Shown: positions 1-64,000, counted from the first letter of the stretch. The stretch is DNA of 64,000 nt from an uncultured virus (IMG/VR IMGVR_UViG_3300042882_001870) (IMGVR_UViG_3300042882_001870); one strand, 5' to 3'. Notes: generated from the sequence alone by a model not told the origin. Numbers and translations: made by a program.

Positions 1-681
1 TTATTGAGTGTCTCTTACAGTTTTAATTGCCCTTAATACTGCTTCTTTGTGAGTTTTGTGTTTGAATGGGGTTTCAATCGGGGATAATTTGCCATTCTTT
101 ACAATATGTGGCGTATGAGAGTCTTCTGTAGAAACTACTGTAGCAACCTTTTTCCTTTTACCGTCTTGAGTTTTATGGAAAATGTGGGTAACTTCTGAAG
201 AACCGCCATGTTCTGACGTATCTCCTTTTTCAGATTCCAATTTTCCTTCTGGATGTATAGAAGTATCAAGTTTTGTTTCTACTTCTTTTTTTACCTTTTC
301 TTTTGGAGCGGGTTTTTCCTGTTTTGGTTTTTGTTGAGGAATTACTGGCTTACCAATTTTCGCCAACAAACTTTCAGCAGTTCTTTTGACATAAGGAGAA
401 GGAGAATCTGCGTGATGGGAAAGAAAACGATCCAATATAGAATGATCGTGTCCGGAGTTTTTTACATATTCCTTACCGAGGGAATGAAATCCTTCTTCTT
501 TAGAAGAATGCCTTTTGTGCAATTCTTTTAGTATTGCGGCTTTTCTATCAGCCCAGTGATCAGACGCTTTATCGTTTGGGTCTGCGTGGGTTTCCAGATG
601 TTTGAATAAATCTTCGTGCGAGAGGGATTTTGCGAAATCAGAATGTACGCCTTCTTCAAGAAATCTTTTAAACGATATCAT
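1..681 (-). CDS. Putative internal head (capsid-packaged) protein, His/Lys/Glu-rich
   Basis: 226-aa ORF. N-terminus MISFKRFLEE resembles the T4 capsid-targeting sequence (MKTYQEFIAE type). Late promoter about 20 nt upstream. Confidence 0.5.
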   Translation of the reverse strand: MISFKRFLEEGVHSDFAKSLSHEDLFKHLETHADPNDKASDHWADRKAAILKELHKRHSSKEEGFHSLGKEYVKNSGHDHSILDRFLSHHADSPSPYVKRTAESLLAKIGKPVIPQQKPKQEKPAPKEKVKKEVETKLDTSIHPEGKLESEKGDTSEHGGSSEVTHIFHKTQDGKRKKVATVVSTEDSHTPHIVKNGKLSPIETPFKHKTHKEAVLRAIKTVRDTQ

Positions 682-701
682 TTATGTATCCTAAATAGAA
701 G

Positions 702-709
702 TATTTATA
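702..709 (-). promoter_or_regulatory. T4-type late promoter TATAAATA
   Basis: TATTTATA on + equals TATAAATA on -, upstream of ORF 1..681. Confidence 0.75.
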
Positions 710-728
710 ATTATGATAAATAAATTTA

Positions 729-757
729 TTTACTTTTTCAAATTTTAGAGGTATGCT
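729..757 (+). promoter_or_regulatory. Possible sigma70/early-type promoter (TTTACT-17 nt-TATGCT)
   Basis: Near-consensus -35/-10 with a 17-nt spacer, upstream of the glycosylase gene. Confidence 0.45.
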
Positions 758-877
758 AAGTTTGCGACAGTTACTGAATCTGATTTTATTAGAGATAAAC
801 AGATTAAATAAACTTTCTTATATTGTCTATAATCCTAGATATAGAATATTAATGATAACATTGATTAATAATATAAT

Positions 878-1444
878 ATGAACATTTTTGCTTTAGACGA
901 CAACCCCAAAATTGCAGCACAATACCACAACAACGCTCATTGCGTAAAAATGATTTTGGAGTGTTCGCAGTTGCTTTGTACGGCTCATAGGGTCTTGGAT
1001 GGTAAAGAAGTTATCGAGAAAACTGCTTCTGGTAGAAATATTAAACGTTGGAAATTAGAGGACGAAAGAGATGTTAAATTGTATAAATCAACTCATATTT
1101 CACACCCTTCTGCTATTTGGTGTAGGCAATCTGACAGCAATTATAGATACCTCTACGACTTATTGGTTGAACTCTGTAAGGAATACACATTTCGATATGG
1201 AAAAATTCATAAATGTGAGTCTTCTGGATTAGTTTCGTTTTTAGAAACCCAACCAAAAAATATTCCAATTGGCGAGTTTATTCAAGTAACTCCAGCGATG
1301 CCAGAAGAATATAAGATACAAAATGATTCGGTAGCTTCATATAGAAACTATTATAACAAATCAAAACAACATCTTGCGTCTTGGGTGGGAAAGGTAAATT
1401 CAAGACCAATTCCAGAATGGTTTGTTTTGGAGAATCCTTCATGA
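878..1444 (+). CDS. Pyrimidine-dimer DNA glycosylase / endonuclease V family protein
   Basis: MNIFALD...HCVKMILECSQLLCTAH, HPSAIW, EYTFRYGKIHK and YRNYY motifs typical of phage DenV-like proteins. Confidence 0.75.
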   Translation: MNIFALDDNPKIAAQYHNNAHCVKMILECSQLLCTAHRVLDGKEVIEKTASGRNIKRWKLEDERDVKLYKSTHISHPSAIWCRQSDSNYRYLYDLLVELCKEYTFRYGKIHKCESSGLVSFLETQPKNIPIGEFIQVTPAMPEEYKIQNDSVASYRNYYNKSKQHLASWVGKVNSRPIPEWFVLENPS

Positions 1445-1758
1445 CTAAAAAGTTTACCTACGAGGGTTCTAATAAATTTTGTAAATCTATCTATTTGTTG
1501 GGGTTGTCTGTTGCCCAACTAGGGGGTTTAGTTTTTACGCTTACTGTTATTTGCGCTATATATTTCTTTGTTGACGCCTTTTTTATTACCAAAAATTTAG
1601 ACATATTTACTGATAAATTAATATTTTTTGGGTTTGGAGCGGTTTTTTTCATCGCTACTGAAATTTTGGGGAATTCTCTGATAAGTCTATCCCAATTTAT
1701 AAATTGGTGGGATAGAGGGAGCGTTAATACCAAAATCACTAGGAACGTAAGAAAATAA
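1441..1758 (+). CDS. Hypothetical membrane protein (about 2 transmembrane segments)
   Basis: ATG at 1441 overlaps the upstream stop (ATGA). Two hydrophobic stretches. Confidence 0.6.
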   Translation: MTKKFTYEGSNKFCKSIYLLGLSVAQLGGLVFTLTVICAIYFFVDAFFITKNLDIFTDKLIFFGFGAVFFIATEILGNSLISLSQFINWWDRGSVNTKITRNVRK

Positions 1759-1788
1759 ATAGTAGACAAACATTTTTAGGTAATCATT

Positions 1789-2034
1789 ATGTGTCCAATT
1801 TATGACGTAAGAGATAAAAAAACTGGAGAAGTAACCGAAATGGTTATGACTATTTCTCAGTGGGAAGAATTCAAGAAAAATAATCCAGATAAAGAACAAC
1901 ATTTTTCAACTTTGAATTTTGCTGATTCTGTATCTTTGGGAATTAAGAAACCACCATCGGATTTTAAGGAAGGAGTAATCGACAGAATTAAGAAAAATAA
2001 CCCGGGAAATCAAATGACTTCTCGGTGGGATTAA
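1789..2034 (+). CDS. FmdB-like (degenerate zinc-ribbon) small protein
   Basis: PIYDVRDKKTGEV...F.E.VI.RIKK pattern and its position upstream of phoH, as in T4-like phages. Confidence 0.6.
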   Translation: MCPIYDVRDKKTGEVTEMVMTISQWEEFKKNNPDKEQHFSTLNFADSVSLGIKKPPSDFKEGVIDRIKKNNPGNQMTSRWD

Positions 2035-2091
2035 TTAAAATTATGATAAATTCTTGATAATAATGGATGTTTTGACAATTTTTTAGTCAGT

Positions 2092-2127
2092 AGGGAATAG
2101 GGTCTAGTGCCTTATTCCCTTTTTTTA
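2092..2127 (+). terminator. Rho-independent terminator
   Basis: AGGGAATAGGG / CCTTATTCCCT hairpin followed by a T-tract. Confidence 0.75.
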
Positions 2128-2144
2128 TTTTAAAGGAATAATCT

Positions 2145-2915
2145 ATGGCAATCAGACCAGTCAAGAAAGCAAACACAAAATTTCTAAAGAGTCATGAAAT
2201 AGATGAAGCAGATAAAGTTTCTTTTATTAAAAAGGCGAAGAAAAAACCAAACGCGGGTTTATCTAACCTACAATTGAAAGAAATACACCCATTAACCGAA
2301 AATCAAGGAAAAGTTTTTTCTGCTTATGCTGAAGAAAAGAATTTAGTATGTTCGGGTTCTGCGGGAACGGGAAAAACTTTTTGTTTATTGTATTTAATGC
2401 TGCAAGAGTTAGTATATAACAACGAATACGAAAAGATTTTAATTGTTCGTTCTGCTGTCCCAACAAGAAACATAGGATTTTTACCTGGGACGGAAGATGA
2501 AAAATTAGCGATTTACGAAACAACATACAAAAGTATATGTAATGATCTATTTGGAAGAGCAGACGCGTATGAAATCTTGAAGAAGAAAGATCTTATAGAA
2601 TTCGTATCTACTTCTTATATCAGAGGAACTACTTTTGATAATGTTTTAATATTAGTTGATGAAATGCAAAATTGCATATTTCACGAATTAGATAGTGTTA
2701 TCACTCGTTGCGGTAAAAATAGTAGGATATTCTTTTCTGGAGATATGGTCCAATCAGATTTTGACGGAAGGAAAGAAACTAGCGGATTCTTAGATTTTAT
2801 AAAAATTATTAAAAATATGGATTCGTTTTCAATTACAAATTTTACAATAGAAGATTGCGTTCGCAGCGGTCTTGTCCGCGAATATTTAACCGTAAAAGAA
2901 AAATGCGGTTTATAG
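2145..2915 (+). CDS. phoH: PhoH-family ATPase
   Basis: Walker A GSAGTGKT, IGFLPG, YIRGTTF, DEMQN, GDMVQSD and VRSGLV motifs. Confidence 0.95.
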   Translation: MAIRPVKKANTKFLKSHEIDEADKVSFIKKAKKKPNAGLSNLQLKEIHPLTENQGKVFSAYAEEKNLVCSGSAGTGKTFCLLYLMLQELVYNNEYEKILIVRSAVPTRNIGFLPGTEDEKLAIYETTYKSICNDLFGRADAYEILKKKDLIEFVSTSYIRGTTFDNVLILVDEMQNCIFHELDSVITRCGKNSRIFFSGDMVQSDFDGRKETSGFLDFIKIIKNMDSFSITNFTIEDCVRSGLVREYLTVKEKCGL

Positions 2916-3665
2916 ATATTTACATTTAAATTGTTTATGATGTTTTCTTTCGCCTTTTGCGACTGCGATCATACATCCAATATTTAAATTTTGATTTTGA
3001 CAAAATGTAGATAAATTTTTTATTTTTTGAATTTCCCCATCAGGAAAGGTTATTATATAAGACTTTTCCTTTTGGGATTTTACAAATTCTTTAAGTTTAA
3101 TTTTCTTTTCTAATATTATTTGATTTGACGGTTTGTGTCCGAAGTATAATTCTTTATGGAAACATTGCCAATTTTTATGCAATAGTCCCCTACCATTAGC
3201 AACACAACGCATCCCTGATTCTGTTAATTTATATTTTTTACAAAATAAACTTAGATTTTTGATTTCAAAAATTTCATCTTCTGGAGAAACGCAAATATAT
3301 TCTTTTGAATTTTTCTCGGAAAGTATTTGTTTTTTCTTTGGAGAAATAATGTCTCCAGTGGTATCAAAAGTTTTTCCTCCATTGTGTTTGTTTAAAAATA
3401 GTGGATGATTTTTAGCATCTATTTTTGTTAAATAATTTTCTTCGAAATCGGAACATGATTTTGGGTTATTTGGAAACATTTTATGAATTTTAATAATATC
3501 TGGTTCTCCATATTCTTCTCTAAAGGTTTTCACATATTTAGAAGAAGTAAAATAAGATTCCCATAAAACTTTTGGGTGACATCCTTTGGCAGTTTTCCTA
3601 CCATAATAGAATTTTTTATGTTCAGACCAACCAATAATGTAGGTAAAAGGAATATAAATATTCAT
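2910..3665 (-). mobile_element. Free-standing homing endonuclease (GIY-YIG/Seg-like) with two C-terminal NUMOD-like DNA-binding repeats
   Basis: FTYIIGW...KFYYG...YFTSS, conserved E...FLN, and a repeated P.gEi..IKNLS.FC...L....M..VA.G....HK unit. Opposite orientation to its neighbours; overlaps the phoH stop by 6 nt. Confidence 0.75.
3653..3660 (+). promoter_or_regulatory. Late promoter TATAAATA inside the first codons of the endonuclease (antisense to it)
   Basis: Exact consensus on + strand. Confidence 0.5.
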
Positions 3666-3732
3666 GCTGACATGCTCCGTAAAGTTTAAATGTTAGGGTA
3701 GGTGGGGAGGTGAGATTCCCGCGACCTACGTT

Positions 3733-3740
3733 TATTTATA
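3733..3740 (-). promoter_or_regulatory. Late promoter for the homing endonuclease
   Basis: TATAAATA on - strand about 70 nt upstream of ATG 3665. Confidence 0.7.
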
Positions 3741-3763
3741 ATAAAAATATTTAACGGAGAAAT

Positions 3764-4003
3764 ATGAACAGAGCGGAAAGACGACATAACACCAAAAGAA
3801 TTATTCAAAAAAGAAAGAATATATTAGGTGCAAATTGGAATCCAAAGTATAATAATGAACCTCATCGTTTATCTAAGATGAATGGCGTGAATTGCGGAAA
3901 TCCAAAATGTCTCTTCTGCTCTAATCCTAGAAAAGTGTGGAACGAAAAAACTATACACGAAAAGTCTTTTTATCAGAGAGAACTTATTGAAGATGAAATT
4001 TAA
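3764..4003 (+). CDS. Hypothetical basic protein with a CxxxxCxxC motif
   Basis: 79 aa, GGAG RBS, NCGNPKCLFCSNPRK. Confidence 0.65.
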   Translation: MNRAERRHNTKRIIQKRKNILGANWNPKYNNEPHRLSKMNGVNCGNPKCLFCSNPRKVWNEKTIHEKSFYQRELIEDEI

Positions 4004-4655
4004 TCATGTAAATCCGACAGAATTGTTGGAATTGAATACCGAAAATTTAAACGGTAAAAGGCACTATTTGACGCCAAACGGAAAATATCCGTCAATAACT
4101 AGTGTGTTGGGATCGTTTCCAAATCGCGCTCTGTTTGAATGGCGTAAAAGAGTTGGCGAAGCAGAGGCGAATAGAGTCTCTGCTGTCGCTTCTTCTAGGG
4201 GAACAAAATTTCACCTACTTTGCGAAAAATATCTATCTAATGAAGAAATAGATAAAAAGCAATTTATGCCAGACGCATTGAATTCTTTTTACGAATTCAA
4301 AGGTATTTTGCATAGGATATCTGATATTCATAAATTAGAAGTTCCTTTATATTCTAATAAATTGAAGGTTGCCGGAAGGTGCGATTGCATAGCAAATTTT
4401 GATAATAGACTTTCAATAATTGACTTTAAGACGAGTAAAAAAGAAAAAAGAGAAGATTGGATTCAGGATTATTTTATTCAAGCTACATTTTATTCAATGT
4501 CGTATTTTGAGTTGACGGGGATTCAAGCAAAACAAATAGCAATTCTAGTTTCGGTTGATGATGGCGACGATCAAGCCTTTATTAAAGAAGTTAAAGACTA
4601 TATCCCTTCCACGATATCTAAAATCAAAGAATATTATAGATATTATCATATATAA
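3993..4655 (+). CDS. PD-(D/E)XK exonuclease (Cas4/RecB-like phage exonuclease)
   Basis: YPSITSVL, RGTKFH, AGRCDCI, IIDFKTS and YFIQ...Y motifs; usual position between phoH and gp33. Confidence 0.9.
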   Translation: MKFNHVNPTELLELNTENLNGKRHYLTPNGKYPSITSVLGSFPNRALFEWRKRVGEAEANRVSAVASSRGTKFHLLCEKYLSNEEIDKKQFMPDALNSFYEFKGILHRISDIHKLEVPLYSNKLKVAGRCDCIANFDNRLSIIDFKTSKKEKREDWIQDYFIQATFYSMSYFELTGIQAKQIAILVSVDDGDDQAFIKEVKDYIPSTISKIKEYYRYYHI

Positions 4656-4658
4656 ATA
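4651..4658 (+). promoter_or_regulatory. Late promoter TATAAATA upstream of rlpA
   Basis: Exact consensus overlapping the exonuclease stop. Confidence 0.7.
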
Positions 4659-4787
4659 AAAAACCAACCTTTACTTTTCGAGTAAAGCGAGGTAAACTAT
4701 TCTTTTAACCGATGAGGTTACTTTTTAAAGTAGTCAAAAATCATCAAATTCAAGGTTGATTTATTTCAACTGTAGAGGAGAAAAATA

Positions 4788-5126
4788 ATGATGAAATTAT
4801 TTTCAATTGTACTTTTAATGTTCATAACTTCCGAAGTTTCTTTAGCTCAAACTGGTACTGCTTCCTGGTATGGTCCGGGGTTCCACGGAAAGAAAACTGC
4901 TTCTGGAAAACCTTTTAACTCTCGCGCGTTTACTGCAGCACATAAAAATATTGCGTTTGGGTCTAAGGTTAAAGTTACGAACCTTAAAAATAAAAAGTCA
5001 GTACTTGTGACAATCACTGATAGGGGACCATTTGTTCGCGGTCGTATTATTGATTTATCACAAGCCGCTAAAAATGCTATTGGTATGGGTGGAACTGCTC
5101 CGGTTTCGCTTCAAGTGGTGAAATAA
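4788..5126 (+). CDS. rlpA: RlpA-family lytic transglycosylase (DPBB) with signal peptide
   Basis: ASWYGPGFHGKKTASG, TAAH and DRGPF...RIIDLS motifs; hydrophobic N-terminus ending SLA; GAGGAG RBS. Confidence 0.92.
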   Translation: MMKLFSIVLLMFITSEVSLAQTGTASWYGPGFHGKKTASGKPFNSRAFTAAHKNIAFGSKVKVTNLKNKKSVLVTITDRGPFVRGRIIDLSQAAKNAIGMGGTAPVSLQVVK

Positions 5127-5136
5127 ATGTAATAAC

Positions 5137-5164
5137 GGGATCCTCTTTTGGGGATCCCACTTTT
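5137..5164 (+). terminator. Rho-independent terminator
   Basis: GGGATCCTC-TTTT-GGGGATCCC followed by ACTTTT. Confidence 0.7.
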
Positions 5165-5175
5165 AAGGAAAAATT

Positions 5176-5403
5176 ATGGTGTCTCCGAAAGTAGAAGAAA
5201 AGGAAAAATTCTCAAAACATATTATTTCCTTAGTAGAAAGGGATAATATTTCTTATATAGATGCAATTACCGAATATTGTGAAACTATTGGTCTAGAAAT
5301 AGAAATTGCTGCAAAATTAATCACCCCTTCTATTGTTTCTAAGATTTCTGAGGAAGCAATGAGAAGTAACCTTATTGAAAAAAGTCCAGTATTGCCGATA
5401 TAA
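5176..5403 (+). CDS. 33: Late-promoter transcription co-activator gp33
   Basis: SYIDAITEYCE...IEIAAKLI...EA...NLI...LPI; synteny with gp59 and gp32. Confidence 0.85.
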   Translation: MVSPKVEEKEKFSKHIISLVERDNISYIDAITEYCETIGLEIEIAAKLITPSIVSKISEEAMRSNLIEKSPVLPI

Positions 5404-5984
5404 TGAATGGAAATGATGCTGCTAATTTATATAATGCTATAAAATTACATTTCACTTCTGAAAAATATAATGCTATAACCTATAGGTTTAAGACCAAATC
5501 TAAATTCGTACCAGAAAATCAATTTTTTATATTCCAAAAACTTGGAAAAATGTATGGTGACGATTTAATTCATTATTACGTCTCAAATTTATCAGAAAAC
5601 CCCAAACTTTGGGTGATGGATTTATTATCTGACGATTGCGAAACCAGATATAAAAGTTGGAAAAAACGAAACGATTCTCTTTCTTATGTTTATAAAAACG
5701 AAATAGGAACTTTATTGGATGAGTATCCTTTAAACGAATTGATACTTGTTAAGGGAACGTATCCGTTGTTGATGGTAAAAACTATGCAAGAAATCGTAAG
5801 TTTGGATACTTTACTTTTGACTGATTCTATATTACAATTTTTTAATGTCTGGAATATGAAAATAAAAGAAAGAATAGTTTGGGAACCTTTTAGGATGAAA
5901 TGTGATAAGTATAGATCGTTTATGAATATAGATCTCCCAAAGTTTAAGAATATATTGAAAGAGGAGGTAAAATGTCGTAGCTAA
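5403..5984 (+). CDS. 59: Helicase loader gp59
   Basis: YNAIKLHFT...YNAITY, FFIFQKL, W...RMKCDKYRSF; synteny. Confidence 0.85.
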   Translation: MNGNDAANLYNAIKLHFTSEKYNAITYRFKTKSKFVPENQFFIFQKLGKMYGDDLIHYYVSNLSENPKLWVMDLLSDDCETRYKSWKKRNDSLSYVYKNEIGTLLDEYPLNELILVKGTYPLLMVKTMQEIVSLDTLLLTDSILQFFNVWNMKIKERIVWEPFRMKCDKYRSFMNIDLPKFKNILKEEVKCRS

Positions 5985-6058
5985 ATAGTTCTATATTATG
6001 ATTATTTGGATAAGATTGTTTTTAAGTTGTATTAAGTTTGTATAAAGAGGTAAAAAAT

Positions 6059-6973
6059 ATGTCTAGTTTTGCTAATCTAAAGAGATCCTCAGGATCTAGT
6101 CTCGAAAAACTCTCCAAGGCGGTAGAATCACTAAATTCTTCTTCTTATAATGATGGCGAAGATGTTTATTGGAAGTGTGAAACCGATAAAACAGGTAATG
6201 GTTATGCCGTAATCAGATTCCTTCCAGCTTCTTCTCAAGACGGTGATGACGCTATTCCATTCGTAAAGTATTACGATCACGGGTTTCAAGGTCCAGGTGG
6301 TTGGTATATCGAAAAGTCCCTAACAACCATTGGACAAAACGATCCAGTTTCTGAACATAATAGTTCTTTGTGGAATTCTGGTATTGAGGCAAATAAAGAA
6401 GTTGCTCGTAAACAGAAGCGTCGCCTACATTATGTTTCTAACATTTATGTTGTAAAGGACCCAAAGCATCCAGAAAACGAAGGTAAGATTTTCCTTTTCC
6501 GTTATGGTAAGAAGATTATGGAAAAGATTACTACAGCAATGAATCCTCAGTTTGAGGACGATAAACCATTTGATCCTTTTGATTTTTGGTCTGGCGCTAA
6601 TTTCAAGTTGAAGATTCGTAAGGTTGATGGTTATCAGAATTATGACCTTTCGGAATTTGATTCTACTGGTCCATTATTTGATGATGATGATAAAATGGAA
6701 TCGGTTTGGAAGGCAGAACATTCCTTGAAGGAAGTAATTGATCCAAAGAATTTTAAAACTTATGACGAACTAAAGTCTAAGTTGGACAGAGTTCTTGGTA
6801 ATACTTCTACTGGTCGCAGTGGTCCTACCACAGTAGAACGTGCCAGAGCAATGAAACCAGAACCAAAAGTAGATGAATCCAACGAAGTATTCTCATCCAG
6901 TTCGTCAGTAGATATTGACGAAACAGACGAAGATTTGGATTATTTCAGTAAACTGCTCTCAGACGAAGAGTAA
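6059..6973 (+). CDS. 32: Single-stranded DNA-binding protein gp32
   Basis: DKTGNGYAVIRFLP, HGFQGPGGWYIE, GANFKLKIRKV and an acidic C-tail; GAGG RBS before ATG 6059. Confidence 0.97.
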   Translation: MSSFANLKRSSGSSLEKLSKAVESLNSSSYNDGEDVYWKCETDKTGNGYAVIRFLPASSQDGDDAIPFVKYYDHGFQGPGGWYIEKSLTTIGQNDPVSEHNSSLWNSGIEANKEVARKQKRRLHYVSNIYVVKDPKHPENEGKIFLFRYGKKIMEKITTAMNPQFEDDKPFDPFDFWSGANFKLKIRKVDGYQNYDLSEFDSTGPLFDDDDKMESVWKAEHSLKEVIDPKNFKTYDELKSKLDRVLGNTSTGRSGPTTVERARAMKPEPKVDESNEVFSSSSSVDIDETDEDLDYFSKLLSDEE

Positions 6974-6981
6974 GGATTATC

Positions 6982-7007
6982 GGGGAGGGTAAAACCTCCC
7001 CATTTTT
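6982..7007. terminator. Terminator between convergent gp32 and the tail gene
   Basis: GGGGAGG-GTAAAA-CCTCCCC followed by ATTTTT. Confidence 0.8.
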
Positions 7008-9660
7008 ATACCAAAGCTGATGAAGAACCTTTTCTATATTGCATTTGGTGTAATACCGAATCTCTAACGTCCATTTTAGATATACCACCAGCTGCAAAAT
7101 CGTCTCCGCCGCCATTTCCACCGCTCACAGGAGCATTGACGTTTATATTTGGCGCTTGAGATTCTTGTGGGGCTTTTATTGCTTCCATTTTCGATTCTTT
7201 AAGCGATTCATTATTTTTTGTGGTTTCTTCTAATCGTTTTCCGGATAATTCTTCTTTAACGTTTGGTTGTAGATTTGCTGTTTCTTCTGGTCTGAAGAAC
7301 TCCGTAGCCTTTCTAACTATTTTTTCGTCAATAGTTTCTTCTGGTCTGGAGGAATCAGTAGCCTTTCTAACTATTTTTTCGTCAATAGTTTCTTCTGGTC
7401 TGAAGAACTCCGTAGCCTTTCTAACTATTTTTTCGTCAATAGTTTCTTCTGGTCTGGAGGAATCAGTAGCCTTTCTAACTATTTTTTCGTCAATAGTTTC
7501 TTCTGGTTTCTTGAGTTTCCTTAACCTAGAATTATCAAAACCTTCAACTCCAGCAAAAGTGAATCCTTCTCCTATAGCAGACAATCCTTGATATAAACCC
7601 TCATCAACCACTGATTTAATATTTCCGGGTTTTGTAATATTTTCAAGAGTAGAACCAAAAGCGTCTTTTAGAGTATCGACCAAAGTTTTTTCTTTTGGTT
7701 GTTCTTCTGTATCTGTTTGTTGTCCTTTTGGCTTTGCTGCATCTCCAGTACTTGGGGTTTCTTGAGCTAGTTCTGTTTCTGTAGAACCTATTGAATATTT
7801 TTTAAGAATTCCTTCTGCAGCGGAAATCCTTTGGGTCATATTTTCTTTCCCAGCTTTTTCGTATTCTTTCGTCCAAATTTCAGTTGCTTCTTTTGCGGAT
7901 TTTGCAGACTTTATGCCTTTATAAACATTTCCGTATTCTTTATGTTTTGTTTGTCCTGTTATTTCTTCGTAGATATATTCTAATTGTCCATTAAGGGTGT
8001 TCCACTTATCACCTTTTCTAGCTTTCAATTCTTTAAATCTAGGACCATCAACAGACCATTGAGCGATACCTCTCCCTGGACCACCACCTTTTTGTTTTTG
8101 GTTGGGATTGAAGGTGGGGCTTTCTATTTTTAAACTTCCAGTAATACCTGCTGCTTGTTCTTTTGTAAACCCTTTACTAACGAAAAAGTCAAAAACTTTC
8201 TTTTCGTTTGATTGTGTTGCTGTTTCTTTTGTTGCAGTTTCTTTTTTTAGCGAGGGGTCTTCTTGGACCTTTTCTGAAGTTTCTTCTTGTTCTTCTTCCT
8301 CTTCTATTTCTGACGGTACATTTTGTTGTTGTGCTGTGACACCTTTCTTTTTGATATCATCTGCAAGTTTTGGCGTTTCATTTTGCTGTACTGGAGTTGT
8401 TTGGGGTGTTTGAGGTAAACTAGGTTCTTTATATGCAGACTCACTTTCTTTTTCTGTTGGTCTTCTTATAGCGACCAATTCGTGATTTTTCTTTTTGGTA
8501 TTTCTTGTAGATCTTGTTACTCCGCCGCCACCTTTTGTACCTTGATTTCCTCCAATTATAGTAATCATGTTTCCGTCTAAAGAAACAACAAAACCGACGT
8601 GCCCCTTATTTTTATCTGTACCTCTATTAAATACAGCTATGTCTCCGGGTTTCGCGTCATTTAAATTTACTGCTTCTCCATAAGTTAAGAAACTTTTTGC
8701 ACTTTTTACTGATTTTGATTTTTTATATCCATTGGCAGATAAGACAGAATTAACGAATGTTGCGCACCAAGCTTCTGATATCCCAAAACCAGAACCCAAA
8801 TTTGTTTTAAAAAATGCTTCTAATTCTTTTTTGTTTGCCTTTTCTGTCATGCCCTCAAATTTTTCGGCAACTTGTACTAACCTTCCAGTAGGTGTTGTTC
8901 CTGCTCCTGGAGAAGTTTGTTGGGAGCGAGTTTCTGTTTGGGTCCCTGTTGTTGGGGTTGTACCTGTTCCGGTTTGTTCTGCGGTTCTTTGTTCCTGGTT
9001 TTCTCCCTCTTCTTCAAACTCTAAACCTAATGTATCTTTTGCGAATTTCTTCGCCTTTTCCCAAGGAGAGTTATTCATCTCTCTATCATCCAACCAATCT
9101 ATCGCTTTATAGATTCCAGCACCGGCAGCACCAAATAAAAACCCTTTTAGAAGTTTTGGTAATAATGACCCTAATAAACTTCCCAAAAATCCTTTACCAG
9201 TTCCGAACGTTCCTCCTATACCAACACCTTCGGACAATTTTAGAATTCCATTATTCATGGACTCAAAAATTTTATAGAATTTTTCTAGGTTTTCTTTTCC
9301 TATCCCAATCCCACCTGCGGTTTTAGTAACTTCAATGTCCTTTGCTTTTGATTCTAGAAGGTTTTGTGTTACTTGTTGACTCGTTGATGTCGTTTCGATA
9401 TAACGTAAAATGTTATTGTTTAAATCGAATAGAAGCCCTTTAATGTTTTCCAATGCCCTTACCATTGCTTCTCCAAAATAATTCGAAGAATTCTCTTTTG
9501 TTGCAGTAGCGTTGGAAGTAACGTTTTGATTGAGGTTTATGGCTCCATAATTTACTAATTGGAGTTTTCCCGATTGAACCAATGACGTTAATATTTGCGA
9601 TTTATCGTCTAAGGATAAATTCCCAATAGCATTTTTGTTGTTTAGTGCTGGTAACGCCAT
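7006..9660 (-). CDS. Probable tape-measure / baseplate hub (gp29-like) protein with a CHAP/NlpC-P60-like amidase domain and a phage-tail lysozyme domain
   Basis: WCATFVNSVL...GHVGFV...IIGGNQ (Cys-His peptidase). GFTKEQAAGITGSLKIES...GIAQW...QLEYI...YEK (tail lysozyme). Downstream of the gp26-like gene. Confidence 0.75.
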   Translation of the reverse strand: MALPALNNKNAIGNLSLDDKSQILTSLVQSGKLQLVNYGAINLNQNVTSNATATKENSSNYFGEAMVRALENIKGLLFDLNNNILRYIETTSTSQQVTQNLLESKAKDIEVTKTAGGIGIGKENLEKFYKIFESMNNGILKLSEGVGIGGTFGTGKGFLGSLLGSLLPKLLKGFLFGAAGAGIYKAIDWLDDREMNNSPWEKAKKFAKDTLGLEFEEEGENQEQRTAEQTGTGTTPTTGTQTETRSQQTSPGAGTTPTGRLVQVAEKFEGMTEKANKKELEAFFKTNLGSGFGISEAWCATFVNSVLSANGYKKSKSVKSAKSFLTYGEAVNLNDAKPGDIAVFNRGTDKNKGHVGFVVSLDGNMITIIGGNQGTKGGGGVTRSTRNTKKKNHELVAIRRPTEKESESAYKEPSLPQTPQTTPVQQNETPKLADDIKKKGVTAQQQNVPSEIEEEEEQEETSEKVQEDPSLKKETATKETATQSNEKKVFDFFVSKGFTKEQAAGITGSLKIESPTFNPNQKQKGGGPGRGIAQWSVDGPRFKELKARKGDKWNTLNGQLEYIYEEITGQTKHKEYGNVYKGIKSAKSAKEATEIWTKEYEKAGKENMTQRISAAEGILKKYSIGSTETELAQETPSTGDAAKPKGQQTDTEEQPKEKTLVDTLKDAFGSTLENITKPGNIKSVVDEGLYQGLSAIGEGFTFAGVEGFDNSRLRKLKKPEETIDEKIVRKATDSSRPEETIDEKIVRKATEFFRPEETIDEKIVRKATDSSRPEETIDEKIVRKATEFFRPEETANLQPNVKEELSGKRLEETTKNNESLKESKMEAIKAPQESQAPNINVNAPVSGGNGGGDDFAAGGISKMDVRDSVLHQMQYRKGSSSALV
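7280..7507. repeat. 54-bp tandem repeat x4 (alternating A/B units, i.e. 108 bp x2) encoding PEETIDEKIVRKAT(DSS/EFF)R
   Basis: GTTTCTTCTGG recurs at 7280, 7334, 7388, 7442 and 7496. Confidence 0.95.
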
Positions 9661-9661
9661 T

Positions 9662-9847
9662 TTAGTTCCTATTTTGACTTAGTTTTTCGTTTTCTTCGTT
9701 AATATGTTGTAATAATAAATTCAAAAACACTTCTCTTTCCCACGGGATCATATTTTCTAGTTCAGATAAACTATATTTGTGATGTTGCATCATTGCAAAA
9801 TTTGTTTTATAATAGTTTTCCAAATTATCATGAGAAAGAGTTACCCT
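9662..9847 (-). CDS. Small hub-assembly ORF (gp51-like C-terminal part), probably reached by -1 frameshift from the upstream gene; not in the ORF track
   Basis: Open frame RVTLSHDNLENYYKTNFAMMQHHKYSLSELENMIPWEREVFLNLLLQHINEENEKLSQNRN*; first ATG only at 9793. Confidence 0.8.
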   Translation of the reverse strand, partial: RVTLSHDNLENYYKTNFAMMQHHKYSLSELENMIPWEREVFLNLLLQHINEENEKLSQNRN

Positions 9848-10560
9848 AAAAAATTATCAAGACCTACAATATCAATATCGTGTACAAACCCACATTTAGA
9901 ACATTTTACCGTTAGGGTTTCTTTTAATACTGGTAAATTGCTGAAAAATTCTTCTACCTTTTTAAATTGATCAATAGACATAGATTCTAAAAATTCTAAT
10001 ACCTCTGATTTTGGCGTTTCGTTTTTGTAATAGAAATTTTGTTCGTCGAATATGTAATCTAATGAGTTATAAATTACCTCTAATGTTAGGGTAACGGCGT
10101 CAGTAATTTCAGTATTCAATTTAGACAATTCTGCAATATCAGGATATTTCATTTTAAACCCAACACTATCCGTTAATCGAATTATGTCGTTATTTTCTTT
10201 TTTGTCTACAGAAACTTCTAATAGGTTTATAGAAACCGGCATTAAGTTCCCGCAAATATTTTCTTCTATTTTATTATTGCATCTATATTTTGTTTCTACA
10301 ATTTCTCCAATAGACCTTGCTCTAAGTTGTAGGAAAAAGTATTCTATGTCTATTTGATTGAGTTTGTTAACGTCAATATCTGAGGTACAACAATTTTTTA
10401 TTATTTGTTTAATATTATTTAAAGCGAATTCTGCGTCTTCAGATTGTTTTGCTAGTAATAGAATTTTTTGTTCTTTTACTAGGAAAGGTCTAAACATAAC
10501 CGTTTGATTTGAAATTGGTAATGTCGTTTCATACAAAGGACTTTCGATTTTTGGTAACAT
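9841..10560 (-). CDS. Baseplate hub subunit / assembly chaperone (gp26/gp51-like)
   Basis: MLPKI..P.Y...LP, FRPFLVKEQKILL, LRARSIGE, KCSKCG, GLDNF. Confidence 0.85.
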   Translation of the reverse strand: MLPKIESPLYETTLPISNQTVMFRPFLVKEQKILLLAKQSEDAEFALNNIKQIIKNCCTSDIDVNKLNQIDIEYFFLQLRARSIGEIVETKYRCNNKIEENICGNLMPVSINLLEVSVDKKENNDIIRLTDSVGFKMKYPDIAELSKLNTEITDAVTLTLEVIYNSLDYIFDEQNFYYKNETPKSEVLEFLESMSIDQFKKVEEFFSNLPVLKETLTVKCSKCGFVHDIDIVGLDNFLG

Positions 10561-10574
10561 AATTTACTCCATGA

Positions 10575-11252
10575 TTAAAATACTGGGAATGGTATAGATC
10601 CACCTAAAGGAATTGCTGCGTTGTAGTATGTGTATGCAAAAGTTACTGTTAGTTTATGTATTGCGTTACCATTTTCCCAAGAAAGGGGCATTTCGTTTAA
10701 AGATATTGGAAATGCGTGAAACAAACCAACCCAATACGATGGGTCGTTTTTTACGTTATATTGCGTGATTAATATAAATGCTTCGTATTGATTTTTATAT
10801 TTAAAATCGTAGTTTACTACTGGACCGTCAGTAAATAGACCAACAACGTCTTCTATTCCTATTTGGAATGGGAAAAAAGACGCGTTTGAAATATAATTCA
10901 TCCAATATTCAAAAATCCAACGTTCAATCATATTGTCTGAGCAAATAAAAGTTAGGTTTATTTTGTTATATGAATTTTGTATTGGGTGTAGGATTTCTGG
11001 ACCGTATAACTTTTGCGTAACCGCAGAAAATGTCCTTGATGGTAATTCTGCCGCTTCGCAGTGAAATTTCATTTTTTTCCAAGCAGAAGCTGGGTCTTCT
11101 CCGTCAAGACCTGCAGCCGCCATCAAATCCAAAGCAAAAACCGGATTTGTTGGGGTGATCATAACGTCAAAGTTACAGGGTCTTGCTACTTCCGTTTTAG
11201 AGAAAGTTTCAAGAAAATTTCTTATATCTGAGTTATATTTTATTTCGCTCAT
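10575..11252 (-). CDS. 54: Baseplate-tail tube initiator gp54-like
   Basis: ARPCNFDV, CEAAELPSR, FEYWMNYI, AFPISLNEMPLSW, LTVTFAY (tube-protein fold). Confidence 0.75.
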   Translation of the reverse strand: MSEIKYNSDIRNFLETFSKTEVARPCNFDVMITPTNPVFALDLMAAAGLDGEDPASAWKKMKFHCEAAELPSRTFSAVTQKLYGPEILHPIQNSYNKINLTFICSDNMIERWIFEYWMNYISNASFFPFQIGIEDVVGLFTDGPVVNYDFKYKNQYEAFILITQYNVKNDPSYWVGLFHAFPISLNEMPLSWENGNAIHKLTVTFAYTYYNAAIPLGGSIPFPVF

Positions 11253-11992
11253 CTTTTATATTTCTTCCAAACTTTTGAATTTGATTGTTTTTGCATATCT
11301 GCTACTGGTAGGTTTGCGGCAAATAACCATTCGTGCGCTTCTACTGGCAGTATCCTACTTTTAACATTAGATTTAAGATACAGTTTAATACAATATTCTT
11401 TTAAATCTTTATAATTTTTAGACCTTTTAATGATCTCATAACTTATATTAGAAACTAACATATCGTTCTCTTTTATGTATTGAGATTTGCTTGCTATTTC
11501 TGCTATAATCAAAGATCTAACTTCATAGGGTAAATAGTGTATATTCACCCCAAGAAAATGCGAACCTTTATTTTCTAATAAAATTATCAGGGGAAATTTA
11601 TCCCAATAAGGCAATGTATCTTTATATTTTGCGTCATAAGAAAAGAAAAACATTCCTCCCGGATAAAAAACCTTTTTCTTTATTATTTTGTCCAGTTCTG
11701 GAGCGTTAGATTTTAAAGCCTTTACTTTTAAATTTAACCAACCCATCGATTGACTCGCTAGAGCAGATCTTTCTGCTGGAGAAGCGTTTTTAAACCTCTC
11801 ATACATAGAAGGTAATTTTCTTTGTTTAAAGAACGCTTCATTTAATTCTTCTTGGTTTGTTGCATACCTTCCTGGAGAATTTGTAAATGTTAATTCTGCC
11901 CAAGCGCCAACCCCCATAAAAAACGGGTTGAAAATATATTTTTTGCCTTTTAATTCAACAACATGCCATTCCGAATATTTTGTATTGTCCAT
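11249..11992 (-). CDS. 2: DNA end-protector protein gp2
   Basis: GGMFFFSYDAKYKDTLPYWDKFPL, FLGVNIHYLP, CIKLYLKSNVKS. Confidence 0.9.
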   Translation of the reverse strand: MDNTKYSEWHVVELKGKKYIFNPFFMGVGAWAELTFTNSPGRYATNQEELNEAFFKQRKLPSMYERFKNASPAERSALASQSMGWLNLKVKALKSNAPELDKIIKKKVFYPGGMFFFSYDAKYKDTLPYWDKFPLIILLENKGSHFLGVNIHYLPYEVRSLIIAEIASKSQYIKENDMLVSNISYEIIKRSKNYKDLKEYCIKLYLKSNVKSRILPVEAHEWLFAANLPVADMQKQSNSKVWKKYKR

Positions 11993-12009
11993 GGACTATT
12001 TATTGAATA

Positions 12010-12447
12010 TTAAAAGATGTCTTTTTCTGTAAGAAGTTTAAACGTCCAACCCCTATGTCTGCAATATTCTTTTGCTGCCGCCCATTTAGCAGAATTTACT
12101 CCCCAAGTACAAACTTCGTTAATATACGTTTTGGTTACTCTTTTCTTTATTTTTGGTTCTATAGTTTGAGCATAAGGTTTTACTTCTATGACATAAGTTT
12201 CTATAGAACCGTCTAATTTTTTAACTTTTGCTAATATATCTGGAAAGTATCTGTGTTGTCTGTTGTCTACTGGAGAAATATAATTTATTACCAATTCTTC
12301 AGAACCCCAAGATAAAACGTTTTCGTTTTTATCCAACCACTTAAAAACTCTCAGCTCCCAGGAAGAGCGATAAATTACGTTATGAGGGTCTCCATGATAT
12401 TTTTCTGGATTCTTTAATTTATAAATACCCTGTTTGTAATTAGACAT
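12010..12447 (-). CDS. 4: Head completion nuclease gp4
   Basis: NPEKY.GD...YRSSWE, WGSEE, HRYFPD, IEVKP, N.AKW.AA. Confidence 0.93.
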   Translation of the reverse strand: MSNYKQGIYKLKNPEKYHGDPHNVIYRSSWELRVFKWLDKNENVLSWGSEELVINYISPVDNRQHRYFPDILAKVKKLDGSIETYVIEVKPYAQTIEPKIKKRVTKTYINEVCTWGVNSAKWAAAKEYCRHRGWTFKLLTEKDIF

Positions 12448-12458
12448 CTAAAGTTCAA

Positions 12459-12478
12459 TATAAATAATATTATTTAGT
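12459..12478. promoter_or_regulatory. Overlapping oppositely oriented late promoters (+ TATAAATA 12459-12466; - ACTAAATA 12471-12478)
   Basis: Both motifs lie in the 50-nt gap between divergent gp4 and gp48. Confidence 0.7.
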
Positions 12479-12497
12479 AGATTCGTAGGAATTTCTT

Positions 12498-13523
12498 ATG
12501 GCAATGCCTTCATTTTTAGCTGCAAATCCTCTAGCTTCTTTAGACCCAGAAACTTTGATCCTAGAAGGTTTAGAAGCGTTTAGTCCTGGGGGTGTGTTTC
12601 CCAGTAGAAATGTTGGTATGTATGACTTTATATCGTTAAAATATCCAGAAGATATAGAACATTATTTTATGCATGGGCATTATATAAATTTTTACGTGAA
12701 CGCTCCAGTTTGGGGTAAATATTGGGAAAAAGACGGAAAAACAGGAATTTCTTCTTATTCTTATGAAGGTATGCCAGAAGTTGGTGGTTTACTTGGTTCT
12801 ATCGGTATTACTTCGAACGGATATTCTATAAAGGAAGTTGAACGCGACGGGACTCCAATCAAAGACCCAACTTCTGCTGCTGGCGCTGTAAACCATATTA
12901 GAACCCAAAGGATATCCCAAGCGATTTCGCTTTATATTCCAGATACTATGTCGTATAGTTCGCAAATACAATACGAACACACTTCCGCTAGACAAATGGG
13001 CGCTTCTTTGTTAAATTCTTTGGATAAAACCCTTTCTGGTTATCTTAGTAAGGTAACTAACAGTAAATTGGTTCAAGGTATTTCTGGCGCTATGAACCTT
13101 TTGGAAAACCTTGGTAAAATTGGTGGAGTCACTGTAAACGATCAAATGTTGGTTCTTTTTAGGCAAGTTGGTTTGCGAGAATTCTCATACGATTTTTTCT
13201 TCACCCCAAAAAGTCCAAAAGAAGCAGAGTCAGTACAGCAAATAATAAGAGCGTTTAGGTTTCATGCTCATCCGGAGGCAGTATTAGATTATGGTTTATT
13301 TTATATTGCTCCTGGAACTTTTGATATAGAGTTTATGCACAGGGGTTCTAGAAACACTAAAATACATCAAGTTTCCACTTGCGTTCTTACTGGGTATGAC
13401 GTGGATTACGCTCCAACGGGTTGGTCAACCCACGTAGATGGTATGCCCATACAAACAAGAATGTCTTTACATTTTACTGAGACTCAGGTTGTGACTAAGC
13501 AAGATATTGAAGCAGGTTACTAA
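12498..13523 (+). CDS. 48: Baseplate tail-tube cap gp48
   Basis: ISLYIPD, LF..VGLREFSYDFFFTPKSPKEA, CVLT..DVDYAP, LHFTE. Confidence 0.85.
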   Translation: MAMPSFLAANPLASLDPETLILEGLEAFSPGGVFPSRNVGMYDFISLKYPEDIEHYFMHGHYINFYVNAPVWGKYWEKDGKTGISSYSYEGMPEVGGLLGSIGITSNGYSIKEVERDGTPIKDPTSAAGAVNHIRTQRISQAISLYIPDTMSYSSQIQYEHTSARQMGASLLNSLDKTLSGYLSKVTNSKLVQGISGAMNLLENLGKIGGVTVNDQMLVLFRQVGLREFSYDFFFTPKSPKEAESVQQIIRAFRFHAHPEAVLDYGLFYIAPGTFDIEFMHRGSRNTKIHQVSTCVLTGYDVDYAPTGWSTHVDGMPIQTRMSLHFTETQVVTKQDIEAGY

Positions 13524-14366
13524 ATGTCAAATTTCTTTTATTTTTACCCTAGTATTGTTTACAATAAACAAATAGTTACAGACCTGCTTGTTAGAGCAAA
13601 GGTTAGGGAATCTTGGTTAAATGATCCAAGAATATATTACAATTATAAGTATAAGGATTCTGATAGACCAGAACACTTAGCGCACAAGTATTACGGAGAA
13701 GAAGAATTACACTGGGTTATTCTATTCACGAATAATATTTTTGATGCGAATTGGGATTTCCCAATAGATTATTATACTTTCAACAAATATATTGAAGACA
13801 AATATAAAGAACAAGGGTCTATAGTTAACAAAACTGGATTGGCATACGCCCAAACAACCCCTGACCCGATATATAGATACCAAAAGACAGTTACTATAAC
13901 TACAAGCGAAGGGATATCTAAAAGAAATTATGTTATTGACGAAAAGTCGTACAGAGAACTAGAATTTACCAATACTTATTCTACTGGAACCCCTTATACA
14001 ATTTATGCGGAATCGGAATTAAATTCTTACCAATTAACACTTAATGCTGGCTCCGTATTAAATGTTGGGGATATATTAATCGGTAATGAGTTTATACCAA
14101 ATTTTGCTAAAGTTGAATCTATTGATTCTGCGAACAGTTTATTTAATATAACTATACCAGCAAAAAGTAGTGAAACTAATGGGAAAATATTTATCTATAA
14201 TTCGCAATCTAATTATAGTATATATGAAGTTTCAAAAAAATACCCAGAAATAACTATCTATGATAGAGAAATGGAAATAAATGAATCTAAAAGAAACGTT
14301 AAAATTTTAGATAAAAATTACATACGAAAGGCTCAAGAAGAATTTCAACGATTGATTAAACAATAA
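13524..14366 (+). CDS. 53: Baseplate wedge protein gp53
   Basis: DRPEHLAHKYYG...LHWVILFTN, E.E.NESKRNVKIL. Confidence 0.88.
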   Translation: MSNFFYFYPSIVYNKQIVTDLLVRAKVRESWLNDPRIYYNYKYKDSDRPEHLAHKYYGEEELHWVILFTNNIFDANWDFPIDYYTFNKYIEDKYKEQGSIVNKTGLAYAQTTPDPIYRYQKTVTITTSEGISKRNYVIDEKSYRELEFTNTYSTGTPYTIYAESELNSYQLTLNAGSVLNVGDILIGNEFIPNFAKVESIDSANSLFNITIPAKSSETNGKIFIYNSQSNYSIYEVSKKYPEITIYDREMEINESKRNVKILDKNYIRKAQEEFQRLIKQ

Positions 14367-14368
14367 TT

Positions 14369-15865
14369 ATGGCAGAAATTACAGATAACGCAGTAACTCA
14401 ACTTAATGGTTTAGAATTATATAAGTGTCAGATTTTATCTGCAGAAAATAAAATCATAGACTTAAAACCAACTTTGGTTGAAATTAACTATTTTGAGGAT
14501 ATATTTTCTAACGCCACTTCTGGTAATATAGTTTTAAACGACTCTGGTGGTTTGCATAACGCTTATTCTTGGTGCGGCGACGAGTTTGTACTTTTGGAAT
14601 TCGACAAACCCGGAAATTTAGATAAAAATAAACGGTTTCGTGGGATGTTTAGAATATTTAAAACTCAAGGAAGGCACTTAACTGGAAGAGAATTTAACGA
14701 AACCTTCGTATTACATTTTTGTTGCGAAGAAGAATTCCTTTCAAATCGGATGCAGTTAAATAAATCTTATAAACAAATGAGAATATCTGATATCGTAAAA
14801 GATATCGCTTTAAATGTTTTGAAAATTCCAAAAGATAAATTTCCAGACGCTAATATTGAACCCACTTTTGGTAAGTATGATATAGTAATTCCGAATATGA
14901 GACCCCTTGAAGCTGTTGCTTGGTTATGTACTATGGCGATTGCTGATAATAGTTCTGGTTCTCATGGTGGTCCAGAAGGTGGTGCGACATACCTATTTTA
15001 TAAGAACAGGTATGGTTGGAATTTTAGATCCATACTATCAATATTTAATAATATCCCTAAATTTGAATATAAAAGCCCGTTCAAAAAAAGTAAAAACACT
15101 TCTGGGTATTGGTATGGTACTAAGAACCTTTCTCCAAAAGAAGATATGAATTTTGATTTCGACCCCTTTGAGCAGATTATATCATATCAAATTGTAGATA
15201 ATCACGACGCAATGGATATGATGCAAAGCGGGATGGTTTCAAATAAACTTATTGCTATTGATTATTTAAGAAGAACTCACGAAGAAAAGGTATTTGATTA
15301 TGAAAAATACTTTAATAATCATTTGGCAAAAAAAGTTGAAATGTATAAGACCTATAATAAAAACCCTATTCTTAGTAACGCAGAAGATAGATTTAAGAAA
15401 AAACATAACGAATATCAACCAGTAGTAAAAATTGCTCCATCAACGACAAACCAAAAAAATAATCCATATATAAAAGAAAGACAGCCAAATATACCTCAAA
15501 ATTTTGTTGAGAATACCATCCCGTACAGATTTGCTCAATTGGGGTTGATAAATTTCAATAGGTTAAAATTGCTTATATCCGGAGACCCATATATTGCCGT
15601 TGGTAACATAATTTATGTACATTTTCCGCAAGCAAAAGAAGAAAAAGGTACAAAACCTTTGGATAGGTTTTTGAAGGGTAGGTATTTGGTTTCTGCAGTT
15701 AGACAAAGGTTTGATCAAGGTGTTTATGAAACGGTTTTAGAATGCGTAAAAGACGCTTATTGTGGACAAGTAGAAGCGAGAACTAACGTTCAAGGATTAA
15801 AACCTTTTGACAATAGTAATAATGTTATAATACAGGTCCGTTCTGATAATTATAAATGGTGGTGA
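14369..15865 (+). CDS. Baseplate hub protein (gp27-like)
   Basis: EINYFEDIF..ATSG.I...D, IPNMRPLEA..WL and GRYLVSAVRQ; lies between gp53 and gp5. Confidence 0.7.
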   Translation: MAEITDNAVTQLNGLELYKCQILSAENKIIDLKPTLVEINYFEDIFSNATSGNIVLNDSGGLHNAYSWCGDEFVLLEFDKPGNLDKNKRFRGMFRIFKTQGRHLTGREFNETFVLHFCCEEEFLSNRMQLNKSYKQMRISDIVKDIALNVLKIPKDKFPDANIEPTFGKYDIVIPNMRPLEAVAWLCTMAIADNSSGSHGGPEGGATYLFYKNRYGWNFRSILSIFNNIPKFEYKSPFKKSKNTSGYWYGTKNLSPKEDMNFDFDPFEQIISYQIVDNHDAMDMMQSGMVSNKLIAIDYLRRTHEEKVFDYEKYFNNHLAKKVEMYKTYNKNPILSNAEDRFKKKHNEYQPVVKIAPSTTNQKNNPYIKERQPNIPQNFVENTIPYRFAQLGLINFNRLKLLISGDPYIAVGNIIYVHFPQAKEEKGTKPLDRFLKGRYLVSAVRQRFDQGVYETVLECVKDAYCGQVEARTNVQGLKPFDNSNNVIIQVRSDNYKWW

Positions 15866-15868
15866 TGC

Positions 15869-16636
15869 ATGGAAAAAACTAAAAATTTCCCTGGGATGGA
15901 TGGGTTTATTTGGTGGACTGGTATAGTAGAAGACCGTAAAGACCCTTTGAAAGTTGGTAGGGTTAGGGTTAGAATTTTTGGTTGGCATAAAGACGATAAA
16001 TCAAACGTTCCTTCTGACGGTTTATTATGGGCGCAACCTGTTATGTCGGCAAACGCATACCAAATTTCTCACGTACCAAAGGAAGGAGAAGTTTTGTTTG
16101 GGTTTTTTATGGATGGAGAATACGCGCAAGTACCGTTTTATATGGGGGTAATTCCAAATATACCAGAAATAAGGTATCCTAAGGAAAAAGGTTTTGCAGA
16201 CCCAGCAACAGAAGAAGAAATAAAACAAAGACCAAGAACATTGCATTCTGGACAAACGAGATATCCTGGAGACGGAGAATTAAATCAGCCAACAATTAGC
16301 AGGTCTGCTAGAAACGAAAATATGGATCAAACGCCATATGGTAAGTCTCATGGAGGGAAATATCCATATGTATTTTCAATACAAACTGAATCTGGGCATT
16401 ATTTGGATTTAGACGATACTCCAAACGCGGAAAGGGTTACTTTAATTCATAGAACTGGAAGTTTTATTTCTATAGATTCTGGAGGAAATATCACCATTTC
16501 GGGTAAAAATGTTAATATAATTGCGACTGGTTCCATAAATAATAAAGCTCCTGGCGGCATTAATGAAGATACTCCGAATCACAAAACTACAGGTACTCAC
16601 ACAGATGCTATTGGTATACACTATAGCGGGGGCTAA
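15869..16636 (+). CDS. 5: Baseplate central spike gp5 (OB domain plus short beta-helix, no lysozyme domain)
   Basis: WWTGIVEDRKDPLKVGRVRVRIFG, VFGFFMDG-like motif, TESGH..DDTP.AER...HRTGS. Confidence 0.88.
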   Translation: MEKTKNFPGMDGFIWWTGIVEDRKDPLKVGRVRVRIFGWHKDDKSNVPSDGLLWAQPVMSANAYQISHVPKEGEVLFGFFMDGEYAQVPFYMGVIPNIPEIRYPKEKGFADPATEEEIKQRPRTLHSGQTRYPGDGELNQPTISRSARNENMDQTPYGKSHGGKYPYVFSIQTESGHYLDLDDTPNAERVTLIHRTGSFISIDSGGNITISGKNVNIIATGSINNKAPGGINEDTPNHKTTGTHTDAIGIHYSGG

Positions 16637-16646
16637 TAAATAATAC

Positions 16647-17039
16647 ATGCAAAATAAAGACATAATATACTCGGACTTAGACCTAATGTTTAACATACAT
16701 CCTGTTAAACAAGATTTGGTTATGAGTATAAACGAGAAGGCAGTAATTCGTTCTGTTAGAAATTTGGTTCTTACAAACCATTACGAAAGACCGTTTCAAT
16801 CTGAAATAGGGTCAAACGTTAAGAAAATGTTGTTTGAACCAATTACTTCTCTTACAGAAAATTACATTCAGAGAGAAATTTATAATGTTGTAACAACTTT
16901 TGAACCCAGAGCAAAAAATGTTTTTGTTCAAGTTAAAGGTTATCCTGACGAAAACGCATTACGAGCAAATATTGTATTTTATATAGAAAATTCAACGACA
17001 CCAGTTGTAGTAGATATGCTTTTAGAAAGATCAAGATAG
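16647..17039 (+). CDS. 25: Baseplate wedge subunit gp25
   Basis: YSDLDL.F, SVRNLVLT..YERPF, FEPR. Confidence 0.93.
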   Translation: MQNKDIIYSDLDLMFNIHPVKQDLVMSINEKAVIRSVRNLVLTNHYERPFQSEIGSNVKKMLFEPITSLTENYIQREIYNVVTTFEPRAKNVFVQVKGYPDENALRANIVFYIENSTTPVVVDMLLERSR

Positions 17040-17049
17040 GAAAAAATAA

Positions 17050-19137
17050 ATGGCAACCTCTAATTCTAATTTAACTCTTGTGGGGACAGATTTTGATCAG
17101 ATCAAAAGTAATTTATTAACTTTCCTTAGAGGTCAAGATGTTCTAAAAGACGCAGATTATACTGGTAGTGTTCTTCAAACTTTATTAGACGTTTTAGCGT
17201 ACAATACCCATTATAATGCCTTCTATTTGAATATGGTTGCTAATGAAATGTTTTTGGATTCTGCCGTTAAAAGAGCTTCCGTAATATCGCATTCGAAAAT
17301 GTTAGGGTATTTTCCAAGATCTGTTGTTGCTCCTACTGCCACAATTAAATTAACCATTACTAATTATGAACTACCGTCTATAACTATTCCTAAATTTACA
17401 AAATTTATATCAGAGTCTGTTGATGGTGTTAACTACGTTTTTATGACCGATAAAGAATACGTTGTTAATAACGATCCAAATAATAACCCTAATACTGCTA
17501 TAGTAATAGCAGACGTTATAGTAAAACAAGGAGAACCAGTACAGTATACATTCACGTATAATTTAAAAGAAAACCCAAAGGGTATATATAAAATACCAGA
17601 CGCAAATATAGACCTAAGCACACTCCAAGTAATAGTCCAAAAGTCTCGGTTGGATTTTTCTTCTGTTTCTTTTTATACGGGTTCTACTGAAACTTTGTCC
17701 ATAACTCCTGAATCAGAAATTTATTTCGTTCAAGAATCTATGGATGGTTTTTATGAAATTTACTTTGGTGATGGAGTTCTTGGTAAACAATTAGAAAACG
17801 GTAATGTTGTAATAGTTTCCTACATAACGTCTGATGGTAGTATTGCAAACGGAGCTAAAGAATTCACTATTGTGGGGGGTAACGAACAGCTTGCTTCTGG
17901 CATCATAAGCGTTGAAACTACTAGTCCAGCCTTTGGAGGCAGAGAAAAAGAATCTATTGAGTCAATAAAATTTATTGCTCCAAAATCATACTCGGCGCAA
18001 AATAGGGCAGTAACGAATCAAGATTATATGACCCTATTGAATAACAATAATTATGGGTTTATATTTGATTCTGTTAATGTTTGGGGTGGACAAGAAAATG
18101 ATCCTCCTGTGTATGGTCAAGTTTTTGTTTCTCTAAAACCACAAGGAGGTTACGCTTTAACAACATCTCAAAAAGAAATTGTGAAAACAAAGTTGATTAA
18201 ACCTTTGAATGTAATTACTGTTGAGCCTACTATTATTGATCCAGACTACACATATATTAAATTAGAAATAGATGTAATATATGATTCCAGAAAAACTATA
18301 CTGAGCGTTGGTGAACTTGAATCTAGAATAAGAACTTCCATACAAGAGTTTTCAAGAGAAACTTTAAACTCTTTTAATTCTACATTTAGTTACCCGGATT
18401 TAATGTTCGCAGTTCAGAACGCTGATAATTCTATCGTGACCAACGAAATAGACGTAACCCTTCAAAAGAAGTTCTTACCAAGTTTAGAAGTAGCCACAAC
18501 ATATGAATTAGAGTTTGGAAGCGTATTGGAGAGGGGTATATTATTTTCTGGTATAACTTCTTCTCCTTCTATGCAATATTATGATAGACAAAATTCTTAT
18601 GCCGTTATTGATGGGATATACCTTGAAGAATTGCCTTCATATTCTGGGGGTGTTGAATCAATCGATATTGTTAATCCCGGATTTGGATATAAAACAAACC
18701 CTTCAATAAAAATAGTTGGTGATGGGTCTGGCGCTAATGCGTATTCTATAGTTGTTAATGGTTCTTTGAGCAAAATTGTTGTTGATAACCCCGGAGCGAA
18801 TTATTCTCAGGCAATTATTGAAATTGAGGGTGGTGGTGGAAATCTGGGTCAAGCAACAGCAACACTACAAGGTAGGTATGGTACTATAAAATCTTATTAT
18901 TACAATAAGAAAAATATAAAAACTTCTTTTGATGAAAATGTTGGCGTTGTTGATTATTATACTGGAAAAGTAACTCTAACAGATTTTAATCCTTTGAATG
19001 TGAATAACCCATTGGCACAATTAACTTTGACGGCAAAACCTCAATCTAACATTATAAGTTCCAGTAGAAATAGAATATTAACTATAGACCAGTTTGACCC
19101 TTCAGCAATAGTGATAAACATCAAAGAGAAATCCTAA
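17050..19137 (+). CDS. 6: Baseplate wedge subunit gp6
   Basis: DFDQIKSNL, LAYNTHYNAFYLNM..NEMFLDSA, YFGDG, QNRAVT..DY. Confidence 0.93.
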   Translation: MATSNSNLTLVGTDFDQIKSNLLTFLRGQDVLKDADYTGSVLQTLLDVLAYNTHYNAFYLNMVANEMFLDSAVKRASVISHSKMLGYFPRSVVAPTATIKLTITNYELPSITIPKFTKFISESVDGVNYVFMTDKEYVVNNDPNNNPNTAIVIADVIVKQGEPVQYTFTYNLKENPKGIYKIPDANIDLSTLQVIVQKSRLDFSSVSFYTGSTETLSITPESEIYFVQESMDGFYEIYFGDGVLGKQLENGNVVIVSYITSDGSIANGAKEFTIVGGNEQLASGIISVETTSPAFGGREKESIESIKFIAPKSYSAQNRAVTNQDYMTLLNNNNYGFIFDSVNVWGGQENDPPVYGQVFVSLKPQGGYALTTSQKEIVKTKLIKPLNVITVEPTIIDPDYTYIKLEIDVIYDSRKTILSVGELESRIRTSIQEFSRETLNSFNSTFSYPDLMFAVQNADNSIVTNEIDVTLQKKFLPSLEVATTYELEFGSVLERGILFSGITSSPSMQYYDRQNSYAVIDGIYLEELPSYSGGVESIDIVNPGFGYKTNPSIKIVGDGSGANAYSIVVNGSLSKIVVDNPGANYSQAIIEIEGGGGNLGQATATLQGRYGTIKSYYYNKKNIKTSFDENVGVVDYYTGKVTLTDFNPLNVNNPLAQLTLTAKPQSNIISSSRNRILTIDQFDPSAIVINIKEKS

Positions 19138-22100
19138 TGATAAAAACTTCTCTATTAGTACAACAGCAATTACCTAGTTTCGTTAGGGAAGATGATAACT
19201 ATCAGAATTTTGTTGCTTTTATAGAATCTTATTATGAATGGTTAGAACAAGATTCTAATGTATTAAGCGAATCTAAAAAAATACAAGAATATATTGATAT
19301 TGATTCTACCGTTGAAAAATTCGTTGAATATTTTTATTCAACGTTTATGCCAGCATTTCCAAAAGATGTTATTACAGACAAAAGAAAATTATTAAGGTTC
19401 TCAAAAGAACTTTATGAAAATAAAGGAAATAGAGCGGCTTATAAATTTCTATTTAGATGTTTATATAATGTTGATTCTGACGTATATGAAACTAAAGAAT
19501 ATGTAGTAAAAGCGTCTGCAGGTAAATGGTTTTTACCTAAATCTGTTAAAATTAAATCCAATGATTCTAGGTGGATCAATGCTGAAAATTTGTTTATTTT
19601 CGGTGATATTTCAAAGTCTTTGGCTAAAATCGAAAGGGCAAAGGTTGTAAACGATAGGGTAGAGATATTCATATCCGACATACAAAGGTTGTTCCAAACT
19701 GGAGAATTTGTAAAAGTAGTTGACGTAAACCTCCAAAACGTTTATTTTGATGTTGAAGGTAATATAGTAGAAGAAGGGGAAATATTAGAGGGAAAACTAT
19801 TAGGAACTATATCTTCAGTTGACGTTAATCGAAATTATAGAGGTAATTATTATTTATCGGGCGACCCGGTCGTTTTTTACGAAGGATTAGAAGAGGAAAC
19901 TTCTGATATTGGTGCTGTTGCTGAAGTCGGGGAAGTTACTTTGGGTGCTATACAGCGCGTAAAAGTTGAAGAGGGATCTTATGGTTATAGAGAACATCCC
20001 AACACATTTATTTTTGTAACTCCCGATTCCGGTAAACCTATATTAACGGTTGGTGCTATAAATCCAGCAAATACGTCAAACGTGACAATGATGGTTGCGG
20101 ATTCTTTGGAATTGAAAGAAAATATTCCACTAAATTGCAACGTTTTTACTGGGTTCCCAATAAGCAATACTCTTAATTATAATTTCTCAAGAACATTAGC
20201 AAATTCTTTAATATGTAATGCAAATACGGTTATGGCGAATGCATTTACGTTTAGAGAATTTTCGACGTATTCTATTGATACAGTTATTGTTCAAAATGGT
20301 GGTGGTGGATTTAGAACAATTCCCACCATATCCGCCGAATCAATGTATGAAACGGATTTGCCGTTTGGAATGGGGGATGAATACGACCCTAGATACACTC
20401 CAGCAGCAAATACGGTAACGTCTATCAAAAATTTTGGTATTCTAGGACCAATCCTTATCAGAACAGACTCTTCTGGTAATAGAAAACGAGGAGTTGGCTA
20501 CAAGGTAGGGGACGAAATACTATTTTCTGGTGGTCTTGGTGGAGGGGCTTTTGCAAACGTTACTTCAGTATTATCTGGAGGCGAAATCAACACCGTTTCT
20601 TATTATACGTCCACAAACAACCCTGCCCCTTTAGGCGGGTTTGGATATTCCAACGGAGAATTGCCTTACGTTTACGTTAAACCAACGGAAACTTCTGCTA
20701 GTATTTCTAGCAATAATGTACTAAGGGTTTCTAGTTCTTTTGTTACTGGAAATGTTTTAGTGGGGCAAACTGTTTCTGGTAATGGTATTCCTGTTACAAC
20801 AACCGTTATAAATTCATATTCTAATGGTTGGGTAATATTATCTAATAGCGCGACAGGAACCTATGTATCCAACACTTATTCTTTTGTTGGAACCGGAGCA
20901 GACTTATACGTCAGTACTGTACTTGGCGATGGAGCAAAGCTGGTACCAATTACAGATAGAATTGGTTCAATAACAACAATAAAAATTACCAATTTTGGTG
21001 AAGATTATATTTCTGCGCCAAAAGTTTCTCTAAAGGTTCAGGATATCGCTGTAAGTAACGTAAGTTTGTTATATGTACCTCAAAAGGGAGACATAGTATA
21101 TCAAGGAGCCAATTCTACTAGTTTTACTTATAAGTCGTATGTTGATTCTATTAATAGAATCACGTTTGACGAAAATTCTGAAACATCTACTTATATACTA
21201 AGGGTTTATAATTATAATAAACTTCCAAACCCTAACGCAGAATTAACTCTACAAAAAACCAAAATAATAGAACCAAATACATATCCAATAACTATAAAAA
21301 CCGACTATGTTTTCCCTAGAAAATTTTTACCAGACGGAACTTCTCAGATAGTTGGTAAAGACGGTATATTAACTTATGGTGATGGTACTGCTAAAGCAAA
21401 TTCTAAATTCTTAAACGGACTGATACTTGGTTCTGGAAGATATATTGATGAATCGCACCAACCAAGTTCTTTTTCTGTTCTGGAAGATGAAAACTACAAT
21501 AATTTTACTTATGTCGTTTCTGTTGAAAAAGACATCTCAAAATATAGAGATATTCTATATGAAAGTATGCATCCTTCTGGAACCAAGGTAATTGGTCAAG
21601 CGGTAATAAAGAACGAAGCTAACTCTGAAATAGAATTAAAAGAATCAACTTATGTAAATTATATTGACGATTTTGAATATATATGGGCTGCGTTGGCTAC
21701 TGAAGAAGTTGCCGAAAACGAGTTTAATTCTGAATTAATGCGATTCCCAGAATCAATTTCCAAATATGCAACGCTTGATTCTAATAATTCCAATATGTTG
21801 CGGTTGTCTACATTCCCCAATATTTCTAAAGACCAAAACATATATGGTGCTGGAATTCTTTGGGACACTAAAATAAAATCTGTTAATATTGCAAACAGCA
21901 GCATAATTTTAACAGAAAACGCTACTGAAAACCAAAACAATACTTTATTGCTGGTTATGGATAATTGGTCTGGATCGGATAATAAGTACATATTACCGCA
22001 CCAATTGATTCTATGCAATACTTCTAGTAATAGTAATGTTGTGGTAATAAGAACTTCTTCTAGTAGCAATTTAACGTCTGATTTGATTAAAAATCAGATC

Positions 22101-22706
22101 GTTGTTGGAAATACTACGACTATCTATGCTAACACTGTTAATAACAGTAACATGCTTAAAGAAGTTGAATCTGTCTCCAACGTTGTTGTTGGGCAATATA
22201 TTACCGGAAACAATATACCCAACGGAACAAAGGTTGCTCAAATAATTTCTGGTAATAATACCATTGTTATGACCCATAATGCTTCTGCTAATGCTAACGG
22301 ATACAGCTATAGCTACTTTGATAAACAGACCGAGACCACTGTTGGCGTATATAAATATAATTATATACAATTCCAGAGCGTTCCTTACAATACTAGAATA
22401 AGTAGAATAATAACGTCGAACAATACTTTATTATTATCAAACAATTGTATAAAAACTTCTATCGATAATGTTTATTATTTCTTGGGTGATGGTACTAGTA
22501 ATAGAGACTCTGAAATTCCATCCGAATTCGTAAGGGTAGAATCTGGTCAATTTACTGAAAAATACGGTTCTATTGGTGGTGCGAGACAAAGACCAGAAGA
22601 AAACTATTTTGTATTCAATGACGATTTATTAAGCGAATCTGGAGAACCGCTACTAACAGAAAATAATGTTAACATATCAGCAACAATTTACATAAGAATT
22701 AAATAG
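19137..22706 (+). CDS. 7: Baseplate wedge initiator gp7-like (with inserted beta-domains)
   Basis: QLPSFVRED...FV.FIESYYEWLE, Y..KG...YKFLFR.LY and HPSGTK; follows gp6. Confidence 0.75.
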   Translation: MIKTSLLVQQQLPSFVREDDNYQNFVAFIESYYEWLEQDSNVLSESKKIQEYIDIDSTVEKFVEYFYSTFMPAFPKDVITDKRKLLRFSKELYENKGNRAAYKFLFRCLYNVDSDVYETKEYVVKASAGKWFLPKSVKIKSNDSRWINAENLFIFGDISKSLAKIERAKVVNDRVEIFISDIQRLFQTGEFVKVVDVNLQNVYFDVEGNIVEEGEILEGKLLGTISSVDVNRNYRGNYYLSGDPVVFYEGLEEETSDIGAVAEVGEVTLGAIQRVKVEEGSYGYREHPNTFIFVTPDSGKPILTVGAINPANTSNVTMMVADSLELKENIPLNCNVFTGFPISNTLNYNFSRTLANSLICNANTVMANAFTFREFSTYSIDTVIVQNGGGGFRTIPTISAESMYETDLPFGMGDEYDPRYTPAANTVTSIKNFGILGPILIRTDSSGNRKRGVGYKVGDEILFSGGLGGGAFANVTSVLSGGEINTVSYYTSTNNPAPLGGFGYSNGELPYVYVKPTETSASISSNNVLRVSSSFVTGNVLVGQTVSGNGIPVTTTVINSYSNGWVILSNSATGTYVSNTYSFVGTGADLYVSTVLGDGAKLVPITDRIGSITTIKITNFGEDYISAPKVSLKVQDIAVSNVSLLYVPQKGDIVYQGANSTSFTYKSYVDSINRITFDENSETSTYILRVYNYNKLPNPNAELTLQKTKIIEPNTYPITIKTDYVFPRKFLPDGTSQIVGKDGILTYGDGTAKANSKFLNGLILGSGRYIDESHQPSSFSVLEDENYNNFTYVVSVEKDISKYRDILYESMHPSGTKVIGQAVIKNEANSEIELKESTYVNYIDDFEYIWAALATEEVAENEFNSELMRFPESISKYATLDSNNSNMLRLSTFPNISKDQNIYGAGILWDTKIKSVNIANSSIILTENATENQNNTLLLVMDNWSGSDNKYILPHQLILCNTSSNSNVVVIRTSSSSNLTSDLIKNQIVVGNTTTIYANTVNNSNMLKEVESVSNVVVGQYITGNNIPNGTKVAQIISGNNTIVMTHNASANANGYSYSYFDKQTETTVGVYKYNYIQFQSVPYNTRISRIITSNNTLLLSNNCIKTSIDNVYYFLGDGTSNRDSEIPSEFVRVESGQFTEKYGSIGGARQRPEENYFVFNDDLLSESGEPLLTENNVNISATIYIRIK

Positions 22707-22713
22707 GTTTAAT

Positions 22714-24129
22714 ATGGGAATAATAACCAGCAGTTTACCAAATCTAGGTAATCCAACAAGTAATACATTATTAATAGGGGTAAACGTTATTAACGAAACC
22801 CCAAATAATAGCGTAAAAATAACCGCAGCAAACCTAAAATCGTTTATTGTTGCCGAAGCATTTTTAAAGGCGAATCAATCCTTTGTAAAAGCTAATGCTT
22901 CTTACGATGCATCAAATTCTGCTGCTAATTACGCCAATTCAGCGTTCGTTTATGCCAATTCAGCATATAATTGGGCTAATGCTTCTTATAATTTCGCAAA
23001 CACTACGGCAAACACACTCTCTAATACAGAAATAAAATTATCCTCTGTATATAGTTTCTCTAATTCTTTATATGATATCTCAAATATAATTTTTGGCGTT
23101 GCTAATTCCGGGGTTTCTTTTTCCGCTAATGCGTTTATTCAAGCAAACGCCGCATTTATTCAAGCAAATTCTGCAAATTCTTATGCTATAGGGGTAAACG
23201 CTAAATTACAACAAATATATGATACAGCAAATTCAGCTTCTATATCTGCACAATTTGCAAACACAAATTCAACTGTAGCTTACGATTTAGCGCAAACTGC
23301 AATAGGCGATTCTCAAAATGCAAACACAAACGCTTTTACAGCATTGAGTGTTGCAAACAATGCGTTATTTATTGCAGCAAATACTGATATAAAATTATCT
23401 TCTGCGTATAGTTTGGCAAACAGCACACATGAATCTTTGGTTTCTGAATTAAATCTATATCCTATCGTTAACGCGAAAAGATTTAATGTTGTTGGTGATG
23501 GTGTTACAGACGATACGGTAAATTTGCAAAACGTTATTAATTCTATTCCTTTTGGAACGATCTTTATCCCTTCTGGCTTTTATGGTGTTACCACTTTGAA
23601 TATTAATCCTGGTATAAGCATTAAAGGCGACGGAAGTAACTCTTCGATATTTGTAACGTTAGCAAATAATTCTACTGTCCTTAAATATACAAAATCCAAC
23701 ACCTCTCTAAGTCCCGATAATATTTCTATATCTAGTATTGGTTTTAGATCTAACGGTACTGTTAATTGTATTCCTATCGGAGTTTCCGGCAATAGTAGCT
23801 CTTTACTTTGTGTTAATGCGAAAATATCAGATATTAAGATTGATGCAGAATTTGGATATTCTTTTTCTAAAGGTGTTGAATTATCAAATTGTAAAAATTA
23901 TATAGTTTCTTCTGTCATTTCAAGTAACTGTAATAATGATGTAGTAATTTCTAATTCTTTTAAAGGGCAGATTGTTAATAGTATATTTGATAGCGATTTG
24001 GCTAATAATATCATAGAAACAGGAACAAGTGATAAAAACATTATCTCCAACAATATAACAAGAAAGAGAATAAATATTGTCGGTCCTAATACCTTGAAAG
24101 TTAATAATATAGAAAACGCCTCAGAATAA
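22714..24129 (+). CDS. Fibre/spike protein with AxxxAN coiled coil and pectate-lyase-like beta-helix
   Basis: Heptad AN repeats; VNAKRFNVVGDGVTDDT...Q..I motif typical of tailspike beta-helix starts. Confidence 0.65.
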   Translation: MGIITSSLPNLGNPTSNTLLIGVNVINETPNNSVKITAANLKSFIVAEAFLKANQSFVKANASYDASNSAANYANSAFVYANSAYNWANASYNFANTTANTLSNTEIKLSSVYSFSNSLYDISNIIFGVANSGVSFSANAFIQANAAFIQANSANSYAIGVNAKLQQIYDTANSASISAQFANTNSTVAYDLAQTAIGDSQNANTNAFTALSVANNALFIAANTDIKLSSAYSLANSTHESLVSELNLYPIVNAKRFNVVGDGVTDDTVNLQNVINSIPFGTIFIPSGFYGVTTLNINPGISIKGDGSNSSIFVTLANNSTVLKYTKSNTSLSPDNISISSIGFRSNGTVNCIPIGVSGNSSSLLCVNAKISDIKIDAEFGYSFSKGVELSNCKNYIVSSVISSNCNNDVVISNSFKGQIVNSIFDSDLANNIIETGTSDKNIISNNITRKRINIVGPNTLKVNNIENASE

Positions 24130-24139
24130 AGGTAAATAA

Positions 24140-25192
24140 ATGTCTACACCTATCATAAGAATTTCTCAACTTCCGCCAGAAACAGAAAGAACTATGGCTG
24201 GCAATCCAAGTAATACTTGGTTCGCCATAGTTAATGTTAACGAGATGAAAACCAAAAGGCTTTCTCTAGACGCTTTATTAAAATATCTTTCAGAATATTT
24301 TGGAGATCCCCTACCTTTTCCATACCTTAAATTTCAAACTGAGGGTGGACTAAAAGCCAACGGGTCTTCTATAGCGACTGCTAATTTGGGTGATGTTCTT
24401 TTAATCAGCGATACAACAACATTTAATCACTCAAATGCTTCCTACAATACAGCTAATTCTGCTTCAATTTATGCAAACGGTGCGTTTTCTAGAGCAAATG
24501 TTGCCAGACAACACGCAAACGTTGCATATAATCACGCTAATTCTGCCTTTAATAAAGCAAATTCGGCTATTTCTTTGTTTTCATCTGGTGGAGTTTCTTT
24601 GCTATCTTCTAATCCAGATAACACCAAATTATCTTTGGGGCAAAGTTTATCGGTTTCTGTTTCGCCTATAGCATTGACGGCAACAAACGGTATAACTATA
24701 GACGGCGGTCTTAATAAATCTTTATCCCTTGGCCAACCTTTGACTATAGGAGCCAACCCAATAACTATCAATACGTTAAATGGTATTACTGGTGGAAAAC
24801 AATTGAGGTTGGGAGAATCTATAACGCTTGACGGGGCTTTTATATATAATCACGCAAATTCTTCTTATAATTATGCAAATAATTGTATAATAAAACCAGC
24901 AATTAATTATGTCACAAGCTCTCAAAATAATTTAGTAACCATTGCTAACAATAGATATATAATTTTAGGTGATGTCAATAGTAATATTCACGTAAAACTT
25001 CCTGCTGGAGTTCCTAAAGAAAATACATTCATATACTTTACTAATATGTCTCCATCTAAGAATAATACCATTCAGTATAATGGTACGAGAATACACGGTC
25101 TTGCTCCAAACGAACATTTAAAAATAGACGTACCAAACGTTTCTATAACAATGTGTTATATAGATTCTACTAGAGGTTGGGTAATAGTATAA
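24140..25192 (+). CDS. Virion structural / fibre protein
   Basis: RISQLP N-terminus, HANSA coiled coil, C-terminal VKLP...Y.DSTRGW module. Confidence 0.55.
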   Translation: MSTPIIRISQLPPETERTMAGNPSNTWFAIVNVNEMKTKRLSLDALLKYLSEYFGDPLPFPYLKFQTEGGLKANGSSIATANLGDVLLISDTTTFNHSNASYNTANSASIYANGAFSRANVARQHANVAYNHANSAFNKANSAISLFSSGGVSLLSSNPDNTKLSLGQSLSVSVSPIALTATNGITIDGGLNKSLSLGQPLTIGANPITINTLNGITGGKQLRLGESITLDGAFIYNHANSSYNYANNCIIKPAINYVTSSQNNLVTIANNRYIILGDVNSNIHVKLPAGVPKENTFIYFTNMSPSKNNTIQYNGTRIHGLAPNEHLKIDVPNVSITMCYIDSTRGWVIV

Positions 25193-27054
25193 TGATAGCA
25201 AATAACAGCATATTAACTAATGATAGTAATAGTTACGAAATTACTCAATTTTTTTACGCTCCGCAGGTAATTTTACCTCCAGATAACAAAAATTTGCAAT
25301 CTTTGTACGGGTTCATTTCTTATAATGACCCTTGGAACGAAACTTCTTACTCAAGTAATGCAGCTGAAACGATTATTATTAGAGATGCTGCTATTATTGA
25401 AAATTCTAATAGTTTAATTATAGTAAACGAACCAACTCTGAATGATTTTTTTATTGGGCAAAAAGTTTCTCATGAAAACGTTCCAGCAAATACAGTAGTT
25501 GATCAAATAAATTATGAAGATTTTGTTTTAACGTTAAGTAAAAACGCAACGAAAACTTCAGTAGGTAAATTCACTTTTACTGGGTTTATTCCTAATGATA
25601 ATAAAATAACTTTGAATGATAATGGGGCTTTGTCTAATAAGGATAATTTTTATTCTGATTGTGCGGTTAAAATTGATATTTTAAACGATCCTGGAGAATT
25701 AAATTATTATAGAAGCGTAGTTGGATATGACGCTTCAACTAAAACGATAACTCTAAACGAGCCTTTAATGGATTATCCTCCAATTAATAGTTCTTCTACT
25801 GTTACTTTAGTTAATGATAACGATCACCCACCAAAACCAAAAGATACCATAAAATATAAAAAACAAATATTTAAAAATATGTTTTATTTGAAGAAAATTA
25901 CTTCAAATAATATTTCTCCGGTAGTAAGAAGAATAAATTGGTCTGAAGGGGAAGTATACGATTACTATAGAGATGATATTGATTTATATGAAAAAAATTC
26001 TGATGGAACTCCGGTATATAAATTCTATGTAATGAATCAATTTTATCAGGTATTTAAATGTCTTTGGAATAATAATGGTGGCGTTTCTACAGTAGAACCG
26101 TATTTCGTTGCTGGTAATTTTGATGATACTACTAATATTTTCTACGACCCAGACGATGGGTATAAATGGAAATATATGTTTACTATTTCTTATGGTAAAC
26201 TTCAGCAGTTTATGGATGAAAATTGGATTCCTATTCCAATTTCAACACCACCAGAAGCGAAATTTTCTAACGAAAAGGCTGGTGGAATAGAAGTAATAAA
26301 TGTAACAAATGGTGGTTCTGGTTATGATTTATCATTAGCCCTTGTTGATGTTTCTATTATGGGAGACGGTTTGGGTGCTTCTGCCTATGCGGAAGTAGAT
26401 CAAACAACAAAAAAAATTCAAAATATTGTAGTAAGAAATCCAGGATATAATTATACCACCGCTAACGTCGTTATATCTTCAGCAACAGGAAATAATGCCT
26501 CTGCGATTGCTTCTATATCTCCAATAGGGGGAAATGGTGCAGATATTATGTCTGAGATGGGATGTGATCGAGTGATGGTCGCTTTCTTGTTTCAAGAATC
26601 TGAAGGTAATAAACTTCCAACAGACATGCAAATAAGACAAATAGGGTTACTTTCTAGTCCTACTGCTAATAGTACATATCCATACGTTGCTAACGCGGAA
26701 ACTTATGCCACATCTACTGATATTATTGTTTCTAACGGTTTTGGTACGTTTCAGGATGGAGAAATAGTATATCAGACACCAAATAATGCAAATTTTGCAA
26801 ACTCTACGTTTACTGCAACTTGCGTAAATTTCGAGTCAGCCCCAAATAAACTTAGACTGATTAACTTAAATGGTACTTATGTTAATGGTTCTTCCATATA
26901 TGGATTATCTTCTGGTACCGCCAGAACTTTGCTGCAAGTATTTGATCCAGATTTGATAAAGTATACAGGACACATAATCCATATAGAAAACCGCCAAGAA
27001 ATCCAGAGGAGCAGCGACGGTTTGGAATTATTCAGATTAGTCATAAAATTTTAA
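25192..27054 (+). CDS. 8: Baseplate wedge subunit gp8
   Basis: VVRRINWSEG..YD.Y, FYVMN..YQVFKCL.N, DGYKWKYMFTI, RQIGLL. Confidence 0.85.
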   Translation: MIANNSILTNDSNSYEITQFFYAPQVILPPDNKNLQSLYGFISYNDPWNETSYSSNAAETIIIRDAAIIENSNSLIIVNEPTLNDFFIGQKVSHENVPANTVVDQINYEDFVLTLSKNATKTSVGKFTFTGFIPNDNKITLNDNGALSNKDNFYSDCAVKIDILNDPGELNYYRSVVGYDASTKTITLNEPLMDYPPINSSSTVTLVNDNDHPPKPKDTIKYKKQIFKNMFYLKKITSNNISPVVRRINWSEGEVYDYYRDDIDLYEKNSDGTPVYKFYVMNQFYQVFKCLWNNNGGVSTVEPYFVAGNFDDTTNIFYDPDDGYKWKYMFTISYGKLQQFMDENWIPIPISTPPEAKFSNEKAGGIEVINVTNGGSGYDLSLALVDVSIMGDGLGASAYAEVDQTTKKIQNIVVRNPGYNYTTANVVISSATGNNASAIASISPIGGNGADIMSEMGCDRVMVAFLFQESEGNKLPTDMQIRQIGLLSSPTANSTYPYVANAETYATSTDIIVSNGFGTFQDGEIVYQTPNNANFANSTFTATCVNFESAPNKLRLINLNGTYVNGSSIYGLSSGTARTLLQVFDPDLIKYTGHIIHIENRQEIQRSSDGLELFRLVIKF

Positions 27055-27096
27055 CAAATAAATAGTTAAAAACATCTTTACTGAAGGAAAAGTTAA

Positions 27097-30000
27097 ATGC
27101 TAAATTTTAATGTTGAGCCGTACAGAGACGATTTCGATCCTAATAAACATTTTCACAGAATTCTTTTCAAACCTGGAAAAGCGATTCAGGCAAGGGAATT
27201 GACTCAATCCCAAACGATTTTACAGGATCAAATTTCCAAATTTGCATTTCATATTTTTTCACAAAATACCCCAGTAACTGGAGGTAATGTAACCATCAAT
27301 ACCGATTGTTATTATCTTCGACTATTACCAGAATATGAAGAAAATTCTATTGATGTAAATAATTTTCTCAATAGAATCATTAGGGACGATACTGGAACTG
27401 TTATTGCTAGAGTTCTTGCAGTAGCAGAAGAAACTTTTGTTAACGAAGTTTCCGCAGAAGCCCCAACTTTAATTGTTTCTTATATTTCCGGACAACAATT
27501 TGATGCTGGAGATATAATTTATTCTGCTGACGATTCTAATTTTACTGCACAATTAACTTCAGCAAATCATTCTGGAAAATCTTCTGTCGCTCATATTGCA
27601 GAAGGGGTTTTCTTTGTCGTAAATGGATATAGTTACTCAAATATTCAAAATCCAGACGGAACTTATTCAAAATATACTATTGGTAATTTTGTTGGAGTTC
27701 AACCGCAAATTGCAATTCTTGATAAGTATGGAAATAAACCAACATTAAGAGTGGGTTTAAATATAAACGAAACAGTTTATGATTATGTTGACGACCCTTC
27801 TTTATTAGATCCAGCTATTGGTGCATCCAATTATCAGGCTCCTGGCGCAGATAGATACGTCATTGAATTGGATTTAGAAACCAGACCTTTATCCATTGGT
27901 GACGACCAAAGCTTCATTGAATTGGTCAGAATGGAAGAAGGAGAAATAAAAAAGCAAGTAAACAATACTGTATATTCTGTTATTGATGATTATTTCGCCA
28001 AAAGGACTTCAGAAACAAACGGAAACTATATTGTAAACGATTTCGCATTTACGCCAAAAATAAATCCAGCAGACGCAAATTCTTATATTATGACTGTAGG
28101 AAAGGGTGTTGCTTATGTAAATGGGTATAGAGTAGAAAATCAATCTGATATTGGCATTCTTGGTCAAAGAGCAAGAACAACAGAATCTAGTAATAATGCG
28201 ACTGTATATTTTGAGTATGGAAACTATTTCTATGTTGATAATTTAGAAGGGTTTTTCGAAATAACGAAATTACCAAAAGTAGATATTCATTGCGTACCTT
28301 ATAATAATATAAATGTTTCTTCAACCACAGAATATAATAAAACTTTAGTCGGAACTTCTTATGTGAGGAACTTAGAACAATATTCTGGCGATATTTCTAA
28401 TCCAGATTCTATCGTTTATAAAATGTTTGTTACCGATATACAAACAAGAAACATAAATGGGGCTGCGGCGAATACTGCACCAACATTTGACCGTTTATGG
28501 TTACAGTCTGGAACTTTTACTACTACTGCAAATGCTTATGTTGGAGTTACGGTTTCTATTACTTCTGGGTCTAGTGCCGGAGATACTAGAACAATCGTCG
28601 AATCTTACTCTAGCGGCATGATTGTAGTTAGCTCAAATTTTTCTGAAAGAATAGATTCCACTTCAAAATACACACTAAATTTTGGCATAAAAGACGCAGA
28701 AAGTATTGTACTATCCACTTCTCCCGTGTCAAAAACGATAAGAAGTAATATAAATTCTCAACACGGTAAAGAAAGAGGGTTTTCTACTGGTTATGCCAAA
28801 TTGGTCGAGCCAAGCGATCCAGAAATGGTGTGGAACCTTGGACATTCTTATGTTAAACAATTAACAGATACCAGTTATCAGGGAACATATCTATACGCAG
28901 ACCAATCTTTACAATTCGCAAACGGTAAACTGGAATTATATTTAACGGCTCCAAATTCAACGACTTTCTCTGGTTCAGGTTCTTTAAGTGCAGATCAAAT
29001 AAAATCGAATTTTATAGTGTCAAGAAGTGCTAATGGACAAATTTTGACCTTTGACACGATTTCAAGAAAAGTTATTGTAGAACCAACTAACAGACAGTCT
29101 GCTAAATTAGAAATTTCTAATCTCGGTAATATTTCTTTTGATATTGATATTATTTCTAAATTAAACGTCAATAATGCCGACGCTACGAATATTTTAAGAA
29201 CTAAAGAATTATACCAAGGCAATACTTCTTACTATTCAACAGGAACTTCTGTTGTCGATAAAGGTAATATTAGATTTAATTCGGCTTTAGGTCAAGTTTA
29301 TATTCCCTTTGCAGAATTAGTACCAATAACACAAATACAAAGTTTATATGTTTGTGACGTAAAAAGGATTCTTAAAATATATGAAACAGCAAATTCTTCA
29401 ACAGCCCCGAATTCCACTTTAACTAATGTAACAGACGTTACGAAATATTACACTTTTAATAGTGGACAAAAAGATTCGTATTATGATCACGCATATATTC
29501 AATTAAATTTTGGCGCTCCAATAAGAAAAGGTAATTTATTAGTAATATTCGATTACTATTCACATTCTGGTGATATAGGTTACTTTAGCGTAATGTCTTA
29601 TTTTAAGGGTGTAAGAAAAGAAGAATATTCCGAAGTATTAAATTCTAATTATACCGCTAAAAATGGCGATGTATATAGTGCGTCTGATAGTATTGACTTC
29701 AGACCAACCAGAAAAAATGGAGATGCAAATTTCGTTTTTGATAAAGATTACATTGTTCCAAATTACCTAACTGCATTTACTGGAGATTATGAATACTATC
29801 TAGGTAGAAAGGACATTTTAATATTAACAAAAGATAGAACATTTGAAATCGTACAAGGAGTTCCTGCGCAATATCCAAAATTTCCAACCATACCAGATGC
29901 TTCTATGGATATTGCCAAAATAAATTTAGACCCATATACAGCATATATAACTGGAGAAAATTCAAAAGTAACAAATATTGCAATTCAAAAAATAGCCCAT

Positions 30001-33000
30001 AAAACATGGAAGATGAAGAACATTTCCGATTTGGAAAAGAGAGTTAATAATATTGAATATTATACTTCCCTAAGTTTATTAGAAAAGAACGCGGAATCTT
30101 TACAAATTCCAGACGAAAACGGATTAAATAGGTTTAAATATGGTATACTAGCAGATGATTTTACTGGATTCTCTGCTTCTGATACTGCAAATTACGACTT
30201 CAATAGCGCTGTATTAAAACTTGAAAGGTCTTTAACTGCTTCACATACAGTAGAAAATTGGAAGTTGCAGTGTTCTGCTCTTTCTAGAAATATGGGAGCG
30301 ATTGATAATTCTCAATTAACAGATTTTGCAATAACAAGCAACAAAACAAATAAATTCTACACGTTACCATTTACAAAAAAACCAGTTATTGAACAAAAAC
30401 TAGCAAGCAGAACTATAAACGTCAACCCTGTTGCTGTTATTGATGTTGTTGGAGACTTGGATTTGTCCCCTCCAATGGATACTTATGTCGATAACTTAAA
30501 ACTACCAAGTTTATTGATAGCCGACCCAGCGTTTAAATTCTATGAACCATCCGATCAAGTAAATCTTTTAAGTCAGTCTGATTGGAAACTCGTTGCTGGA
30601 ACTACTACAGAAAAATTGGTTGATACAACTAGAATAGTTGATTCTGCTGGTGGTACTACTATAACAAAAGAGTTCCTAAAAACTTGGCAAGAATCGAGGG
30701 ATAGTTTATATGGATACTACAAAGATTTAAATACAAACTTTATAGAAACCAACGATTTCATTACAGATATTAATATAATGCCCTTTGTTCGAGCGCAAGA
30801 AATTGAGTTTAAAACTAAAGGTTTATTAATTAATACCCCGCTAAATTGTTATTTCGATAACGTAAACATTAACGAAAACGTCAGATTACCAAATCTTCTA
30901 AAAGTTGCGGTTTCTGGTGGAGAATTTAAAGAAGGTGATGTTATTGGTTATTTATCTGCAGGGGTTTTCGTTCCTACAGGAAAAATACTCGGGGTTGCAT
31001 ATGAACCAGTTTCTAGATTTCCTTCTGGTGCTCTAACGACTCTAAGACTAAGAATGCTTCACCAATACCTATATGTTGTTGGAGATATTGGTATTACAAG
31101 ATATGCGGCTCCAGACACCAATTCGATTAATGTTGGCGTATTTAATACAAACGGAAGTTTTTCTAGGACAACCGCTTCTGGCGTTTTAGTAGAAACGTTA
31201 CATTCGTCTGGATTATTAGGGGCTGTTTCTGGAGGAACTGCGCAAACAGCAGATTTATACGAAGACGAAACCGGGAGAGACTATTCAGCAATAAGTAGAG
31301 CAGAATCTTTGGGTCAAAATAATAATACATATTTACCAAAAACCCTATTTAAGAGAACGGTTCGTAGGCAATTGGGAGTAACTTCAATTACTTTATCGTC
31401 AATGGCTTCTTCTACTAATAATTTTTATAAAGATGCTATTGTTACTATTTTCAATCCAAATCCAATAAATGACGAATGGAGCAGTTCTGCAGTAATTTCT
31501 GCTTATAATGGGTCTACTAAAGTAGCAACATTATCCACAACAATAAATGTAGAAATTTCTTCTGCCACTATTTACTCTATAAGTAGAAATACTTCTATTT
31601 TCAAAACTTCTGCTTCTACACCATTAGCAACTTCAAGAAATAACCCAGTTAATTTCTCAGAACCAATGCCGTTTATGTCTTCTGTTAATGGTATGTTTTG
31701 TGGTATATTTAAAGTTCCTGGTGGTAAGTTTTTCTCTGGAACTAAAGTTTTCAGAGTGGATAATGGTATTGATGGTAATGCAAATTCTGCTACAACATAC
31801 GCAGAATCGTCCTTCTTTGCTTCAAACTTGGCGACGCAAAGTCAAAGTTTACAATTTGCGTCAAAAATACCTGGATGGACAGAAACGGATAAAATCAACA
31901 AGAGTTCTACTAGGAAGGAGCAAGAATATATTGCCCCACCTCCACCTCCTCCACCACCAGAAGACCCTTTGTGTCAATCTTTTATCGTCGAAGGAAATTT
32001 ATATCCTAATGGGGTTTTCTTAAAATCTTTAAGTCTATTTTTTAGAACAAGGTCTATAGATCAACCAATTTATATTTATTTGGTTGAAACATTAAATGGG
32101 TATCCTACATCAAAGGTTCTTGAAAATTCTAAAGTCATCATAGACCCATTAGTTGTAAATACTTCCGAAAGACCTCATTACTTGGATCAAAATTCAAAAA
32201 CAACATTTGAATTTGATGTTCCAGTATACATCAAACCCGACATTTTGTACGCATTTGTTGTTAGATCTTCTTCTTTGGAGTATACTTGCTGGTTGGCTGC
32301 TCAAAACGATTTTGCGTTGGCGTCAACTTCAAAAAATCTTCCAACAGACCCAGACCCACAAACAACAGCTAAATTGAGTTCTAATCCATATGTTGGAACG
32401 TTATTTGTATCTCAAAACGCAATAACTTGGAGCGCTGAACAAACAAAATCGTTAATGTTTACCATTGATGCTTGTGAATTCGACGTTTCCAAAACTCCGA
32501 ATATTGATTTTGTCATCCCAAAAAGCGCCCCAAGATCTAAGCCAATAGATTTTGCTTCTGCGTATTTTAAAGATGATTTACAAGTTATTGCTAATACAAC
32601 ATATTCTGTATTCTCGCAAAGAAATTCTATTGAATATGATAAGTTGAATCTATCAACTTCGGATTTCACTCCAACACAGACTAAAATAAATTATTCTTAT
32701 GATACAACACCAAAAAATACTTGGTTGTTAACAGGAACAAAAACTCCTATTAATCCTGGTAGGTATGGAACTCCTTCTGCTGATCAGTTTTTAACTGATG
32801 GTAGGGGTGCTAGAATTATTGCTGGAAATAGTAATAATTCTTTAGTTATGACTGCGCAATTAACATCTTCAAATAAATGGGTTAGCCCCATGATTTCTGA
32901 TGATGGTGTTTCTTTATATACAACAAAATGGTTGATTAACGATCTAGGAGTATATGATTATAATATCAATATTGTTGATGGGGGTAAAAATTACTCCAAC

Positions 33001-33864
33001 ACGACTACTGGAGTAAGAATAGAAGCTGATGGTTATGGGGTTGGTGCACTTGCAGACGTTGTTGTTGATCCGTCTAATGGAAATTCTATTTCTAAAATAG
33101 TATTTGCTAATAATGGACGTAATTATGCAGTAAGACCTAAATTATATCTTTCTACAATATCTACTGCAAATACTGTATCTGGTAATGATAATATCATATT
33201 TAAAACAGAAAATGGGAGCATTGCTAATGGTTCTATTTGGTATGGTCAATCTATATCTAATGGTAATAGTTCGTTTGTTACAACAGTAGTTTCTGCAAAC
33301 AATGCCAATGGTTGGGTTACGGTTTCTAATAATGTATTTGGAACTTCGACGAATCAAACTTTCTATATCGATGGAGAACCAAGATTTGAAAATGGAAAAC
33401 CCGCGATTATTATAAATTGCGAAACTTGTACTAGAACAGGAAACGGTCTGGCAAAATATATTTCTAAACGGGTTGTTCTTGCTCCTGGAGATGAAGCCGG
33501 AGATCTAAGAGTTTATTATACTGCATATAAACCATTGAATACAGAAATATATGTTTATTATAAGATTCTTTCTGGAGAAGACGAACAAAAATTTGATGAT
33601 GGAACTTGGCAAATAATGACTCCAATTTCTTCTACTAATAGGGTTTCCTCTACAAGAACAGATTTAATTGAATATGTTGCTGCTCCAGGTAAGGATAATA
33701 TAGCTAATAATAATATTGTTTACACCAGTAGTTCTGGAGCAACATATTCAACATTTAACCAATTTGCTATTAAGGTGGTAATGACAACTACAGATCCTAC
33801 ATATGTTCCTTTCTTAACTGATATTAGGGCAATTGCTCTTCCTGCTGGAACTGGAATGAGGTAA
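27097..33864 (+). CDS. Very large virion structural protein (VrlC/DUF4815-like)
   Basis: FNVEPY.DDFD..K.FHRILFKPG..IQARELTQSQTILQ, APGADR, LEKRV.NIEYYTSLSLLE, DPLCQSF. Confidence 0.85.
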   Translation: MLNFNVEPYRDDFDPNKHFHRILFKPGKAIQARELTQSQTILQDQISKFAFHIFSQNTPVTGGNVTINTDCYYLRLLPEYEENSIDVNNFLNRIIRDDTGTVIARVLAVAEETFVNEVSAEAPTLIVSYISGQQFDAGDIIYSADDSNFTAQLTSANHSGKSSVAHIAEGVFFVVNGYSYSNIQNPDGTYSKYTIGNFVGVQPQIAILDKYGNKPTLRVGLNINETVYDYVDDPSLLDPAIGASNYQAPGADRYVIELDLETRPLSIGDDQSFIELVRMEEGEIKKQVNNTVYSVIDDYFAKRTSETNGNYIVNDFAFTPKINPADANSYIMTVGKGVAYVNGYRVENQSDIGILGQRARTTESSNNATVYFEYGNYFYVDNLEGFFEITKLPKVDIHCVPYNNINVSSTTEYNKTLVGTSYVRNLEQYSGDISNPDSIVYKMFVTDIQTRNINGAAANTAPTFDRLWLQSGTFTTTANAYVGVTVSITSGSSAGDTRTIVESYSSGMIVVSSNFSERIDSTSKYTLNFGIKDAESIVLSTSPVSKTIRSNINSQHGKERGFSTGYAKLVEPSDPEMVWNLGHSYVKQLTDTSYQGTYLYADQSLQFANGKLELYLTAPNSTTFSGSGSLSADQIKSNFIVSRSANGQILTFDTISRKVIVEPTNRQSAKLEISNLGNISFDIDIISKLNVNNADATNILRTKELYQGNTSYYSTGTSVVDKGNIRFNSALGQVYIPFAELVPITQIQSLYVCDVKRILKIYETANSSTAPNSTLTNVTDVTKYYTFNSGQKDSYYDHAYIQLNFGAPIRKGNLLVIFDYYSHSGDIGYFSVMSYFKGVRKEEYSEVLNSNYTAKNGDVYSASDSIDFRPTRKNGDANFVFDKDYIVPNYLTAFTGDYEYYLGRKDILILTKDRTFEIVQGVPAQYPKFPTIPDASMDIAKINLDPYTAYITGENSKVTNIAIQKIAHKTWKMKNISDLEKRVNNIEYYTSLSLLEKNAESLQIPDENGLNRFKYGILADDFTGFSASDTANYDFNSAVLKLERSLTASHTVENWKLQCSALSRNMGAIDNSQLTDFAITSNKTNKFYTLPFTKKPVIEQKLASRTINVNPVAVIDVVGDLDLSPPMDTYVDNLKLPSLLIADPAFKFYEPSDQVNLLSQSDWKLVAGTTTEKLVDTTRIVDSAGGTTITKEFLKTWQESRDSLYGYYKDLNTNFIETNDFITDINIMPFVRAQEIEFKTKGLLINTPLNCYFDNVNINENVRLPNLLKVAVSGGEFKEGDVIGYLSAGVFVPTGKILGVAYEPVSRFPSGALTTLRLRMLHQYLYVVGDIGITRYAAPDTNSINVGVFNTNGSFSRTTASGVLVETLHSSGLLGAVSGGTAQTADLYEDETGRDYSAISRAESLGQNNNTYLPKTLFKRTVRRQLGVTSITLSSMASSTNNFYKDAIVTIFNPNPINDEWSSSAVISAYNGSTKVATLSTTINVEISSATIYSISRNTSIFKTSASTPLATSRNNPVNFSEPMPFMSSVNGMFCGIFKVPGGKFFSGTKVFRVDNGIDGNANSATTYAESSFFASNLATQSQSLQFASKIPGWTETDKINKSSTRKEQEYIAPPPPPPPPEDPLCQSFIVEGNLYPNGVFLKSLSLFFRTRSIDQPIYIYLVETLNGYPTSKVLENSKVIIDPLVVNTSERPHYLDQNSKTTFEFDVPVYIKPDILYAFVVRSSSLEYTCWLAAQNDFALASTSKNLPTDPDPQTTAKLSSNPYVGTLFVSQNAITWSAEQTKSLMFTIDACEFDVSKTPNIDFVIPKSAPRSKPIDFASAYFKDDLQVIANTTYSVFSQRNSIEYDKLNLSTSDFTPTQTKINYSYDTTPKNTWLLTGTKTPINPGRYGTPSADQFLTDGRGARIIAGNSNNSLVMTAQLTSSNKWVSPMISDDGVSLYTTKWLINDLGVYDYNINIVDGGKNYSNTTTGVRIEADGYGVGALADVVVDPSNGNSISKIVFANNGRNYAVRPKLYLSTISTANTVSGNDNIIFKTENGSIANGSIWYGQSISNGNSSFVTTVVSANNANGWVTVSNNVFGTSTNQTFYIDGEPRFENGKPAIIINCETCTRTGNGLAKYISKRVVLAPGDEAGDLRVYYTAYKPLNTEIYVYYKILSGEDEQKFDDGTWQIMTPISSTNRVSSTRTDLIEYVAAPGKDNIANNNIVYTSSSGATYSTFNQFAIKVVMTTTDPTYVPFLTDIRAIALPAGTGMR

Positions 33865-33865
33865 T

Positions 33866-34096
33866 ATGTTAGTAAAAACTGAGGAAGGAAACTTTATTAG
33901 GGATACAGAATCTATGGCGCTTCTTAATACTGATAGAAGCGCCAGAGAAGAATATTTCATGAAAGCGAAAATGTTACATATACAAAAGACAGAAATTGCT
34001 AATATAAATAATGAGATAGATTCGTTAAAAAACGACATAGGTGATATTAAATCTATGCTAATTCAATTAATATCGGATAAAACTAATGGCAAATAA
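33866..34096 (+). CDS. Small coiled-coil virion protein
   Basis: FIRD.ES.ALLNTD...EID.LKNDI.DIKSML; usual position after VrlC-like genes. Confidence 0.7.
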   Translation: MLVKTEEGNFIRDTESMALLNTDRSAREEYFMKAKMLHIQKTEIANINNEIDSLKNDIGDIKSMLIQLISDKTNGK

Positions 34097-37000
34097 TATA
34101 ACCAATATCTATTTCTCTAATACTTTCGGTGATTTAGTAAGAACCGCAAATAACCTAGTAAACGCTTGGCAATATTTGGGGTTTTATGATTGGGATAAAC
34201 CTTCTGGAACTTTTTCTATATCAAGTTCTGGAACTGGGTTTCTTTCCAATACGATATCAGTATTTTCTAGAGAAACTAGGGTAGAAGGTGTTGGCAGTAG
34301 TTTATACGTCCAAAATAATGCTGAAGTGGGGAAAACTCTATCTCTCACAGATAGAGCGAATAACGTAACGTTGTATTCGAACGGAACTTCAATATTTTCT
34401 GGTGGATATCAAAATTATGCTTCTTACTTAACCGGAATTGGTTATGAAAATGTTAACAATAGTTACGGTATAGTTACTCTTGCTAAATCTCTATTTGCCA
34501 ATAGCGTAGATATTCTAGAAACAGCCAATGTAAATTTAATACAAGCAAACAATCAAATAATTTATTACAATTTATCTGGGAATACTGCACAATTTTCTGC
34601 GAACGTTACAGTTGGAAATTTGGTAAGTAATAATTTTATATATGCTGCAAATAATATTTCTACTAATAGAAATTTATTTGTGTCTGTAAATTCTCATGTT
34701 ATAGGTTTATCTTATACCGATAGATTGCAGGCAAATACTTCTGCAAATACTAGATATCTTTCTGTAACTGATGACGCCTTTGTAGATTACTTGCAAGCGA
34801 ATACAAATTTACAAACAGGGGTTGCTGTTGCAAATACGAGAGTCGTTACTGGTATTGTTCAAGCGAATAATACTGTTATTGCTAATACAGTTACTGCTAA
34901 CTCAATAGTTACTTCGCCAACATTACATGGTAGTAGTAACGTATTCAGCGGATATGTACAAGCTAATACCAGAATCGTTACTGGTATTGTTCAAGCAAAT
35001 AATACCGTTATTGCTAATACCGTTTCCGCCAACTCTTTGGTTACTACTCCAACGTTGCATGGTAGCAGTAACGTATTCACCGATTATGTTCAAGCTAATA
35101 CGAGAGTTGTTACAGGTATAGTTCAAGCTAATACTAACATATTTACTGCAACAATCTCTGCTAATAGTTCTATAGTTACTCCTACAGTTCAAGCTTCTTC
35201 GAACGTTTATACAGGATTTCTTAAAGCAAATAATTTAATTGTTACTGATGTTATTGAATCTCAATCTAGAGTTATAACAGATACTGCTTTAGCTAATACT
35301 AGAATAATTACAGCGACTTTACAATCTAATAATTCTATACTATCAAACGACATTTTAGCTAACACTAGAGTAGTTACTGGTATTGTTCAAGCGAACACCC
35401 ACATATATACCGACTACGCTCAAGCTAACACTAGAGTAGTTACTGGTATTGTTCAAGCTAATACTAACGTAATAACTAATGATGTTTTAGCAAATACTAG
35501 AGTTGTTGCAGGATTCGTTCAAGCAAACAATACCGTAATATCTAATACTATTTCTGCTAATACTGTTGTTACTTCTCCTACTTTACATGGTAGTAGTAAT
35601 GTATTTTCTGGATATGTTCAGGCTAATACTAGAGTTGTAACAGGTATTGTTCAGGCAAATAATATAGTTCATTCTAATACTGTTTCTGCTAATACTGTTG
35701 TTACTTCTCCTACTTTACATGGTAGTAGTAATGTATTCTCTGGATATATTCAGGCTAATACTAGAGTTGTCACTGAAACTGTTCAATCTAATACTAATGT
35801 AATAACTAATGATGTTTTAGCAAATACTAGAGTTGTCACTGAAACTGTTCAATCTAATACTAATGTAATAACTAATGATGTTTTAGCAAATACTAGAGTT
35901 GTGACAGGTATTGTCCAAGCTAATACTAATGTAATAACTAATGATGTTTTAGCAAATACTAGAGTTGTGACAGGTATTGTCCAAGCTAATACTAGAGTTG
36001 TCACTGAAACTGTTCAATCTAATACTAATGTAATAACTAATACTGTTTCAGCTAATTCATTAGTTACTTCTCCTACTTTACACGGTAGTAGTAACGTATT
36101 TACTGCGATTTTGCAAGCAAATAGTGCAGCAAACACTCAAAACCTATCAGTAACTCAGAGAATATTTACAAATGATTTTATATCTAATACTAACATTTTA
36201 GTAGTAAATAATGCAAATACTACCAATTTATACGCATCAAATCTAGTTCAAGCTAATAGTGTAGGATATCTAGATAACAGCCAAAATCCATCTGTATATA
36301 ATGTATATTCAAGAGAAGCACTATTCAATAATGCTTCGATAGTTTCAAACATGGTTGTTGGAGGAGACTTAAAAGTTTTAGGGGCTACTCAGTATGATGG
36401 TAAATCAATAAGATTAAGTGCTAACAGCCCTTCTTGGTGGACCAACACCATTCCTGCAGAACTGATTGTTAATAGAAAATTAGATGAGGCAAATGGTATA
36501 TGGTATTCTGCAAACTCTGACGCAGCAATATCTTGGTCCGATCTATCTTTAAGATGGAGAGCAGTCGATGTTCCTAATTCTACCGCCAACAGTAAAATTT
36601 ATACTAATTTATTGCTAGAGTTAGATATTGCTGATAATCTAAATGAAACTAGTTCCGTAAGAGTTCCTTCTTCTAGAGTACATTCTCTAACAAGAACACA
36701 CGCAAATTCTGCATTCTTAAATTCTAATTCTGCTTATACACATGCAAATTCTGTTTATACACACGCAAATTCAGCAATAACTATAGGGACAACGCCAGTA
36801 TATTTAAATAGAACTAATACAGTTTTTGGTGGTATATCAACATTGTCGGTAACAGGAACAACATTATCTAACTTTGTTGTTGCAAACACTAATGTAATTT
36901 CTCCAATAGTTGTTTCAAACAGCTTACAAGCAAACAATTTTGCTAATACCCAAAATCTTTCTGTAACCCAAACAATATTTACTAGAGATTTTCGAGCAAA

Positions 37001-39953
37001 CAACGACGCTTTTATTGCTGAAGAAGCAAATGTTAATAATAAATTAGTGGTTTCGGGGTTAACTGGACAAATAGACCTAAAACCTTTATCAACTAATGTT
37101 AGAATTTGGGACAACAATAATTCAAATTATCATGAAATTGTTACTGGAGATACAACAGCTAATTATTTGTTAAATCTTGCCGCTGGAAATACTACTCTAG
37201 TTCCCGGCACTATGGTTCCAACTTCTTTAACTATTACTGCTTCTGGAGGTATCGCAACCGACGCGACTACCAATTTAAGCGTTAATAGACAGTTCCAATT
37301 AACTGGACAAGCAAGGAGCTTACATGATTTAGCAACTACTGGTCTATTTACCAGAAACTCTGCCGGATCTATAATTTCAAGATCTATCGCTGTTTCTGGA
37401 ACAGGAATTTCTATTACTAATGCTGATGGATCTGCTGGAAATCCAACAATAACTTCTAATGCTACAAGTGCAAATACCGTTTCTACAATTGTTGCTAGGG
37501 ATGCTTCAGGTAATTTCTCTGCAGGAACAATTACCGCATCTTTAAGCGGTAATGCAACCAGCTCATCTAAAGTAAACAGCATTTTAACCAGAGGTACATA
37601 TTTAACAGGCAGCAATTTTGACGGATCTGCAGCAACCACTTGGACAGTAGATGCTACAACAACTAATACAGCAAACAAAATTGTTGCTAGAGATGGATCT
37701 GGTAATTTCTCTGCGGGAACAATTACCGCAGCTTTAAGCGGTAATGCTTCTACTGCAACTACTTTACAAACTGCAAGAAATATTAATGGAGTGTCCTTTA
37801 ATGGTTCTGCGAATATACTCGTTCCAAATCTTTTTGGAACCAACGGAACAACAACACTAAACACAGTAGGTGTTACTTCTGGTGTGAATTATGCAACCAT
37901 AACAAACGCTGCAAACGGATCTCCAGTGTTGATATCAACAGAGGGGCAGTTTGATAGTAATGTTGGTCTAACCATATCTACAAAAGGTACTGGGGCGATA
38001 ACTCTAGATACCGGGGTTGGATTAGGAGCTATAGACCTAAAACCAGGAACTAGTACCGTAAGAATATGGGATACTAATAACACCAATTATTGGGAATTCA
38101 TTACTTCTGACGTAACGTCCAACTATTCTGTTACTCTTCCGGTTGGTAATGTTGTATTAACTGCGGGTACTATGGTTCCAACAAGCAGAACATTGACAAT
38201 AGCGAATGGAACTGGTATTACTGGCGGCGGTTCTGCTACAGATTTATCTACAAATAGATCATGGACTATTGGTTTAACTGGACAAGCATTAAACCTTCAC
38301 GACATGACAACTACTGGATTATTTACTAGAACATCTTCTGGTACAATAACTGCTAGGTCTATCGCTGTTTCTGGAACAGGAATTTCTATTACTAATGCCG
38401 ATGGATCTGCTGGAAATCCAACAATAGCTTCTAATGCTACAAGTGCAAATACCGTTTCTACAATTGTTGCTAGAGATGGATCTGGTAATTTCTCTGCAGG
38501 AACAATTACCTCATCTTATTTTAATTCTTCTGATAATTCAGTTACTACTGGTGTGACTGGAATTATATCGAAGACTTCTGATAATTTTTATAGAACTGCT
38601 AGTGCTGCTGCTGTCGCAAGTTTTATCAGCGGTCAGACAATGAACATCAACGGTACTGCTACTGGTATTGGTGGTGCTGGAACCGTTAGCGTATCGACAG
38701 GATCATTTAGTTCTACTTTATCAGTAACTGGACAATTCTCGTCTTCTACGAGAATACTTGCTACTGGTTCTCAAGCATCGTCTTCTTTAGGAACTTCAAC
38801 AGGTTCTCTTGGTGGTATTGAAATCCAAGGACCAAACAGTTCTTCCGCAGCATTCATAGCATTTCATAGACCAGGAGCTTACGCTACATATTTTGGTCTA
38901 GGAACTAACAATAGACTGCAAGTCGGTGGTTGGTCTGCTGCAACATCATCGTGGAATATTCCGTATTCCACTCTTGGTATAGCATTTGACAACACCGATC
39001 AAGCAGGAACTCCGGCAAGGGTTTGGGGTGGTACAAACGACGCAACAACTTGGTACGAATACACTCCAGCAACATTAACTGTAGGATCGTATTTAACTGG
39101 TTCTAATTATACTGGCTATAACGCAACCACTTGGGCAGTAGATGCTACAACAACTAATACAGCAAACAAAATTGTTGTTAGAGACGGTTCTGGTAATTTC
39201 TCTGCAGGAACAATTACAGCATCTTTATCTGGTAATGCGTCTACTGCAAGTAAAGTAAATAACATTTTAACCAGAGGAACATATTTAACAGGCAGCAATT
39301 TTGACGGTTCTGCTGCAACCACTTGGGCAGTAGATGCTACAACAACTAATACAGCAAACAAAATTGTCGCTAGAGATGGTAACGGACAAATTACTGCTAC
39401 TACCGCAATAATTGGAACCTCCGAATTTAGTAGTGTTGGGACTATTGAACTGGGAAGACAAGGAACAGGCGATAGGGGAGCTTTAATCGACTTTCATTCA
39501 GCAGGAACTCCTGGGCAATATGATTATCATGCTAGAATTATTAAAGATGTTGGTGCTAATGGTAATTTTTGGATGTCTAATATCGGTTCCGGTAATACTG
39601 GAATGTCTGCCGGAACTGGAACTGCAATTTTAAGTCCCTCAGGAGATTTCACTGCTTCTGGAAACGTTACTGCATATTCCGACAAAACGCTGAAAAAAGA
39701 TGTTATTACATTAGAAAATTCTTTAGATAAAGTTTTAAATCTAAGAGGTGTGTCTTTTACCAAGATTGACTCCAATAAGAAAGGAATCGGTGTAATTGCT
39801 CAAGAGGTTCAAGAAGTTCTTCCAGAAGTTGTTGTAGAAAATTCCGATGGAATACTTTCAGTTGCTTATGGTAATATCGTAGGTGTTCTAATTGAGGCAA
39901 TTAAAGAACAGCAAAAACAAATTGACGAACTAAAATCTAAAATAGGAAACTAA
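34086..39953 (+). CDS. Long tail fibre with C-terminal intramolecular chaperone (peptidase S74)
   Basis: ANTRVVTGIVQ repeats, ARDGSGNFSAGTIT repeats, YSDKTLKKDV...GVIAQEV..VLPE...LIEAIKE. Confidence 0.85.
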   Translation: MANNITNIYFSNTFGDLVRTANNLVNAWQYLGFYDWDKPSGTFSISSSGTGFLSNTISVFSRETRVEGVGSSLYVQNNAEVGKTLSLTDRANNVTLYSNGTSIFSGGYQNYASYLTGIGYENVNNSYGIVTLAKSLFANSVDILETANVNLIQANNQIIYYNLSGNTAQFSANVTVGNLVSNNFIYAANNISTNRNLFVSVNSHVIGLSYTDRLQANTSANTRYLSVTDDAFVDYLQANTNLQTGVAVANTRVVTGIVQANNTVIANTVTANSIVTSPTLHGSSNVFSGYVQANTRIVTGIVQANNTVIANTVSANSLVTTPTLHGSSNVFTDYVQANTRVVTGIVQANTNIFTATISANSSIVTPTVQASSNVYTGFLKANNLIVTDVIESQSRVITDTALANTRIITATLQSNNSILSNDILANTRVVTGIVQANTHIYTDYAQANTRVVTGIVQANTNVITNDVLANTRVVAGFVQANNTVISNTISANTVVTSPTLHGSSNVFSGYVQANTRVVTGIVQANNIVHSNTVSANTVVTSPTLHGSSNVFSGYIQANTRVVTETVQSNTNVITNDVLANTRVVTETVQSNTNVITNDVLANTRVVTGIVQANTNVITNDVLANTRVVTGIVQANTRVVTETVQSNTNVITNTVSANSLVTSPTLHGSSNVFTAILQANSAANTQNLSVTQRIFTNDFISNTNILVVNNANTTNLYASNLVQANSVGYLDNSQNPSVYNVYSREALFNNASIVSNMVVGGDLKVLGATQYDGKSIRLSANSPSWWTNTIPAELIVNRKLDEANGIWYSANSDAAISWSDLSLRWRAVDVPNSTANSKIYTNLLLELDIADNLNETSSVRVPSSRVHSLTRTHANSAFLNSNSAYTHANSVYTHANSAITIGTTPVYLNRTNTVFGGISTLSVTGTTLSNFVVANTNVISPIVVSNSLQANNFANTQNLSVTQTIFTRDFRANNDAFIAEEANVNNKLVVSGLTGQIDLKPLSTNVRIWDNNNSNYHEIVTGDTTANYLLNLAAGNTTLVPGTMVPTSLTITASGGIATDATTNLSVNRQFQLTGQARSLHDLATTGLFTRNSAGSIISRSIAVSGTGISITNADGSAGNPTITSNATSANTVSTIVARDASGNFSAGTITASLSGNATSSSKVNSILTRGTYLTGSNFDGSAATTWTVDATTTNTANKIVARDGSGNFSAGTITAALSGNASTATTLQTARNINGVSFNGSANILVPNLFGTNGTTTLNTVGVTSGVNYATITNAANGSPVLISTEGQFDSNVGLTISTKGTGAITLDTGVGLGAIDLKPGTSTVRIWDTNNTNYWEFITSDVTSNYSVTLPVGNVVLTAGTMVPTSRTLTIANGTGITGGGSATDLSTNRSWTIGLTGQALNLHDMTTTGLFTRTSSGTITARSIAVSGTGISITNADGSAGNPTIASNATSANTVSTIVARDGSGNFSAGTITSSYFNSSDNSVTTGVTGIISKTSDNFYRTASAAAVASFISGQTMNINGTATGIGGAGTVSVSTGSFSSTLSVTGQFSSSTRILATGSQASSSLGTSTGSLGGIEIQGPNSSSAAFIAFHRPGAYATYFGLGTNNRLQVGGWSAATSSWNIPYSTLGIAFDNTDQAGTPARVWGGTNDATTWYEYTPATLTVGSYLTGSNYTGYNATTWAVDATTTNTANKIVVRDGSGNFSAGTITASLSGNASTASKVNNILTRGTYLTGSNFDGSAATTWAVDATTTNTANKIVARDGNGQITATTAIIGTSEFSSVGTIELGRQGTGDRGALIDFHSAGTPGQYDYHARIIKDVGANGNFWMSNIGSGNTGMSAGTGTAILSPSGDFTASGNVTAYSDKTLKKDVITLENSLDKVLNLRGVSFTKIDSNKKGIGVIAQEVQEVLPEVVVENSDGILSVAYGNIVGVLIEAIKEQQKQIDELKSKIGN
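34830..36120 (+). repeat. Degenerate 33-bp-period repeats (11-aa ANTRVVTGIVQ / ANTNVITNDVL units)
   Basis: Visible in the protein and in the DNA (actagagttgt..., aatactaatgtaataact...). Confidence 0.85.
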
Positions 39954-39954
39954 T

Positions 39955-40302
39955 ATGTCAGCAGGATATTTAGAATTATTTTTGGAACAAGGGGAAGATT
40001 ATTCCGTTAATATCACATTAGACGGATTAAACGGTTATCCATATAATCTTACCAATTCTAACGTAAAATCTGATATAAGAAAATCTTATTGGTCTGCGAA
40101 CGTTGCTGCTTCTTTTTCTGCAAATGTTGCTAATACCCAATTAGGGATTATAAATTTATCACTATCTGCAAATACTACACAAAACATTAAATCTGGAAGG
40201 TATGTTTATGACGTTTTTATAACAAATACATCAAACCCCACTAATAGATCAAAAGTTTTGGAAGGGATTATTCACGTAGAACCTAGTTCAACTAAAATAT
40301 AA
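39955..40302 (+). CDS. Small structural adaptor protein (Ig-like, baseplate/fibre associated)
   Basis: LEQGEDY, IRKSY.S, I.LSLSA..T, GRYVYDV, VLEGII.V.P. Confidence 0.65.
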   Translation: MSAGYLELFLEQGEDYSVNITLDGLNGYPYNLTNSNVKSDIRKSYWSANVAASFSANVANTQLGIINLSLSANTTQNIKSGRYVYDVFITNTSNPTNRSKVLEGIIHVEPSSTKI

Positions 40303-40314
40303 GTTTGACATTTT

Positions 40315-40322
40315 TATAAATA
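40315..40322 (+). promoter_or_regulatory. Late promoter TATAAATA
   Basis: Exact consensus upstream of 40345. Confidence 0.75.
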
Positions 40323-40344
40323 CTAATAAAATTAGGAAACTAAA

Positions 40345-40632
40345 ATGTCAATCAGAGCAGTATCAGTAAAAGTCAATGGGCAAAACCCAACTAGAGTTGG
40401 TAATGTGACTTATGATAATACTATTAATGTTAAAGTTGATAACCAACAAGATTATTCTGTAAAATCTATAAATTATGGAGCTAAAAAAATATCTCAGTTA
40501 GAAGACGTTTACTCTTTTAGTCCTGTGGACGGTAACGTGTTGGTATTTAATGCTGTAACAGGTAAATATGTATCCAAAAGGATAGACTCTTCTTCTATTG
40601 ACATAAACAATATTGATGGCGGATTATTTTAA
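40345..40632 (+). CDS. Small structural protein ending IDGGLF
   Basis: 95 aa; L.DV...DG.VLVFN..TGKY repeat unit. Confidence 0.65.
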   Translation: MSIRAVSVKVNGQNPTRVGNVTYDNTINVKVDNQQDYSVKSINYGAKKISQLEDVYSFSPVDGNVLVFNAVTGKYVSKRIDSSSIDINNIDGGLF

Positions 40633-40647
40633 AAATTAGGAAAATAA

Positions 40648-42153
40648 ATGGCAAATACAATCATCCAAATAAAACGCTCCCAAACCACAGCGTTACCAAC
40701 CACACTAAATTACGGTGAGTTAGCATATTCGTTCCAATCCGGTAAAATAGCAATTGGTGATGCTACTACTGGAGTTGTTGTTATAGGCGGCAATACCTAT
40801 ACACAAATGCTAGATGCCGCCACTTCTTCTAATACTGGTTCTACCATTGTTAAGAGAGATTCTGACGGAAGTTTTTCCGCCACTGTTGTTAATGCTAGTT
40901 TATGGGGTAACGCTAATACAGCAACGAAATGGCAAACCGCAAGAGACGTATTTGTTTTTGGTGATGCGTCTGGTTCTGCATCTATAGACGGAACTGCTAA
41001 TGCCGGTATTGGATTAACTTTCGCAACAGTAAATAACAACGTTGGAACGTTTGGTGGCGTTTCTCAAATTCCAGTATTTACGGTAAACGGTAAAGGTCTT
41101 GTTACTGCAGCAGCTAATGTTTCCATTGCAACAACACTTAATATAACTGGCGATACTGGTTCTGATGGCGTTTCTCTATTAACAGAGACTTTGAATTTCC
41201 AAGGTGGAGATGGAATTACCACCACAGTAACCGACGATAATATTTCTATATTCGTTGATAATACTGTTATTAGAACTTCTGGCGGACAAACTGTTGGTGG
41301 CGATTTAACAGTTTCCGGCGATTTAACCGTACTTGGTAACACAGTAACAGTTAATACTTCTAGTTTGTTTGTAGAAGACTCTCTAATTAAACTTGCAAAC
41401 AATAATACTTCTGGCGATGGTTTAGATATCGGTTTCTATGGAACTTATAACGACTCTGGAGTTAAATTCTCTGGTTTAGCCAGAACCATTTCGGATTCTA
41501 AACAATATTTCTTATTTAAAGGCTTGGATGACGACCCCACAGGAAATACGATTCCTTCTGCTTCCATTACTGTTGCTAATACCGCAACATTAAGAGCTAA
41601 TGTAACTGGTGGTGTAATATCTAATTTACATCAAGCAATCCAACCTTCAGATGGTGGTACTGGACTAAGAAGTTATACCGTCGGCGATATAATTTTTGCT
41701 AATGGTTCTACTTCTCTAACAGTATTAAGCGACGTTTCTGTTGGTAGCGTTTTACTTTCTGGTGGTACTGGTGTAGCACCTTCTTACGGAAAAGTTGGTC
41801 TAGCCACTCACGTAGCAGATATTCTACCTATCGCTCATGGCGGTACTAATGCTGCGGCAATTGGTTCTGCTGGTTCTGTTGCGTATAGTAATGGTACATC
41901 GTATCTATTCAATACAGTTGGAACAACAGGACAAGCGTTTATATCTGGCGGTTCTGGCGCTCCTACTTTTGGAACATTAGATTTGCTTGGTGGTGGTCTT
42001 GGTTTCACCAATCCAAACGCAAACTCAGCAGTATTCTATTCCGGAAGTGGAAATGCTATGTCTTATACAAATTCTGCTTCTGACGGTCATGTATTACAAT
42101 TTGCTGCGGCAACTGGAGTAAAATTCGGTCATCTTGATGGCGGATCTTTCTAA
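40648..42153 (+). CDS. Tail-fibre-related structural protein
   Basis: MANTIIQIKRS...L.YGELAYS N-module, VED.LIKLA, LPIAHGGT; ends LDGGSF. Confidence 0.7.
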   Translation: MANTIIQIKRSQTTALPTTLNYGELAYSFQSGKIAIGDATTGVVVIGGNTYTQMLDAATSSNTGSTIVKRDSDGSFSATVVNASLWGNANTATKWQTARDVFVFGDASGSASIDGTANAGIGLTFATVNNNVGTFGGVSQIPVFTVNGKGLVTAAANVSIATTLNITGDTGSDGVSLLTETLNFQGGDGITTTVTDDNISIFVDNTVIRTSGGQTVGGDLTVSGDLTVLGNTVTVNTSSLFVEDSLIKLANNNTSGDGLDIGFYGTYNDSGVKFSGLARTISDSKQYFLFKGLDDDPTGNTIPSASITVANTATLRANVTGGVISNLHQAIQPSDGGTGLRSYTVGDIIFANGSTSLTVLSDVSVGSVLLSGGTGVAPSYGKVGLATHVADILPIAHGGTNAAAIGSAGSVAYSNGTSYLFNTVGTTGQAFISGGSGAPTFGTLDLLGGGLGFTNPNANSAVFYSGSGNAMSYTNSASDGHVLQFAAATGVKFGHLDGGSF

Positions 42154-42174
42154 AAAAGATCTTTAGTAAAAACA

Positions 42175-42182
42175 TATAAATA
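42175..42182 (+). promoter_or_regulatory. Late promoter TATAAATA
   Basis: Exact consensus upstream of 42243. Confidence 0.7.
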
Positions 42183-42184
42183 AT

Positions 42185-42226
42185 AACCGTAGGAAGGAAA
42201 AATATATTCTTTTCTACGGTTTTTTA
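42185..42226 (+). terminator. Terminator-like hairpin
   Basis: AACCGTAGGAAGGAA / TTCTTTTCTACGGTT followed by a T-tract. Confidence 0.65.
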
Positions 42227-42242
42227 TTAATAGGGGTGATAA

Positions 42243-42761
42243 ATGAATAATGAGAGATTTTTTAACGCTTATGTTGAATTGTTGACGTCAACCTTTCATG
42301 ACGCTTTGGGAAAAAATATAGTATTCCAAGCGCAAGCAAAAATCAATGCAGAAGATCAAGAAGAATTAAAAAAGAAGGTCGAAATTTTAGAAAATAAGTT
42401 ACAAGAATTTAACGACATAGAAAAGAACATAGAAGAAAAGGACCACCAACTACTCGATAAAAATACAGAAATTGGTAGATTAAAAAACGAATTCGAACAA
42501 ATAAGAGCAGAAACAAACCACTTAAATACTTTTAAGAACGAGTTGATTTCTGCAAGACAAGAATTACAAAATAAAGAAAAAGAAAAAGAAAAACTCGCGT
42601 TAAGATACGAAAAGAAAATAGAAGAATTAAACTCTAAAATAGAATATCTACAAATGACGCCAGCACAAAGAAGAAAATTTGATGCTAAAAACGCTCCCGT
42701 AGTAACTAAAGAAATTAAAGAAGAAGTAGATTCCTATTCTAAAGACGGCGGAACATTTTAA
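42243..42761 (+). CDS. Coiled-coil protein ending KDGGTF
   Basis: E/K/L heptad-rich, 172 aa. Confidence 0.7.
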   Translation: MNNERFFNAYVELLTSTFHDALGKNIVFQAQAKINAEDQEELKKKVEILENKLQEFNDIEKNIEEKDHQLLDKNTEIGRLKNEFEQIRAETNHLNTFKNELISARQELQNKEKEKEKLALRYEKKIEELNSKIEYLQMTPAQRRKFDAKNAPVVTKEIKEEVDSYSKDGGTF

Positions 42762-42771
42762 GAGATATTAA

Positions 42772-43776
42772 GTGGCGAACACAGTAATTCAATTAAAGAA
42801 ATCTATAGTACCTGGAAATGTTCCTAGTAGTTTAGAAAGCGGCGAAATAGCGATTAATACCGCTGACGGTATTTTATTCTATAAAGATCCTTCTAATGTT
42901 ATAAGAACCGTAAGAACAGATACCACAACAAACGCATATTCTGTTCTAAATGTAAATTCTTCATTATTAATTGCAACATCCAATTCTGATATTTTATCTA
43001 TAGACTCTACGGGAGCAATAACATTAACTCCAGATTCTGTTAATGATAAATTTACTATTGGAGTAAAATCCGGAACAGTTTTTGAAGAGGGTGTTGTTCA
43101 ATTATACGATGGAGTTGATTCGAATTCTATTGTGTTAGTAGCAACAGCAAACGCATTAAACGCTGTCTATAACTTAGCAAATTTAGCATTTAACAGTTCT
43201 GGATCTGGTCCTACATCAACAAACTTAGCGTATCAAGAATTCACAGCCGCAAATAATCAAACAGAATTTTCCATTACAAATGGATATAATATAGGTAAAA
43301 TTAAAGTATTTGTAAATGGTGTACTTTTAAATTCTTCCGACTATACGGCAACAAATGGAACATCTATAATATTATCGTCTCCAGCACCTTTAGGTGACGA
43401 CGTTTCAATACAAAAATGGTATAACGATGTAAATGTTGCAAATTCTTATAGTTTAATATATGGAAATATTGATTCGAATAATATAATAACTACGACAAAT
43501 AGCGCAAATCAAGTATTGGATTTATTTTCAACCGCGTTATATAGATCCGTGAAATATCAAATACAAGTCACAAGTTCGACAAGTTATCAAATAAGTGAAT
43601 TATTGTTGATTCATGATGGAACCACTTCTTATATTACAGAATATGGTTTAATTACAACAAATGGCGTATTAATGAGTTATGATACAGACGTTTCCGGAGG
43701 ATCTGTGAGATTATTGATATCTCCTACCAACAATAGCAATAGTATTAAATTCACAAAAACCTCAATTGTAGTATAA
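42772..43776 (+). CDS. Fibre-associated structural protein
   Basis: GTG start; MANTVIQLKKS...GEIAINTADG N-module, VFVNGVLL...DY, C-terminal YRSVKYQIQV...HDG module. Confidence 0.7.
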   Translation: MANTVIQLKKSIVPGNVPSSLESGEIAINTADGILFYKDPSNVIRTVRTDTTTNAYSVLNVNSSLLIATSNSDILSIDSTGAITLTPDSVNDKFTIGVKSGTVFEEGVVQLYDGVDSNSIVLVATANALNAVYNLANLAFNSSGSGPTSTNLAYQEFTAANNQTEFSITNGYNIGKIKVFVNGVLLNSSDYTATNGTSIILSSPAPLGDDVSIQKWYNDVNVANSYSLIYGNIDSNNIITTTNSANQVLDLFSTALYRSVKYQIQVTSSTSYQISELLLIHDGTTSYITEYGLITTNGVLMSYDTDVSGGSVRLLISPTNNSNSIKFTKTSIVV

Positions 43777-43779
43777 TAT

Positions 43780-44517
43780 ATGTCGAATTCAAGAGCAATT
43801 TCAAAAATACCCTCTGGTCAATTATTTTCAAAATATAATGGGGCTAATAGTGGCGCATTATTGATGTTATCTGGAAATAACACAATCGGAGGAACAACAT
43901 ATTTCGATTTATTAAAAGCAACAAATATTGCTCCAGGAACAACCGATCCAAACAAAACGGTTCGTTTAAATAGTACAGGAAGCATCGAAATAATTGATAG
44001 CACCTATACTAATGTTATATTTACAATAACCAACAGCGGCAACATATCAAATAAAGGTACAATTACTCCGGGATCTTATACCGCAGGTCAAGTGATAAAA
44101 GATACTATGTTGGATAATAGTCAAGTTACTGTCGTTAGTACGACTATTGCAACGACAGGATCAACAGTGAATTTTATTACTTATAATTATACTCCTGTTA
44201 GTTCATCGAGTTATTTGATCATTCACTATCATCTATCAAAATATCAACCACAAGGAACCACCGATGATAGTTGGTATTCGCAATTATTAGTTGATAACAC
44301 TGAAATTGCATACGCTTGGCAGATGGCTAATGATAATAATCAGGGTACAAGCGGTCGTTCGGGAGTATTATTCCCATTGACGGGTAGATACACAAATTCT
44401 AGCACATCAACAAAACAAATACAAGTTGGTGCTCGTAGAGACAGCGCCGATGATGGTATAATTATAGATAACTCTCCTACATCTATGTGGTTGCGTATTA
44501 CAGAGATTGCAAGATGA
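43780..44517 (+). CDS. Putative fibre-tip / structural protein
   Basis: 245 aa, beta-rich; G.VI...YTP.SSSS...LRITEIA C-module. Confidence 0.55.
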   Translation: MSNSRAISKIPSGQLFSKYNGANSGALLMLSGNNTIGGTTYFDLLKATNIAPGTTDPNKTVRLNSTGSIEIIDSTYTNVIFTITNSGNISNKGTITPGSYTAGQVIKDTMLDNSQVTVVSTTIATTGSTVNFITYNYTPVSSSSYLIIHYHLSKYQPQGTTDDSWYSQLLVDNTEIAYAWQMANDNNQGTSGRSGVLFPLTGRYTNSSTSTKQIQVGARRDSADDGIIIDNSPTSMWLRITEIAR

Positions 44518-44548
44518 ATTTTCTTTGTTAATATTTTTTAAATCTTAG

Positions 44549-44586
44549 TATAAATACTAAATAAACCTCCGAGGATAGGGAATCGG
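44549..44586 (+). promoter_or_regulatory. Late promoter plus CCGA-GGATAGGGAA-TCGG RBS hairpin
   Basis: TATAAATA at 44549-44556; 18-nt hairpin 44569-44586, 1 nt before the ATG. Confidence 0.7.
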
Positions 44587-44587
44587 G

Positions 44588-47500
44588 ATGTCAACAAAAA
44601 AGTTTACCACTAGGCATGGTATAGATGCCAATTATCAAGATATTGTTTCTGCCAATAATGTATCAACCAATACATTAACAGCTCTTGTTTCTACGGGAAC
44701 TCCACCTCTAACCGTCTCATCAACTACAAAAGTTGAAAATCTCAACGTAGATTTACTCGATGGTTATAATACTGCAACATCAAACGCTGCAAATACTGTA
44801 GTCGTAAGAGATGCAAATTCATTTATTTCTTTAAATGGATTGTATATGAACTCTTCCGAGGGATTGAAAAATATCTCGTGGAATAATACATATTCAACAT
44901 ATGATATGGAACTACTAAATGGAGTTACATTACAAGTAGGACAAGAATCTCATATCTATGGTAGAGCAACAGAAACCATCCAAAATGGTAAAATTGTTAT
45001 GTTCGCTGGCGCTCAAGGAGATGGTCTTCTATTAAGATTAGCAAATACACAAGTTACTGGATTTGAACCTAGATGGATTGTTGGTGTTGCCACCCAAACT
45101 ATTCCTCAAAATAATTGGGGATATGTAACTTGGTTTGGTAAGGTTAATGACGTTGACACGTACAATTATTCTCTTGGAGATATTTTATATCTAGATAATA
45201 ACAATCCTGGAGCATTTTCTAATACAAGACCTACTGCCCCAGATTATGCTATAACATTAGCAGCAGTTGTTAGAGTTTCTAATTCTCCATCTTCTAATAA
45301 TGGCATTTTGATGGTTCGTCCAGATTTTGGATATGAATTATCAGAAGCACGTGACGTTAAGATTACTAATATTTCAGCAAACGATGTTATTATTTGGAGT
45401 GCGAATAATAGATGGGAGAATAAACCTCAATCGAATTTAGATGTTGGCAATTCCGATAAATTAGATGGCGAACATGGTAGTTATTATACAGGGTATACAG
45501 ATACTGCTAATACAAACAATTTAATTTACACCAATAATGTAATAAATTCTAATGTAACATTATTACAGGGAATTAATACTACCCAAAATACTAATATTAG
45601 CAATTTAACATCATGGTTAAGTTCTAATGTAAGTTTGATTGCTGGAGTTGATAATACCCAAAATACAAATATATTATCTATACAGGAAGTAGATAATACT
45701 CAGAATACAAGATTGACTGTTATTGAAGGTGTTGATGTTACTCAGAACACCAATATTAGCAATTTAACATCATGGTTAAGTTCTAATGTAAGTTTGATTG
45801 CTGGAGTTGATAATACCCAAAATACAAGATTGACTGTTATTGAAGGTGTTGATGTTACTCAAAACACATTTACTCAAGCAGCATTTACTCATGCTAATGC
45901 CGCATTCTTATCTTCTAATACTAAATTTAGTTCTTCTGGTGGGACAATCACAGGAGATGTTGTTATTACTGGTAATGTTGCGGTTCAAGGCACTACAACC
46001 ACTCTTGATGTTGATACTATTGCTGTAGAAGACAAGAACATAACTTTAGCAAATGTTGCTTCTCCTACGAATATTACTGCTGATGGCGGTGGTATTACTG
46101 TTAGAGGAACAACAGATAAAACTTGGAATTGGATTAACGCAACTTCTTCGTGGACTTCTAGCGAAAATATTGACATTGCTTCTGGTAAAACCTATAAAAT
46201 TAACGGAATAGATGTACTAACATCCACAACAATATCTAATATACAAGGAGTAGATAATACTCAAAATACAAGATTGACTGTCATTGAAGGAACTGATGTT
46301 ACCCAGAACACAAATATTACTAATTTAACAAGTTGGTTAAGTTCTAATAATACTCTGCAAACAAATATAAACGCGACTCAGAATACTTCTATTACTGCAG
46401 CATTTATCCAAGCAAACTCTGCTTATAACCAAGCAAATACCACAAACACAAACGCTTCTAATGCTTCGAATTTGACTACAGGAACAATTCCGGGCGATAG
46501 AGGTGTTACCGCTGGTTCCACAACTCCATCGTTTATTGAATATAATGGAACTACGAAAACTGCTGGTCAGTTTGATGGTGGTTCAACTGCACCAACAAAT
46601 ACTACTAGATTAAATTACGATGGTAATTTATATGCCACTACGTTCTATGGAGAAGGAACTGGTTTAACTGGAACTGCGTCAAATTTAACTGCCAATGTCG
46701 CTAATTTTGAAGTAATAACCAACGCTACTTCTGGAACATATTATCCACAATTGGTTTCTGCTACTTCCGGAACTCTTGCTGGATATACTAATAATGCGTT
46801 TGCGTTTGATGTTGCAAATGGTAGGTTTGGGATTGCGACAACAACACCAACAACAAAGTTACACATAACCGAAAGCGCCGGTGCTTGTGTACCAATTCTA
46901 ACATTAGACAATTCTTCTGGTTGGGCTACTGGCATCAATTTTAAAGTCAATTATTCTGGTTATACGACTTCAAGAATAGTATACGATTTTTATGGTTCAG
47001 AATTCGCCGGATTGTCTCACGGAATGAATTATGTTTCTGGTAGACCTTCAAATTCCAATCATTGGTTTAGAGACTCAGCAAATAATATCCAATTAGCAAT
47101 TTTAAATTCGGGTAATGTAGTAATTGGTTCTAATACTACAAATTACAAATTTGAAGTTGTGGGGACTGCTAAAGCAAATACATTAACTCTAACTGCAAAT
47201 ACTGCTTCTACTAATACTACAACAGGAACATTAATTGTAACTGGTGGCGTTGGTATTTCGGGTGCATTAAATGCTACCACAAAATCGTTCGATATCGTTC
47301 ATCCTTCCGATCCAAATAAACGATTAAGATATGGTTCGTTGGAATCTCCATATCACGGAGTAAGATTAACAGGTAAAGGAAAAGTTATTAACGGAAAAGG
47401 AGTAGTAACCTTACCATATTACTTTAGAGATTTGGTTCATGAAGAAGATGTTAATATTCAATTAACAAATATTAAACACGGTAAAGTATTATGGGTAGAA

Positions 47501-47635
47501 GACATTAACATTAAAGAAAATCGGTTTACAGTGGGTATTGACGAAACTACTAGCATTTTTACTAAAGAATACGAATTCTTTTGGGATATAACGGCAGAAA
47601 GAAAAGATGTACCTTCATTAATAGTAGAGGAATAA
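44588..47635 (+). CDS. Tail fibre protein (1015 aa)
   Basis: STTKVENLNVDLLDG, TQNT repeats, VEDKNITLA...ADGGGI, C-terminal KSFDIVHP...LRYGSLE.P module. Confidence 0.75.
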   Translation: MSTKKFTTRHGIDANYQDIVSANNVSTNTLTALVSTGTPPLTVSSTTKVENLNVDLLDGYNTATSNAANTVVVRDANSFISLNGLYMNSSEGLKNISWNNTYSTYDMELLNGVTLQVGQESHIYGRATETIQNGKIVMFAGAQGDGLLLRLANTQVTGFEPRWIVGVATQTIPQNNWGYVTWFGKVNDVDTYNYSLGDILYLDNNNPGAFSNTRPTAPDYAITLAAVVRVSNSPSSNNGILMVRPDFGYELSEARDVKITNISANDVIIWSANNRWENKPQSNLDVGNSDKLDGEHGSYYTGYTDTANTNNLIYTNNVINSNVTLLQGINTTQNTNISNLTSWLSSNVSLIAGVDNTQNTNILSIQEVDNTQNTRLTVIEGVDVTQNTNISNLTSWLSSNVSLIAGVDNTQNTRLTVIEGVDVTQNTFTQAAFTHANAAFLSSNTKFSSSGGTITGDVVITGNVAVQGTTTTLDVDTIAVEDKNITLANVASPTNITADGGGITVRGTTDKTWNWINATSSWTSSENIDIASGKTYKINGIDVLTSTTISNIQGVDNTQNTRLTVIEGTDVTQNTNITNLTSWLSSNNTLQTNINATQNTSITAAFIQANSAYNQANTTNTNASNASNLTTGTIPGDRGVTAGSTTPSFIEYNGTTKTAGQFDGGSTAPTNTTRLNYDGNLYATTFYGEGTGLTGTASNLTANVANFEVITNATSGTYYPQLVSATSGTLAGYTNNAFAFDVANGRFGIATTTPTTKLHITESAGACVPILTLDNSSGWATGINFKVNYSGYTTSRIVYDFYGSEFAGLSHGMNYVSGRPSNSNHWFRDSANNIQLAILNSGNVVIGSNTTNYKFEVVGTAKANTLTLTANTASTNTTTGTLIVTGGVGISGALNATTKSFDIVHPSDPNKRLRYGSLESPYHGVRLTGKGKVINGKGVVTLPYYFRDLVHEEDVNIQLTNIKHGKVLWVEDINIKENRFTVGIDETTSIFTKEYEFFWDITAERKDVPSLIVEE

Positions 47636-47636
47636 T

Positions 47637-50006
47637 ATGGCAACTGCATATAATAGTAAACTTGTTACTGATAATTTGGTATTATGTATAGATGCTGCTA
47701 ATCCAAAAAGTTATCCAGGAACTGGAAATAATTGGTTTAATTTAGTAAAAGGCAATCGTTCAGAAACTATATCCGGAGAAACCACTACAAATTTAATGTA
47801 TTCTTCCGGAACTTTTGTTGGGTCTATTGGAACATTAACGGGTTCTTTTTCAGTGACAACTGTAGAGGCAAATAGTAAATATCGCGTTCAGTGTAACACT
47901 AGTGGGCTAATTAGAATATCAATTCCTAATGGTTTGTTAGTAAACAACCAAACATATACATTATCATACAAATATAAAGTCATTTCTGGATTAACCAACT
48001 TTTTAATAAACGATTTTTGTGATGTTAATGTTGGCGACAGATTAATTATAGATACAGGCGATTATATTTTTGCTTCAGCAACGGCGAAAAGAATTACTTA
48101 TGATTCGACATATAGATTTTTTGATACACCAACATTTCAAGTTGGTGATATTATAGATATTTGGGATATACAAGTAGAACAAAAAACGTATCCGACTGTT
48201 TTTGTAAATGGTATAAGATCCTCTGCAACATCAAATCAAATTTTAACTGGCGGAAATCAAAATTCAGATTTAATCAATGGTCCATCATACCAATCTCAAG
48301 GGGTAATTGTGTTCGATGGCGTTGATGATTACGTTAAACAAAACCCTATGGCGTTTAAATCAGGAAGTGGGTGGACTCTATCGTGTTGGATAAGTCCTGT
48401 ATTTAATTCCACTAAAATAGGAGCTTCTGTATTTTATGCTGTTGAAGGTAATTATCTAGGATACCCTTGTTCTGTCCCACTAACAACTCAAACGGATACT
48501 ACATATATAACACCTAAAAGCTCAATAGGTAGCACTTTTTATATTTGTTCTAACTATGTAACCAATTTTGTTGGTTCAGAAAGAATCCCTAAAATTTTTA
48601 AGATGAATTCTATTTTCACAGCGGTCGATCAAGGATTTAATACAGGTTCTGTAGGATACCTATCCACTCCAGTTCACATAACAGCATCTACATATTATTC
48701 TGGGAAAATATATGTATGCGAAAACCTTAGCCAATATAGTAAATATGGAAAAATAGGATTCAAACGATATAATTCTGATGGATCGTTAGATACTGGTTTC
48801 GGAACATCTACTTCTGGATTTAATTTTTCTACGGCATTTTCCGCAGAAGACAGTTCAGGAAATATTTATGTTGTTGGCTCCTTTACTTCTTATAACGGAA
48901 CCGCAGCAAACCGAATTATTAAATTAAACACTGACGGTTCAATAGATACTTCTTTTGTTTATGGTACTGGGTTTAATAATGTAGTAACAGCAATTTACAT
49001 AGATCCAATTAATGGAGGCATATATGTTATAGGAAATTTTACTTCTTATAACGGAACCGCAGCAAACCGAATTATTAAATTAACCTCTACTGGGTCGATA
49101 GATGCTTCTTTTGTTTATGGTACTGGGTTTAATGATCAAGTCCTTTGTATAGAGTTTGACGAAAACGGAGATTTATATGTTGGGGGAGGGTTCACTACAT
49201 ATAATGGAACGGCAGTAAATCGCATGGTTAAATTAACCTCTACTGGGTCGATAGATGCTTCTTTTGTTTATGGTACTGGGTTTAATGGTGTTGTTAGATC
49301 AATATCATACAGTTATGACTTTTCATGGTTATATGTTGGGGGAGCGTTTACTACATATAACGGAACCGCAGCAAACCGAATAATTACATTAAACACTGAC
49401 GGGTCAATAGAAACTTCTTTTGTTTATGGTACTGGGTTTGACGGTGCTGTGCTTTCTATATTAGCAGATAGTTCAGGTTTGTTATATGTTGGTGGCTCAT
49501 TCACTACATATCAAGGCAGTGCTGTAAGTAGATTCGTAGGATTAGACATATATGATGGGACTTTTGTAACAGACATATTTGGTCTTACTTCTGATTTTGA
49601 ATCTTGTGTAAATCTATCTACAAATTTTTATAATATCAGATATTTAGATGGGTTTGTATTTGCGTGGGTTAACAAAACACCTGTAGACTTAACTATTATC
49701 GGAGCATCGCAAACAATTTTAACAGCCAATGAATTATATGACATTTTTGACGGGAATACCACTATAAATTTAGTGGAATCTATGGATACTAATTCTACCT
49801 ATAAAGCATATTTAAACGGACAATTAGTATGTGAAATTCCAAATGTAGAAAATTCTGGTATTCTTTTATATAATTTGTTTAATGACATTTCAACGTCATC
49901 TAAATTTCAAGGGAAAGCTTCTAATATTTCTGTATACAGCAAAGCATTATCCGCCACAGAAATTCAACAAAACTTCAACGCTACAAGGAGCAGATATGGA
50001 ATATAA
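47637..50006 (+). CDS. LamG/concanavalin-A-like protein with inserted beta-propeller (delta-60-type) repeats
   Basis: LVLCIDAANPKSYPG N-terminus, IYVVGSFTSYNGT..NRIIKLN.DGSID.SF repeats, EIQQNFNA.R.RYGI C-terminus. Confidence 0.75.
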   Translation: MATAYNSKLVTDNLVLCIDAANPKSYPGTGNNWFNLVKGNRSETISGETTTNLMYSSGTFVGSIGTLTGSFSVTTVEANSKYRVQCNTSGLIRISIPNGLLVNNQTYTLSYKYKVISGLTNFLINDFCDVNVGDRLIIDTGDYIFASATAKRITYDSTYRFFDTPTFQVGDIIDIWDIQVEQKTYPTVFVNGIRSSATSNQILTGGNQNSDLINGPSYQSQGVIVFDGVDDYVKQNPMAFKSGSGWTLSCWISPVFNSTKIGASVFYAVEGNYLGYPCSVPLTTQTDTTYITPKSSIGSTFYICSNYVTNFVGSERIPKIFKMNSIFTAVDQGFNTGSVGYLSTPVHITASTYYSGKIYVCENLSQYSKYGKIGFKRYNSDGSLDTGFGTSTSGFNFSTAFSAEDSSGNIYVVGSFTSYNGTAANRIIKLNTDGSIDTSFVYGTGFNNVVTAIYIDPINGGIYVIGNFTSYNGTAANRIIKLTSTGSIDASFVYGTGFNDQVLCIEFDENGDLYVGGGFTTYNGTAVNRMVKLTSTGSIDASFVYGTGFNGVVRSISYSYDFSWLYVGGAFTTYNGTAANRIITLNTDGSIETSFVYGTGFDGAVLSILADSSGLLYVGGSFTTYQGSAVSRFVGLDIYDGTFVTDIFGLTSDFESCVNLSTNFYNIRYLDGFVFAWVNKTPVDLTIIGASQTILTANELYDIFDGNTTINLVESMDTNSTYKAYLNGQLVCEIPNVENSGILLYNLFNDISTSSKFQGKASNISVYSKALSATEIQQNFNATRSRYGI
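48760..49560 (+). repeat. About 54-aa propeller repeats with near-identical DNA blocks (tataacggaaccgcagcaaaccgaa; tcttttgtttatggtactgggttt)
   Basis: 4-5 copies seen directly. Confidence 0.85.
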
Positions 50007-50250
50007 TGATAGAAATTTTATAATCTTTCCAACTTCGGAATTATCAAAAGTTGATTTTAGTCAAGTATTAGAAACTTCTGCCGAAACGGTTAGACGTTCT
50101 GTGGATGGTTCCAAAACGTTTGTTAAATGGGATGGAGAACAGCCAGAATTTGTTTCTACTTTGGAGAATACAGAAGGTCCGTATACTTACGAAGAAATAT
50201 TAGAAATATTAAATGGATTAGAATGGACTGCTCCAATGGAGGAAATGTAA
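49996..50250 (+). CDS. Small conserved phage protein
   Basis: GGAG RBS before ATG 49996; VDFSQV.ETS..TVRRS.DG.KTFVKW...YTYEEIL. Confidence 0.7.
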   Translation: MEYNDRNFIIFPTSELSKVDFSQVLETSAETVRRSVDGSKTFVKWDGEQPEFVSTLENTEGPYTYEEILEILNGLEWTAPMEEM

Positions 50251-50988
50251 GTGAGTTTGGGTCACGGAGCAAGTATTGTTACTAATGGATTAGTTTTATG
50301 TTTAGATGCTGCTAATCCAAAAAGTTATCCTGGATCAGGTGCTGTTTGGTATGATTTGAGTGGAAATGGTAATCACGCTTCTTTAGTAAATGGACCAGTT
50401 TATTCTACAGAAAATAATGGCAAATTTGTATTAGACGGAATAAATGATTATGTAGAAACGATTAATCCTCTAAATTTATCAACAACCAATGCGGTAACAG
50501 TTTTATTTTCAGTAAAAGTATTATCCTATGGGACTTCTCCAAAAGTTCTATATGAATTAGGTCCAAATTTTAACAGTTATACCGATTGTTTTGTAGCATC
50601 ATTTTCTGATAATTCTGTTGGAGCGAATTATGATATTTTTGCTAGTGTTAGAGGAAATGTTGGATATAATATAGGAGTATATTCTAAAACTTTATTAAAC
50701 GATTCCAATTGGCATTCTAATATTATAATACACGACACTTCACAAACTTCCAAAGAAAATCTTATATACAGCAACGGTGTTATAAAAGACGAAATATCTA
50801 ACCCCCTTTCTGGATATGCTAATAATACTAATAATTTCGGTAACAGAAAATTTTATATAGGTTGTAGGGGAGGAGCTAGTTTGTTTGGCAATATTGAAAT
50901 ATCGAGTGTTATGGCGTATAACAGAGCATTATCCGCAGCAGAAATTCAACAAAATTTTAACGCTTCTCGCAATCGCTTCGGGATATAA
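50251..50988 (+). CDS. LamG/concanavalin-A-like lectin-fold protein
   Basis: GLVLCLDAANPKSYPGSG..WYDLSGNGN, YNRALS..EIQQNFNA; paralogue of 47637. Confidence 0.8.
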   Translation: MSLGHGASIVTNGLVLCLDAANPKSYPGSGAVWYDLSGNGNHASLVNGPVYSTENNGKFVLDGINDYVETINPLNLSTTNAVTVLFSVKVLSYGTSPKVLYELGPNFNSYTDCFVASFSDNSVGANYDIFASVRGNVGYNIGVYSKTLLNDSNWHSNIIIHDTSQTSKENLIYSNGVIKDEISNPLSGYANNTNNFGNRKFYIGCRGGASLFGNIEISSVMAYNRALSAAEIQQNFNASRNRFGI

Positions 50989-50991
50989 ATA
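50984..50991 (+). promoter_or_regulatory. Late promoter heading the collagen/modification unit
   Basis: TATAAATA about 30 nt upstream of 51022; the next intergenic late consensus is at 60993. Confidence 0.7.
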
Positions 50992-51021
50992 GTTAAATAA
51001 CAACTCCTTAGAGAATACCAA

Positions 51022-51642
51022 ATGGCATTAAACGAACAAAATATAGTAATTCAACCTAATGTTGGTATAGCAAATACTAACCCAAAAATTACGTTTTCCG
51101 CAGCAGACGCATCAACAAATGCTAAGAATATTGTTCTTAATGTATACCCAACTTCAAACGGAACACTTTCTTTTGAAGGTAACACCGGACAATTATTCTC
51201 TATCACAGACTCAATGTCCGGAACAATATTCTCTGTTAATGATATCTCTGGTATACCTTCTATAGAAGTTCTTGATACTGGATTAGTAAAACTCGCTCAA
51301 TATGGTGGCGAGGTTCAAATCGGACCTTCAACAGTTTTAATTTCGGAAAATTATACTACCACAACCACAAATCAAATTACACTAGACAGCTTTCCCGCAG
51401 CAACATATAGAACAGCAACTTATGAAGTGCAAATGACTTCATCTACAAATTATCATACAATAACACTAAAACTAATACATAACGGCACAACAGTTTATCT
51501 CGCTCAATATGGAGAAATATTCACAAATGCTTCTCTAGGAACATTTGATGCTACAATTACTTCCGGTAATATGAATTTATTATTTACTCCAACCAATGCT
51601 ACTACCGTAGTAAAATTAACAAGACAACTAATCTTGGTATAA
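51022..51642 (+). CDS. Fibre-associated structural protein
   Basis: LSFEG..GQLFSITD...IFSVNDISG.PSIEV; C-module paralogous to that of 42772. Confidence 0.7.
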   Translation: MALNEQNIVIQPNVGIANTNPKITFSAADASTNAKNIVLNVYPTSNGTLSFEGNTGQLFSITDSMSGTIFSVNDISGIPSIEVLDTGLVKLAQYGGEVQIGPSTVLISENYTTTTTNQITLDSFPAATYRTATYEVQMTSSTNYHTITLKLIHNGTTVYLAQYGEIFTNASLGTFDATITSGNMNLLFTPTNATTVVKLTRQLILV

Positions 51643-51643
51643 A

Positions 51644-53332
51644 ATGGCAACAAATAAACCCTTTGAAATAAAAAACGGATTAATTGTTGGGGATACTCTT
51701 GTCGCAAATTCAACTGGTCATTGGGTAGGTCCATCAACAAATATAACCGGAGATCAAGGATTTCAAGGAAATATTGGGATAACTGGAAATGTTGGATTTA
51801 CTGGAATAGCAGGATTCCAAGGTAGACAAGGAGTACAAGGTTCTACTGGTCCTCAAGGCGTACAAGGTGCTTTGGGTGCTACTGGTAATATTGGAGTTCA
51901 GGGTGCTATCGGAATAGCAGGATTTCAAGGTAGGCAGGGCGTTCAAGGTTCTACTGGTCCTCAAGGCGTACAAGGCGTGGTTGGTGCTACTGGAAATGCT
52001 GGAGTTCAGGGCGCTATCGGAATATCAGGATTTCAAGGTAGACAAGGAATACAAGGTTCTACTGGTCCTCAAGGCGTTCAGGGAGCAGTTGGTGCTACTG
52101 GAAATAGTGGAATAGCAGGATTCCAAGGCAGACAAGGGTTTCAAGGCACACAAGGTCCACAGGGACCACAAGGAGTTCAGGGAGCAGTTGGTGCTACTGG
52201 TAATGCTGGTGTGCAAGGTGCTATTGGAATAGCAGGATTTCAAGGTAGACAAGGAATACAAGGTTCTACTGGACCACAAGGAGCACAAGGCGCTGTAGGT
52301 GCTACTGGTAATGTTGGTGTGCAAGGTGCTATTGGAATAGCAGGATTTCAAGGCAGACAAGGGTTTCAAGGTTCTACTGGTCCACAAGGAGCACAAGGCG
52401 CTGTAGGTGCTACTGGTAATGCTGGAATAGCAGGATTTCAAGGAAGACAAGGATTCCAAGGCGCACAAGGACCACAAGGACCACAAGGCGTTCAAGGCGC
52501 TGTTGGTGCTACTGGTAATACTGGAGTTCAGGGTGCTATTGGAATAGCAGGATTCCAAGGTAGACAAGGAGTCCAAGGTCCACAGGGACCACAAGGTGTA
52601 CAAGGTGCTGTTGGCGCTACTGGACCGCAAGGAGTTCAAGGGACAGTTGGAATAGCAGGATTTCAAGGTAGACAAGGAGTCCAAGGTCCACAGGGACCAC
52701 AAGGCGTACAGGGAGCAGTTGGCGCCACTGGTCCTCAAGGGGTTGCTGGAATAGCAGGATTCCAAGGCAGACAAGGATTCCAAGGCGCACAAGGTCCGCA
52801 AGGAGCACAAGGAGCACAAGGCGCTGTAGGTGCTACTGGTCCTCAAGGAGTTGCTGGAATAGCAGGATTCCAAGGCAGACAAGGATTCCAAGGAGCAAAT
52901 TTAATAATTCCTGCCAATAATCTTAGTACATTAGGAGTAAATGCTGCACTTGGCGGAACTGGAGAAATACGAGCATCTGGAAATATCATAGCAGCATACT
53001 CAGATCAAAGATTAAAGAAAAATATAAACAAAATTGAAAATTGTTTAGAAAAAGTATTAAGTATAAGTGGAATTTATTTTACTCAAAATAAGTTAGCAGA
53101 AAAGTTTGGATATAACGATTATAGTAAAAAAATAGGATTGATAGCACAGCAAATAAAACCTTTTGCTCCTGAAATAGTTAAACCTGCTCCTTTTGATACG
53201 GATTCCGATGGAAATAGCATTTCTGGGGAAAATTACATAACAGTACAATATGAAAAATTAATTCCAATAATAGTAGAAGCTATAAAAGAACAACAAAAGC
53301 AAATTAAAGAACTTTTAACATTAAGAAACTAA
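51644..53332 (+). CDS. Collagen-like fibre protein 1 with peptidase S74 chaperone
   Basis: 128 uninterrupted Gly-X-Y triplets (residues 36-419); [10 protein letters not shown]...GLIAQ...APFD...YEKLIP. Confidence 0.9.
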
Positions 53333-53336
53333 TCAG

Positions 53337-55046
53337 ATGGCAGAACAATCTAAACTAATAATAAAAAATGGATTAGTTGTTGGAAATACTTCAGTTATTT
53401 CCAACAATTCTGTTTGGATTGCTTCTACAACGAACATAAAAGGTCCGCAAGGACCACAAGGATTTCAAGGCGTTCAAGGATTCCAAGGACCACAAGGAGC
53501 ACAAGGACCACAAGGGTCTCAAGGAATTGCGGGAGTTACAGGACCACAAGGCATACAAGGGGTTGTTGGTAGACAAGGGTTCCAAGGTCCACAAGGATTT
53601 CAAGGAGCGCAAGGACCACAGGGAGCACAAGGTGCTGTCGGTGCTACTGGACCCCAAGGAGTTCAAGGCGCTGCAAGTTCTATTGCAGGGTTCCAAGGTC
53701 CACAAGGGTTTCAAGGCGCTCAAGGTCCACAAGGTGCACAAGGTGCTGTCGGTGCTACTGGTCCACAAGGAGTTCAAGGAGCAATCGGCGTAACAGGAGT
53801 CCAAGGAGTCCAAGGTCCACAGGGACCACAAGGTGCACAAGGTGCAGTTGGTGCTACTGGAAACGCTGGAATTCAAGGAGCAGTTGGCATATCTGGATTC
53901 CAAGGTAGACAAGGAGTCCAAGGAGCGCAAGGACCACAGGGAGCACAAGGTGCTGTCGGTGCTACTGGACCCCAAGGAGTTCAAGGCGCTGCAAGTTCTA
54001 TTGCAGGATTTCAAGGCAGACAAGGGTTTCAAGGCGCACAAGGTCCACAGGGCGCACAAGGAGCAGTTGGTATTACTGGTCCTCAAGGAGTTCAAGGAGC
54101 AATCGGCGTAACAGGAGTCCAAGGAGTCCAAGGTCCACAGGGACCACAAGGTGCACAAGGTGCAGTTGGTGCTACTGGACCACAAGGAGTTCAAGGTGCT
54201 GCAAGTTCTATTGCAGGGTTCCAAGGTCCACAAGGATTTCAAGGAGCGCAAGGACCACAGGGAGCACAAGGTGCTGTCGGTGCTACTGGACCACAAGGAG
54301 TTCAAGGCGCTGCAAGTTCTATTGCAGGATTTCAAGGCAGACAAGGAGTCCAAGGTCCACAAGGTCCACAGGGCGCACAAGGAGCAGTTGGCGTTACTGG
54401 ACCACAAGGAGTTCAAGGTGCTGCAAGTTCTATTGCAGGATTTCAAGGCAGACAAGGAGTCCAAGGTCCACAGGGACCACAAGGTGCACAAGGTGCAGTT
54501 GGCGTTACTGGACCACAAGGAGTTCAAGGAGCAGTTGGAATAGCAGGATTCCAAGGTAGACAAGGAGTCCAAGGTCCACAAGGTCCGCAGGGCGTTCAAG
54601 GGATATCTAATGTTTTGCAAACATCAGTAACTGCGTTAGGAGTTGGAACCCCAGCAGGACCAACAGGAGAAATAAGAGCAACCGGAAACATAACTTCGTA
54701 TTATTCTGACATAAGGTTAAAAGATAATATAGAATCTATAAAAAATGCTAGTGAAAAATTATATCAATTAAATGGAATTTTTTATAAACAAAATAAGTTT
54801 GCAGAAACCTTTGGATATAAAGATTATAGCAAACAAATAGGAGTTATAGCACAAGAAGTTCAAAAAATTATACCAGAAGCTGTTGCATTAGCACCATTTG
54901 ATATTGATGAAAATCACAATAGCATCACAGGTTTAAATTTATTAACGGTTAATTATGAAAAATTAATTCCATTAATAATAGAAACTATAAAAGAACAACA
55001 AAAAGAAATAGATTTATTAATAAAAGAAATAAAATATGGCAGCTAA
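53337..55046 (+). CDS. Collagen-like fibre protein 2 with peptidase S74 chaperone
   Basis: Gly-X-Y residues 36-424 with five GAASSIA interruptions; [10 protein letters not shown]...GVIAQEV. Confidence 0.9.
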
Positions 55047-56718
55047 TAATAATTTCGTTGTAAAAAATGGCATATCTATAAATCTAAATGAAATAATTTC
55101 ATCAGAAGGCATTTGGACTGGTCCCGCTTCAAGCTATTCCGGATCACAAGGACCACAAGGAGCACAAGGACCACAAGGCGCTCAGGGTGCTGTGGGTGCT
55201 GCTGGTCCACAAGGAGTTCAAGGAGTAGCAGGATTCCAAGGTCCACAAGGATTTCAAGGAGCGCAAGGTCCACAAGGTCCACAAGGCGCTCAAGGGGCAG
55301 TTGGTGCTACTGGTCCACAAGGCATACAAGGGGTGGCAGGGTTCCAAGGTCCACAAGGATTCCAAGGCGCTCAAGGTCCACAAGGTCCACAAGGCGCTCA
55401 AGGCGCAGTTGGTGCTATTGGACCACAGGGCATTCAAGGGGTAGCAGGATTTCAAGGTCCACAAGGATTTCAAGGCGCTCAAGGCGCTCAGGGTGCTGTC
55501 GGTGCTACTGGTCCTCAAGGAGTACAAGGTGCTGCAAGTTCGATTGCGGGGTTCCAAGGTCCACAAGGATTCCAAGGCGCTCAAGGTCAACAAGGACCAC
55601 AAGGCGCTCAAGGCGCAGTTGGTGCTATTGGACCACAGGGCATTCAAGGGGTAGCAGGATTTCAAGGTCCACAAGGATTTCAAGGAGCGCAAGGTCCACA
55701 AGGTCCACAAGGCGCTCAAGGGGCAGTTGGCGTTACCGGACCACAAGGAGTTCAAGGGGTGGCAGGGTTCCAAGGTCCACAAGGATTTCAAGGTGCTCAA
55801 GGCGCTCAGGGTGCTGTCGGTGCTACTGGTCCTCAAGGAGTACAAGGTGCTGCAAGTTCGATTGCGGGGTTCCAAGGTAGACAAGGATTTCAAGGCGCTC
55901 AAGGTCCACAAGGACCACAAGGCGCTCAAGGCGCTGTAGGTGCTACTGGTCCTCAAGGAGTTGCTGGAATAGCAGGATTCCAAGGTAGACAAGGATTCCA
56001 AGGCGCTCAAGGTCCACAGGGCGCTCAAGGAGCACAAGGCGCTGTAGGTGCTACTGGTCCTCAAGGAGTTGCTGGAATAGCAGGATTCCAAGGTAGGCAA
56101 GGATTCCAAGGCGCTCAAGGTCCACAGGGAGCACAGGGGGCAGTTGGTGTTACTGGACCGCAAGGAGTTCAAGGAGCGGCTAGTTCAATTGCAGGATTTC
56201 AAGGCAGACAAGGAGTTCAAGGTCCACAGGGTCCACAGGGAGCACAGGGGGCAGTTGGTGCTACTGGTCCTCAAGGAGTACAAGGAGCGGCTAGCAATGT
56301 GGTAACTGAAGTTACAGCACTAGGAGTTAATACTATAGCAGGAACAACAGGAGAAATAAGAGCAACTGGACAAATTACTGCATATTATTCTGATAAAAGA
56401 TTAAAACAAGTTTTAGGAAATGTTGACAATTGTTTAGAAAAGATAAGTAAAATACATGGTGTATATTACGAACAAAACGAATTAGCTAATTCATTTGGAT
56501 ATAAAGACTCTTCAAGACAAATAGGATTTATAGCACAAGAAATACAAGAAGTGCTACCAGAAGCAGTAAAAATTGCCCCTTTTGATTCTAATAAATATGG
56601 ACATAGTATTTCTGGAGAAAAATATTTAACCGTACTATACTCAAAAATAGTACCGTTATTAATAGAAGCATTAAAAGAACAGAAAATACAGATAGATGAA
56701 CTAAAAACAAAAAATTGA
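55036..56718 (+). CDS. Collagen-like fibre protein 3 with peptidase S74 chaperone
   Basis: Gly-X-Y residues 36-419 with three GAASSIA interruptions; YSDKRLK...GFIAQEI. Confidence 0.9.
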
Positions 56719-56726
56719 GGAATATT

Positions 56727-57299
56727 ATGAAAGGTGAATGGTGTTATTTTAAATCATATTTTGATAAAGATACTTGCGAAAAAATAATCAGAGATGTTCA
56801 ATCCATTCCATCACAAGATGCTCTTGTTGGTAATATCGATGCTTTCGCTGATTATAAAAATAGAAGAAGTAAAATAAAATTTATTCATAGTTCAAATTGG
56901 AGATTTGCGTATATATTTGATGCATTATGGAAAGCAGCAATAAGTGCAAATAATGATTTTTTTGACATACACATTACTAGATTAAATTTCATTCAATTCG
57001 CAGAATATAGTCACGAAGACCAAGGAGAATATAAAAACCATCACGACGTTTTTTGGTTAAACAATGATCCCGTTTATCATAGAAAACTTTCTTGTGTAAT
57101 CCAACTATCAGACTCTACTGAATATGAAGGTGGAGATTTTGAGTTAGTAGATGTATCAACATATCCTGATGCTTCTGAGATTAGGCAACAAGGATCGACT
57201 ATATTTTTTCCTTCATTTTTTACACATAGAGCAAATCCAGTAATAAGAGGAACTAGATATAGTATTGCTGCATGGTTTGAAGGTCCGAAATGGAGATAA
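56727..57299 (+). CDS. 2OG-Fe(II) oxygenase (prolyl-hydroxylase/PKHD-like)
   Basis: HHD...RKLS...YEGGDF...FPSF..HR..PV..GTRYSI..W; GAGGA RBS. Confidence 0.88.
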   Translation: MKGEWCYFKSYFDKDTCEKIIRDVQSIPSQDALVGNIDAFADYKNRRSKIKFIHSSNWRFAYIFDALWKAAISANNDFFDIHITRLNFIQFAEYSHEDQGEYKNHHDVFWLNNDPVYHRKLSCVIQLSDSTEYEGGDFELVDVSTYPDASEIRQQGSTIFFPSFFTHRANPVIRGTRYSIAAWFEGPKWR

Positions 57300-57300
57300 T

Positions 57301-58023
57301 ATGCACCCAACCATACATTATAATGAACCGTTTGATTACTACATTATAGATGATTTTTTAGAACCATCTATCGCAAAAAAGATATCAGAAGAATTTATCC
57401 CATTTGAATCCACACATTGGTTCGATTATAATAATCCATTAGAAATAAAAAAAACTTTAAACAATTGGTATCATTTTCCAGAAACCACTTATAAGTTTTT
57501 TTCTTATCTAAATTCAAAAGAATTCGTAGAAATAATTCAAAATATAACAAAAACAAATAATCTATATACTGATATCGGATTACATGGTGCTGGCTGGCAC
57601 ATTCATGGTAACGGTGGGAAATTGAATGTACATCTAGATTATTCAATTCACCCAAAATTAAAATTACAAAGAAAATATAATTTTATAATATATCTATCAC
57701 AGGAATGGAATCCAAAATGGGGAGGTAATTTAGAATTTTGGTCACACGATTTTCTAAACAAAAAACCAAAAGAAAAAATTGCCCAAGTGGATTGTATATT
57801 CAATAGAGCAGTAATTTTTGACACTACCAAAAATTCTTGGCATGGGTTTAACGATCCCATAACTTGCCCAAATAATACATATAGAAAAAGTATTGCTTGT
57901 TATTACCTAACTGACCCAGAAGAAATCACAGAGGAACGATACAGAGCATTATATTCAGCATCAAAATCTCAAGAGAATGATAGAAACATTGAACAATTGA
58001 TTAAAAATAGAAGTAAACTATGA
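57301..58023 (+). CDS. 2OG-Fe(II) oxygenase (proline-hydroxylase-like)
   Basis: LHGAG.H, LNVHLD, W...WGGNLEFW, FNRAVIF, SWHG, RKSIACYY. Confidence 0.85.
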   Translation: MHPTIHYNEPFDYYIIDDFLEPSIAKKISEEFIPFESTHWFDYNNPLEIKKTLNNWYHFPETTYKFFSYLNSKEFVEIIQNITKTNNLYTDIGLHGAGWHIHGNGGKLNVHLDYSIHPKLKLQRKYNFIIYLSQEWNPKWGGNLEFWSHDFLNKKPKEKIAQVDCIFNRAVIFDTTKNSWHGFNDPITCPNNTYRKSIACYYLTDPEEITEERYRALYSASKSQENDRNIEQLIKNRSKL

Positions 58024-59738
58024 ATAAAAAATGTAAAATTGTTATGATTACCATGTTTAAGAATGAAGCAAGATCCATAGAAAGAATGCTAAATTCTTGT
58101 TTACCTTTTGTAGATTACTATGTTCTTCAGAACAACGGATCGACAGACGGTTCCGATCAAATAGTAAAAGATTTCTTGATTAATAACGAGTTATCCGGAA
58201 CTTTATATGATGTAGAAGAAGGTTGGGTTGGATTTGGATGGAATAGAGATCATTTAATTCAAACATGTCAAGATATTGATCATGGATGTGATTGGATTTT
58301 AAAGATGGATTGCGACGAAGTTTTGGAGATTGATGAAGATTTTGACTGGGATTTAATATCAGATACTTCTATCCAAGCGTTCCACATTCCAGCGGTAAGT
58401 GGGAGTTGTGTATATTACAGAGCATGGATGTGGAATGCAAAACTTCCTTGGAGATTTAATCATGATACTTGTCATGAAACAATTTACTGCGAAATTCCAG
58501 AAATTGATAAAAATTTTATATGTAAGGATTTACCTAAATCATTTAGACAAGTTGGATATAATGAAGGGCAAAGTTGGTCGGTTCCAACAAAATTTATAAC
58601 AGATTCTCTAATATTAGAAGAAAAAATGATTAGAGAAAACACTATTCATAGTGATATATATCATTTTTGGTATATTGGAAAAAGTTATGCTGACGCATAC
58701 CCTTCAACCGCATTTCCTCTTGGAAACAATCAACAAAAAGAGTATGCTAGAAGGTGCATCTATTATTTTACAGAATATTTAAATTTGATGCACGATTTTG
58801 ATAAGACCAAAAAAGCAAAGTTTGTAGACGAAACTTCTTACATGTCACTAATTTTAATGGCAGAGGCATATATATTCTTAAATAAAGAAGACAACGCAAT
58901 AGAGTGTTATATTCTTGCAGAATCTTTTGCTCCAAAAAGAAATGATCATCTTTTTGGATTAGCAAGAATTTATAAACGTTTGAAGCAATATGAAGAAATG
59001 TTACAAATCACTTCTGTAATGATTAACCCAGAAAGAAAAAACCCTTTCCCAGAATATTGTAATTTTATAGATTCTTCTTTATATATCAATGAAGAAAATA
59101 ATGTCGTAGAAGAACTTCATAATTTTGCATTATCACATAATACAAAAGAACAACATATTCCATTACCATTTTATATAAATTTAAATAAAGATAAAAATTT
59201 ATTTGTAGTTGATAATTTTTATACCAATCCAGATGATGTCAGAGATTTTGCATTAAATTTTGTTGAATATAAAGAAGATTTAAATTGGTATAAAGGGTTA
59301 AGATCTACAGTAACATATAGACCAGATGGTATAAAAGAAGCATTTGAAGAAATAATAGGAAAAAAGATTTATAATTTCGAAGAACACGGATTTAATGGAG
59401 TTTTTCAGATAACAAGCGCAAAAGATCCCCAAGTATATCATTATGATGCACAAAAATGGGCAGCAATGATATATTTAACCCCAAATTCTCCGCTAGAAAG
59501 CGGAACAAGAACCCATAGATCCAAATTAAACGGAACAAAACACGCATCAGAACCAAACGTTGATTTTGCATTTAATGGCAATTTCTATGACAGCACTAAA
59601 TTTGAAATTATTGATAATGTGGGGAATATATACAATAGATTAGTAATAATGGATGCCCAGAATATACATTCTGCGGGTCCATATTTTGGCTCTGCTATTC
59701 ATGATAGTAGATTAACTCATTTATTTTTCTTCGATTAA
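58020..59738 (+). CDS. Fusion: GT2-like glycosyltransferase + TPR-like helices + C-terminal 2OG-Fe(II) oxygenase-like domain
   Basis: MFKNE...GSTDG...FGWNR...MDCDE (DxD); C-terminal VVDNFY.NPD..R, HYD...WAAMIYL, YNRLVI...HSA...RLTHLFF. Confidence 0.75.
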   Translation: MNKKCKIVMITMFKNEARSIERMLNSCLPFVDYYVLQNNGSTDGSDQIVKDFLINNELSGTLYDVEEGWVGFGWNRDHLIQTCQDIDHGCDWILKMDCDEVLEIDEDFDWDLISDTSIQAFHIPAVSGSCVYYRAWMWNAKLPWRFNHDTCHETIYCEIPEIDKNFICKDLPKSFRQVGYNEGQSWSVPTKFITDSLILEEKMIRENTIHSDIYHFWYIGKSYADAYPSTAFPLGNNQQKEYARRCIYYFTEYLNLMHDFDKTKKAKFVDETSYMSLILMAEAYIFLNKEDNAIECYILAESFAPKRNDHLFGLARIYKRLKQYEEMLQITSVMINPERKNPFPEYCNFIDSSLYINEENNVVEELHNFALSHNTKEQHIPLPFYINLNKDKNLFVVDNFYTNPDDVRDFALNFVEYKEDLNWYKGLRSTVTYRPDGIKEAFEEIIGKKIYNFEEHGFNGVFQITSAKDPQVYHYDAQKWAAMIYLTPNSPLESGTRTHRSKLNGTKHASEPNVDFAFNGNFYDSTKFEIIDNVGNIYNRLVIMDAQNIHSAGPYFGSAIHDSRLTHLFFFD

Positions 59739-59740
59739 TT

Positions 59741-60997
59741 ATGAAATTTAGCATTATAACCCCAGAACATAATAAAAATAATCCGTATTTGATGGAATTG
59801 TTCGAATCCATAGAAAACCAAACTTATGAAAATTGGGAATGGGTAATATTATTAAATAATGGTTGCGAATTCGAAGACCTTCCAGAACAAATTTTATACC
59901 ATGATAAAGTAAATGTATACAAACTAGAAGAAACCAATTCAAATATTGGATTTATAAAAAATAAAGCATTTCATCTTGGGTCCGGAGATGTTTTAGTAGA
60001 AGTTGATCATGATGATATATTAATAGAAAATTGTTTAGAAAAATTATACGAAGTATATCAAGATGAAAACATGGGATTCGTATATAGCGATAATGCCGTC
60101 TTACATATGACCGATGAATTTTCCCCATATGACGCAAATCAAGGGTGGGAATATTCTATTTATAATTGGAAAGGTCGAGATTTAATTTCTATGAAAAGTT
60201 TCGAACCATCTTCTCAAAGTTTAGGTTATATTTGGTATGCTCCAGATCATGTCAGATCTTGGAGGTCTAATGTCTATAAAGAAATTGGAGGACACAATCC
60301 AGAATTATCAGTATGCGATGATCATGAATTATGTATTAGAACATATCTACACACTAAAATGAAAAGAATTCCGGAAGTTCTTTATATCTATAGAATTACC
60401 GGGGAAAATACTTGGTTGGAAAGAAATCAAGAAATACAACAAAAAACAATAGAATTATTCAATAATTATATTCAACTTTTAGCAGAAAAAGATTGCGAAG
60501 AAAAAGGATTATTGAAAATTGATTTGGGAGGGGGTTTAAATCCGTATAAAGATTATAAAACCGTTGATATCACAGAATCTGCGGATTTTCAATACGATTT
60601 AAATGAAGGGATACCGTTACCAGATAATAGCGTAGGAGTTATCAATGCCAGTCATATATTAGAACATTTAAAAGATCCTATCAAATCTATGAGCGAAATT
60701 CATAGGGTGTTATGTCATGGTGGATGGGCTTTTATAGAAATTCCAAGCACGGATGGAAGAGGAGCATTCCAAGACCCCACACATGTAAGTTTCTGGAACG
60801 AAAATAGTTTTTTATATTATACCGATAAATATCTTGCTAATTTTATAAATAATAAATATATAAGATTTCAAGAATATTATAAACAAACATATTTTCCAAA
60901 TGAATGGTTACAACAAATAAATGTTTGTGTTACTTCCGCATATTTAACAGTTATTAAAGACGATTCTATCCGATACCCCGGATTTTTAAAAATATAA
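59741..60997 (+). CDS. Fusion: GT2 glycosyltransferase + class I SAM methyltransferase
   Basis: FSIITP, QTYENWEWVIL, EVDHDD, IGG..PEL..CDD; C-terminal IDLGGG, SHILEHL, EIHRVL..GG, QDPTH. Confidence 0.85.
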   Translation: MKFSIITPEHNKNNPYLMELFESIENQTYENWEWVILLNNGCEFEDLPEQILYHDKVNVYKLEETNSNIGFIKNKAFHLGSGDVLVEVDHDDILIENCLEKLYEVYQDENMGFVYSDNAVLHMTDEFSPYDANQGWEYSIYNWKGRDLISMKSFEPSSQSLGYIWYAPDHVRSWRSNVYKEIGGHNPELSVCDDHELCIRTYLHTKMKRIPEVLYIYRITGENTWLERNQEIQQKTIELFNNYIQLLAEKDCEEKGLLKIDLGGGLNPYKDYKTVDITESADFQYDLNEGIPLPDNSVGVINASHILEHLKDPIKSMSEIHRVLCHGGWAFIEIPSTDGRGAFQDPTHVSFWNENSFLYYTDKYLANFINNKYIRFQEYYKQTYFPNEWLQQINVCVTSAYLTVIKDDSIRYPGFLKI

Positions 60998-61000
60998 ATA
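60993..61000 (+). promoter_or_regulatory. Late promoter TATAAATA
   Basis: Exact consensus upstream of 61029. Confidence 0.7.
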
Positions 61001-61028
61001 CTAATATAAACAACTTATAGGTATCAAT

Positions 61029-61478
61029 ATGCCAAAATACAATCAATCAAACGTTTCAGGAGAATTGTGGAGAAGATCTCCTCAAATAATTTGTTATAAT
61101 AATTATAATCAAAATCCAGTAATACTTTTTGATGAAGAAGATATAATAGTATTGAATAATGGAGAATTTGCATCCAATAGAATCCAGTCAAAATTACATC
61201 AAGAATTTAATTCTGATAACGCTAATACTGCATTTGAGTTGAGAAACCCGGAAACAGAAGAATATATAGGAACATTTGCAACATACAAAGATTTATACGT
61301 ATTAATGTATTCTTTATATTTTCATTTGGCAAAGGAGAGAGACAAAGGACCACAACCATATCCAAGTTGGATATGGAACGACCAAACTAATTCGTGGGAT
61401 GCTCCTATCCCAAAACCGGAAGATGGACAAGAATATTATTGGGATGAAAGTTCTCAAGAATGGGTTATCGTTGCATAA
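61029..61478 (+). CDS. Hypothetical protein with Trp/Pro-rich C-terminus (possible fibre assembly factor)
   Basis: PQPYPSWIW...WDAPIPKP.DG..YYWDE...W. Confidence 0.6.
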   Translation: MPKYNQSNVSGELWRRSPQIICYNNYNQNPVILFDEEDIIVLNNGEFASNRIQSKLHQEFNSDNANTAFELRNPETEEYIGTFATYKDLYVLMYSLYFHLAKERDKGPQPYPSWIWNDQTNSWDAPIPKPEDGQEYYWDESSQEWVIVA

Positions 61479-61490
61479 GGAGAACTCATC

Positions 61491-62444
61491 ATGACAATGG
61501 TAGCGAGTGGATATATTGAATTAGGTCCAAACGCAGCAGCAGCTACACCAAACACCTCAATTGGAACAGAGTTAAAAAGAACTGCATATGCGTCAACAAA
61601 CTTAACAGAAACAGATTGTAGATATTTAGGTGGAATCAACACAGGACAAATAGGGTTTTCTAATTTTTATTCAAAATATGTGATACAAGGACAAACTTTT
61701 GCAACTAGCACCAGTGGAAATTGGACAGTGCCAACAGGAGTTTATTATGTCAGCATATTATGTATTGGCGCTGGCGGCGGAGGTGCAGCGCTTTCTGGAA
61801 GCACCACTTATTCTGGAGGCGGAGGTGCATTATCATATACAAATAACATACCAGTAACACCAGGAGAAGTTTTATCATATGTTGCAGCACCTATAACCGC
61901 AAGACAAGCGCAAGGAGGAACGTCTTCTGTTTCTAGGGGGGCAACTGTTCTTGTAAGTGCTGCTGGAGGAAGCCAATATGCAACAGGAGGTCAAGCTTCT
62001 GCTGGAGTTGGATCTGTTAAATATTCTGGAGGAAATGGGAATTCTTATACAGGTATAGGATCTGCTGGCGGTGGAGGTGCAGCCGGATATTCTGGAGTTG
62101 GAGGAACCGGAGGAAACCCATCCACACAAGCGGGAACTGCTGGATCTGGAGGAGGTGGCGGAGGTGGCGGAGGGTCGTCTTCATTCAGTACTGGTGGAGG
62201 CGGAGGAGGAGTAGGGAATATCGGAGAAGGACCAAGTGGTGCTGCTAGTGGGACAAACGGAGGAGCAGGAAAGGGCGGTTCCTATGGAACAGATGGAGTT
62301 GGTGGATTTCTTTTAGGTGGTGCTGGTGGAGGATATGGTGGAGGCGGTGGAAGTGATACAACAGGAACCGGTGGTGCTGGTCTGGTAAGGTTTATGTGGG
62401 GAGTAAACAGATATTACCCATCAACAAATACTGGAGTATTATAA
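61491..62444 (+). CDS. Glycine-rich adhesin-like protein
   Basis: WTVP.GV..VSILCIGAGGGG followed by many poly-Gly motifs; N-module ending GQIGFSNFYSK. Confidence 0.7.
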   Translation: MTMVASGYIELGPNAAAATPNTSIGTELKRTAYASTNLTETDCRYLGGINTGQIGFSNFYSKYVIQGQTFATSTSGNWTVPTGVYYVSILCIGAGGGGAALSGSTTYSGGGGALSYTNNIPVTPGEVLSYVAAPITARQAQGGTSSVSRGATVLVSAAGGSQYATGGQASAGVGSVKYSGGNGNSYTGIGSAGGGGAAGYSGVGGTGGNPSTQAGTAGSGGGGGGGGGSSSFSTGGGGGGVGNIGEGPSGAASGTNGGAGKGGSYGTDGVGGFLLGGAGGGYGGGGGSDTTGTGGAGLVRFMWGVNRYYPSTNTGVL

Positions 62445-62570
62445 ATATTAATTAAAAAGAAGAATCTCCAAAATATTTACTACAACCTTTTATAAACAAT
62501 TCTGCTGGTTTAATAGAACTATTAGAATCAGACCCCCCTAATAAATTAATAGAATAACTTCTAAATTTCC

Positions 62571-62624
62571 TCCCTATCCTCGTTTTATAAATAATAGTAT
62601 AATTAACCGAGGATAGGGAATCGG
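62571..62624 (+). promoter_or_regulatory. 12-bp inverted repeat enclosing a late promoter and pairing with the RBS
   Basis: TCCCTATCCTCG (62571-62582) / CGAGGATAGGGA (62608-62619), with TATAAATA at 62586-62593. Confidence 0.75.
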
Positions 62625-62625
62625 A

Positions 62626-62694
62626 ATGTCAACTAAAAATTTTATCACTAAGCATGGTATAGATGTCAATTATAAGGTGTGTATCGATGATTAA
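62626..62694 (+). pseudogene. 22-codon relic/mini-ORF paralogous to the start of the fibre gene at 44588
   Basis: MSTKNFITKHGIDVNYKVCIDD* versus MSTKKFTTRHGIDANYQ; identical 18-nt leader. Confidence 0.75.
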
Positions 62695-63004
62695 ATACTC
62701 ATATAAAATAACAAAATTTAACATAAATCCAGATTCTAAACAACTAACTTCTGTTGAGTGGTGGTATGTCGGTAAAGAAAACGATTGTAAATATGAAATT
62801 TATAACGTAACGCAATTAGACGTCAAAGGGAAAAAGTTTATTCCCCTAGAAAATTTACAAGAAAAAGAAGTAATTAAATTCATTGAAAGTTCTTTAGACA
62901 AAGAATATATTAAATCAATGAAAGAAGTTATTACAATGGAAATCGATAAACAAAAAACTCCAGAAACAGTATCAATAACACCACCTTGGATAGAAAATGT
63001 CTAA
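62687..63004 (+). CDS. Small conserved phage protein (fibre-locus associated)
   Basis: ATG 62687 with AAGGTG RBS; FIPLENL.E..VI.FI...PPW. Confidence 0.65.
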   Translation: MIKYSYKITKFNINPDSKQLTSVEWWYVGKENDCKYEIYNVTQLDVKGKKFIPLENLQEKEVIKFIESSLDKEYIKSMKEVITMEIDKQKTPETVSITPPWIENV

Positions 63005-63743
63005 CGTATCAACAAGAGACGAATTAAAAGATTATTGTTTAAGAAGACTTGGCTTTCCAGTAATTGAGATAAATGTATCTGAAGAGCAAATTGAGGATCG
63101 TTTGTCTGATTGTATGCAGTTTTACATTGATTATCATTATGATGCAACTTCTAAAGCATATTATAAACACACAATAACTCAAGAAGATATTGAAAATAGA
63201 TATATAACGGTTCCAGATTCATTAATTGGGGTTACTAGAATATTACCGCTGAACAATTTGCTGAGTAAGTCGTATATGTGGGATATTCGGTATCAACTAA
63301 TCCTCAACAACCTTTGGGATTTAACCTCTACTTCTATGGTTCCGTATACTATAGCAATGCAACATATTCGCGGATTAGAAATGTTGTTTAACGGCGAAAT
63401 TCCCATAAGGTTTCAAAGACATCAAAATAAAGTTAAGATTGATATGGGTTGGGGTACTGAACAATGTCCAGAAGGAACCGTTATTGTTATTGAAGGATAC
63501 CAAATAATAGACCCAGAAGAATACTCCGACGTGTTTAACGACCGTTGGATTAAAAGGTATTCTACAGCATTGATAAAACGTCAGTGGGGAGAAAATATGA
63601 AGAAATTCGGGCAAATTTCTCTACCGGGTGGCGTTACTTTAAATGGGGATAGAATATATCAAGAAGCAGTTGATGAAATTTCAACACTAGAAAACGAAAT
63701 GTTGGTTAAATATTCAGAACCGCCAGAATTCATGATTGGGTAG
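62997..63743 (+). CDS. 13: Neck protein gp13
   Basis: LKDYCLRRLGFPVIEINV..EQIEDR, LIKRQWGENM.KF...LPGGVTLNG. Confidence 0.95.
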   Translation: MSNVSTRDELKDYCLRRLGFPVIEINVSEEQIEDRLSDCMQFYIDYHYDATSKAYYKHTITQEDIENRYITVPDSLIGVTRILPLNNLLSKSYMWDIRYQLILNNLWDLTSTSMVPYTIAMQHIRGLEMLFNGEIPIRFQRHQNKVKIDMGWGTEQCPEGTVIVIEGYQIIDPEEYSDVFNDRWIKRYSTALIKRQWGENMKKFGQISLPGGVTLNGDRIYQEAVDEISTLENEMLVKYSEPPEFMIG

Positions 63744-63749
63744 AAAATA

Positions 63750-64000
63750 ATGCCAACAAACCCATATTTCGATTTCTATAAGAATAGACCAGAACAAAAC
63801 CTCGTAGAAGATTTAATTCACGAGGCAGTTAAGATGTTCGGGTTTGATTGTTATTACATACCCAGAAATGAAGCTGCTGTATCTGATCTACTTTATGGCG
63901 ATGACCCGTTAAAGAAATTTGATGCTGCATACCCTATGGAAGTGTATTTAACAAATTCTGTAGATCCCGGCATGAACAACGATTTCTTTTCTAAATTCGG
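63750..64000 (+). CDS. 14: Neck protein gp14 (5' part, truncated by the window end)
   Basis: MPTNPYF...EQNLVEDLI.EAVKMFG.D.YYIPR...YGDDPLKKF..AYPMEVY...FSKFG. Confidence 0.9.
   Translation, partial: MPTNPYFDFYKNRPEQNLVEDLIHEAVKMFGFDCYYIPRNEAAVSDLLYGDDPLKKFDAAYPMEVYLTNSVDPGMNNDFFSKF

Follow-up and report, generated by a model that had tools for sequence, protein, structure and literature searches.

Near its 3′ end, one tail chaperone gene of a T4-like phage carries a run of six T's on which a -1 slip would yield two products, of 239 aa and about 299 aa, from the single gene; judged from the sequence, we put the probability of this reading at roughly 70%. The gene lies in a stretch of 64,000 nt (hereafter the window) from an uncultured virus (IMG/VR IMGVR_UViG_3300042882_001870), for which we found no published description. 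The window is a baseplate/tail module of a T4-like phage, with gp2-like, gp4-like, gp48, gp53, gp5-N-like, gp25, gp6, gp7-like, gp8, gp32 and gp59-like genes among others, and belongs to a 73.7-kb fragment estimated to be 44% complete. An earlier sequence-only reading of this DNA had proposed a G/GT-type chaperone pair of 239 and about 299 aa that would usually be annotated as two genes. The slip site, the conservation of the -1 frame, the colinearity with T4 gp51 and the predicted fold all speak for such a pair.

The 3′ end of the gp26-like gene

The features of the region are as follows.

9841..10560, minus strand: gp26-like gene, putative short chaperone form (TAC-N, 239 aa), from PF12322, phrog_150 and the AF2 model
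9847..9853, minus strand: slippery heptamer T_TTT_TTA in the 0 frame of the gp26-like gene, by direct sequence reading
9841..9843, minus strand: 0-frame stop codon TAA, one codon past the heptamer, by sequence, the spacing being kept in relatives
9662..9847, minus strand: -1 ORF of 61 codons plus stop, corresponding to the gp51 C-terminal ('T') domain and predicted to be reached only by the shift, from phrog_634 and the T4 gp51 alignment
9791..9793, minus strand: first ATG of the -1 frame (codon 19), the start expected from a gene caller, by sequence reading
7006..9660, minus strand: 884-aa protein at the tape-measure position, with CHAP and Phage_lysozyme2 domains from Pfam, its role assigned by position
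10575..11252, minus strand: tail-tube-like (gp54-like) gene directly upstream of gp26, from phrog_45

On the minus strand, the 239-codon gp26-like ORF ends with CTT GAT AAT TTT TTA GGG TAA, in which T_TTT_TTA at 9853-9847 is phased as X_XXY_YYZ in the gp26 0 frame. In the -1 frame, a TAA at 9856-9854 abuts the T run on its upstream side and is followed by 2 + 61 open codons. The post-slip codons run from AGG (9847-9845) to AAC (9667-9665) and end at the stop TAA (9664-9662), which is separated by a single base (9661) from the ATG of the 884-aa ORF (9660). The canonical start codons of this frame are TTG at codon 9 (9823) and then ATG at codon 19 (9793-9791), with none earlier. The sequence-only reading had described the in-frame U_UUU_UUA at 9853-9847 at the end of the 239-aa gene, the 61 open codons of the -1 frame with a stop 1 nt before the 884-aa ATG, and a first -1 ATG lying 18 codons in; all three descriptions were confirmed by our reading of the sequence.

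The DNA of the window is 35% G+C, and its 48 ORFs (19,851 codons) contain eight in-frame T_TTT_TTN sites. The site at the end of gp26 is the only one of the eight that lies at a gene end, and its -1 frame is open for 61 codons versus 0-19 at the other seven. The heptamer alone is not rare in such an AT-rich window, whereas its conservation in relatives exceeds chance.

Conservation of the slip site and of the -1 frame

A tblastn search with the 61 residues of the -1 ORF matched 569 phage records, with 545 of them aligning over at least 80% of its length, the segment ahead of the ATG included. The loci for the junction comparison were drawn from named phages and from IMG/VR. A gp26 match was obtained in 125 loci; four were excluded because the match lacked the C-terminus. 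All of the remaining 121 loci carry T_TTT_TTN in the gp26 0 frame, although their shared ancestry means that this in-phase count does not represent 121 independent observations. The alignment of homologous loci, which the sequence-only reading had suggested as a check, thus revealed a slippery heptamer conserved at the stop. Since the two locus sets overlap and include the window, they were reduced to 88 distinct junctions. Of these, 71 have C as the last heptamer base, 10 have A and 7 have T. One codon (3 nt) lies between the heptamer and the 0-frame stop in 85 junctions, two codons in 2, and eight in that of Pelagibacter phage Mosig. Two further loci beyond the 121, read by hand, carry T_TTT_TTT (phiM19) and T_TTT_TTG (phiM9). 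The hosts of the loci span Prochlorococcus, Synechococcus, Pelagibacter, Vibrio, Sinorhizobium, Ochrobactrum and Desulfovibrio.

The six T's have an entropy of zero across 83/83 distinct complete junctions, two synonymous third positions included. In these junctions the preceding codon is always NNT although the encoded residue varies, and the first Phe codon is always TTT, while the third positions neighbouring the T run have entropies of 1.4-1.9. The invariance of the T run at synonymous positions indicates selection at the nucleotide level. The run consists of exactly six T's in 81/88 junctions and of seven or more in 7/88, and the base preceding it is never T (83/83).

The 83 distinct complete -1 ORFs comprise 57-86 codons and align without gaps over the first 57 columns, starting from codon 1. 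Conservation is evident well ahead of the usual Met; column 1, for example, holds R in 74/83 ORFs, column 9 L in 81/83, column 11 N in 78/83 and column 17 F in 83/83. The Arg at codon 1 is encoded by CGN past heptamers ending in C and by AGG past those ending in A. The entropies at the three codon positions were 0.93/0.58/1.19 for -1 codons 2-19, 0.86/0.48/1.26 for -1 codons 20-57 and 1.08/0.67/1.45 for the 0-frame end of gp26. As the same pattern recurs in all three segments, the coding periodicity shifts by one base at the heptamer. The first ATG past the site falls at codon 20 in 46 of the 83 ORFs, at codon 33 in 12, at codon 19 in 8, at codons 13-16 in 4 and at codons 2-5 in 12, and is absent from 1, so that it lies at codon 13 or later in 70/83; the position of M19 in the window corresponds to a conserved Met or Leu column of the family. 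A test of coding conservation upstream of the ATG at 9793 had also been suggested beforehand, and here codons 1-18 proved to be conserved gap-free. These comparisons show, at the level of sequence conservation, that the codons of the -1 frame are read from the slip site onward, upstream of the ATG.

We also looked at the lengths of the proteins in the two families. The gp26 family comprises 3,840 cluster representatives at E ≤ 0.001, and the best 150 of these 3,840 are 163-262 aa long, none (0/150) having the length of a fusion. A search for proteins of at least 108 aa with the -1 domain returned only 14, nearly all of them singletons, and two are of 299 aa; true in-frame fusions of gp26 and the -1 domain are therefore rare. 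The gp26 stop codon thus appears to be maintained, as would be expected if the phage needed the short form as well as the long one. The idea that many gp26 homologues are natural in-frame fusions was considered and rejected; the extension of phrog_150 stems from its T4-type gp51 members.

Relationship to T4 gp26 and gp51 and to tail assembly chaperones

The 239-aa protein matches PF12322 (T4_baseplate) over residues 9-238 with an E-value of 4e-51 and 174.2 bits, the curated cut-off being 24.5 bits, and phrog_150 ('baseplate hub') with an E-value of 5.5e-56. The 73.7-kb source record contains one copy of PF12322. Among complete genomes, T4 has two PF12322 genes, and P-SSM2, S-WAM1, Pelagibacter phage Mosig and S-CAM1 have one each.

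With an E-value of 6.4e-27, the -1 ORF matches phrog_634 ('baseplate hub assembly catalyst'); its match to phrog_150, a profile of 282 positions, lies at the C-terminal end (235-278). It had no match in Pfam, in a copy that lacks PF28602; the PF28602 tag was found on proteins containing the -1 domain. Residues 1-45 of the -1 ORF align with residues 201-244 of T4 gp51 (blastp E 2e-5; hhalign E 2.3e-4, probability 44%), and the alignment begins at the first codon past the slip site. T4 gp51 itself matches phrog_634 with an E-value of 1.2e-23. The open reading frame that had been described as hidden is thus real but not anonymous, as it corresponds to the C-terminal domain of gp51 (phrog_634, E 6e-27).

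T4 gp26 and gp51 are paralogues (blastp E 2e-6) that both carry PF12322, over residues 1-206 of the 208 aa of gp26 and residues 1-201 of the 249 aa of gp51, and their genes are transcribed divergently. Residues 3-248 of gp51 match phrog_150 positions 13-280, whereas gp26 matches positions 14-235 only; the gp51 extension of about 48 aa is homologous to the -1 ORF of the window. A natural in-frame fusion of 299 aa from a metagenome (P0002) aligned in one piece with gp51 residues 15-237, through the junction (E 1e-6). Given this colinearity of T4 gp51 with the fusion, the gene would yield an equivalent of T4 gp26 when read without a shift and a protein built like gp51 when read with one. Aeromonas phage Aes508 has the T4 arrangement, namely two divergently transcribed paralogues. 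T4 and Aes508 thus use two paralogous genes without a slip site, whereas the window has one gene and a predicted frameshift.

In the AF2 model of the -1 ORF (pLDDT 74), helices span residues 9-22, 27-31 and 35-60. According to this model, a start at M19 would fall within helix 1, so that most of this helix and three of the most-conserved residues would be lost. The gp26 model has a pLDDT of 87, and the C-terminal half of the protein bears a zinc ribbon with four conserved Cys residues. We scanned the gp26 model with VIA-align against 48,161 chains, which gave moderate Z values. The top four matches all lie on model residues 1-93: 3fgx_B (Z 8.1), an uncharacterised protein; 2ob9_B (Z 6.8, rmsd 4.1, 83 of 104 residues aligned), the HK97 tail assembly chaperone; 3klu_A (Z 6.8), YqbN, of the XkdN-like chaperone family; and 5ir0_B (Z 5.5), ORF19 of a Vibrio PICI-like element. 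The next match, at Z 4.5, is unrelated. A Foldseek search of the same model against the PDB returned nothing at E ≤ 0.001, and the best match of the gp26 profile to PDB sequences was only a zinc-ribbon-like one at E 0.45. At these moderate Z values, the modelled N-domain of gp26 resembles the tail assembly chaperone fold.

The gene order in the window is tube-like gene, gp26, -1 ORF and large protein. The gp54-like gene matches phrog_45 ('tail tube') with an E-value of 1.7e-28. A tube-like gene occupies the same position in 32/32 loci with a tblastn match among L005-L040, and its counterpart in Mosig is annotated as 'baseplate tail tube initiator'. On the other side, a long ORF begins -17 to +32 nt from the -1 ORF stop in 82/83 loci examined. 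The 884-aa protein of the window has CHAP and Phage_lysozyme2 domains, a glycine-rich hydrophobic stretch near residues 150-185 and a 54-nt tandem repeat. In blastp it had no significant similarity to T4 gp29 (best E 0.16), its residues 1-220 and last 244 residues matched nothing in PHROG below E 0.02, and its match to phrog_9570 ('tape measure') covers the lysozyme domain only. A homologue search with residues 1-220 returned only eight close relatives, not enough to build a profile. At other loci, ten proteins encoded downstream match PHROGs of unknown function or 'endolysin', with one weak tape-measure match (E 2e-4). The gene had been called tape-measure-like; its position and make-up agree with that name, but no similarity to T4 gp29 was found. 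As the protein lacks significant gp29 similarity and its ends matched no family, 'tape measure' is an assignment by position.

In T4, gp26 and gp51 are classed as 'hub assembly chaperones', gp51 is essential but absent from the particle, and gp29 is the tape measure (Leiman 2010, as consulted in part, PMC3004832). In lambda, G and GT are made at a ratio of about 30:1 and neither is part of the virion; G has the tape measure as its binding partner and T has the tube protein (Atkins 2016, as consulted in part, PMC5009743). The window resembles lambda in that a short and a long form would come from one gene by a -1 shift near its 3′ end, as predicted from the sequence, and in that this gene is flanked by a tube-type gene on one side and, on the other, by a gene that is a candidate for the tape measure by position. 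The window gp26 has no sequence similarity to the lambda-type chaperones, a profile search of solved structures having found none. The fold of its N-domain is similar to that of the HK97 chaperone 2ob9 (Z 6.8). It is about twice as long as the matched chaperone chains (96-119 residues), with the zinc-ribbon C-terminal half added. The slippery heptamers also differ: that of lambda is G_GGA_AAG, and that of the window is of the U_UUU_UUN type. The heptamer U_UUU_UUA of the window is the same as in HIV-1 gag-pol, and so is its context AAU UUU UUA GGG, as the sequence-only reading had pointed out. This likeness is confined to the window and coincidental; 71/88 related junctions have U_UUU_UUC. Unlike HIV-1, the window has no downstream stem-loop, and the ribosomes are bacterial.

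We therefore picture expression of the gene as follows. Most ribosomes would terminate at the gp26 stop and produce the 239-aa TAC-N, the counterpart of T4 gp26. A minority, on reaching U_UUU_UUA with three codons left, would slip back by one base and read the 61 codons of the -1 frame into a protein of about 299 aa, in which PF12322 would be joined to a helical C-terminal domain as in a gp51-type TAC-NC. By analogy with lambda G and GT, the shared N-terminal part might hold the tape measure protein encoded just downstream, and the C-terminal domain might recruit the tube-like or a hub protein; both chaperone forms would leave before the tail is completed. A complex prediction for the -1 domain and the upstream tube-like protein gave a score of 0.00, which counts neither for nor against binding. 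We infer the ribosomal nature of the slip, its frequency, the binding partners of the two forms and the tape-measure role of the 884-aa protein.

Probable mode of slippage, alternatives and significance

To look for stimulators, we examined the sequences on both sides of the slip site. The 70 nt past the site in the window fold to -5.4 kcal/mol (z +0.4), and z is below -2 in 8/37 junctions less than 80% identical to one another, the shuffles behind the z-scores having kept mononucleotide content only. An RNAalifold consensus of the family contained 0 pairs, that is, no conserved downstream structure, while a strong hairpin begins 5-6 nt past the site in P-SSM2 (z -4.0) and S-WAM1 (z -6.0). Upstream, an SD-like GARGG motif is present at -14 to -10, 9 nt ahead of the run, in 78-82 of 83 relatives, the window having GTAGG. 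This motif is inseparable from constraint on the protein because it also encodes a conserved Glu-Gly. Elements that commonly raise slip rates are weak or missing at this site. A low, unstimulated slip frequency would suit a chaperone pair such as lambda G and GT, made at about 30:1.

A homopolymer alone does not distinguish between ribosomal and transcriptional slippage. The fusion of gp26 with the gp51 C-terminal domain could also arise if the polymerase added one U on the T run, and the pure homopolymer, the seven or more T's in 7/88 junctions and the lack of a detected conserved RNA stimulator in the family are compatible with this. The title wording of Vladimirov et al., 2022, can be counted in its favour as well, but the authors of PRFect (PMC10274946, in the part consulted) render the 'other mechanism' of that paper as two separate genes and not as slippage. 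Efficient transcriptional slippage sites of bacteria have about nine or more A/T. The run here is short, being exactly six in 81/88 junctions and never preceded by T in 83/83. It is also always in the X_XXY_YYZ phase, which transcription would not need, although shared ancestry weakens this point. Transcriptional slippage is thus unlikely, and a tandem -1 slip of the ribosome on U_UUU_UUA, the simplest reading of the sequence, is favoured over it.

The -1 ORF might instead be expressed as a separate small gp51-like protein, starting at the ATG at 9793, at the TTG at 9823 or by re-initiation at the gp26 stop. In support, the public records of P-SSM2, Mosig, F86, phiM19 and phiM9 annotate the 'baseplate hub assembly catalyst' as a short protein that starts independently, and an ATG lies within codons 2-5 in 12/83 junctions. 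An SD-like motif is missing from 24/48 genes of the window, so its absence at the -1 ORF argues nothing. Against two separate proteins, codons 1-18 are conserved gap-free as protein and in 70/83 junctions lie upstream of any ATG, and the window has no ATG, GTG or TTG between the slip site and codon 9. Moreover, separate translation does not account for a T run that never varies even where changes would be synonymous, and in T4 gp51 the same domain is fused in frame to a gp26-like domain. We consider separate translation very improbable. That the T run merely encodes a conserved Phe-Phe/Leu with which gp26 ends, the -1 frame being open by accident, is barely credible: in-frame T_TTT_TTN is common in the AT-rich window (8 sites/48 ORFs), but only the site at the gp26 end opens more than 19 codons, its -1 ORF belongs to a protein family recognised in 569 phage records, and the synonymous positions of the run are invariant.

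We searched the literature for precedents of frameshifting in a T4-like tail chaperone gene. The sequence-only reading was not aware of a description of such a frameshift for T4-like phages. Such a description appears to exist: poly-T sequences are referred to as known -1 signals in TAC-N genes of T4-like phages in the consulted part of PMC12846349, which cites Vladimirov et al., 2022, for it. According to PMC10274946, as consulted in part, Vladimirov, Gautam and Davidson, 2022 (Virology, doi 10.1016/j.virol.2021.11.003), reported that in place of frameshifting some T4-like phages have two genes, one short and one longer and fused. Our search found no description of a gp26/gp51 frameshift beyond Vladimirov et al., 2022, a paper known to us through citing articles, and the words 'cyanophage' and 'T4-like' do not occur in the 300,000 characters searched of the Atkins 2016 review (PMC5009743). 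The T4-like gp26/gp51 frameshift thus appears to have been in print since 2022, so that our result appears to confirm known biology and its value lies in confirmation and numbers rather than in discovery. It is conceivable, though rather doubtful, that the 2022 work covers only the gene identity and the two-gene solution of T4, which would leave the one-gene signal as a distinct minimal recoding cassette. Such a cassette would combine exactly six T's, always in the same phase, with a 0-frame stop one codon on (85/88), and would lack a conserved RNA structure. Its only stimulator might then be the nearby stop codon or the upstream SD-like GARGG, or the event might be partly transcriptional.

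We examined how the one-gene arrangement is represented in eight annotated records. None (0/8) has a joined CDS, 6/8 have a truncated 'gp51' and 2/8 have none annotated. On the frameshift reading, hundreds of T4-like phage genomes from the sea and from soil are wrongly annotated in public records. In the window, the annotation should be corrected to one gene with two predicted products of 239 aa and about 299 aa. The finding connects gp26 and gp51 of T4, 'hub assembly catalysts' that are still poorly understood, with the general rule that long-tailed phages make a short and a long tail chaperone.

Stop codon spacing and hairpins at the junction

The position of the 0-frame stop relative to the heptamer proposed for -1 frameshifting (T_TTT_TTA in the window) is nearly invariant among the related loci. 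In 85 of the 88 distinct junctions, the stop lies exactly one codon past the heptamer, at +10 to +12 from the heptamer start. With the stop in this place, the second codon of the -1 ORF has to be one of the rare NTA codons. The spacing may act just to limit the length of the short form, or it may promote the slip as well. Strong hairpins begin 5-6 nt past the heptamer in two cyanophage loci, P-SSM2 (L001 1495-1601; z -4.0, the 70 nt folding to -18.8 kcal/mol) and S-WAM1 (L002 1495-1601; z -6.0, the 70 nt folding to -27.0 kcal/mol). Folding of 70 nt revealed no strong hairpin of this type after the heptamer in the window or in most of its relatives, and the P-SSM2 and S-WAM1 structures may be lineage-specific stimulators.

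Public annotation of the gp51-like -1 ORF

We examined eight annotated records of phages carrying a single PF12322 gene. The gp51-like -1 ORF lacks any annotated gene in the RefSeq entries of S-WAM1 (NC_031944.1) and S-CAM1 (NC_020837.1; L004), and is annotated as a truncated ORF in the other six, five of which name it 'baseplate hub assembly catalyst' or gp51. A joined CDS is present in none of the eight.

Lytic domains of the 884-aa protein and its relatives

The lytic domains, CHAP and Phage_lysozyme2, are found in the 884-aa protein, which occupies the tape-measure position. Features of this section are as follows.

7006-9660, minus strand: gene of the 884-aa protein
7280-7507: tandem repeat inside this gene, 4.2 copies of a 54-nt unit (alternatively 2.1 copies of a 108-nt unit, 100% match)
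15869-16636, plus strand: gp5-like hub protein, 255 aa

The N-terminal 220 residues of the 884-aa protein are retained in its close relatives P0016 (98% identity) and P0022 (55%), whereas the cell-wall-degrading domains differ: PF05951/PF08291 stands in place of CHAP, and in P0022 Phage_lysozyme2 is replaced by PF01464. Judged from these sequences, this looks like modular exchange of lytic domains. The tandem repeat is translated into repeated 18-residue units. The gp5-like hub protein, at only 255 aa, aligns with gp5 profiles solely over their N-terminal part, and no lysozyme domain was found in it by domain and profile matches.

Other genes and the class of the record

2910-3665, minus strand: HNH endonuclease-like ORF
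27097-33864, plus strand: giant ORF of 2,255 aa, phrog_358, unknown function
34086-39953, plus strand: giant ORF of 1,955 aa, tail-fibre-like C-terminus
51644-56718, plus strand: three paralogous genes side by side (562, 569 and 560 aa), strong collagen-like tail-fibre matches

A 76-aa ORF separates the two giant ORFs. The HNH endonuclease-like ORF may be a mobile homing gene; it lies on the opposite strand, with a PhoH-like gene on one side and an exonuclease gene on the other. No integrase was seen among the window ORFs scanned. IMG/VR labels the whole 73.7-kb record (G000) as 'provirus'; the window has the gene content of a lytic T4-like myovirus.

Follow-up and report, generated by a model that had tools for sequence, protein, structure and literature searches.

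Three length-matched collagen-like genes of an uncultured T4-like phage may encode the chains of one heterotrimeric fibre

The DNA analyzed here, a stretch of 64,000 nucleotides referred to below as the window (IMG/VR IMGVR_UViG_3300042882_001870), comes from an uncultured, T4-like freshwater phage whose nearest isolates reach just 36-38% identity at the gp6 homologue. Baseplate wedge, hub and fibre PHROGs span positions 7006-47635, and the three collagen-like ORFs listed below are putative phage tail fibre proteins encoded within this tail/baseplate module; the tail-fibre PHROGs phrog_6320 and phrog_5073 match all three, mostly via the collagen repeat. The ORFs follow a common plan, i.e., a 35-residue head, Gly-X-Y repeats from residue 36, a link of about 32 aa and a Peptidase_S74 domain.

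51644..53332, plus strand: alpha-type chain gene (ORF A), 562 aa, in the alpha orthogroup of the tree; Pfam Collagen 205 bits, Peptidase_S74 38.3 bits
51644..51748, plus strand: alpha head, residues 1-35 (KNG at 10-12, W27)
51749..52900, plus strand: alpha collagen domain, residues 36-419, with 128 Gly-X-Y triplets and no interruption
52901..52999, plus strand: alpha link, 33 aa, predicted to form the C-terminal tip of the mature chain, with ...IIAAY directly ahead of the cleavage Ser
53000..53329, plus strand: alpha S74 intramolecular chaperone with the SDQRLK Ser-Lys dyad and a C-terminal coiled-coil helix (AIKEQQ...); Pfam stretch 453-512
53337..55046, plus strand: beta-type chain gene (ORF B), 569 aa; S74 match 457-516, 53.4 bits
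53337..53441, plus strand: beta head
53442..54608, plus strand: beta collagen domain
54609..54704, plus strand: beta link
54705..55043, plus strand: beta S74 domain
55036..56718, plus strand: gamma-type chain gene (ORF C), 560 aa; S74 match 452-512, 48.9 bits
55036..55140, plus strand: gamma head
55141..56292, plus strand: gamma collagen domain
56293..56388, plus strand: gamma link
56389..56715, plus strand: gamma S74 domain

Pfam Collagen (PF01391, cut-off 27.2 bits) scores 205, 177 and 192 bits in ORFs A, B and C, and the Peptidase_S74 match (PF13884, cut-off 22 bits) is C-terminal in all three chains. The beta and gamma genes share 11 nt, and the gamma gene shares 4 nt with the gene that follows it.

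An earlier, sequence-only reading had described these paralogues as sharing one register and one helix length, and the translated ORFs bear this out. Gly-X-Y starts at residue 36 in all three, every head carries K10-N11-G12 and W27, and this head motif is restricted to the three collagen ORFs within the window. Helix length is expressed here in triplet-equivalents (TE), each break being scored as one triplet step plus one extra residue. ORF A spans residues 36-419 (384 aa) with 128 triplets and zero breaks, ORF B residues 36-424 (389 aa) with 123 triplets and five 'SSIA' breaks within GAASSIAG, and ORF C residues 36-419 (384 aa) with 124 triplets and three 'SSIA' breaks; the re-count returns the 128, 128 and 127 TE first reported. 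The fibre length of about 110 nm derived from these values holds as arithmetic (128 triplets x 0.86 nm) and remains a calculated figure. Divergence of the flanking domains was likewise confirmed, with 26-43% amino acid identity among heads and about 52% (66-67% at the nucleotide level) in the link plus S74 part; nucleotide identity of the collagen regions (65-68%) is not above that of the S74 part. As also proposed, internal block order differs among the three genes because each carries a separate tandem repeat (108 nt in alpha, with 8.8 copies and 77% matches; 111 nt in beta; 108/318 nt in gamma), with copies 74-87% alike.

Pro occupies mostly the X position of the helices (28%), and Y is, unusually, Gln in 49% and Thr in 19% of cases. 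Charged residues are nearly absent from the collagen domains (D, E and K each <0.5%), and therefore the helix itself gives no electrostatic chain selection. KGD/KGE salt-bridge triplets are described as typical of viral collagens in sections of PMC11923368, whereas the helices of the window are almost uncharged. 2OG-Fe(II) oxygenase and glycosyltransferase genes adjoin the collagen-like genes, and the neighboring oxygenases weakly resemble PiuC-type and OGFOD1-type hydroxylases. In giant viruses, too, genes for collagen-like fibres are accompanied by dedicated modifying enzymes, such as the mimivirus L230-type hydroxylase/glycosyltransferase. Unlike in the L230-type system, the collagen of this phage is practically devoid of lysine, which makes lysyl hydroxylation unlikely.

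The proposed check, a comparison of paralogue helix lengths in related genomes, revealed near-perfect co-variation within genomes. Among 19 non-redundant related contigs with complete trios, lengths, taken from repetitive DNA assembled out of short metagenomic reads, range seven-fold, from 28 to 203 TE, and the within-genome spread has a median of 1 TE (at most 1 in 11/19 genomes and at most 2 in 14/19). TE values of the chain types correlate with r of 0.997-0.999 (ICC 0.998; 19 trios), and none of 100000 length shuffles among the 19 genomes was as tight as the observed trios, so that the matching claimed for the window exceeds chance. Counted in triplet steps, the match is closer than in residues/3 for 15 of the genomes, the same for 3 and less close for 1. 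Five of the 19 trios have a spread above two steps (L120, 3; L092 and L093, 4; L106, 7; L094, 61/76/63).

Length is mutable, and the three chains change together. All three changed jointly in eight phylogenetically independent genome pairs (contrast r 0.989-0.996), for instance by +42/+42/+42 steps between the window and L006, -64/-64/-64 between L143 and L236, and -66/-67/-68 between L097 and L091. L102 and L106 differ by 5-12 steps at a tree path of 0.12, and contigs with S74 domains exactly matching those of the window carry a gamma chain of 92 steps, not 127. The L118 trio has 85/85/86 steps even though its paralogues share just 4-7% of their collagen 6-mers, and that of L102 has 187/188/186 in chains built of three different repeat units. 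Within one genome, head and link lengths can differ by about 10 aa at most, uncompensated.

A tree of the C-terminal domains resolves three orthogroups, with gamma and beta each supported at 100/98; alpha is the remainder of the tree, with 16/17 rows in an unstarred 90/89 fork and the L143 copy just outside. Exactly one alpha, one beta and one gamma gene occur in each of the first 17 genomes. On this tree the three genes represent ancient orthologous types, not recent duplicates; since their lengths also co-vary almost perfectly, paralogue lengths are not independent, and the independent variation in related phages that would have spoken against the sequence-only reading is absent from the 19 trios. 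Gamma is always the third gene, the alpha/beta order is swapped in 9/19, and the 37 gene junctions of the trios all fall within -17 to +6 nt. Among 123 arrays, 45 have three members, 22 two and 56 one, and none has four or more.

The S74 domains carry the motif SDxRLK, in which S, D, R and K are conserved throughout the alpha (22/22), beta (22/22) and gamma (25/25) sets and one of the 22 alpha sequences has M for L; the Ser-Lys dyad mechanism of self-cleavage by intramolecular chaperone (ICA) domains is described in passages of PMC8326128. A profile built from 16 gamma domains matches the MyRF ICA domain 7dc3 (E 7.6e-11), and the C-terminal helix aligns gap-free to MyRF alpha4; according to the same passages of PMC8326128, MyRF trimerization is driven by the triple coiled coil of this helix. 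Transferring the heptad register of that source through the alpha4 alignment places hydrophobic residues at a (120, 127, 134, 141) and at two d positions (123 and 137), the d residue 130 being Gln; the predicted helix has the pattern of a central parallel triple coiled coil. Other S74 relatives in the PDB are 6f45 and 8jov, which, like 7dc3, we take to be homotrimers.

Between genomes, identity within and across chain types hardly differs in the heads (same type 0.483, different type 0.461) or in the last 24 aa ahead of the cleavage site (0.534 and 0.518). It does differ in the S74 domain (0.60 and 0.47), and most of all in the coiled coil that makes up the final ~30 aa (0.607 and 0.418). As judged from these identities, type identity is almost confined to the S74 domain predicted to be cleaved off and is strongest in its trimerizing coiled coil. 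Two coiled-coil positions are invariant by type in alpha/beta/gamma, 'a' 127 (I/I/L) and 'e' 131 (Q/Q/K), across 22/22, 22/22 and 25/25 sequences. Eight genomes have a charge at both alpha g133 and beta e'138, and in 8/8 the two charges are opposite (E-K in three, K/R-E in five), with independent swaps numbering one on well-supported branches or two on all branches, too few for significance. No like-charge pair occurs at these positions among 20 genomes, and L007 supplies a further R-E. This is the top inter-type pair of 1356 ordered column-pair tests, which count each inter-type pair in both orders, so that distinct pairs are fewer. Beta g133 is E/D in 20/20 genomes, opposite a gamma e'138 that is K in 17/20. 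The g-e' pattern leaves one cyclic order without like-charge pairs, and the reverse order gives five.

The sequence-only reading had offered a heterotrimer or three fibres of equal length. The data support that proposal and appear to lean towards the heterotrimer, through the match to about one triplet, the type identity in the discarded domain and the charge covariation. The best reading, held with moderate confidence, is that a T4-like phage bears a collagen fibre about 110 nm long, an obligate alpha-beta-gamma heterotrimer; lengths equal to about one Gly-X-Y step are what one rope of three different collagen chains would require. The three tightly coupled genes would be made in equal amounts, and their S74 domains would trimerize via the C-terminal parallel coiled coil, by homology to MyRF and phage ICA domains, with the type-specific residues picking one chain per type in the order alpha, beta, gamma. 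The triple helix would nucleate at the C-terminal end and zip towards the N-terminus, the established C-to-N course of collagen folding (parts of PMC11923368). The near-equivalent 35-aa heads would join into one anchor only with equal Gly-X-Y step counts. Given the invariant Ser-x4-Lys dyad, the S74 domains would cut themselves off after folding, leaving the rod and a tip of about 30 aa per chain. Because heads could meet only if the strands were equally long, the three genes would be forced to change their Gly-X-Y repeats in step. We counted in favor of the heterotrimer the length lock, old types, coordinated and mutable length, evidence against gene conversion, type identity in the discarded part, invariant residues, charge covariation, gene coupling and the L128 insert described below. 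Against it, we counted unaligned breaks, the breaks of L102 gamma, the five loose trios of 19, few independent swaps, homotrimeric S74 relatives, the uncharged helix and lengths taken from short-read assemblies.

Three homotrimeric fibres (alpha3, beta3 and gamma3) kept at one length are the main rival, one we consider rather unlikely. Equal length would then reflect equivalent docking sites together with an equal reach, anchoring at both ends, or side-by-side packing, and the type-specific S74 domains would merely keep co-expressed chains from mixing; type-specific coiled-coil residues are equally expected if three separate homotrimers must avoid mixing. Animal heterotrimers mostly align their interruptions. 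No breaks coincide in the window (0, 5 and 3 in alpha, beta and gamma), and in the genomes without large inserts about 15 coincidences were observed against about 13 expected (summed), i.e., no enrichment; the gamma chain of L102 has 27 breaks and its partners 0 and 2. Homotrimers automatically tolerate such independent positions. They would also turn mid-rod PA14 inserts in just one or two chains into ordinary trimeric knobs, and composition often differs strongly between chains, as for functionally distinct fibres. However, it is difficult to see why free flexible rods of 25-175 nm should match to one triplet (about 0.9 nm) in 11/19 genomes, the more so because heads and links vary without compensation, and a PA14/GLEYA lectin domain inserted in L128 alpha alone (179 aa) leaves the collagen steps at exactly 126/126/126. 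Mature ends without type identity would make the three fibres near-equivalent, with no clear reason to retain three genes. The charge compensation between alpha 133 and beta 138 would be meaningless without alpha-beta contact, and a beta homotrimer would put E against E at g/e' in 9/20 genomes.

Promiscuous assembly, in which any three co-expressed chains combine into a mixture of homo- and heterotrimers of no fixed composition, is improbable. Every chain would then need the length of every other, and the equal step counts, type-less heads and tips, nearly uncharged helices lacking chain-selective pairs and tightly coupled genes all suit it. Nevertheless, the supported gamma and beta orthogroups of the first 17 genomes and the type-invariant residues 127/131 point to distinct trimerization roles, one copy per type is always kept, and the directional g-e' pattern suits a single cyclic order.

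It is more improbable still that length is not under selection and that gene conversion or unequal crossing-over homogenizes the collagen parts of the tandem paralogues, equal length being a by-product: collagen 6-mer sharing does average 0.27 within genomes against 0.17 between orthologues with high values for the window (0.41-0.64) and L006, and heads seem exchanged between types in some genomes (in L143, for example, identity between the beta and gamma heads is 0.76), but chain lengths still match in L118 (0.04-0.07) and in L102/L106 (0.07-0.20), the latter with three different repeat units, the window paralogues keep separate repeat arrays and need 20-34 gap columns to align, whole-domain conversion would be expected to leave near-identical DNA, which is not seen, and partial conversion would leave totals unequalized.

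Peptidase_S74 domains are known from phage fibres and spikes such as the K1F endosialidase and the T5 L-shaped tail fibre, where one gene yields a homotrimer and the domain chaperones triple beta-helices. With these, the S16 long tail fibre distal subunit (6f45), the tail fibre 8jov and the homologous MyRF ICA domain (7dc3), the three chains have in common the S74 domain, the Ser-x4-Lys dyad and the C-terminal helix; their domain, too, is C-terminal and ends a putative trimeric fibre within a tail gene module. What differs here is the presence of three type-specific S74 domains after length-locked collagen helices, with only about 30 non-collagen residues predicted to remain after cleavage. 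Excerpts of PMC8968730 and PMC3368898 present Scl1/Scl2, BclA and EPcl of Escherichia coli O157 prophages as prokaryotic or prophage collagen-like proteins. The phage chains share with these proteins a long Gly-X-Y region without hydroxyproline coding, folding that is driven (in the phage chains putatively) by a non-collagen trimerization domain and the tail fibre annotation found in many phages. The same portion of PMC8968730 describes prokaryotic collagen-like proteins as homotrimers, which limits their use for heterotrimeric collagen studies, whereas the trio comprises three old paralogues, present one-to-one and co-varying in length.

Parallels are also found in animals, where heterotrimeric collagens (types I, IV, VI and IX and C1q among them) have non-collagenous chain-selecting domains (portions of PMC8968730 and PMC11923368). 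Both systems have a separate gene per chain, equal helix length and a terminal domain, which in procollagen is removed after folding. In the phage, by contrast, the putative selector is an S74 domain, predicted to cleave itself and to form a coiled coil, that bears no sequence relation to the animal domains, the breaks are unaligned, the helix lacks charge pairs, and heterotrimer formation is a prediction. Animal selection domains include the type I C-propeptide, type IX NC2, type IV NC1 and those of C1q. On balance, we think it slightly more likely than not that this is a natural ABC heterotrimeric collagen outside animals, in which S74 was triplicated and specialized as a chain-selection and register device like the procollagen C-propeptide.

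To our knowledge, mixed three-chain collagen has been documented so far in animals only, and the literature searched, with subscription journals mostly outside its coverage, yielded no description of a natural heterotrimeric collagen from prokaryotes or phages. If the heterotrimer reading is true, a three-chain set that folds in bacteria, together with a compact self-removing selection domain, would offer collagen engineers defined ABC heterotrimers, and phage biology would gain a new fibre design. The trios display unusually clean co-evolution of repeat number, in which chains with different repeat units have equal step counts while the count itself changes seven-fold. Such co-evolution would then parallel, at the level of protein length, the compensatory change of base pairs, and would be discernible across about 20 phage lineages.

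The window belongs to a 73.7-kb virus record of about 33% G+C and encodes T4-type baseplate, hub and fibre genes. The nearest isolates (Pelagibacter phage HTVC008M, Synechococcus phage BUCT-ZZ01, Caulobacter phage Cr30 and the Methylophilales Melnitz phages) reach no more than 36-38% identity, measured on the gp6 homologue. A trio of tandem genes (51644-56718, + strand) closes the tail-fibre module; each specifies a collagen-like chain with a C-terminal Peptidase_S74 (S74) domain, a predicted self-cleaving chaperone with a trimerising coiled coil:

51644-53332, + strand: alpha chain, 562 aa; collagen span of 384 aa, 128 triplets and 0 breaks
53337-55046, + strand: beta chain, 569 aa; collagen span of 389 aa, 123 triplets plus five SSIA breaks
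55036-56718, + strand: gamma chain, 560 aa; collagen span of 384 aa, 124 triplets plus three SSIA breaks

Each chain has a 35-residue head (K10-N11-G12 and W27), Gly-X-Y repeats from residue 36 and a link of 32-33 aa leading into an S74 domain that begins at an SDxRLK motif. The sequence-only reading had put the helices at 128, 128 and 127 triplet-equivalents, and our recount of spans and breaks (each SSIA break counted as one step) returned exactly these values. Among the three paralogues, the heads are 26-43% identical and link plus S74 about 52% identical in amino acids and 66-67% in nucleotides; judged from sequence, these flanks are old. Collagen nucleotide identity is 65-68% in alignments requiring many gaps, and each gene carries a separate repeat array with copies 74-87% alike. 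A GFQGRQ motif is evenly spaced among the three chains near the C-terminal end, for which we roughly estimate a chance of 1 in 8. The head motif of the trio is absent from the rest of the window. Region 49000-60000 had no Megablast match among GenBank phages, and similarity in tblastn was limited to the collagen repeat or S74 alone (<60% identity), with no cultured phage found to carry the trio. In all, 20 public runs from 20 studies dated 2016-2024 and labelled as lake-water or freshwater metagenome contained 77-86% of the words sampled from 51000-57300 of the window, and unique junction pieces were letter-identical in the 4 runs compared. The phage lineage appears widespread and stable.

Related contigs or loci bearing homologous arrays (L-numbers) were collected by scanning the surroundings of relatives of the C-terminal domain (403 relatives, 78 loci retained), of the downstream oxygenase (320, 80 loci), of gamma-type C-terminal domains in viral contigs (527, 72 loci) and in metagenome contigs (442, 80 loci), and of beta-type domains in viral contigs (581, 68 loci); this last scan yielded no new alpha-beta pairs, and relaxed extraction contributed L007 alone as an extra one. 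ORFs were required to have a collagen run, an SDxRxK motif and 85-130 residues after the motif. The 308 sources held 262 such ORFs, with a link of ≤45 aa in 235, and these 235 fell into 123 tandem arrays of three (45), two (22) or one gene (56) and never four or more. Dropping arrays with an S74 sequence identical to that of a larger array left 68, including 21 three-gene arrays; two of these (L107 and L149) were set aside because a contig end cuts the first gene, leaving 19 complete trios. Contig ends cut most two-gene and one-gene arrays, and the arrays complete by a locus-end criterion were 18 trios, 4 singles and 2 doublets. The doublets, from a more distant clade, are also matched in length:

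L154:10811-13324: two tandem collagen-S74 genes, 81/79 steps
L187:7405-10164: two tandem collagen-S74 genes, 95/93 steps

In L187, oxygenase and transferase genes lie upstream of the fibre genes, not downstream.

A maximum-likelihood tree of 51 link-plus-S74 pieces from the first 17 trios resolved gamma, always the third gene, and beta as clades (support 100/98 each). Alpha is the remainder, with 16 rows joined in a fork of lower support (only 90/89) and the L143 copy just outside it. Each of the 17 genomes has exactly one member of every type, which places the triplication before the divergence of all these phages; the order of alpha and beta is swapped in 9 of the 19 genomes. All 37 gene junctions within trios lie between -17 and +6 nt. 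Such tight junctions, together with the lack of arrays beyond three genes, fit equimolar, obligate use and do not discriminate between models of assembly. In relatives, many alpha and beta genes apparently start with TTG or GTG (first head letter L or V), which, at -17 to +6 nt from the preceding stop, would fit translational coupling.

The matched lengths in the window had been read as a sign of selection, and across the 19 trios helix lengths proved to co-vary within genomes. For this count, a break was taken as round(length/3) steps and inserts of at least 20 aa were set aside.

Triplet-equivalents of the alpha/beta/gamma helices in 19 complete trios
window 128/128/127; L006 170/170/169; L091 69/69/69; L115 99/99/99
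L128 126/126/126; L141 127/127/126; L143 202/202/203; L236 138/138/139
L118 85/85/86; L116 155/156/155; L095 166/166/167; L097 135/136/137
L102 187/188/186; L245 29/30/28 (counted, least secure: weak type assignment, BLAST margins 7-19 bits); L120 150/151/148
L092 179/183/183; L093 169/170/173; L106 175/182/181; L094 61/76/63

The spread within a genome is ≤1 step in 11 of the 19 trios and ≤2 in 14, against a range of 28-203 between genomes (r 0.997-0.999 between chain types; ICC 0.998). Permuting lengths among genomes 100000 times never reproduced this tightness (mean spread 2.5 observed, 76.6 shuffled). Raw residues also match strongly but more loosely (r 0.996-0.997); counted in steps, the spread is below that in residues/3 for 15 genomes, the same for 3 and above it for 1. 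Complete pairs from cut arrays behave alike (L107 115/115, L149 86/87, L007 100/99, L016 143/142). Over eight path-disjoint genome pairs on a concatenated tree, all three chains change jointly (e.g., +42/+42/+42, -64/-64/-64, -66/-67/-68 and +13/+17/+16; more loosely, -19/-19/-25, -12/-6/-5 and -38/-23/-36), with contrast correlations of 0.989-0.996.

Weighing four favouring observations against the contrary points, we hold a single alpha-beta-gamma heterotrimeric helix, with a predicted fibre length of about 110 nm in the window, to be slightly more likely than not. A precision of about 1 step in up to 200 is a requirement of strand pairing and exceeds the need of free flexible fibres, because links and heads vary by up to about 10 aa inside one genome. 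Mid-rod PA14/GLEYA lectin domains of 156-179 aa interrupt a single chain in L128 (alpha) and two chains in L093, and the steps nonetheless match fully in L128 (126/126/126) and to within 4 in L093 (169/170/173). Comparison of same-type with different-type chains between genomes indicates that type identity is missing from the predicted mature fibre parts (heads, 0.483 vs 0.461; the 24 aa preceding the cleavage Ser, 0.534 vs 0.518) and concentrated in the part predicted to be cut off (S74, 0.60 vs 0.47; its final ~30 aa, 0.607 vs 0.418). The last S74 helix aligns gap-free to alpha4 of the MyRF ICA domain (7dc3), with core a127 as I/I/L and e131 as Q/Q/K in alpha/beta/gamma, type-invariant in 22, 22 and 25 sequences.

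Charges at classical inter-helix g(i) to e'(i+5) pairs point in the same direction. Alpha 133-beta 138 is E-K in three genomes and K/R-E in five, with no like-charged pair among the 20 genomes in which all three chains are aligned; L007 adds one further R-E. At beta 133 all 20 carry E or D, opposite K at gamma 138 in 17. The reverse chain order would create 5 like-charged pairs, and a beta homotrimer E-E in 9 of the 20. Alpha 133-beta 138 also ranks first among inter-type pairs across the 1356 ordered column-pair tests of an unbiased scan (every inter-type pair counted in both orders, distinct pairs being fewer). The independent swaps amount to one pair on supported branches or two on all branches, both in the expected direction, a number at which a sign test cannot reach significance. 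Compensation between alpha and beta chains is therefore suggestive, not proven.

Against the heterotrimer, breaks are unaligned between chains and unevenly loaded (the L102 gamma chain has 27, some partners none), and five of the 19 trios are mismatched by 3-15 steps. The collagen helices are also almost uncharged, so that any chain selection must come from the ends. Break coincidence showed no excess in genomes without inserts; an overall C-referenced excess (35 observed vs 20.9 expected) was discarded, as it arose from L092, L093 and L128, where the parser split large inserts into false breaks. Three equal-length homotrimers, to which we give roughly half the credence of the mixed helix, would likewise need specificity residues if barred from mixing, and the S74 structures found in the PDB are known as homotrimers; the precision of the match exceeds what such separate fibres need. 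Promiscuous mixing of the type-marked chains we consider improbable. Least credible of all is equalisation by conversion with no selection on length: collagen 6-mer sharing averages 0.27 within genomes and 0.17 between orthologues (highest in the window, 0.41-0.64), so a degree of concerted evolution is present, but low-sharing trios (L118, 0.04-0.07; L102/L106, 0.07-0.20) are nonetheless matched, and that of L102 is built from three different repeat units.

These units are 12 residues in alpha, GVP GVS GFQ GVP GPT GPT in beta, and 18 residues plus one extra residue in gamma. L102 and L106 already differ in length at a tree path of 0.12. In L087/L166 (one contig), the S74 domains are identical to those of the window and gamma has 92 steps instead of 127, one 106-aa (318-nt) super-repeat being missing; L103 gamma has 168 steps and L102 gamma 186. 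These differences may be real polymorphism or assembly collapse, and either would only blur the match. Logan contigs end within the collagen repeats, with no piece spanning a gene and many joints having sides of <35 letters.

Inserts of relatives and other genes of the window:

L128:2650-4869; L093:1321-3867 and 3871-6384; L092:3642-6314: loci with mid-rod non-collagen inserts (156-179 aa) in one or two chains only
34086-39953: 1955-aa fibre protein without collagen; C-terminal fourth Peptidase_S74 (60.3 bits, best-scoring in the record)
51022-51642: 206-aa ORF ending 1 nt before the alpha gene
56715-57299 and 57265-58023: two 2OG-FeII_Oxy_3 oxygenases directly downstream of the trio, the first sharing 4 nt with the gamma gene
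58020-59738: GT2 + TPR + DUF6445 protein
59741-60997: GT2 + methyltransferase protein
61491-62444: 317-aa ORF, phrog_4474 (unknown function); interrupted Gly-X-Y of about 27 triplets, no S74 motif

The PA14/GLEYA lectin-like inserts belong to the alpha chain of L128 and to the alpha and beta chains of L093, at different levels in the latter; for the 173-aa insert of L092 alpha, Pfam gave no match. Neither Pfam nor PHROG matched the 206-aa ORF. Over its last ~90 aa it shares 65% identity with the C-terminal end of a 1361-aa protein immediately upstream of the L006 trio and 45% with that of window ORF 42772-43776, and a 1685-aa protein of L187 has, by eye, a similar end; this shared end may be a fibre-end or docking module. 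Oxygenase/transferase homologues follow the trio in L006, L007, L008 and L016, loci found via the fibre itself. The oxygenases weakly resemble PiuC-type and OGFOD1-type hydroxylases, and the downstream enzymes are possible candidates for fibre modifiers. In the collagen, Gln makes up 49% and Thr 19% of Y positions, with almost no Lys. A (Gly-Pro-Thr)10 peptide is reported to be triple-helical only with glycosylated threonines (PMC11923368); together with the Thr-rich Y positions, this precedent makes modification of these fibres plausible.

Both collagen-like fibres of phages and S74 chaperones are already known, and in the literature, incompletely covered, we found no natural heterotrimeric prokaryotic or phage collagen described. 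Its place as the last part of the tail-fibre module and the lectin inserts of relatives make an adhesive fibre the likely product of the trio. What is new is a triplicated, type-specific S74 module with a locked, co-varying helix length.
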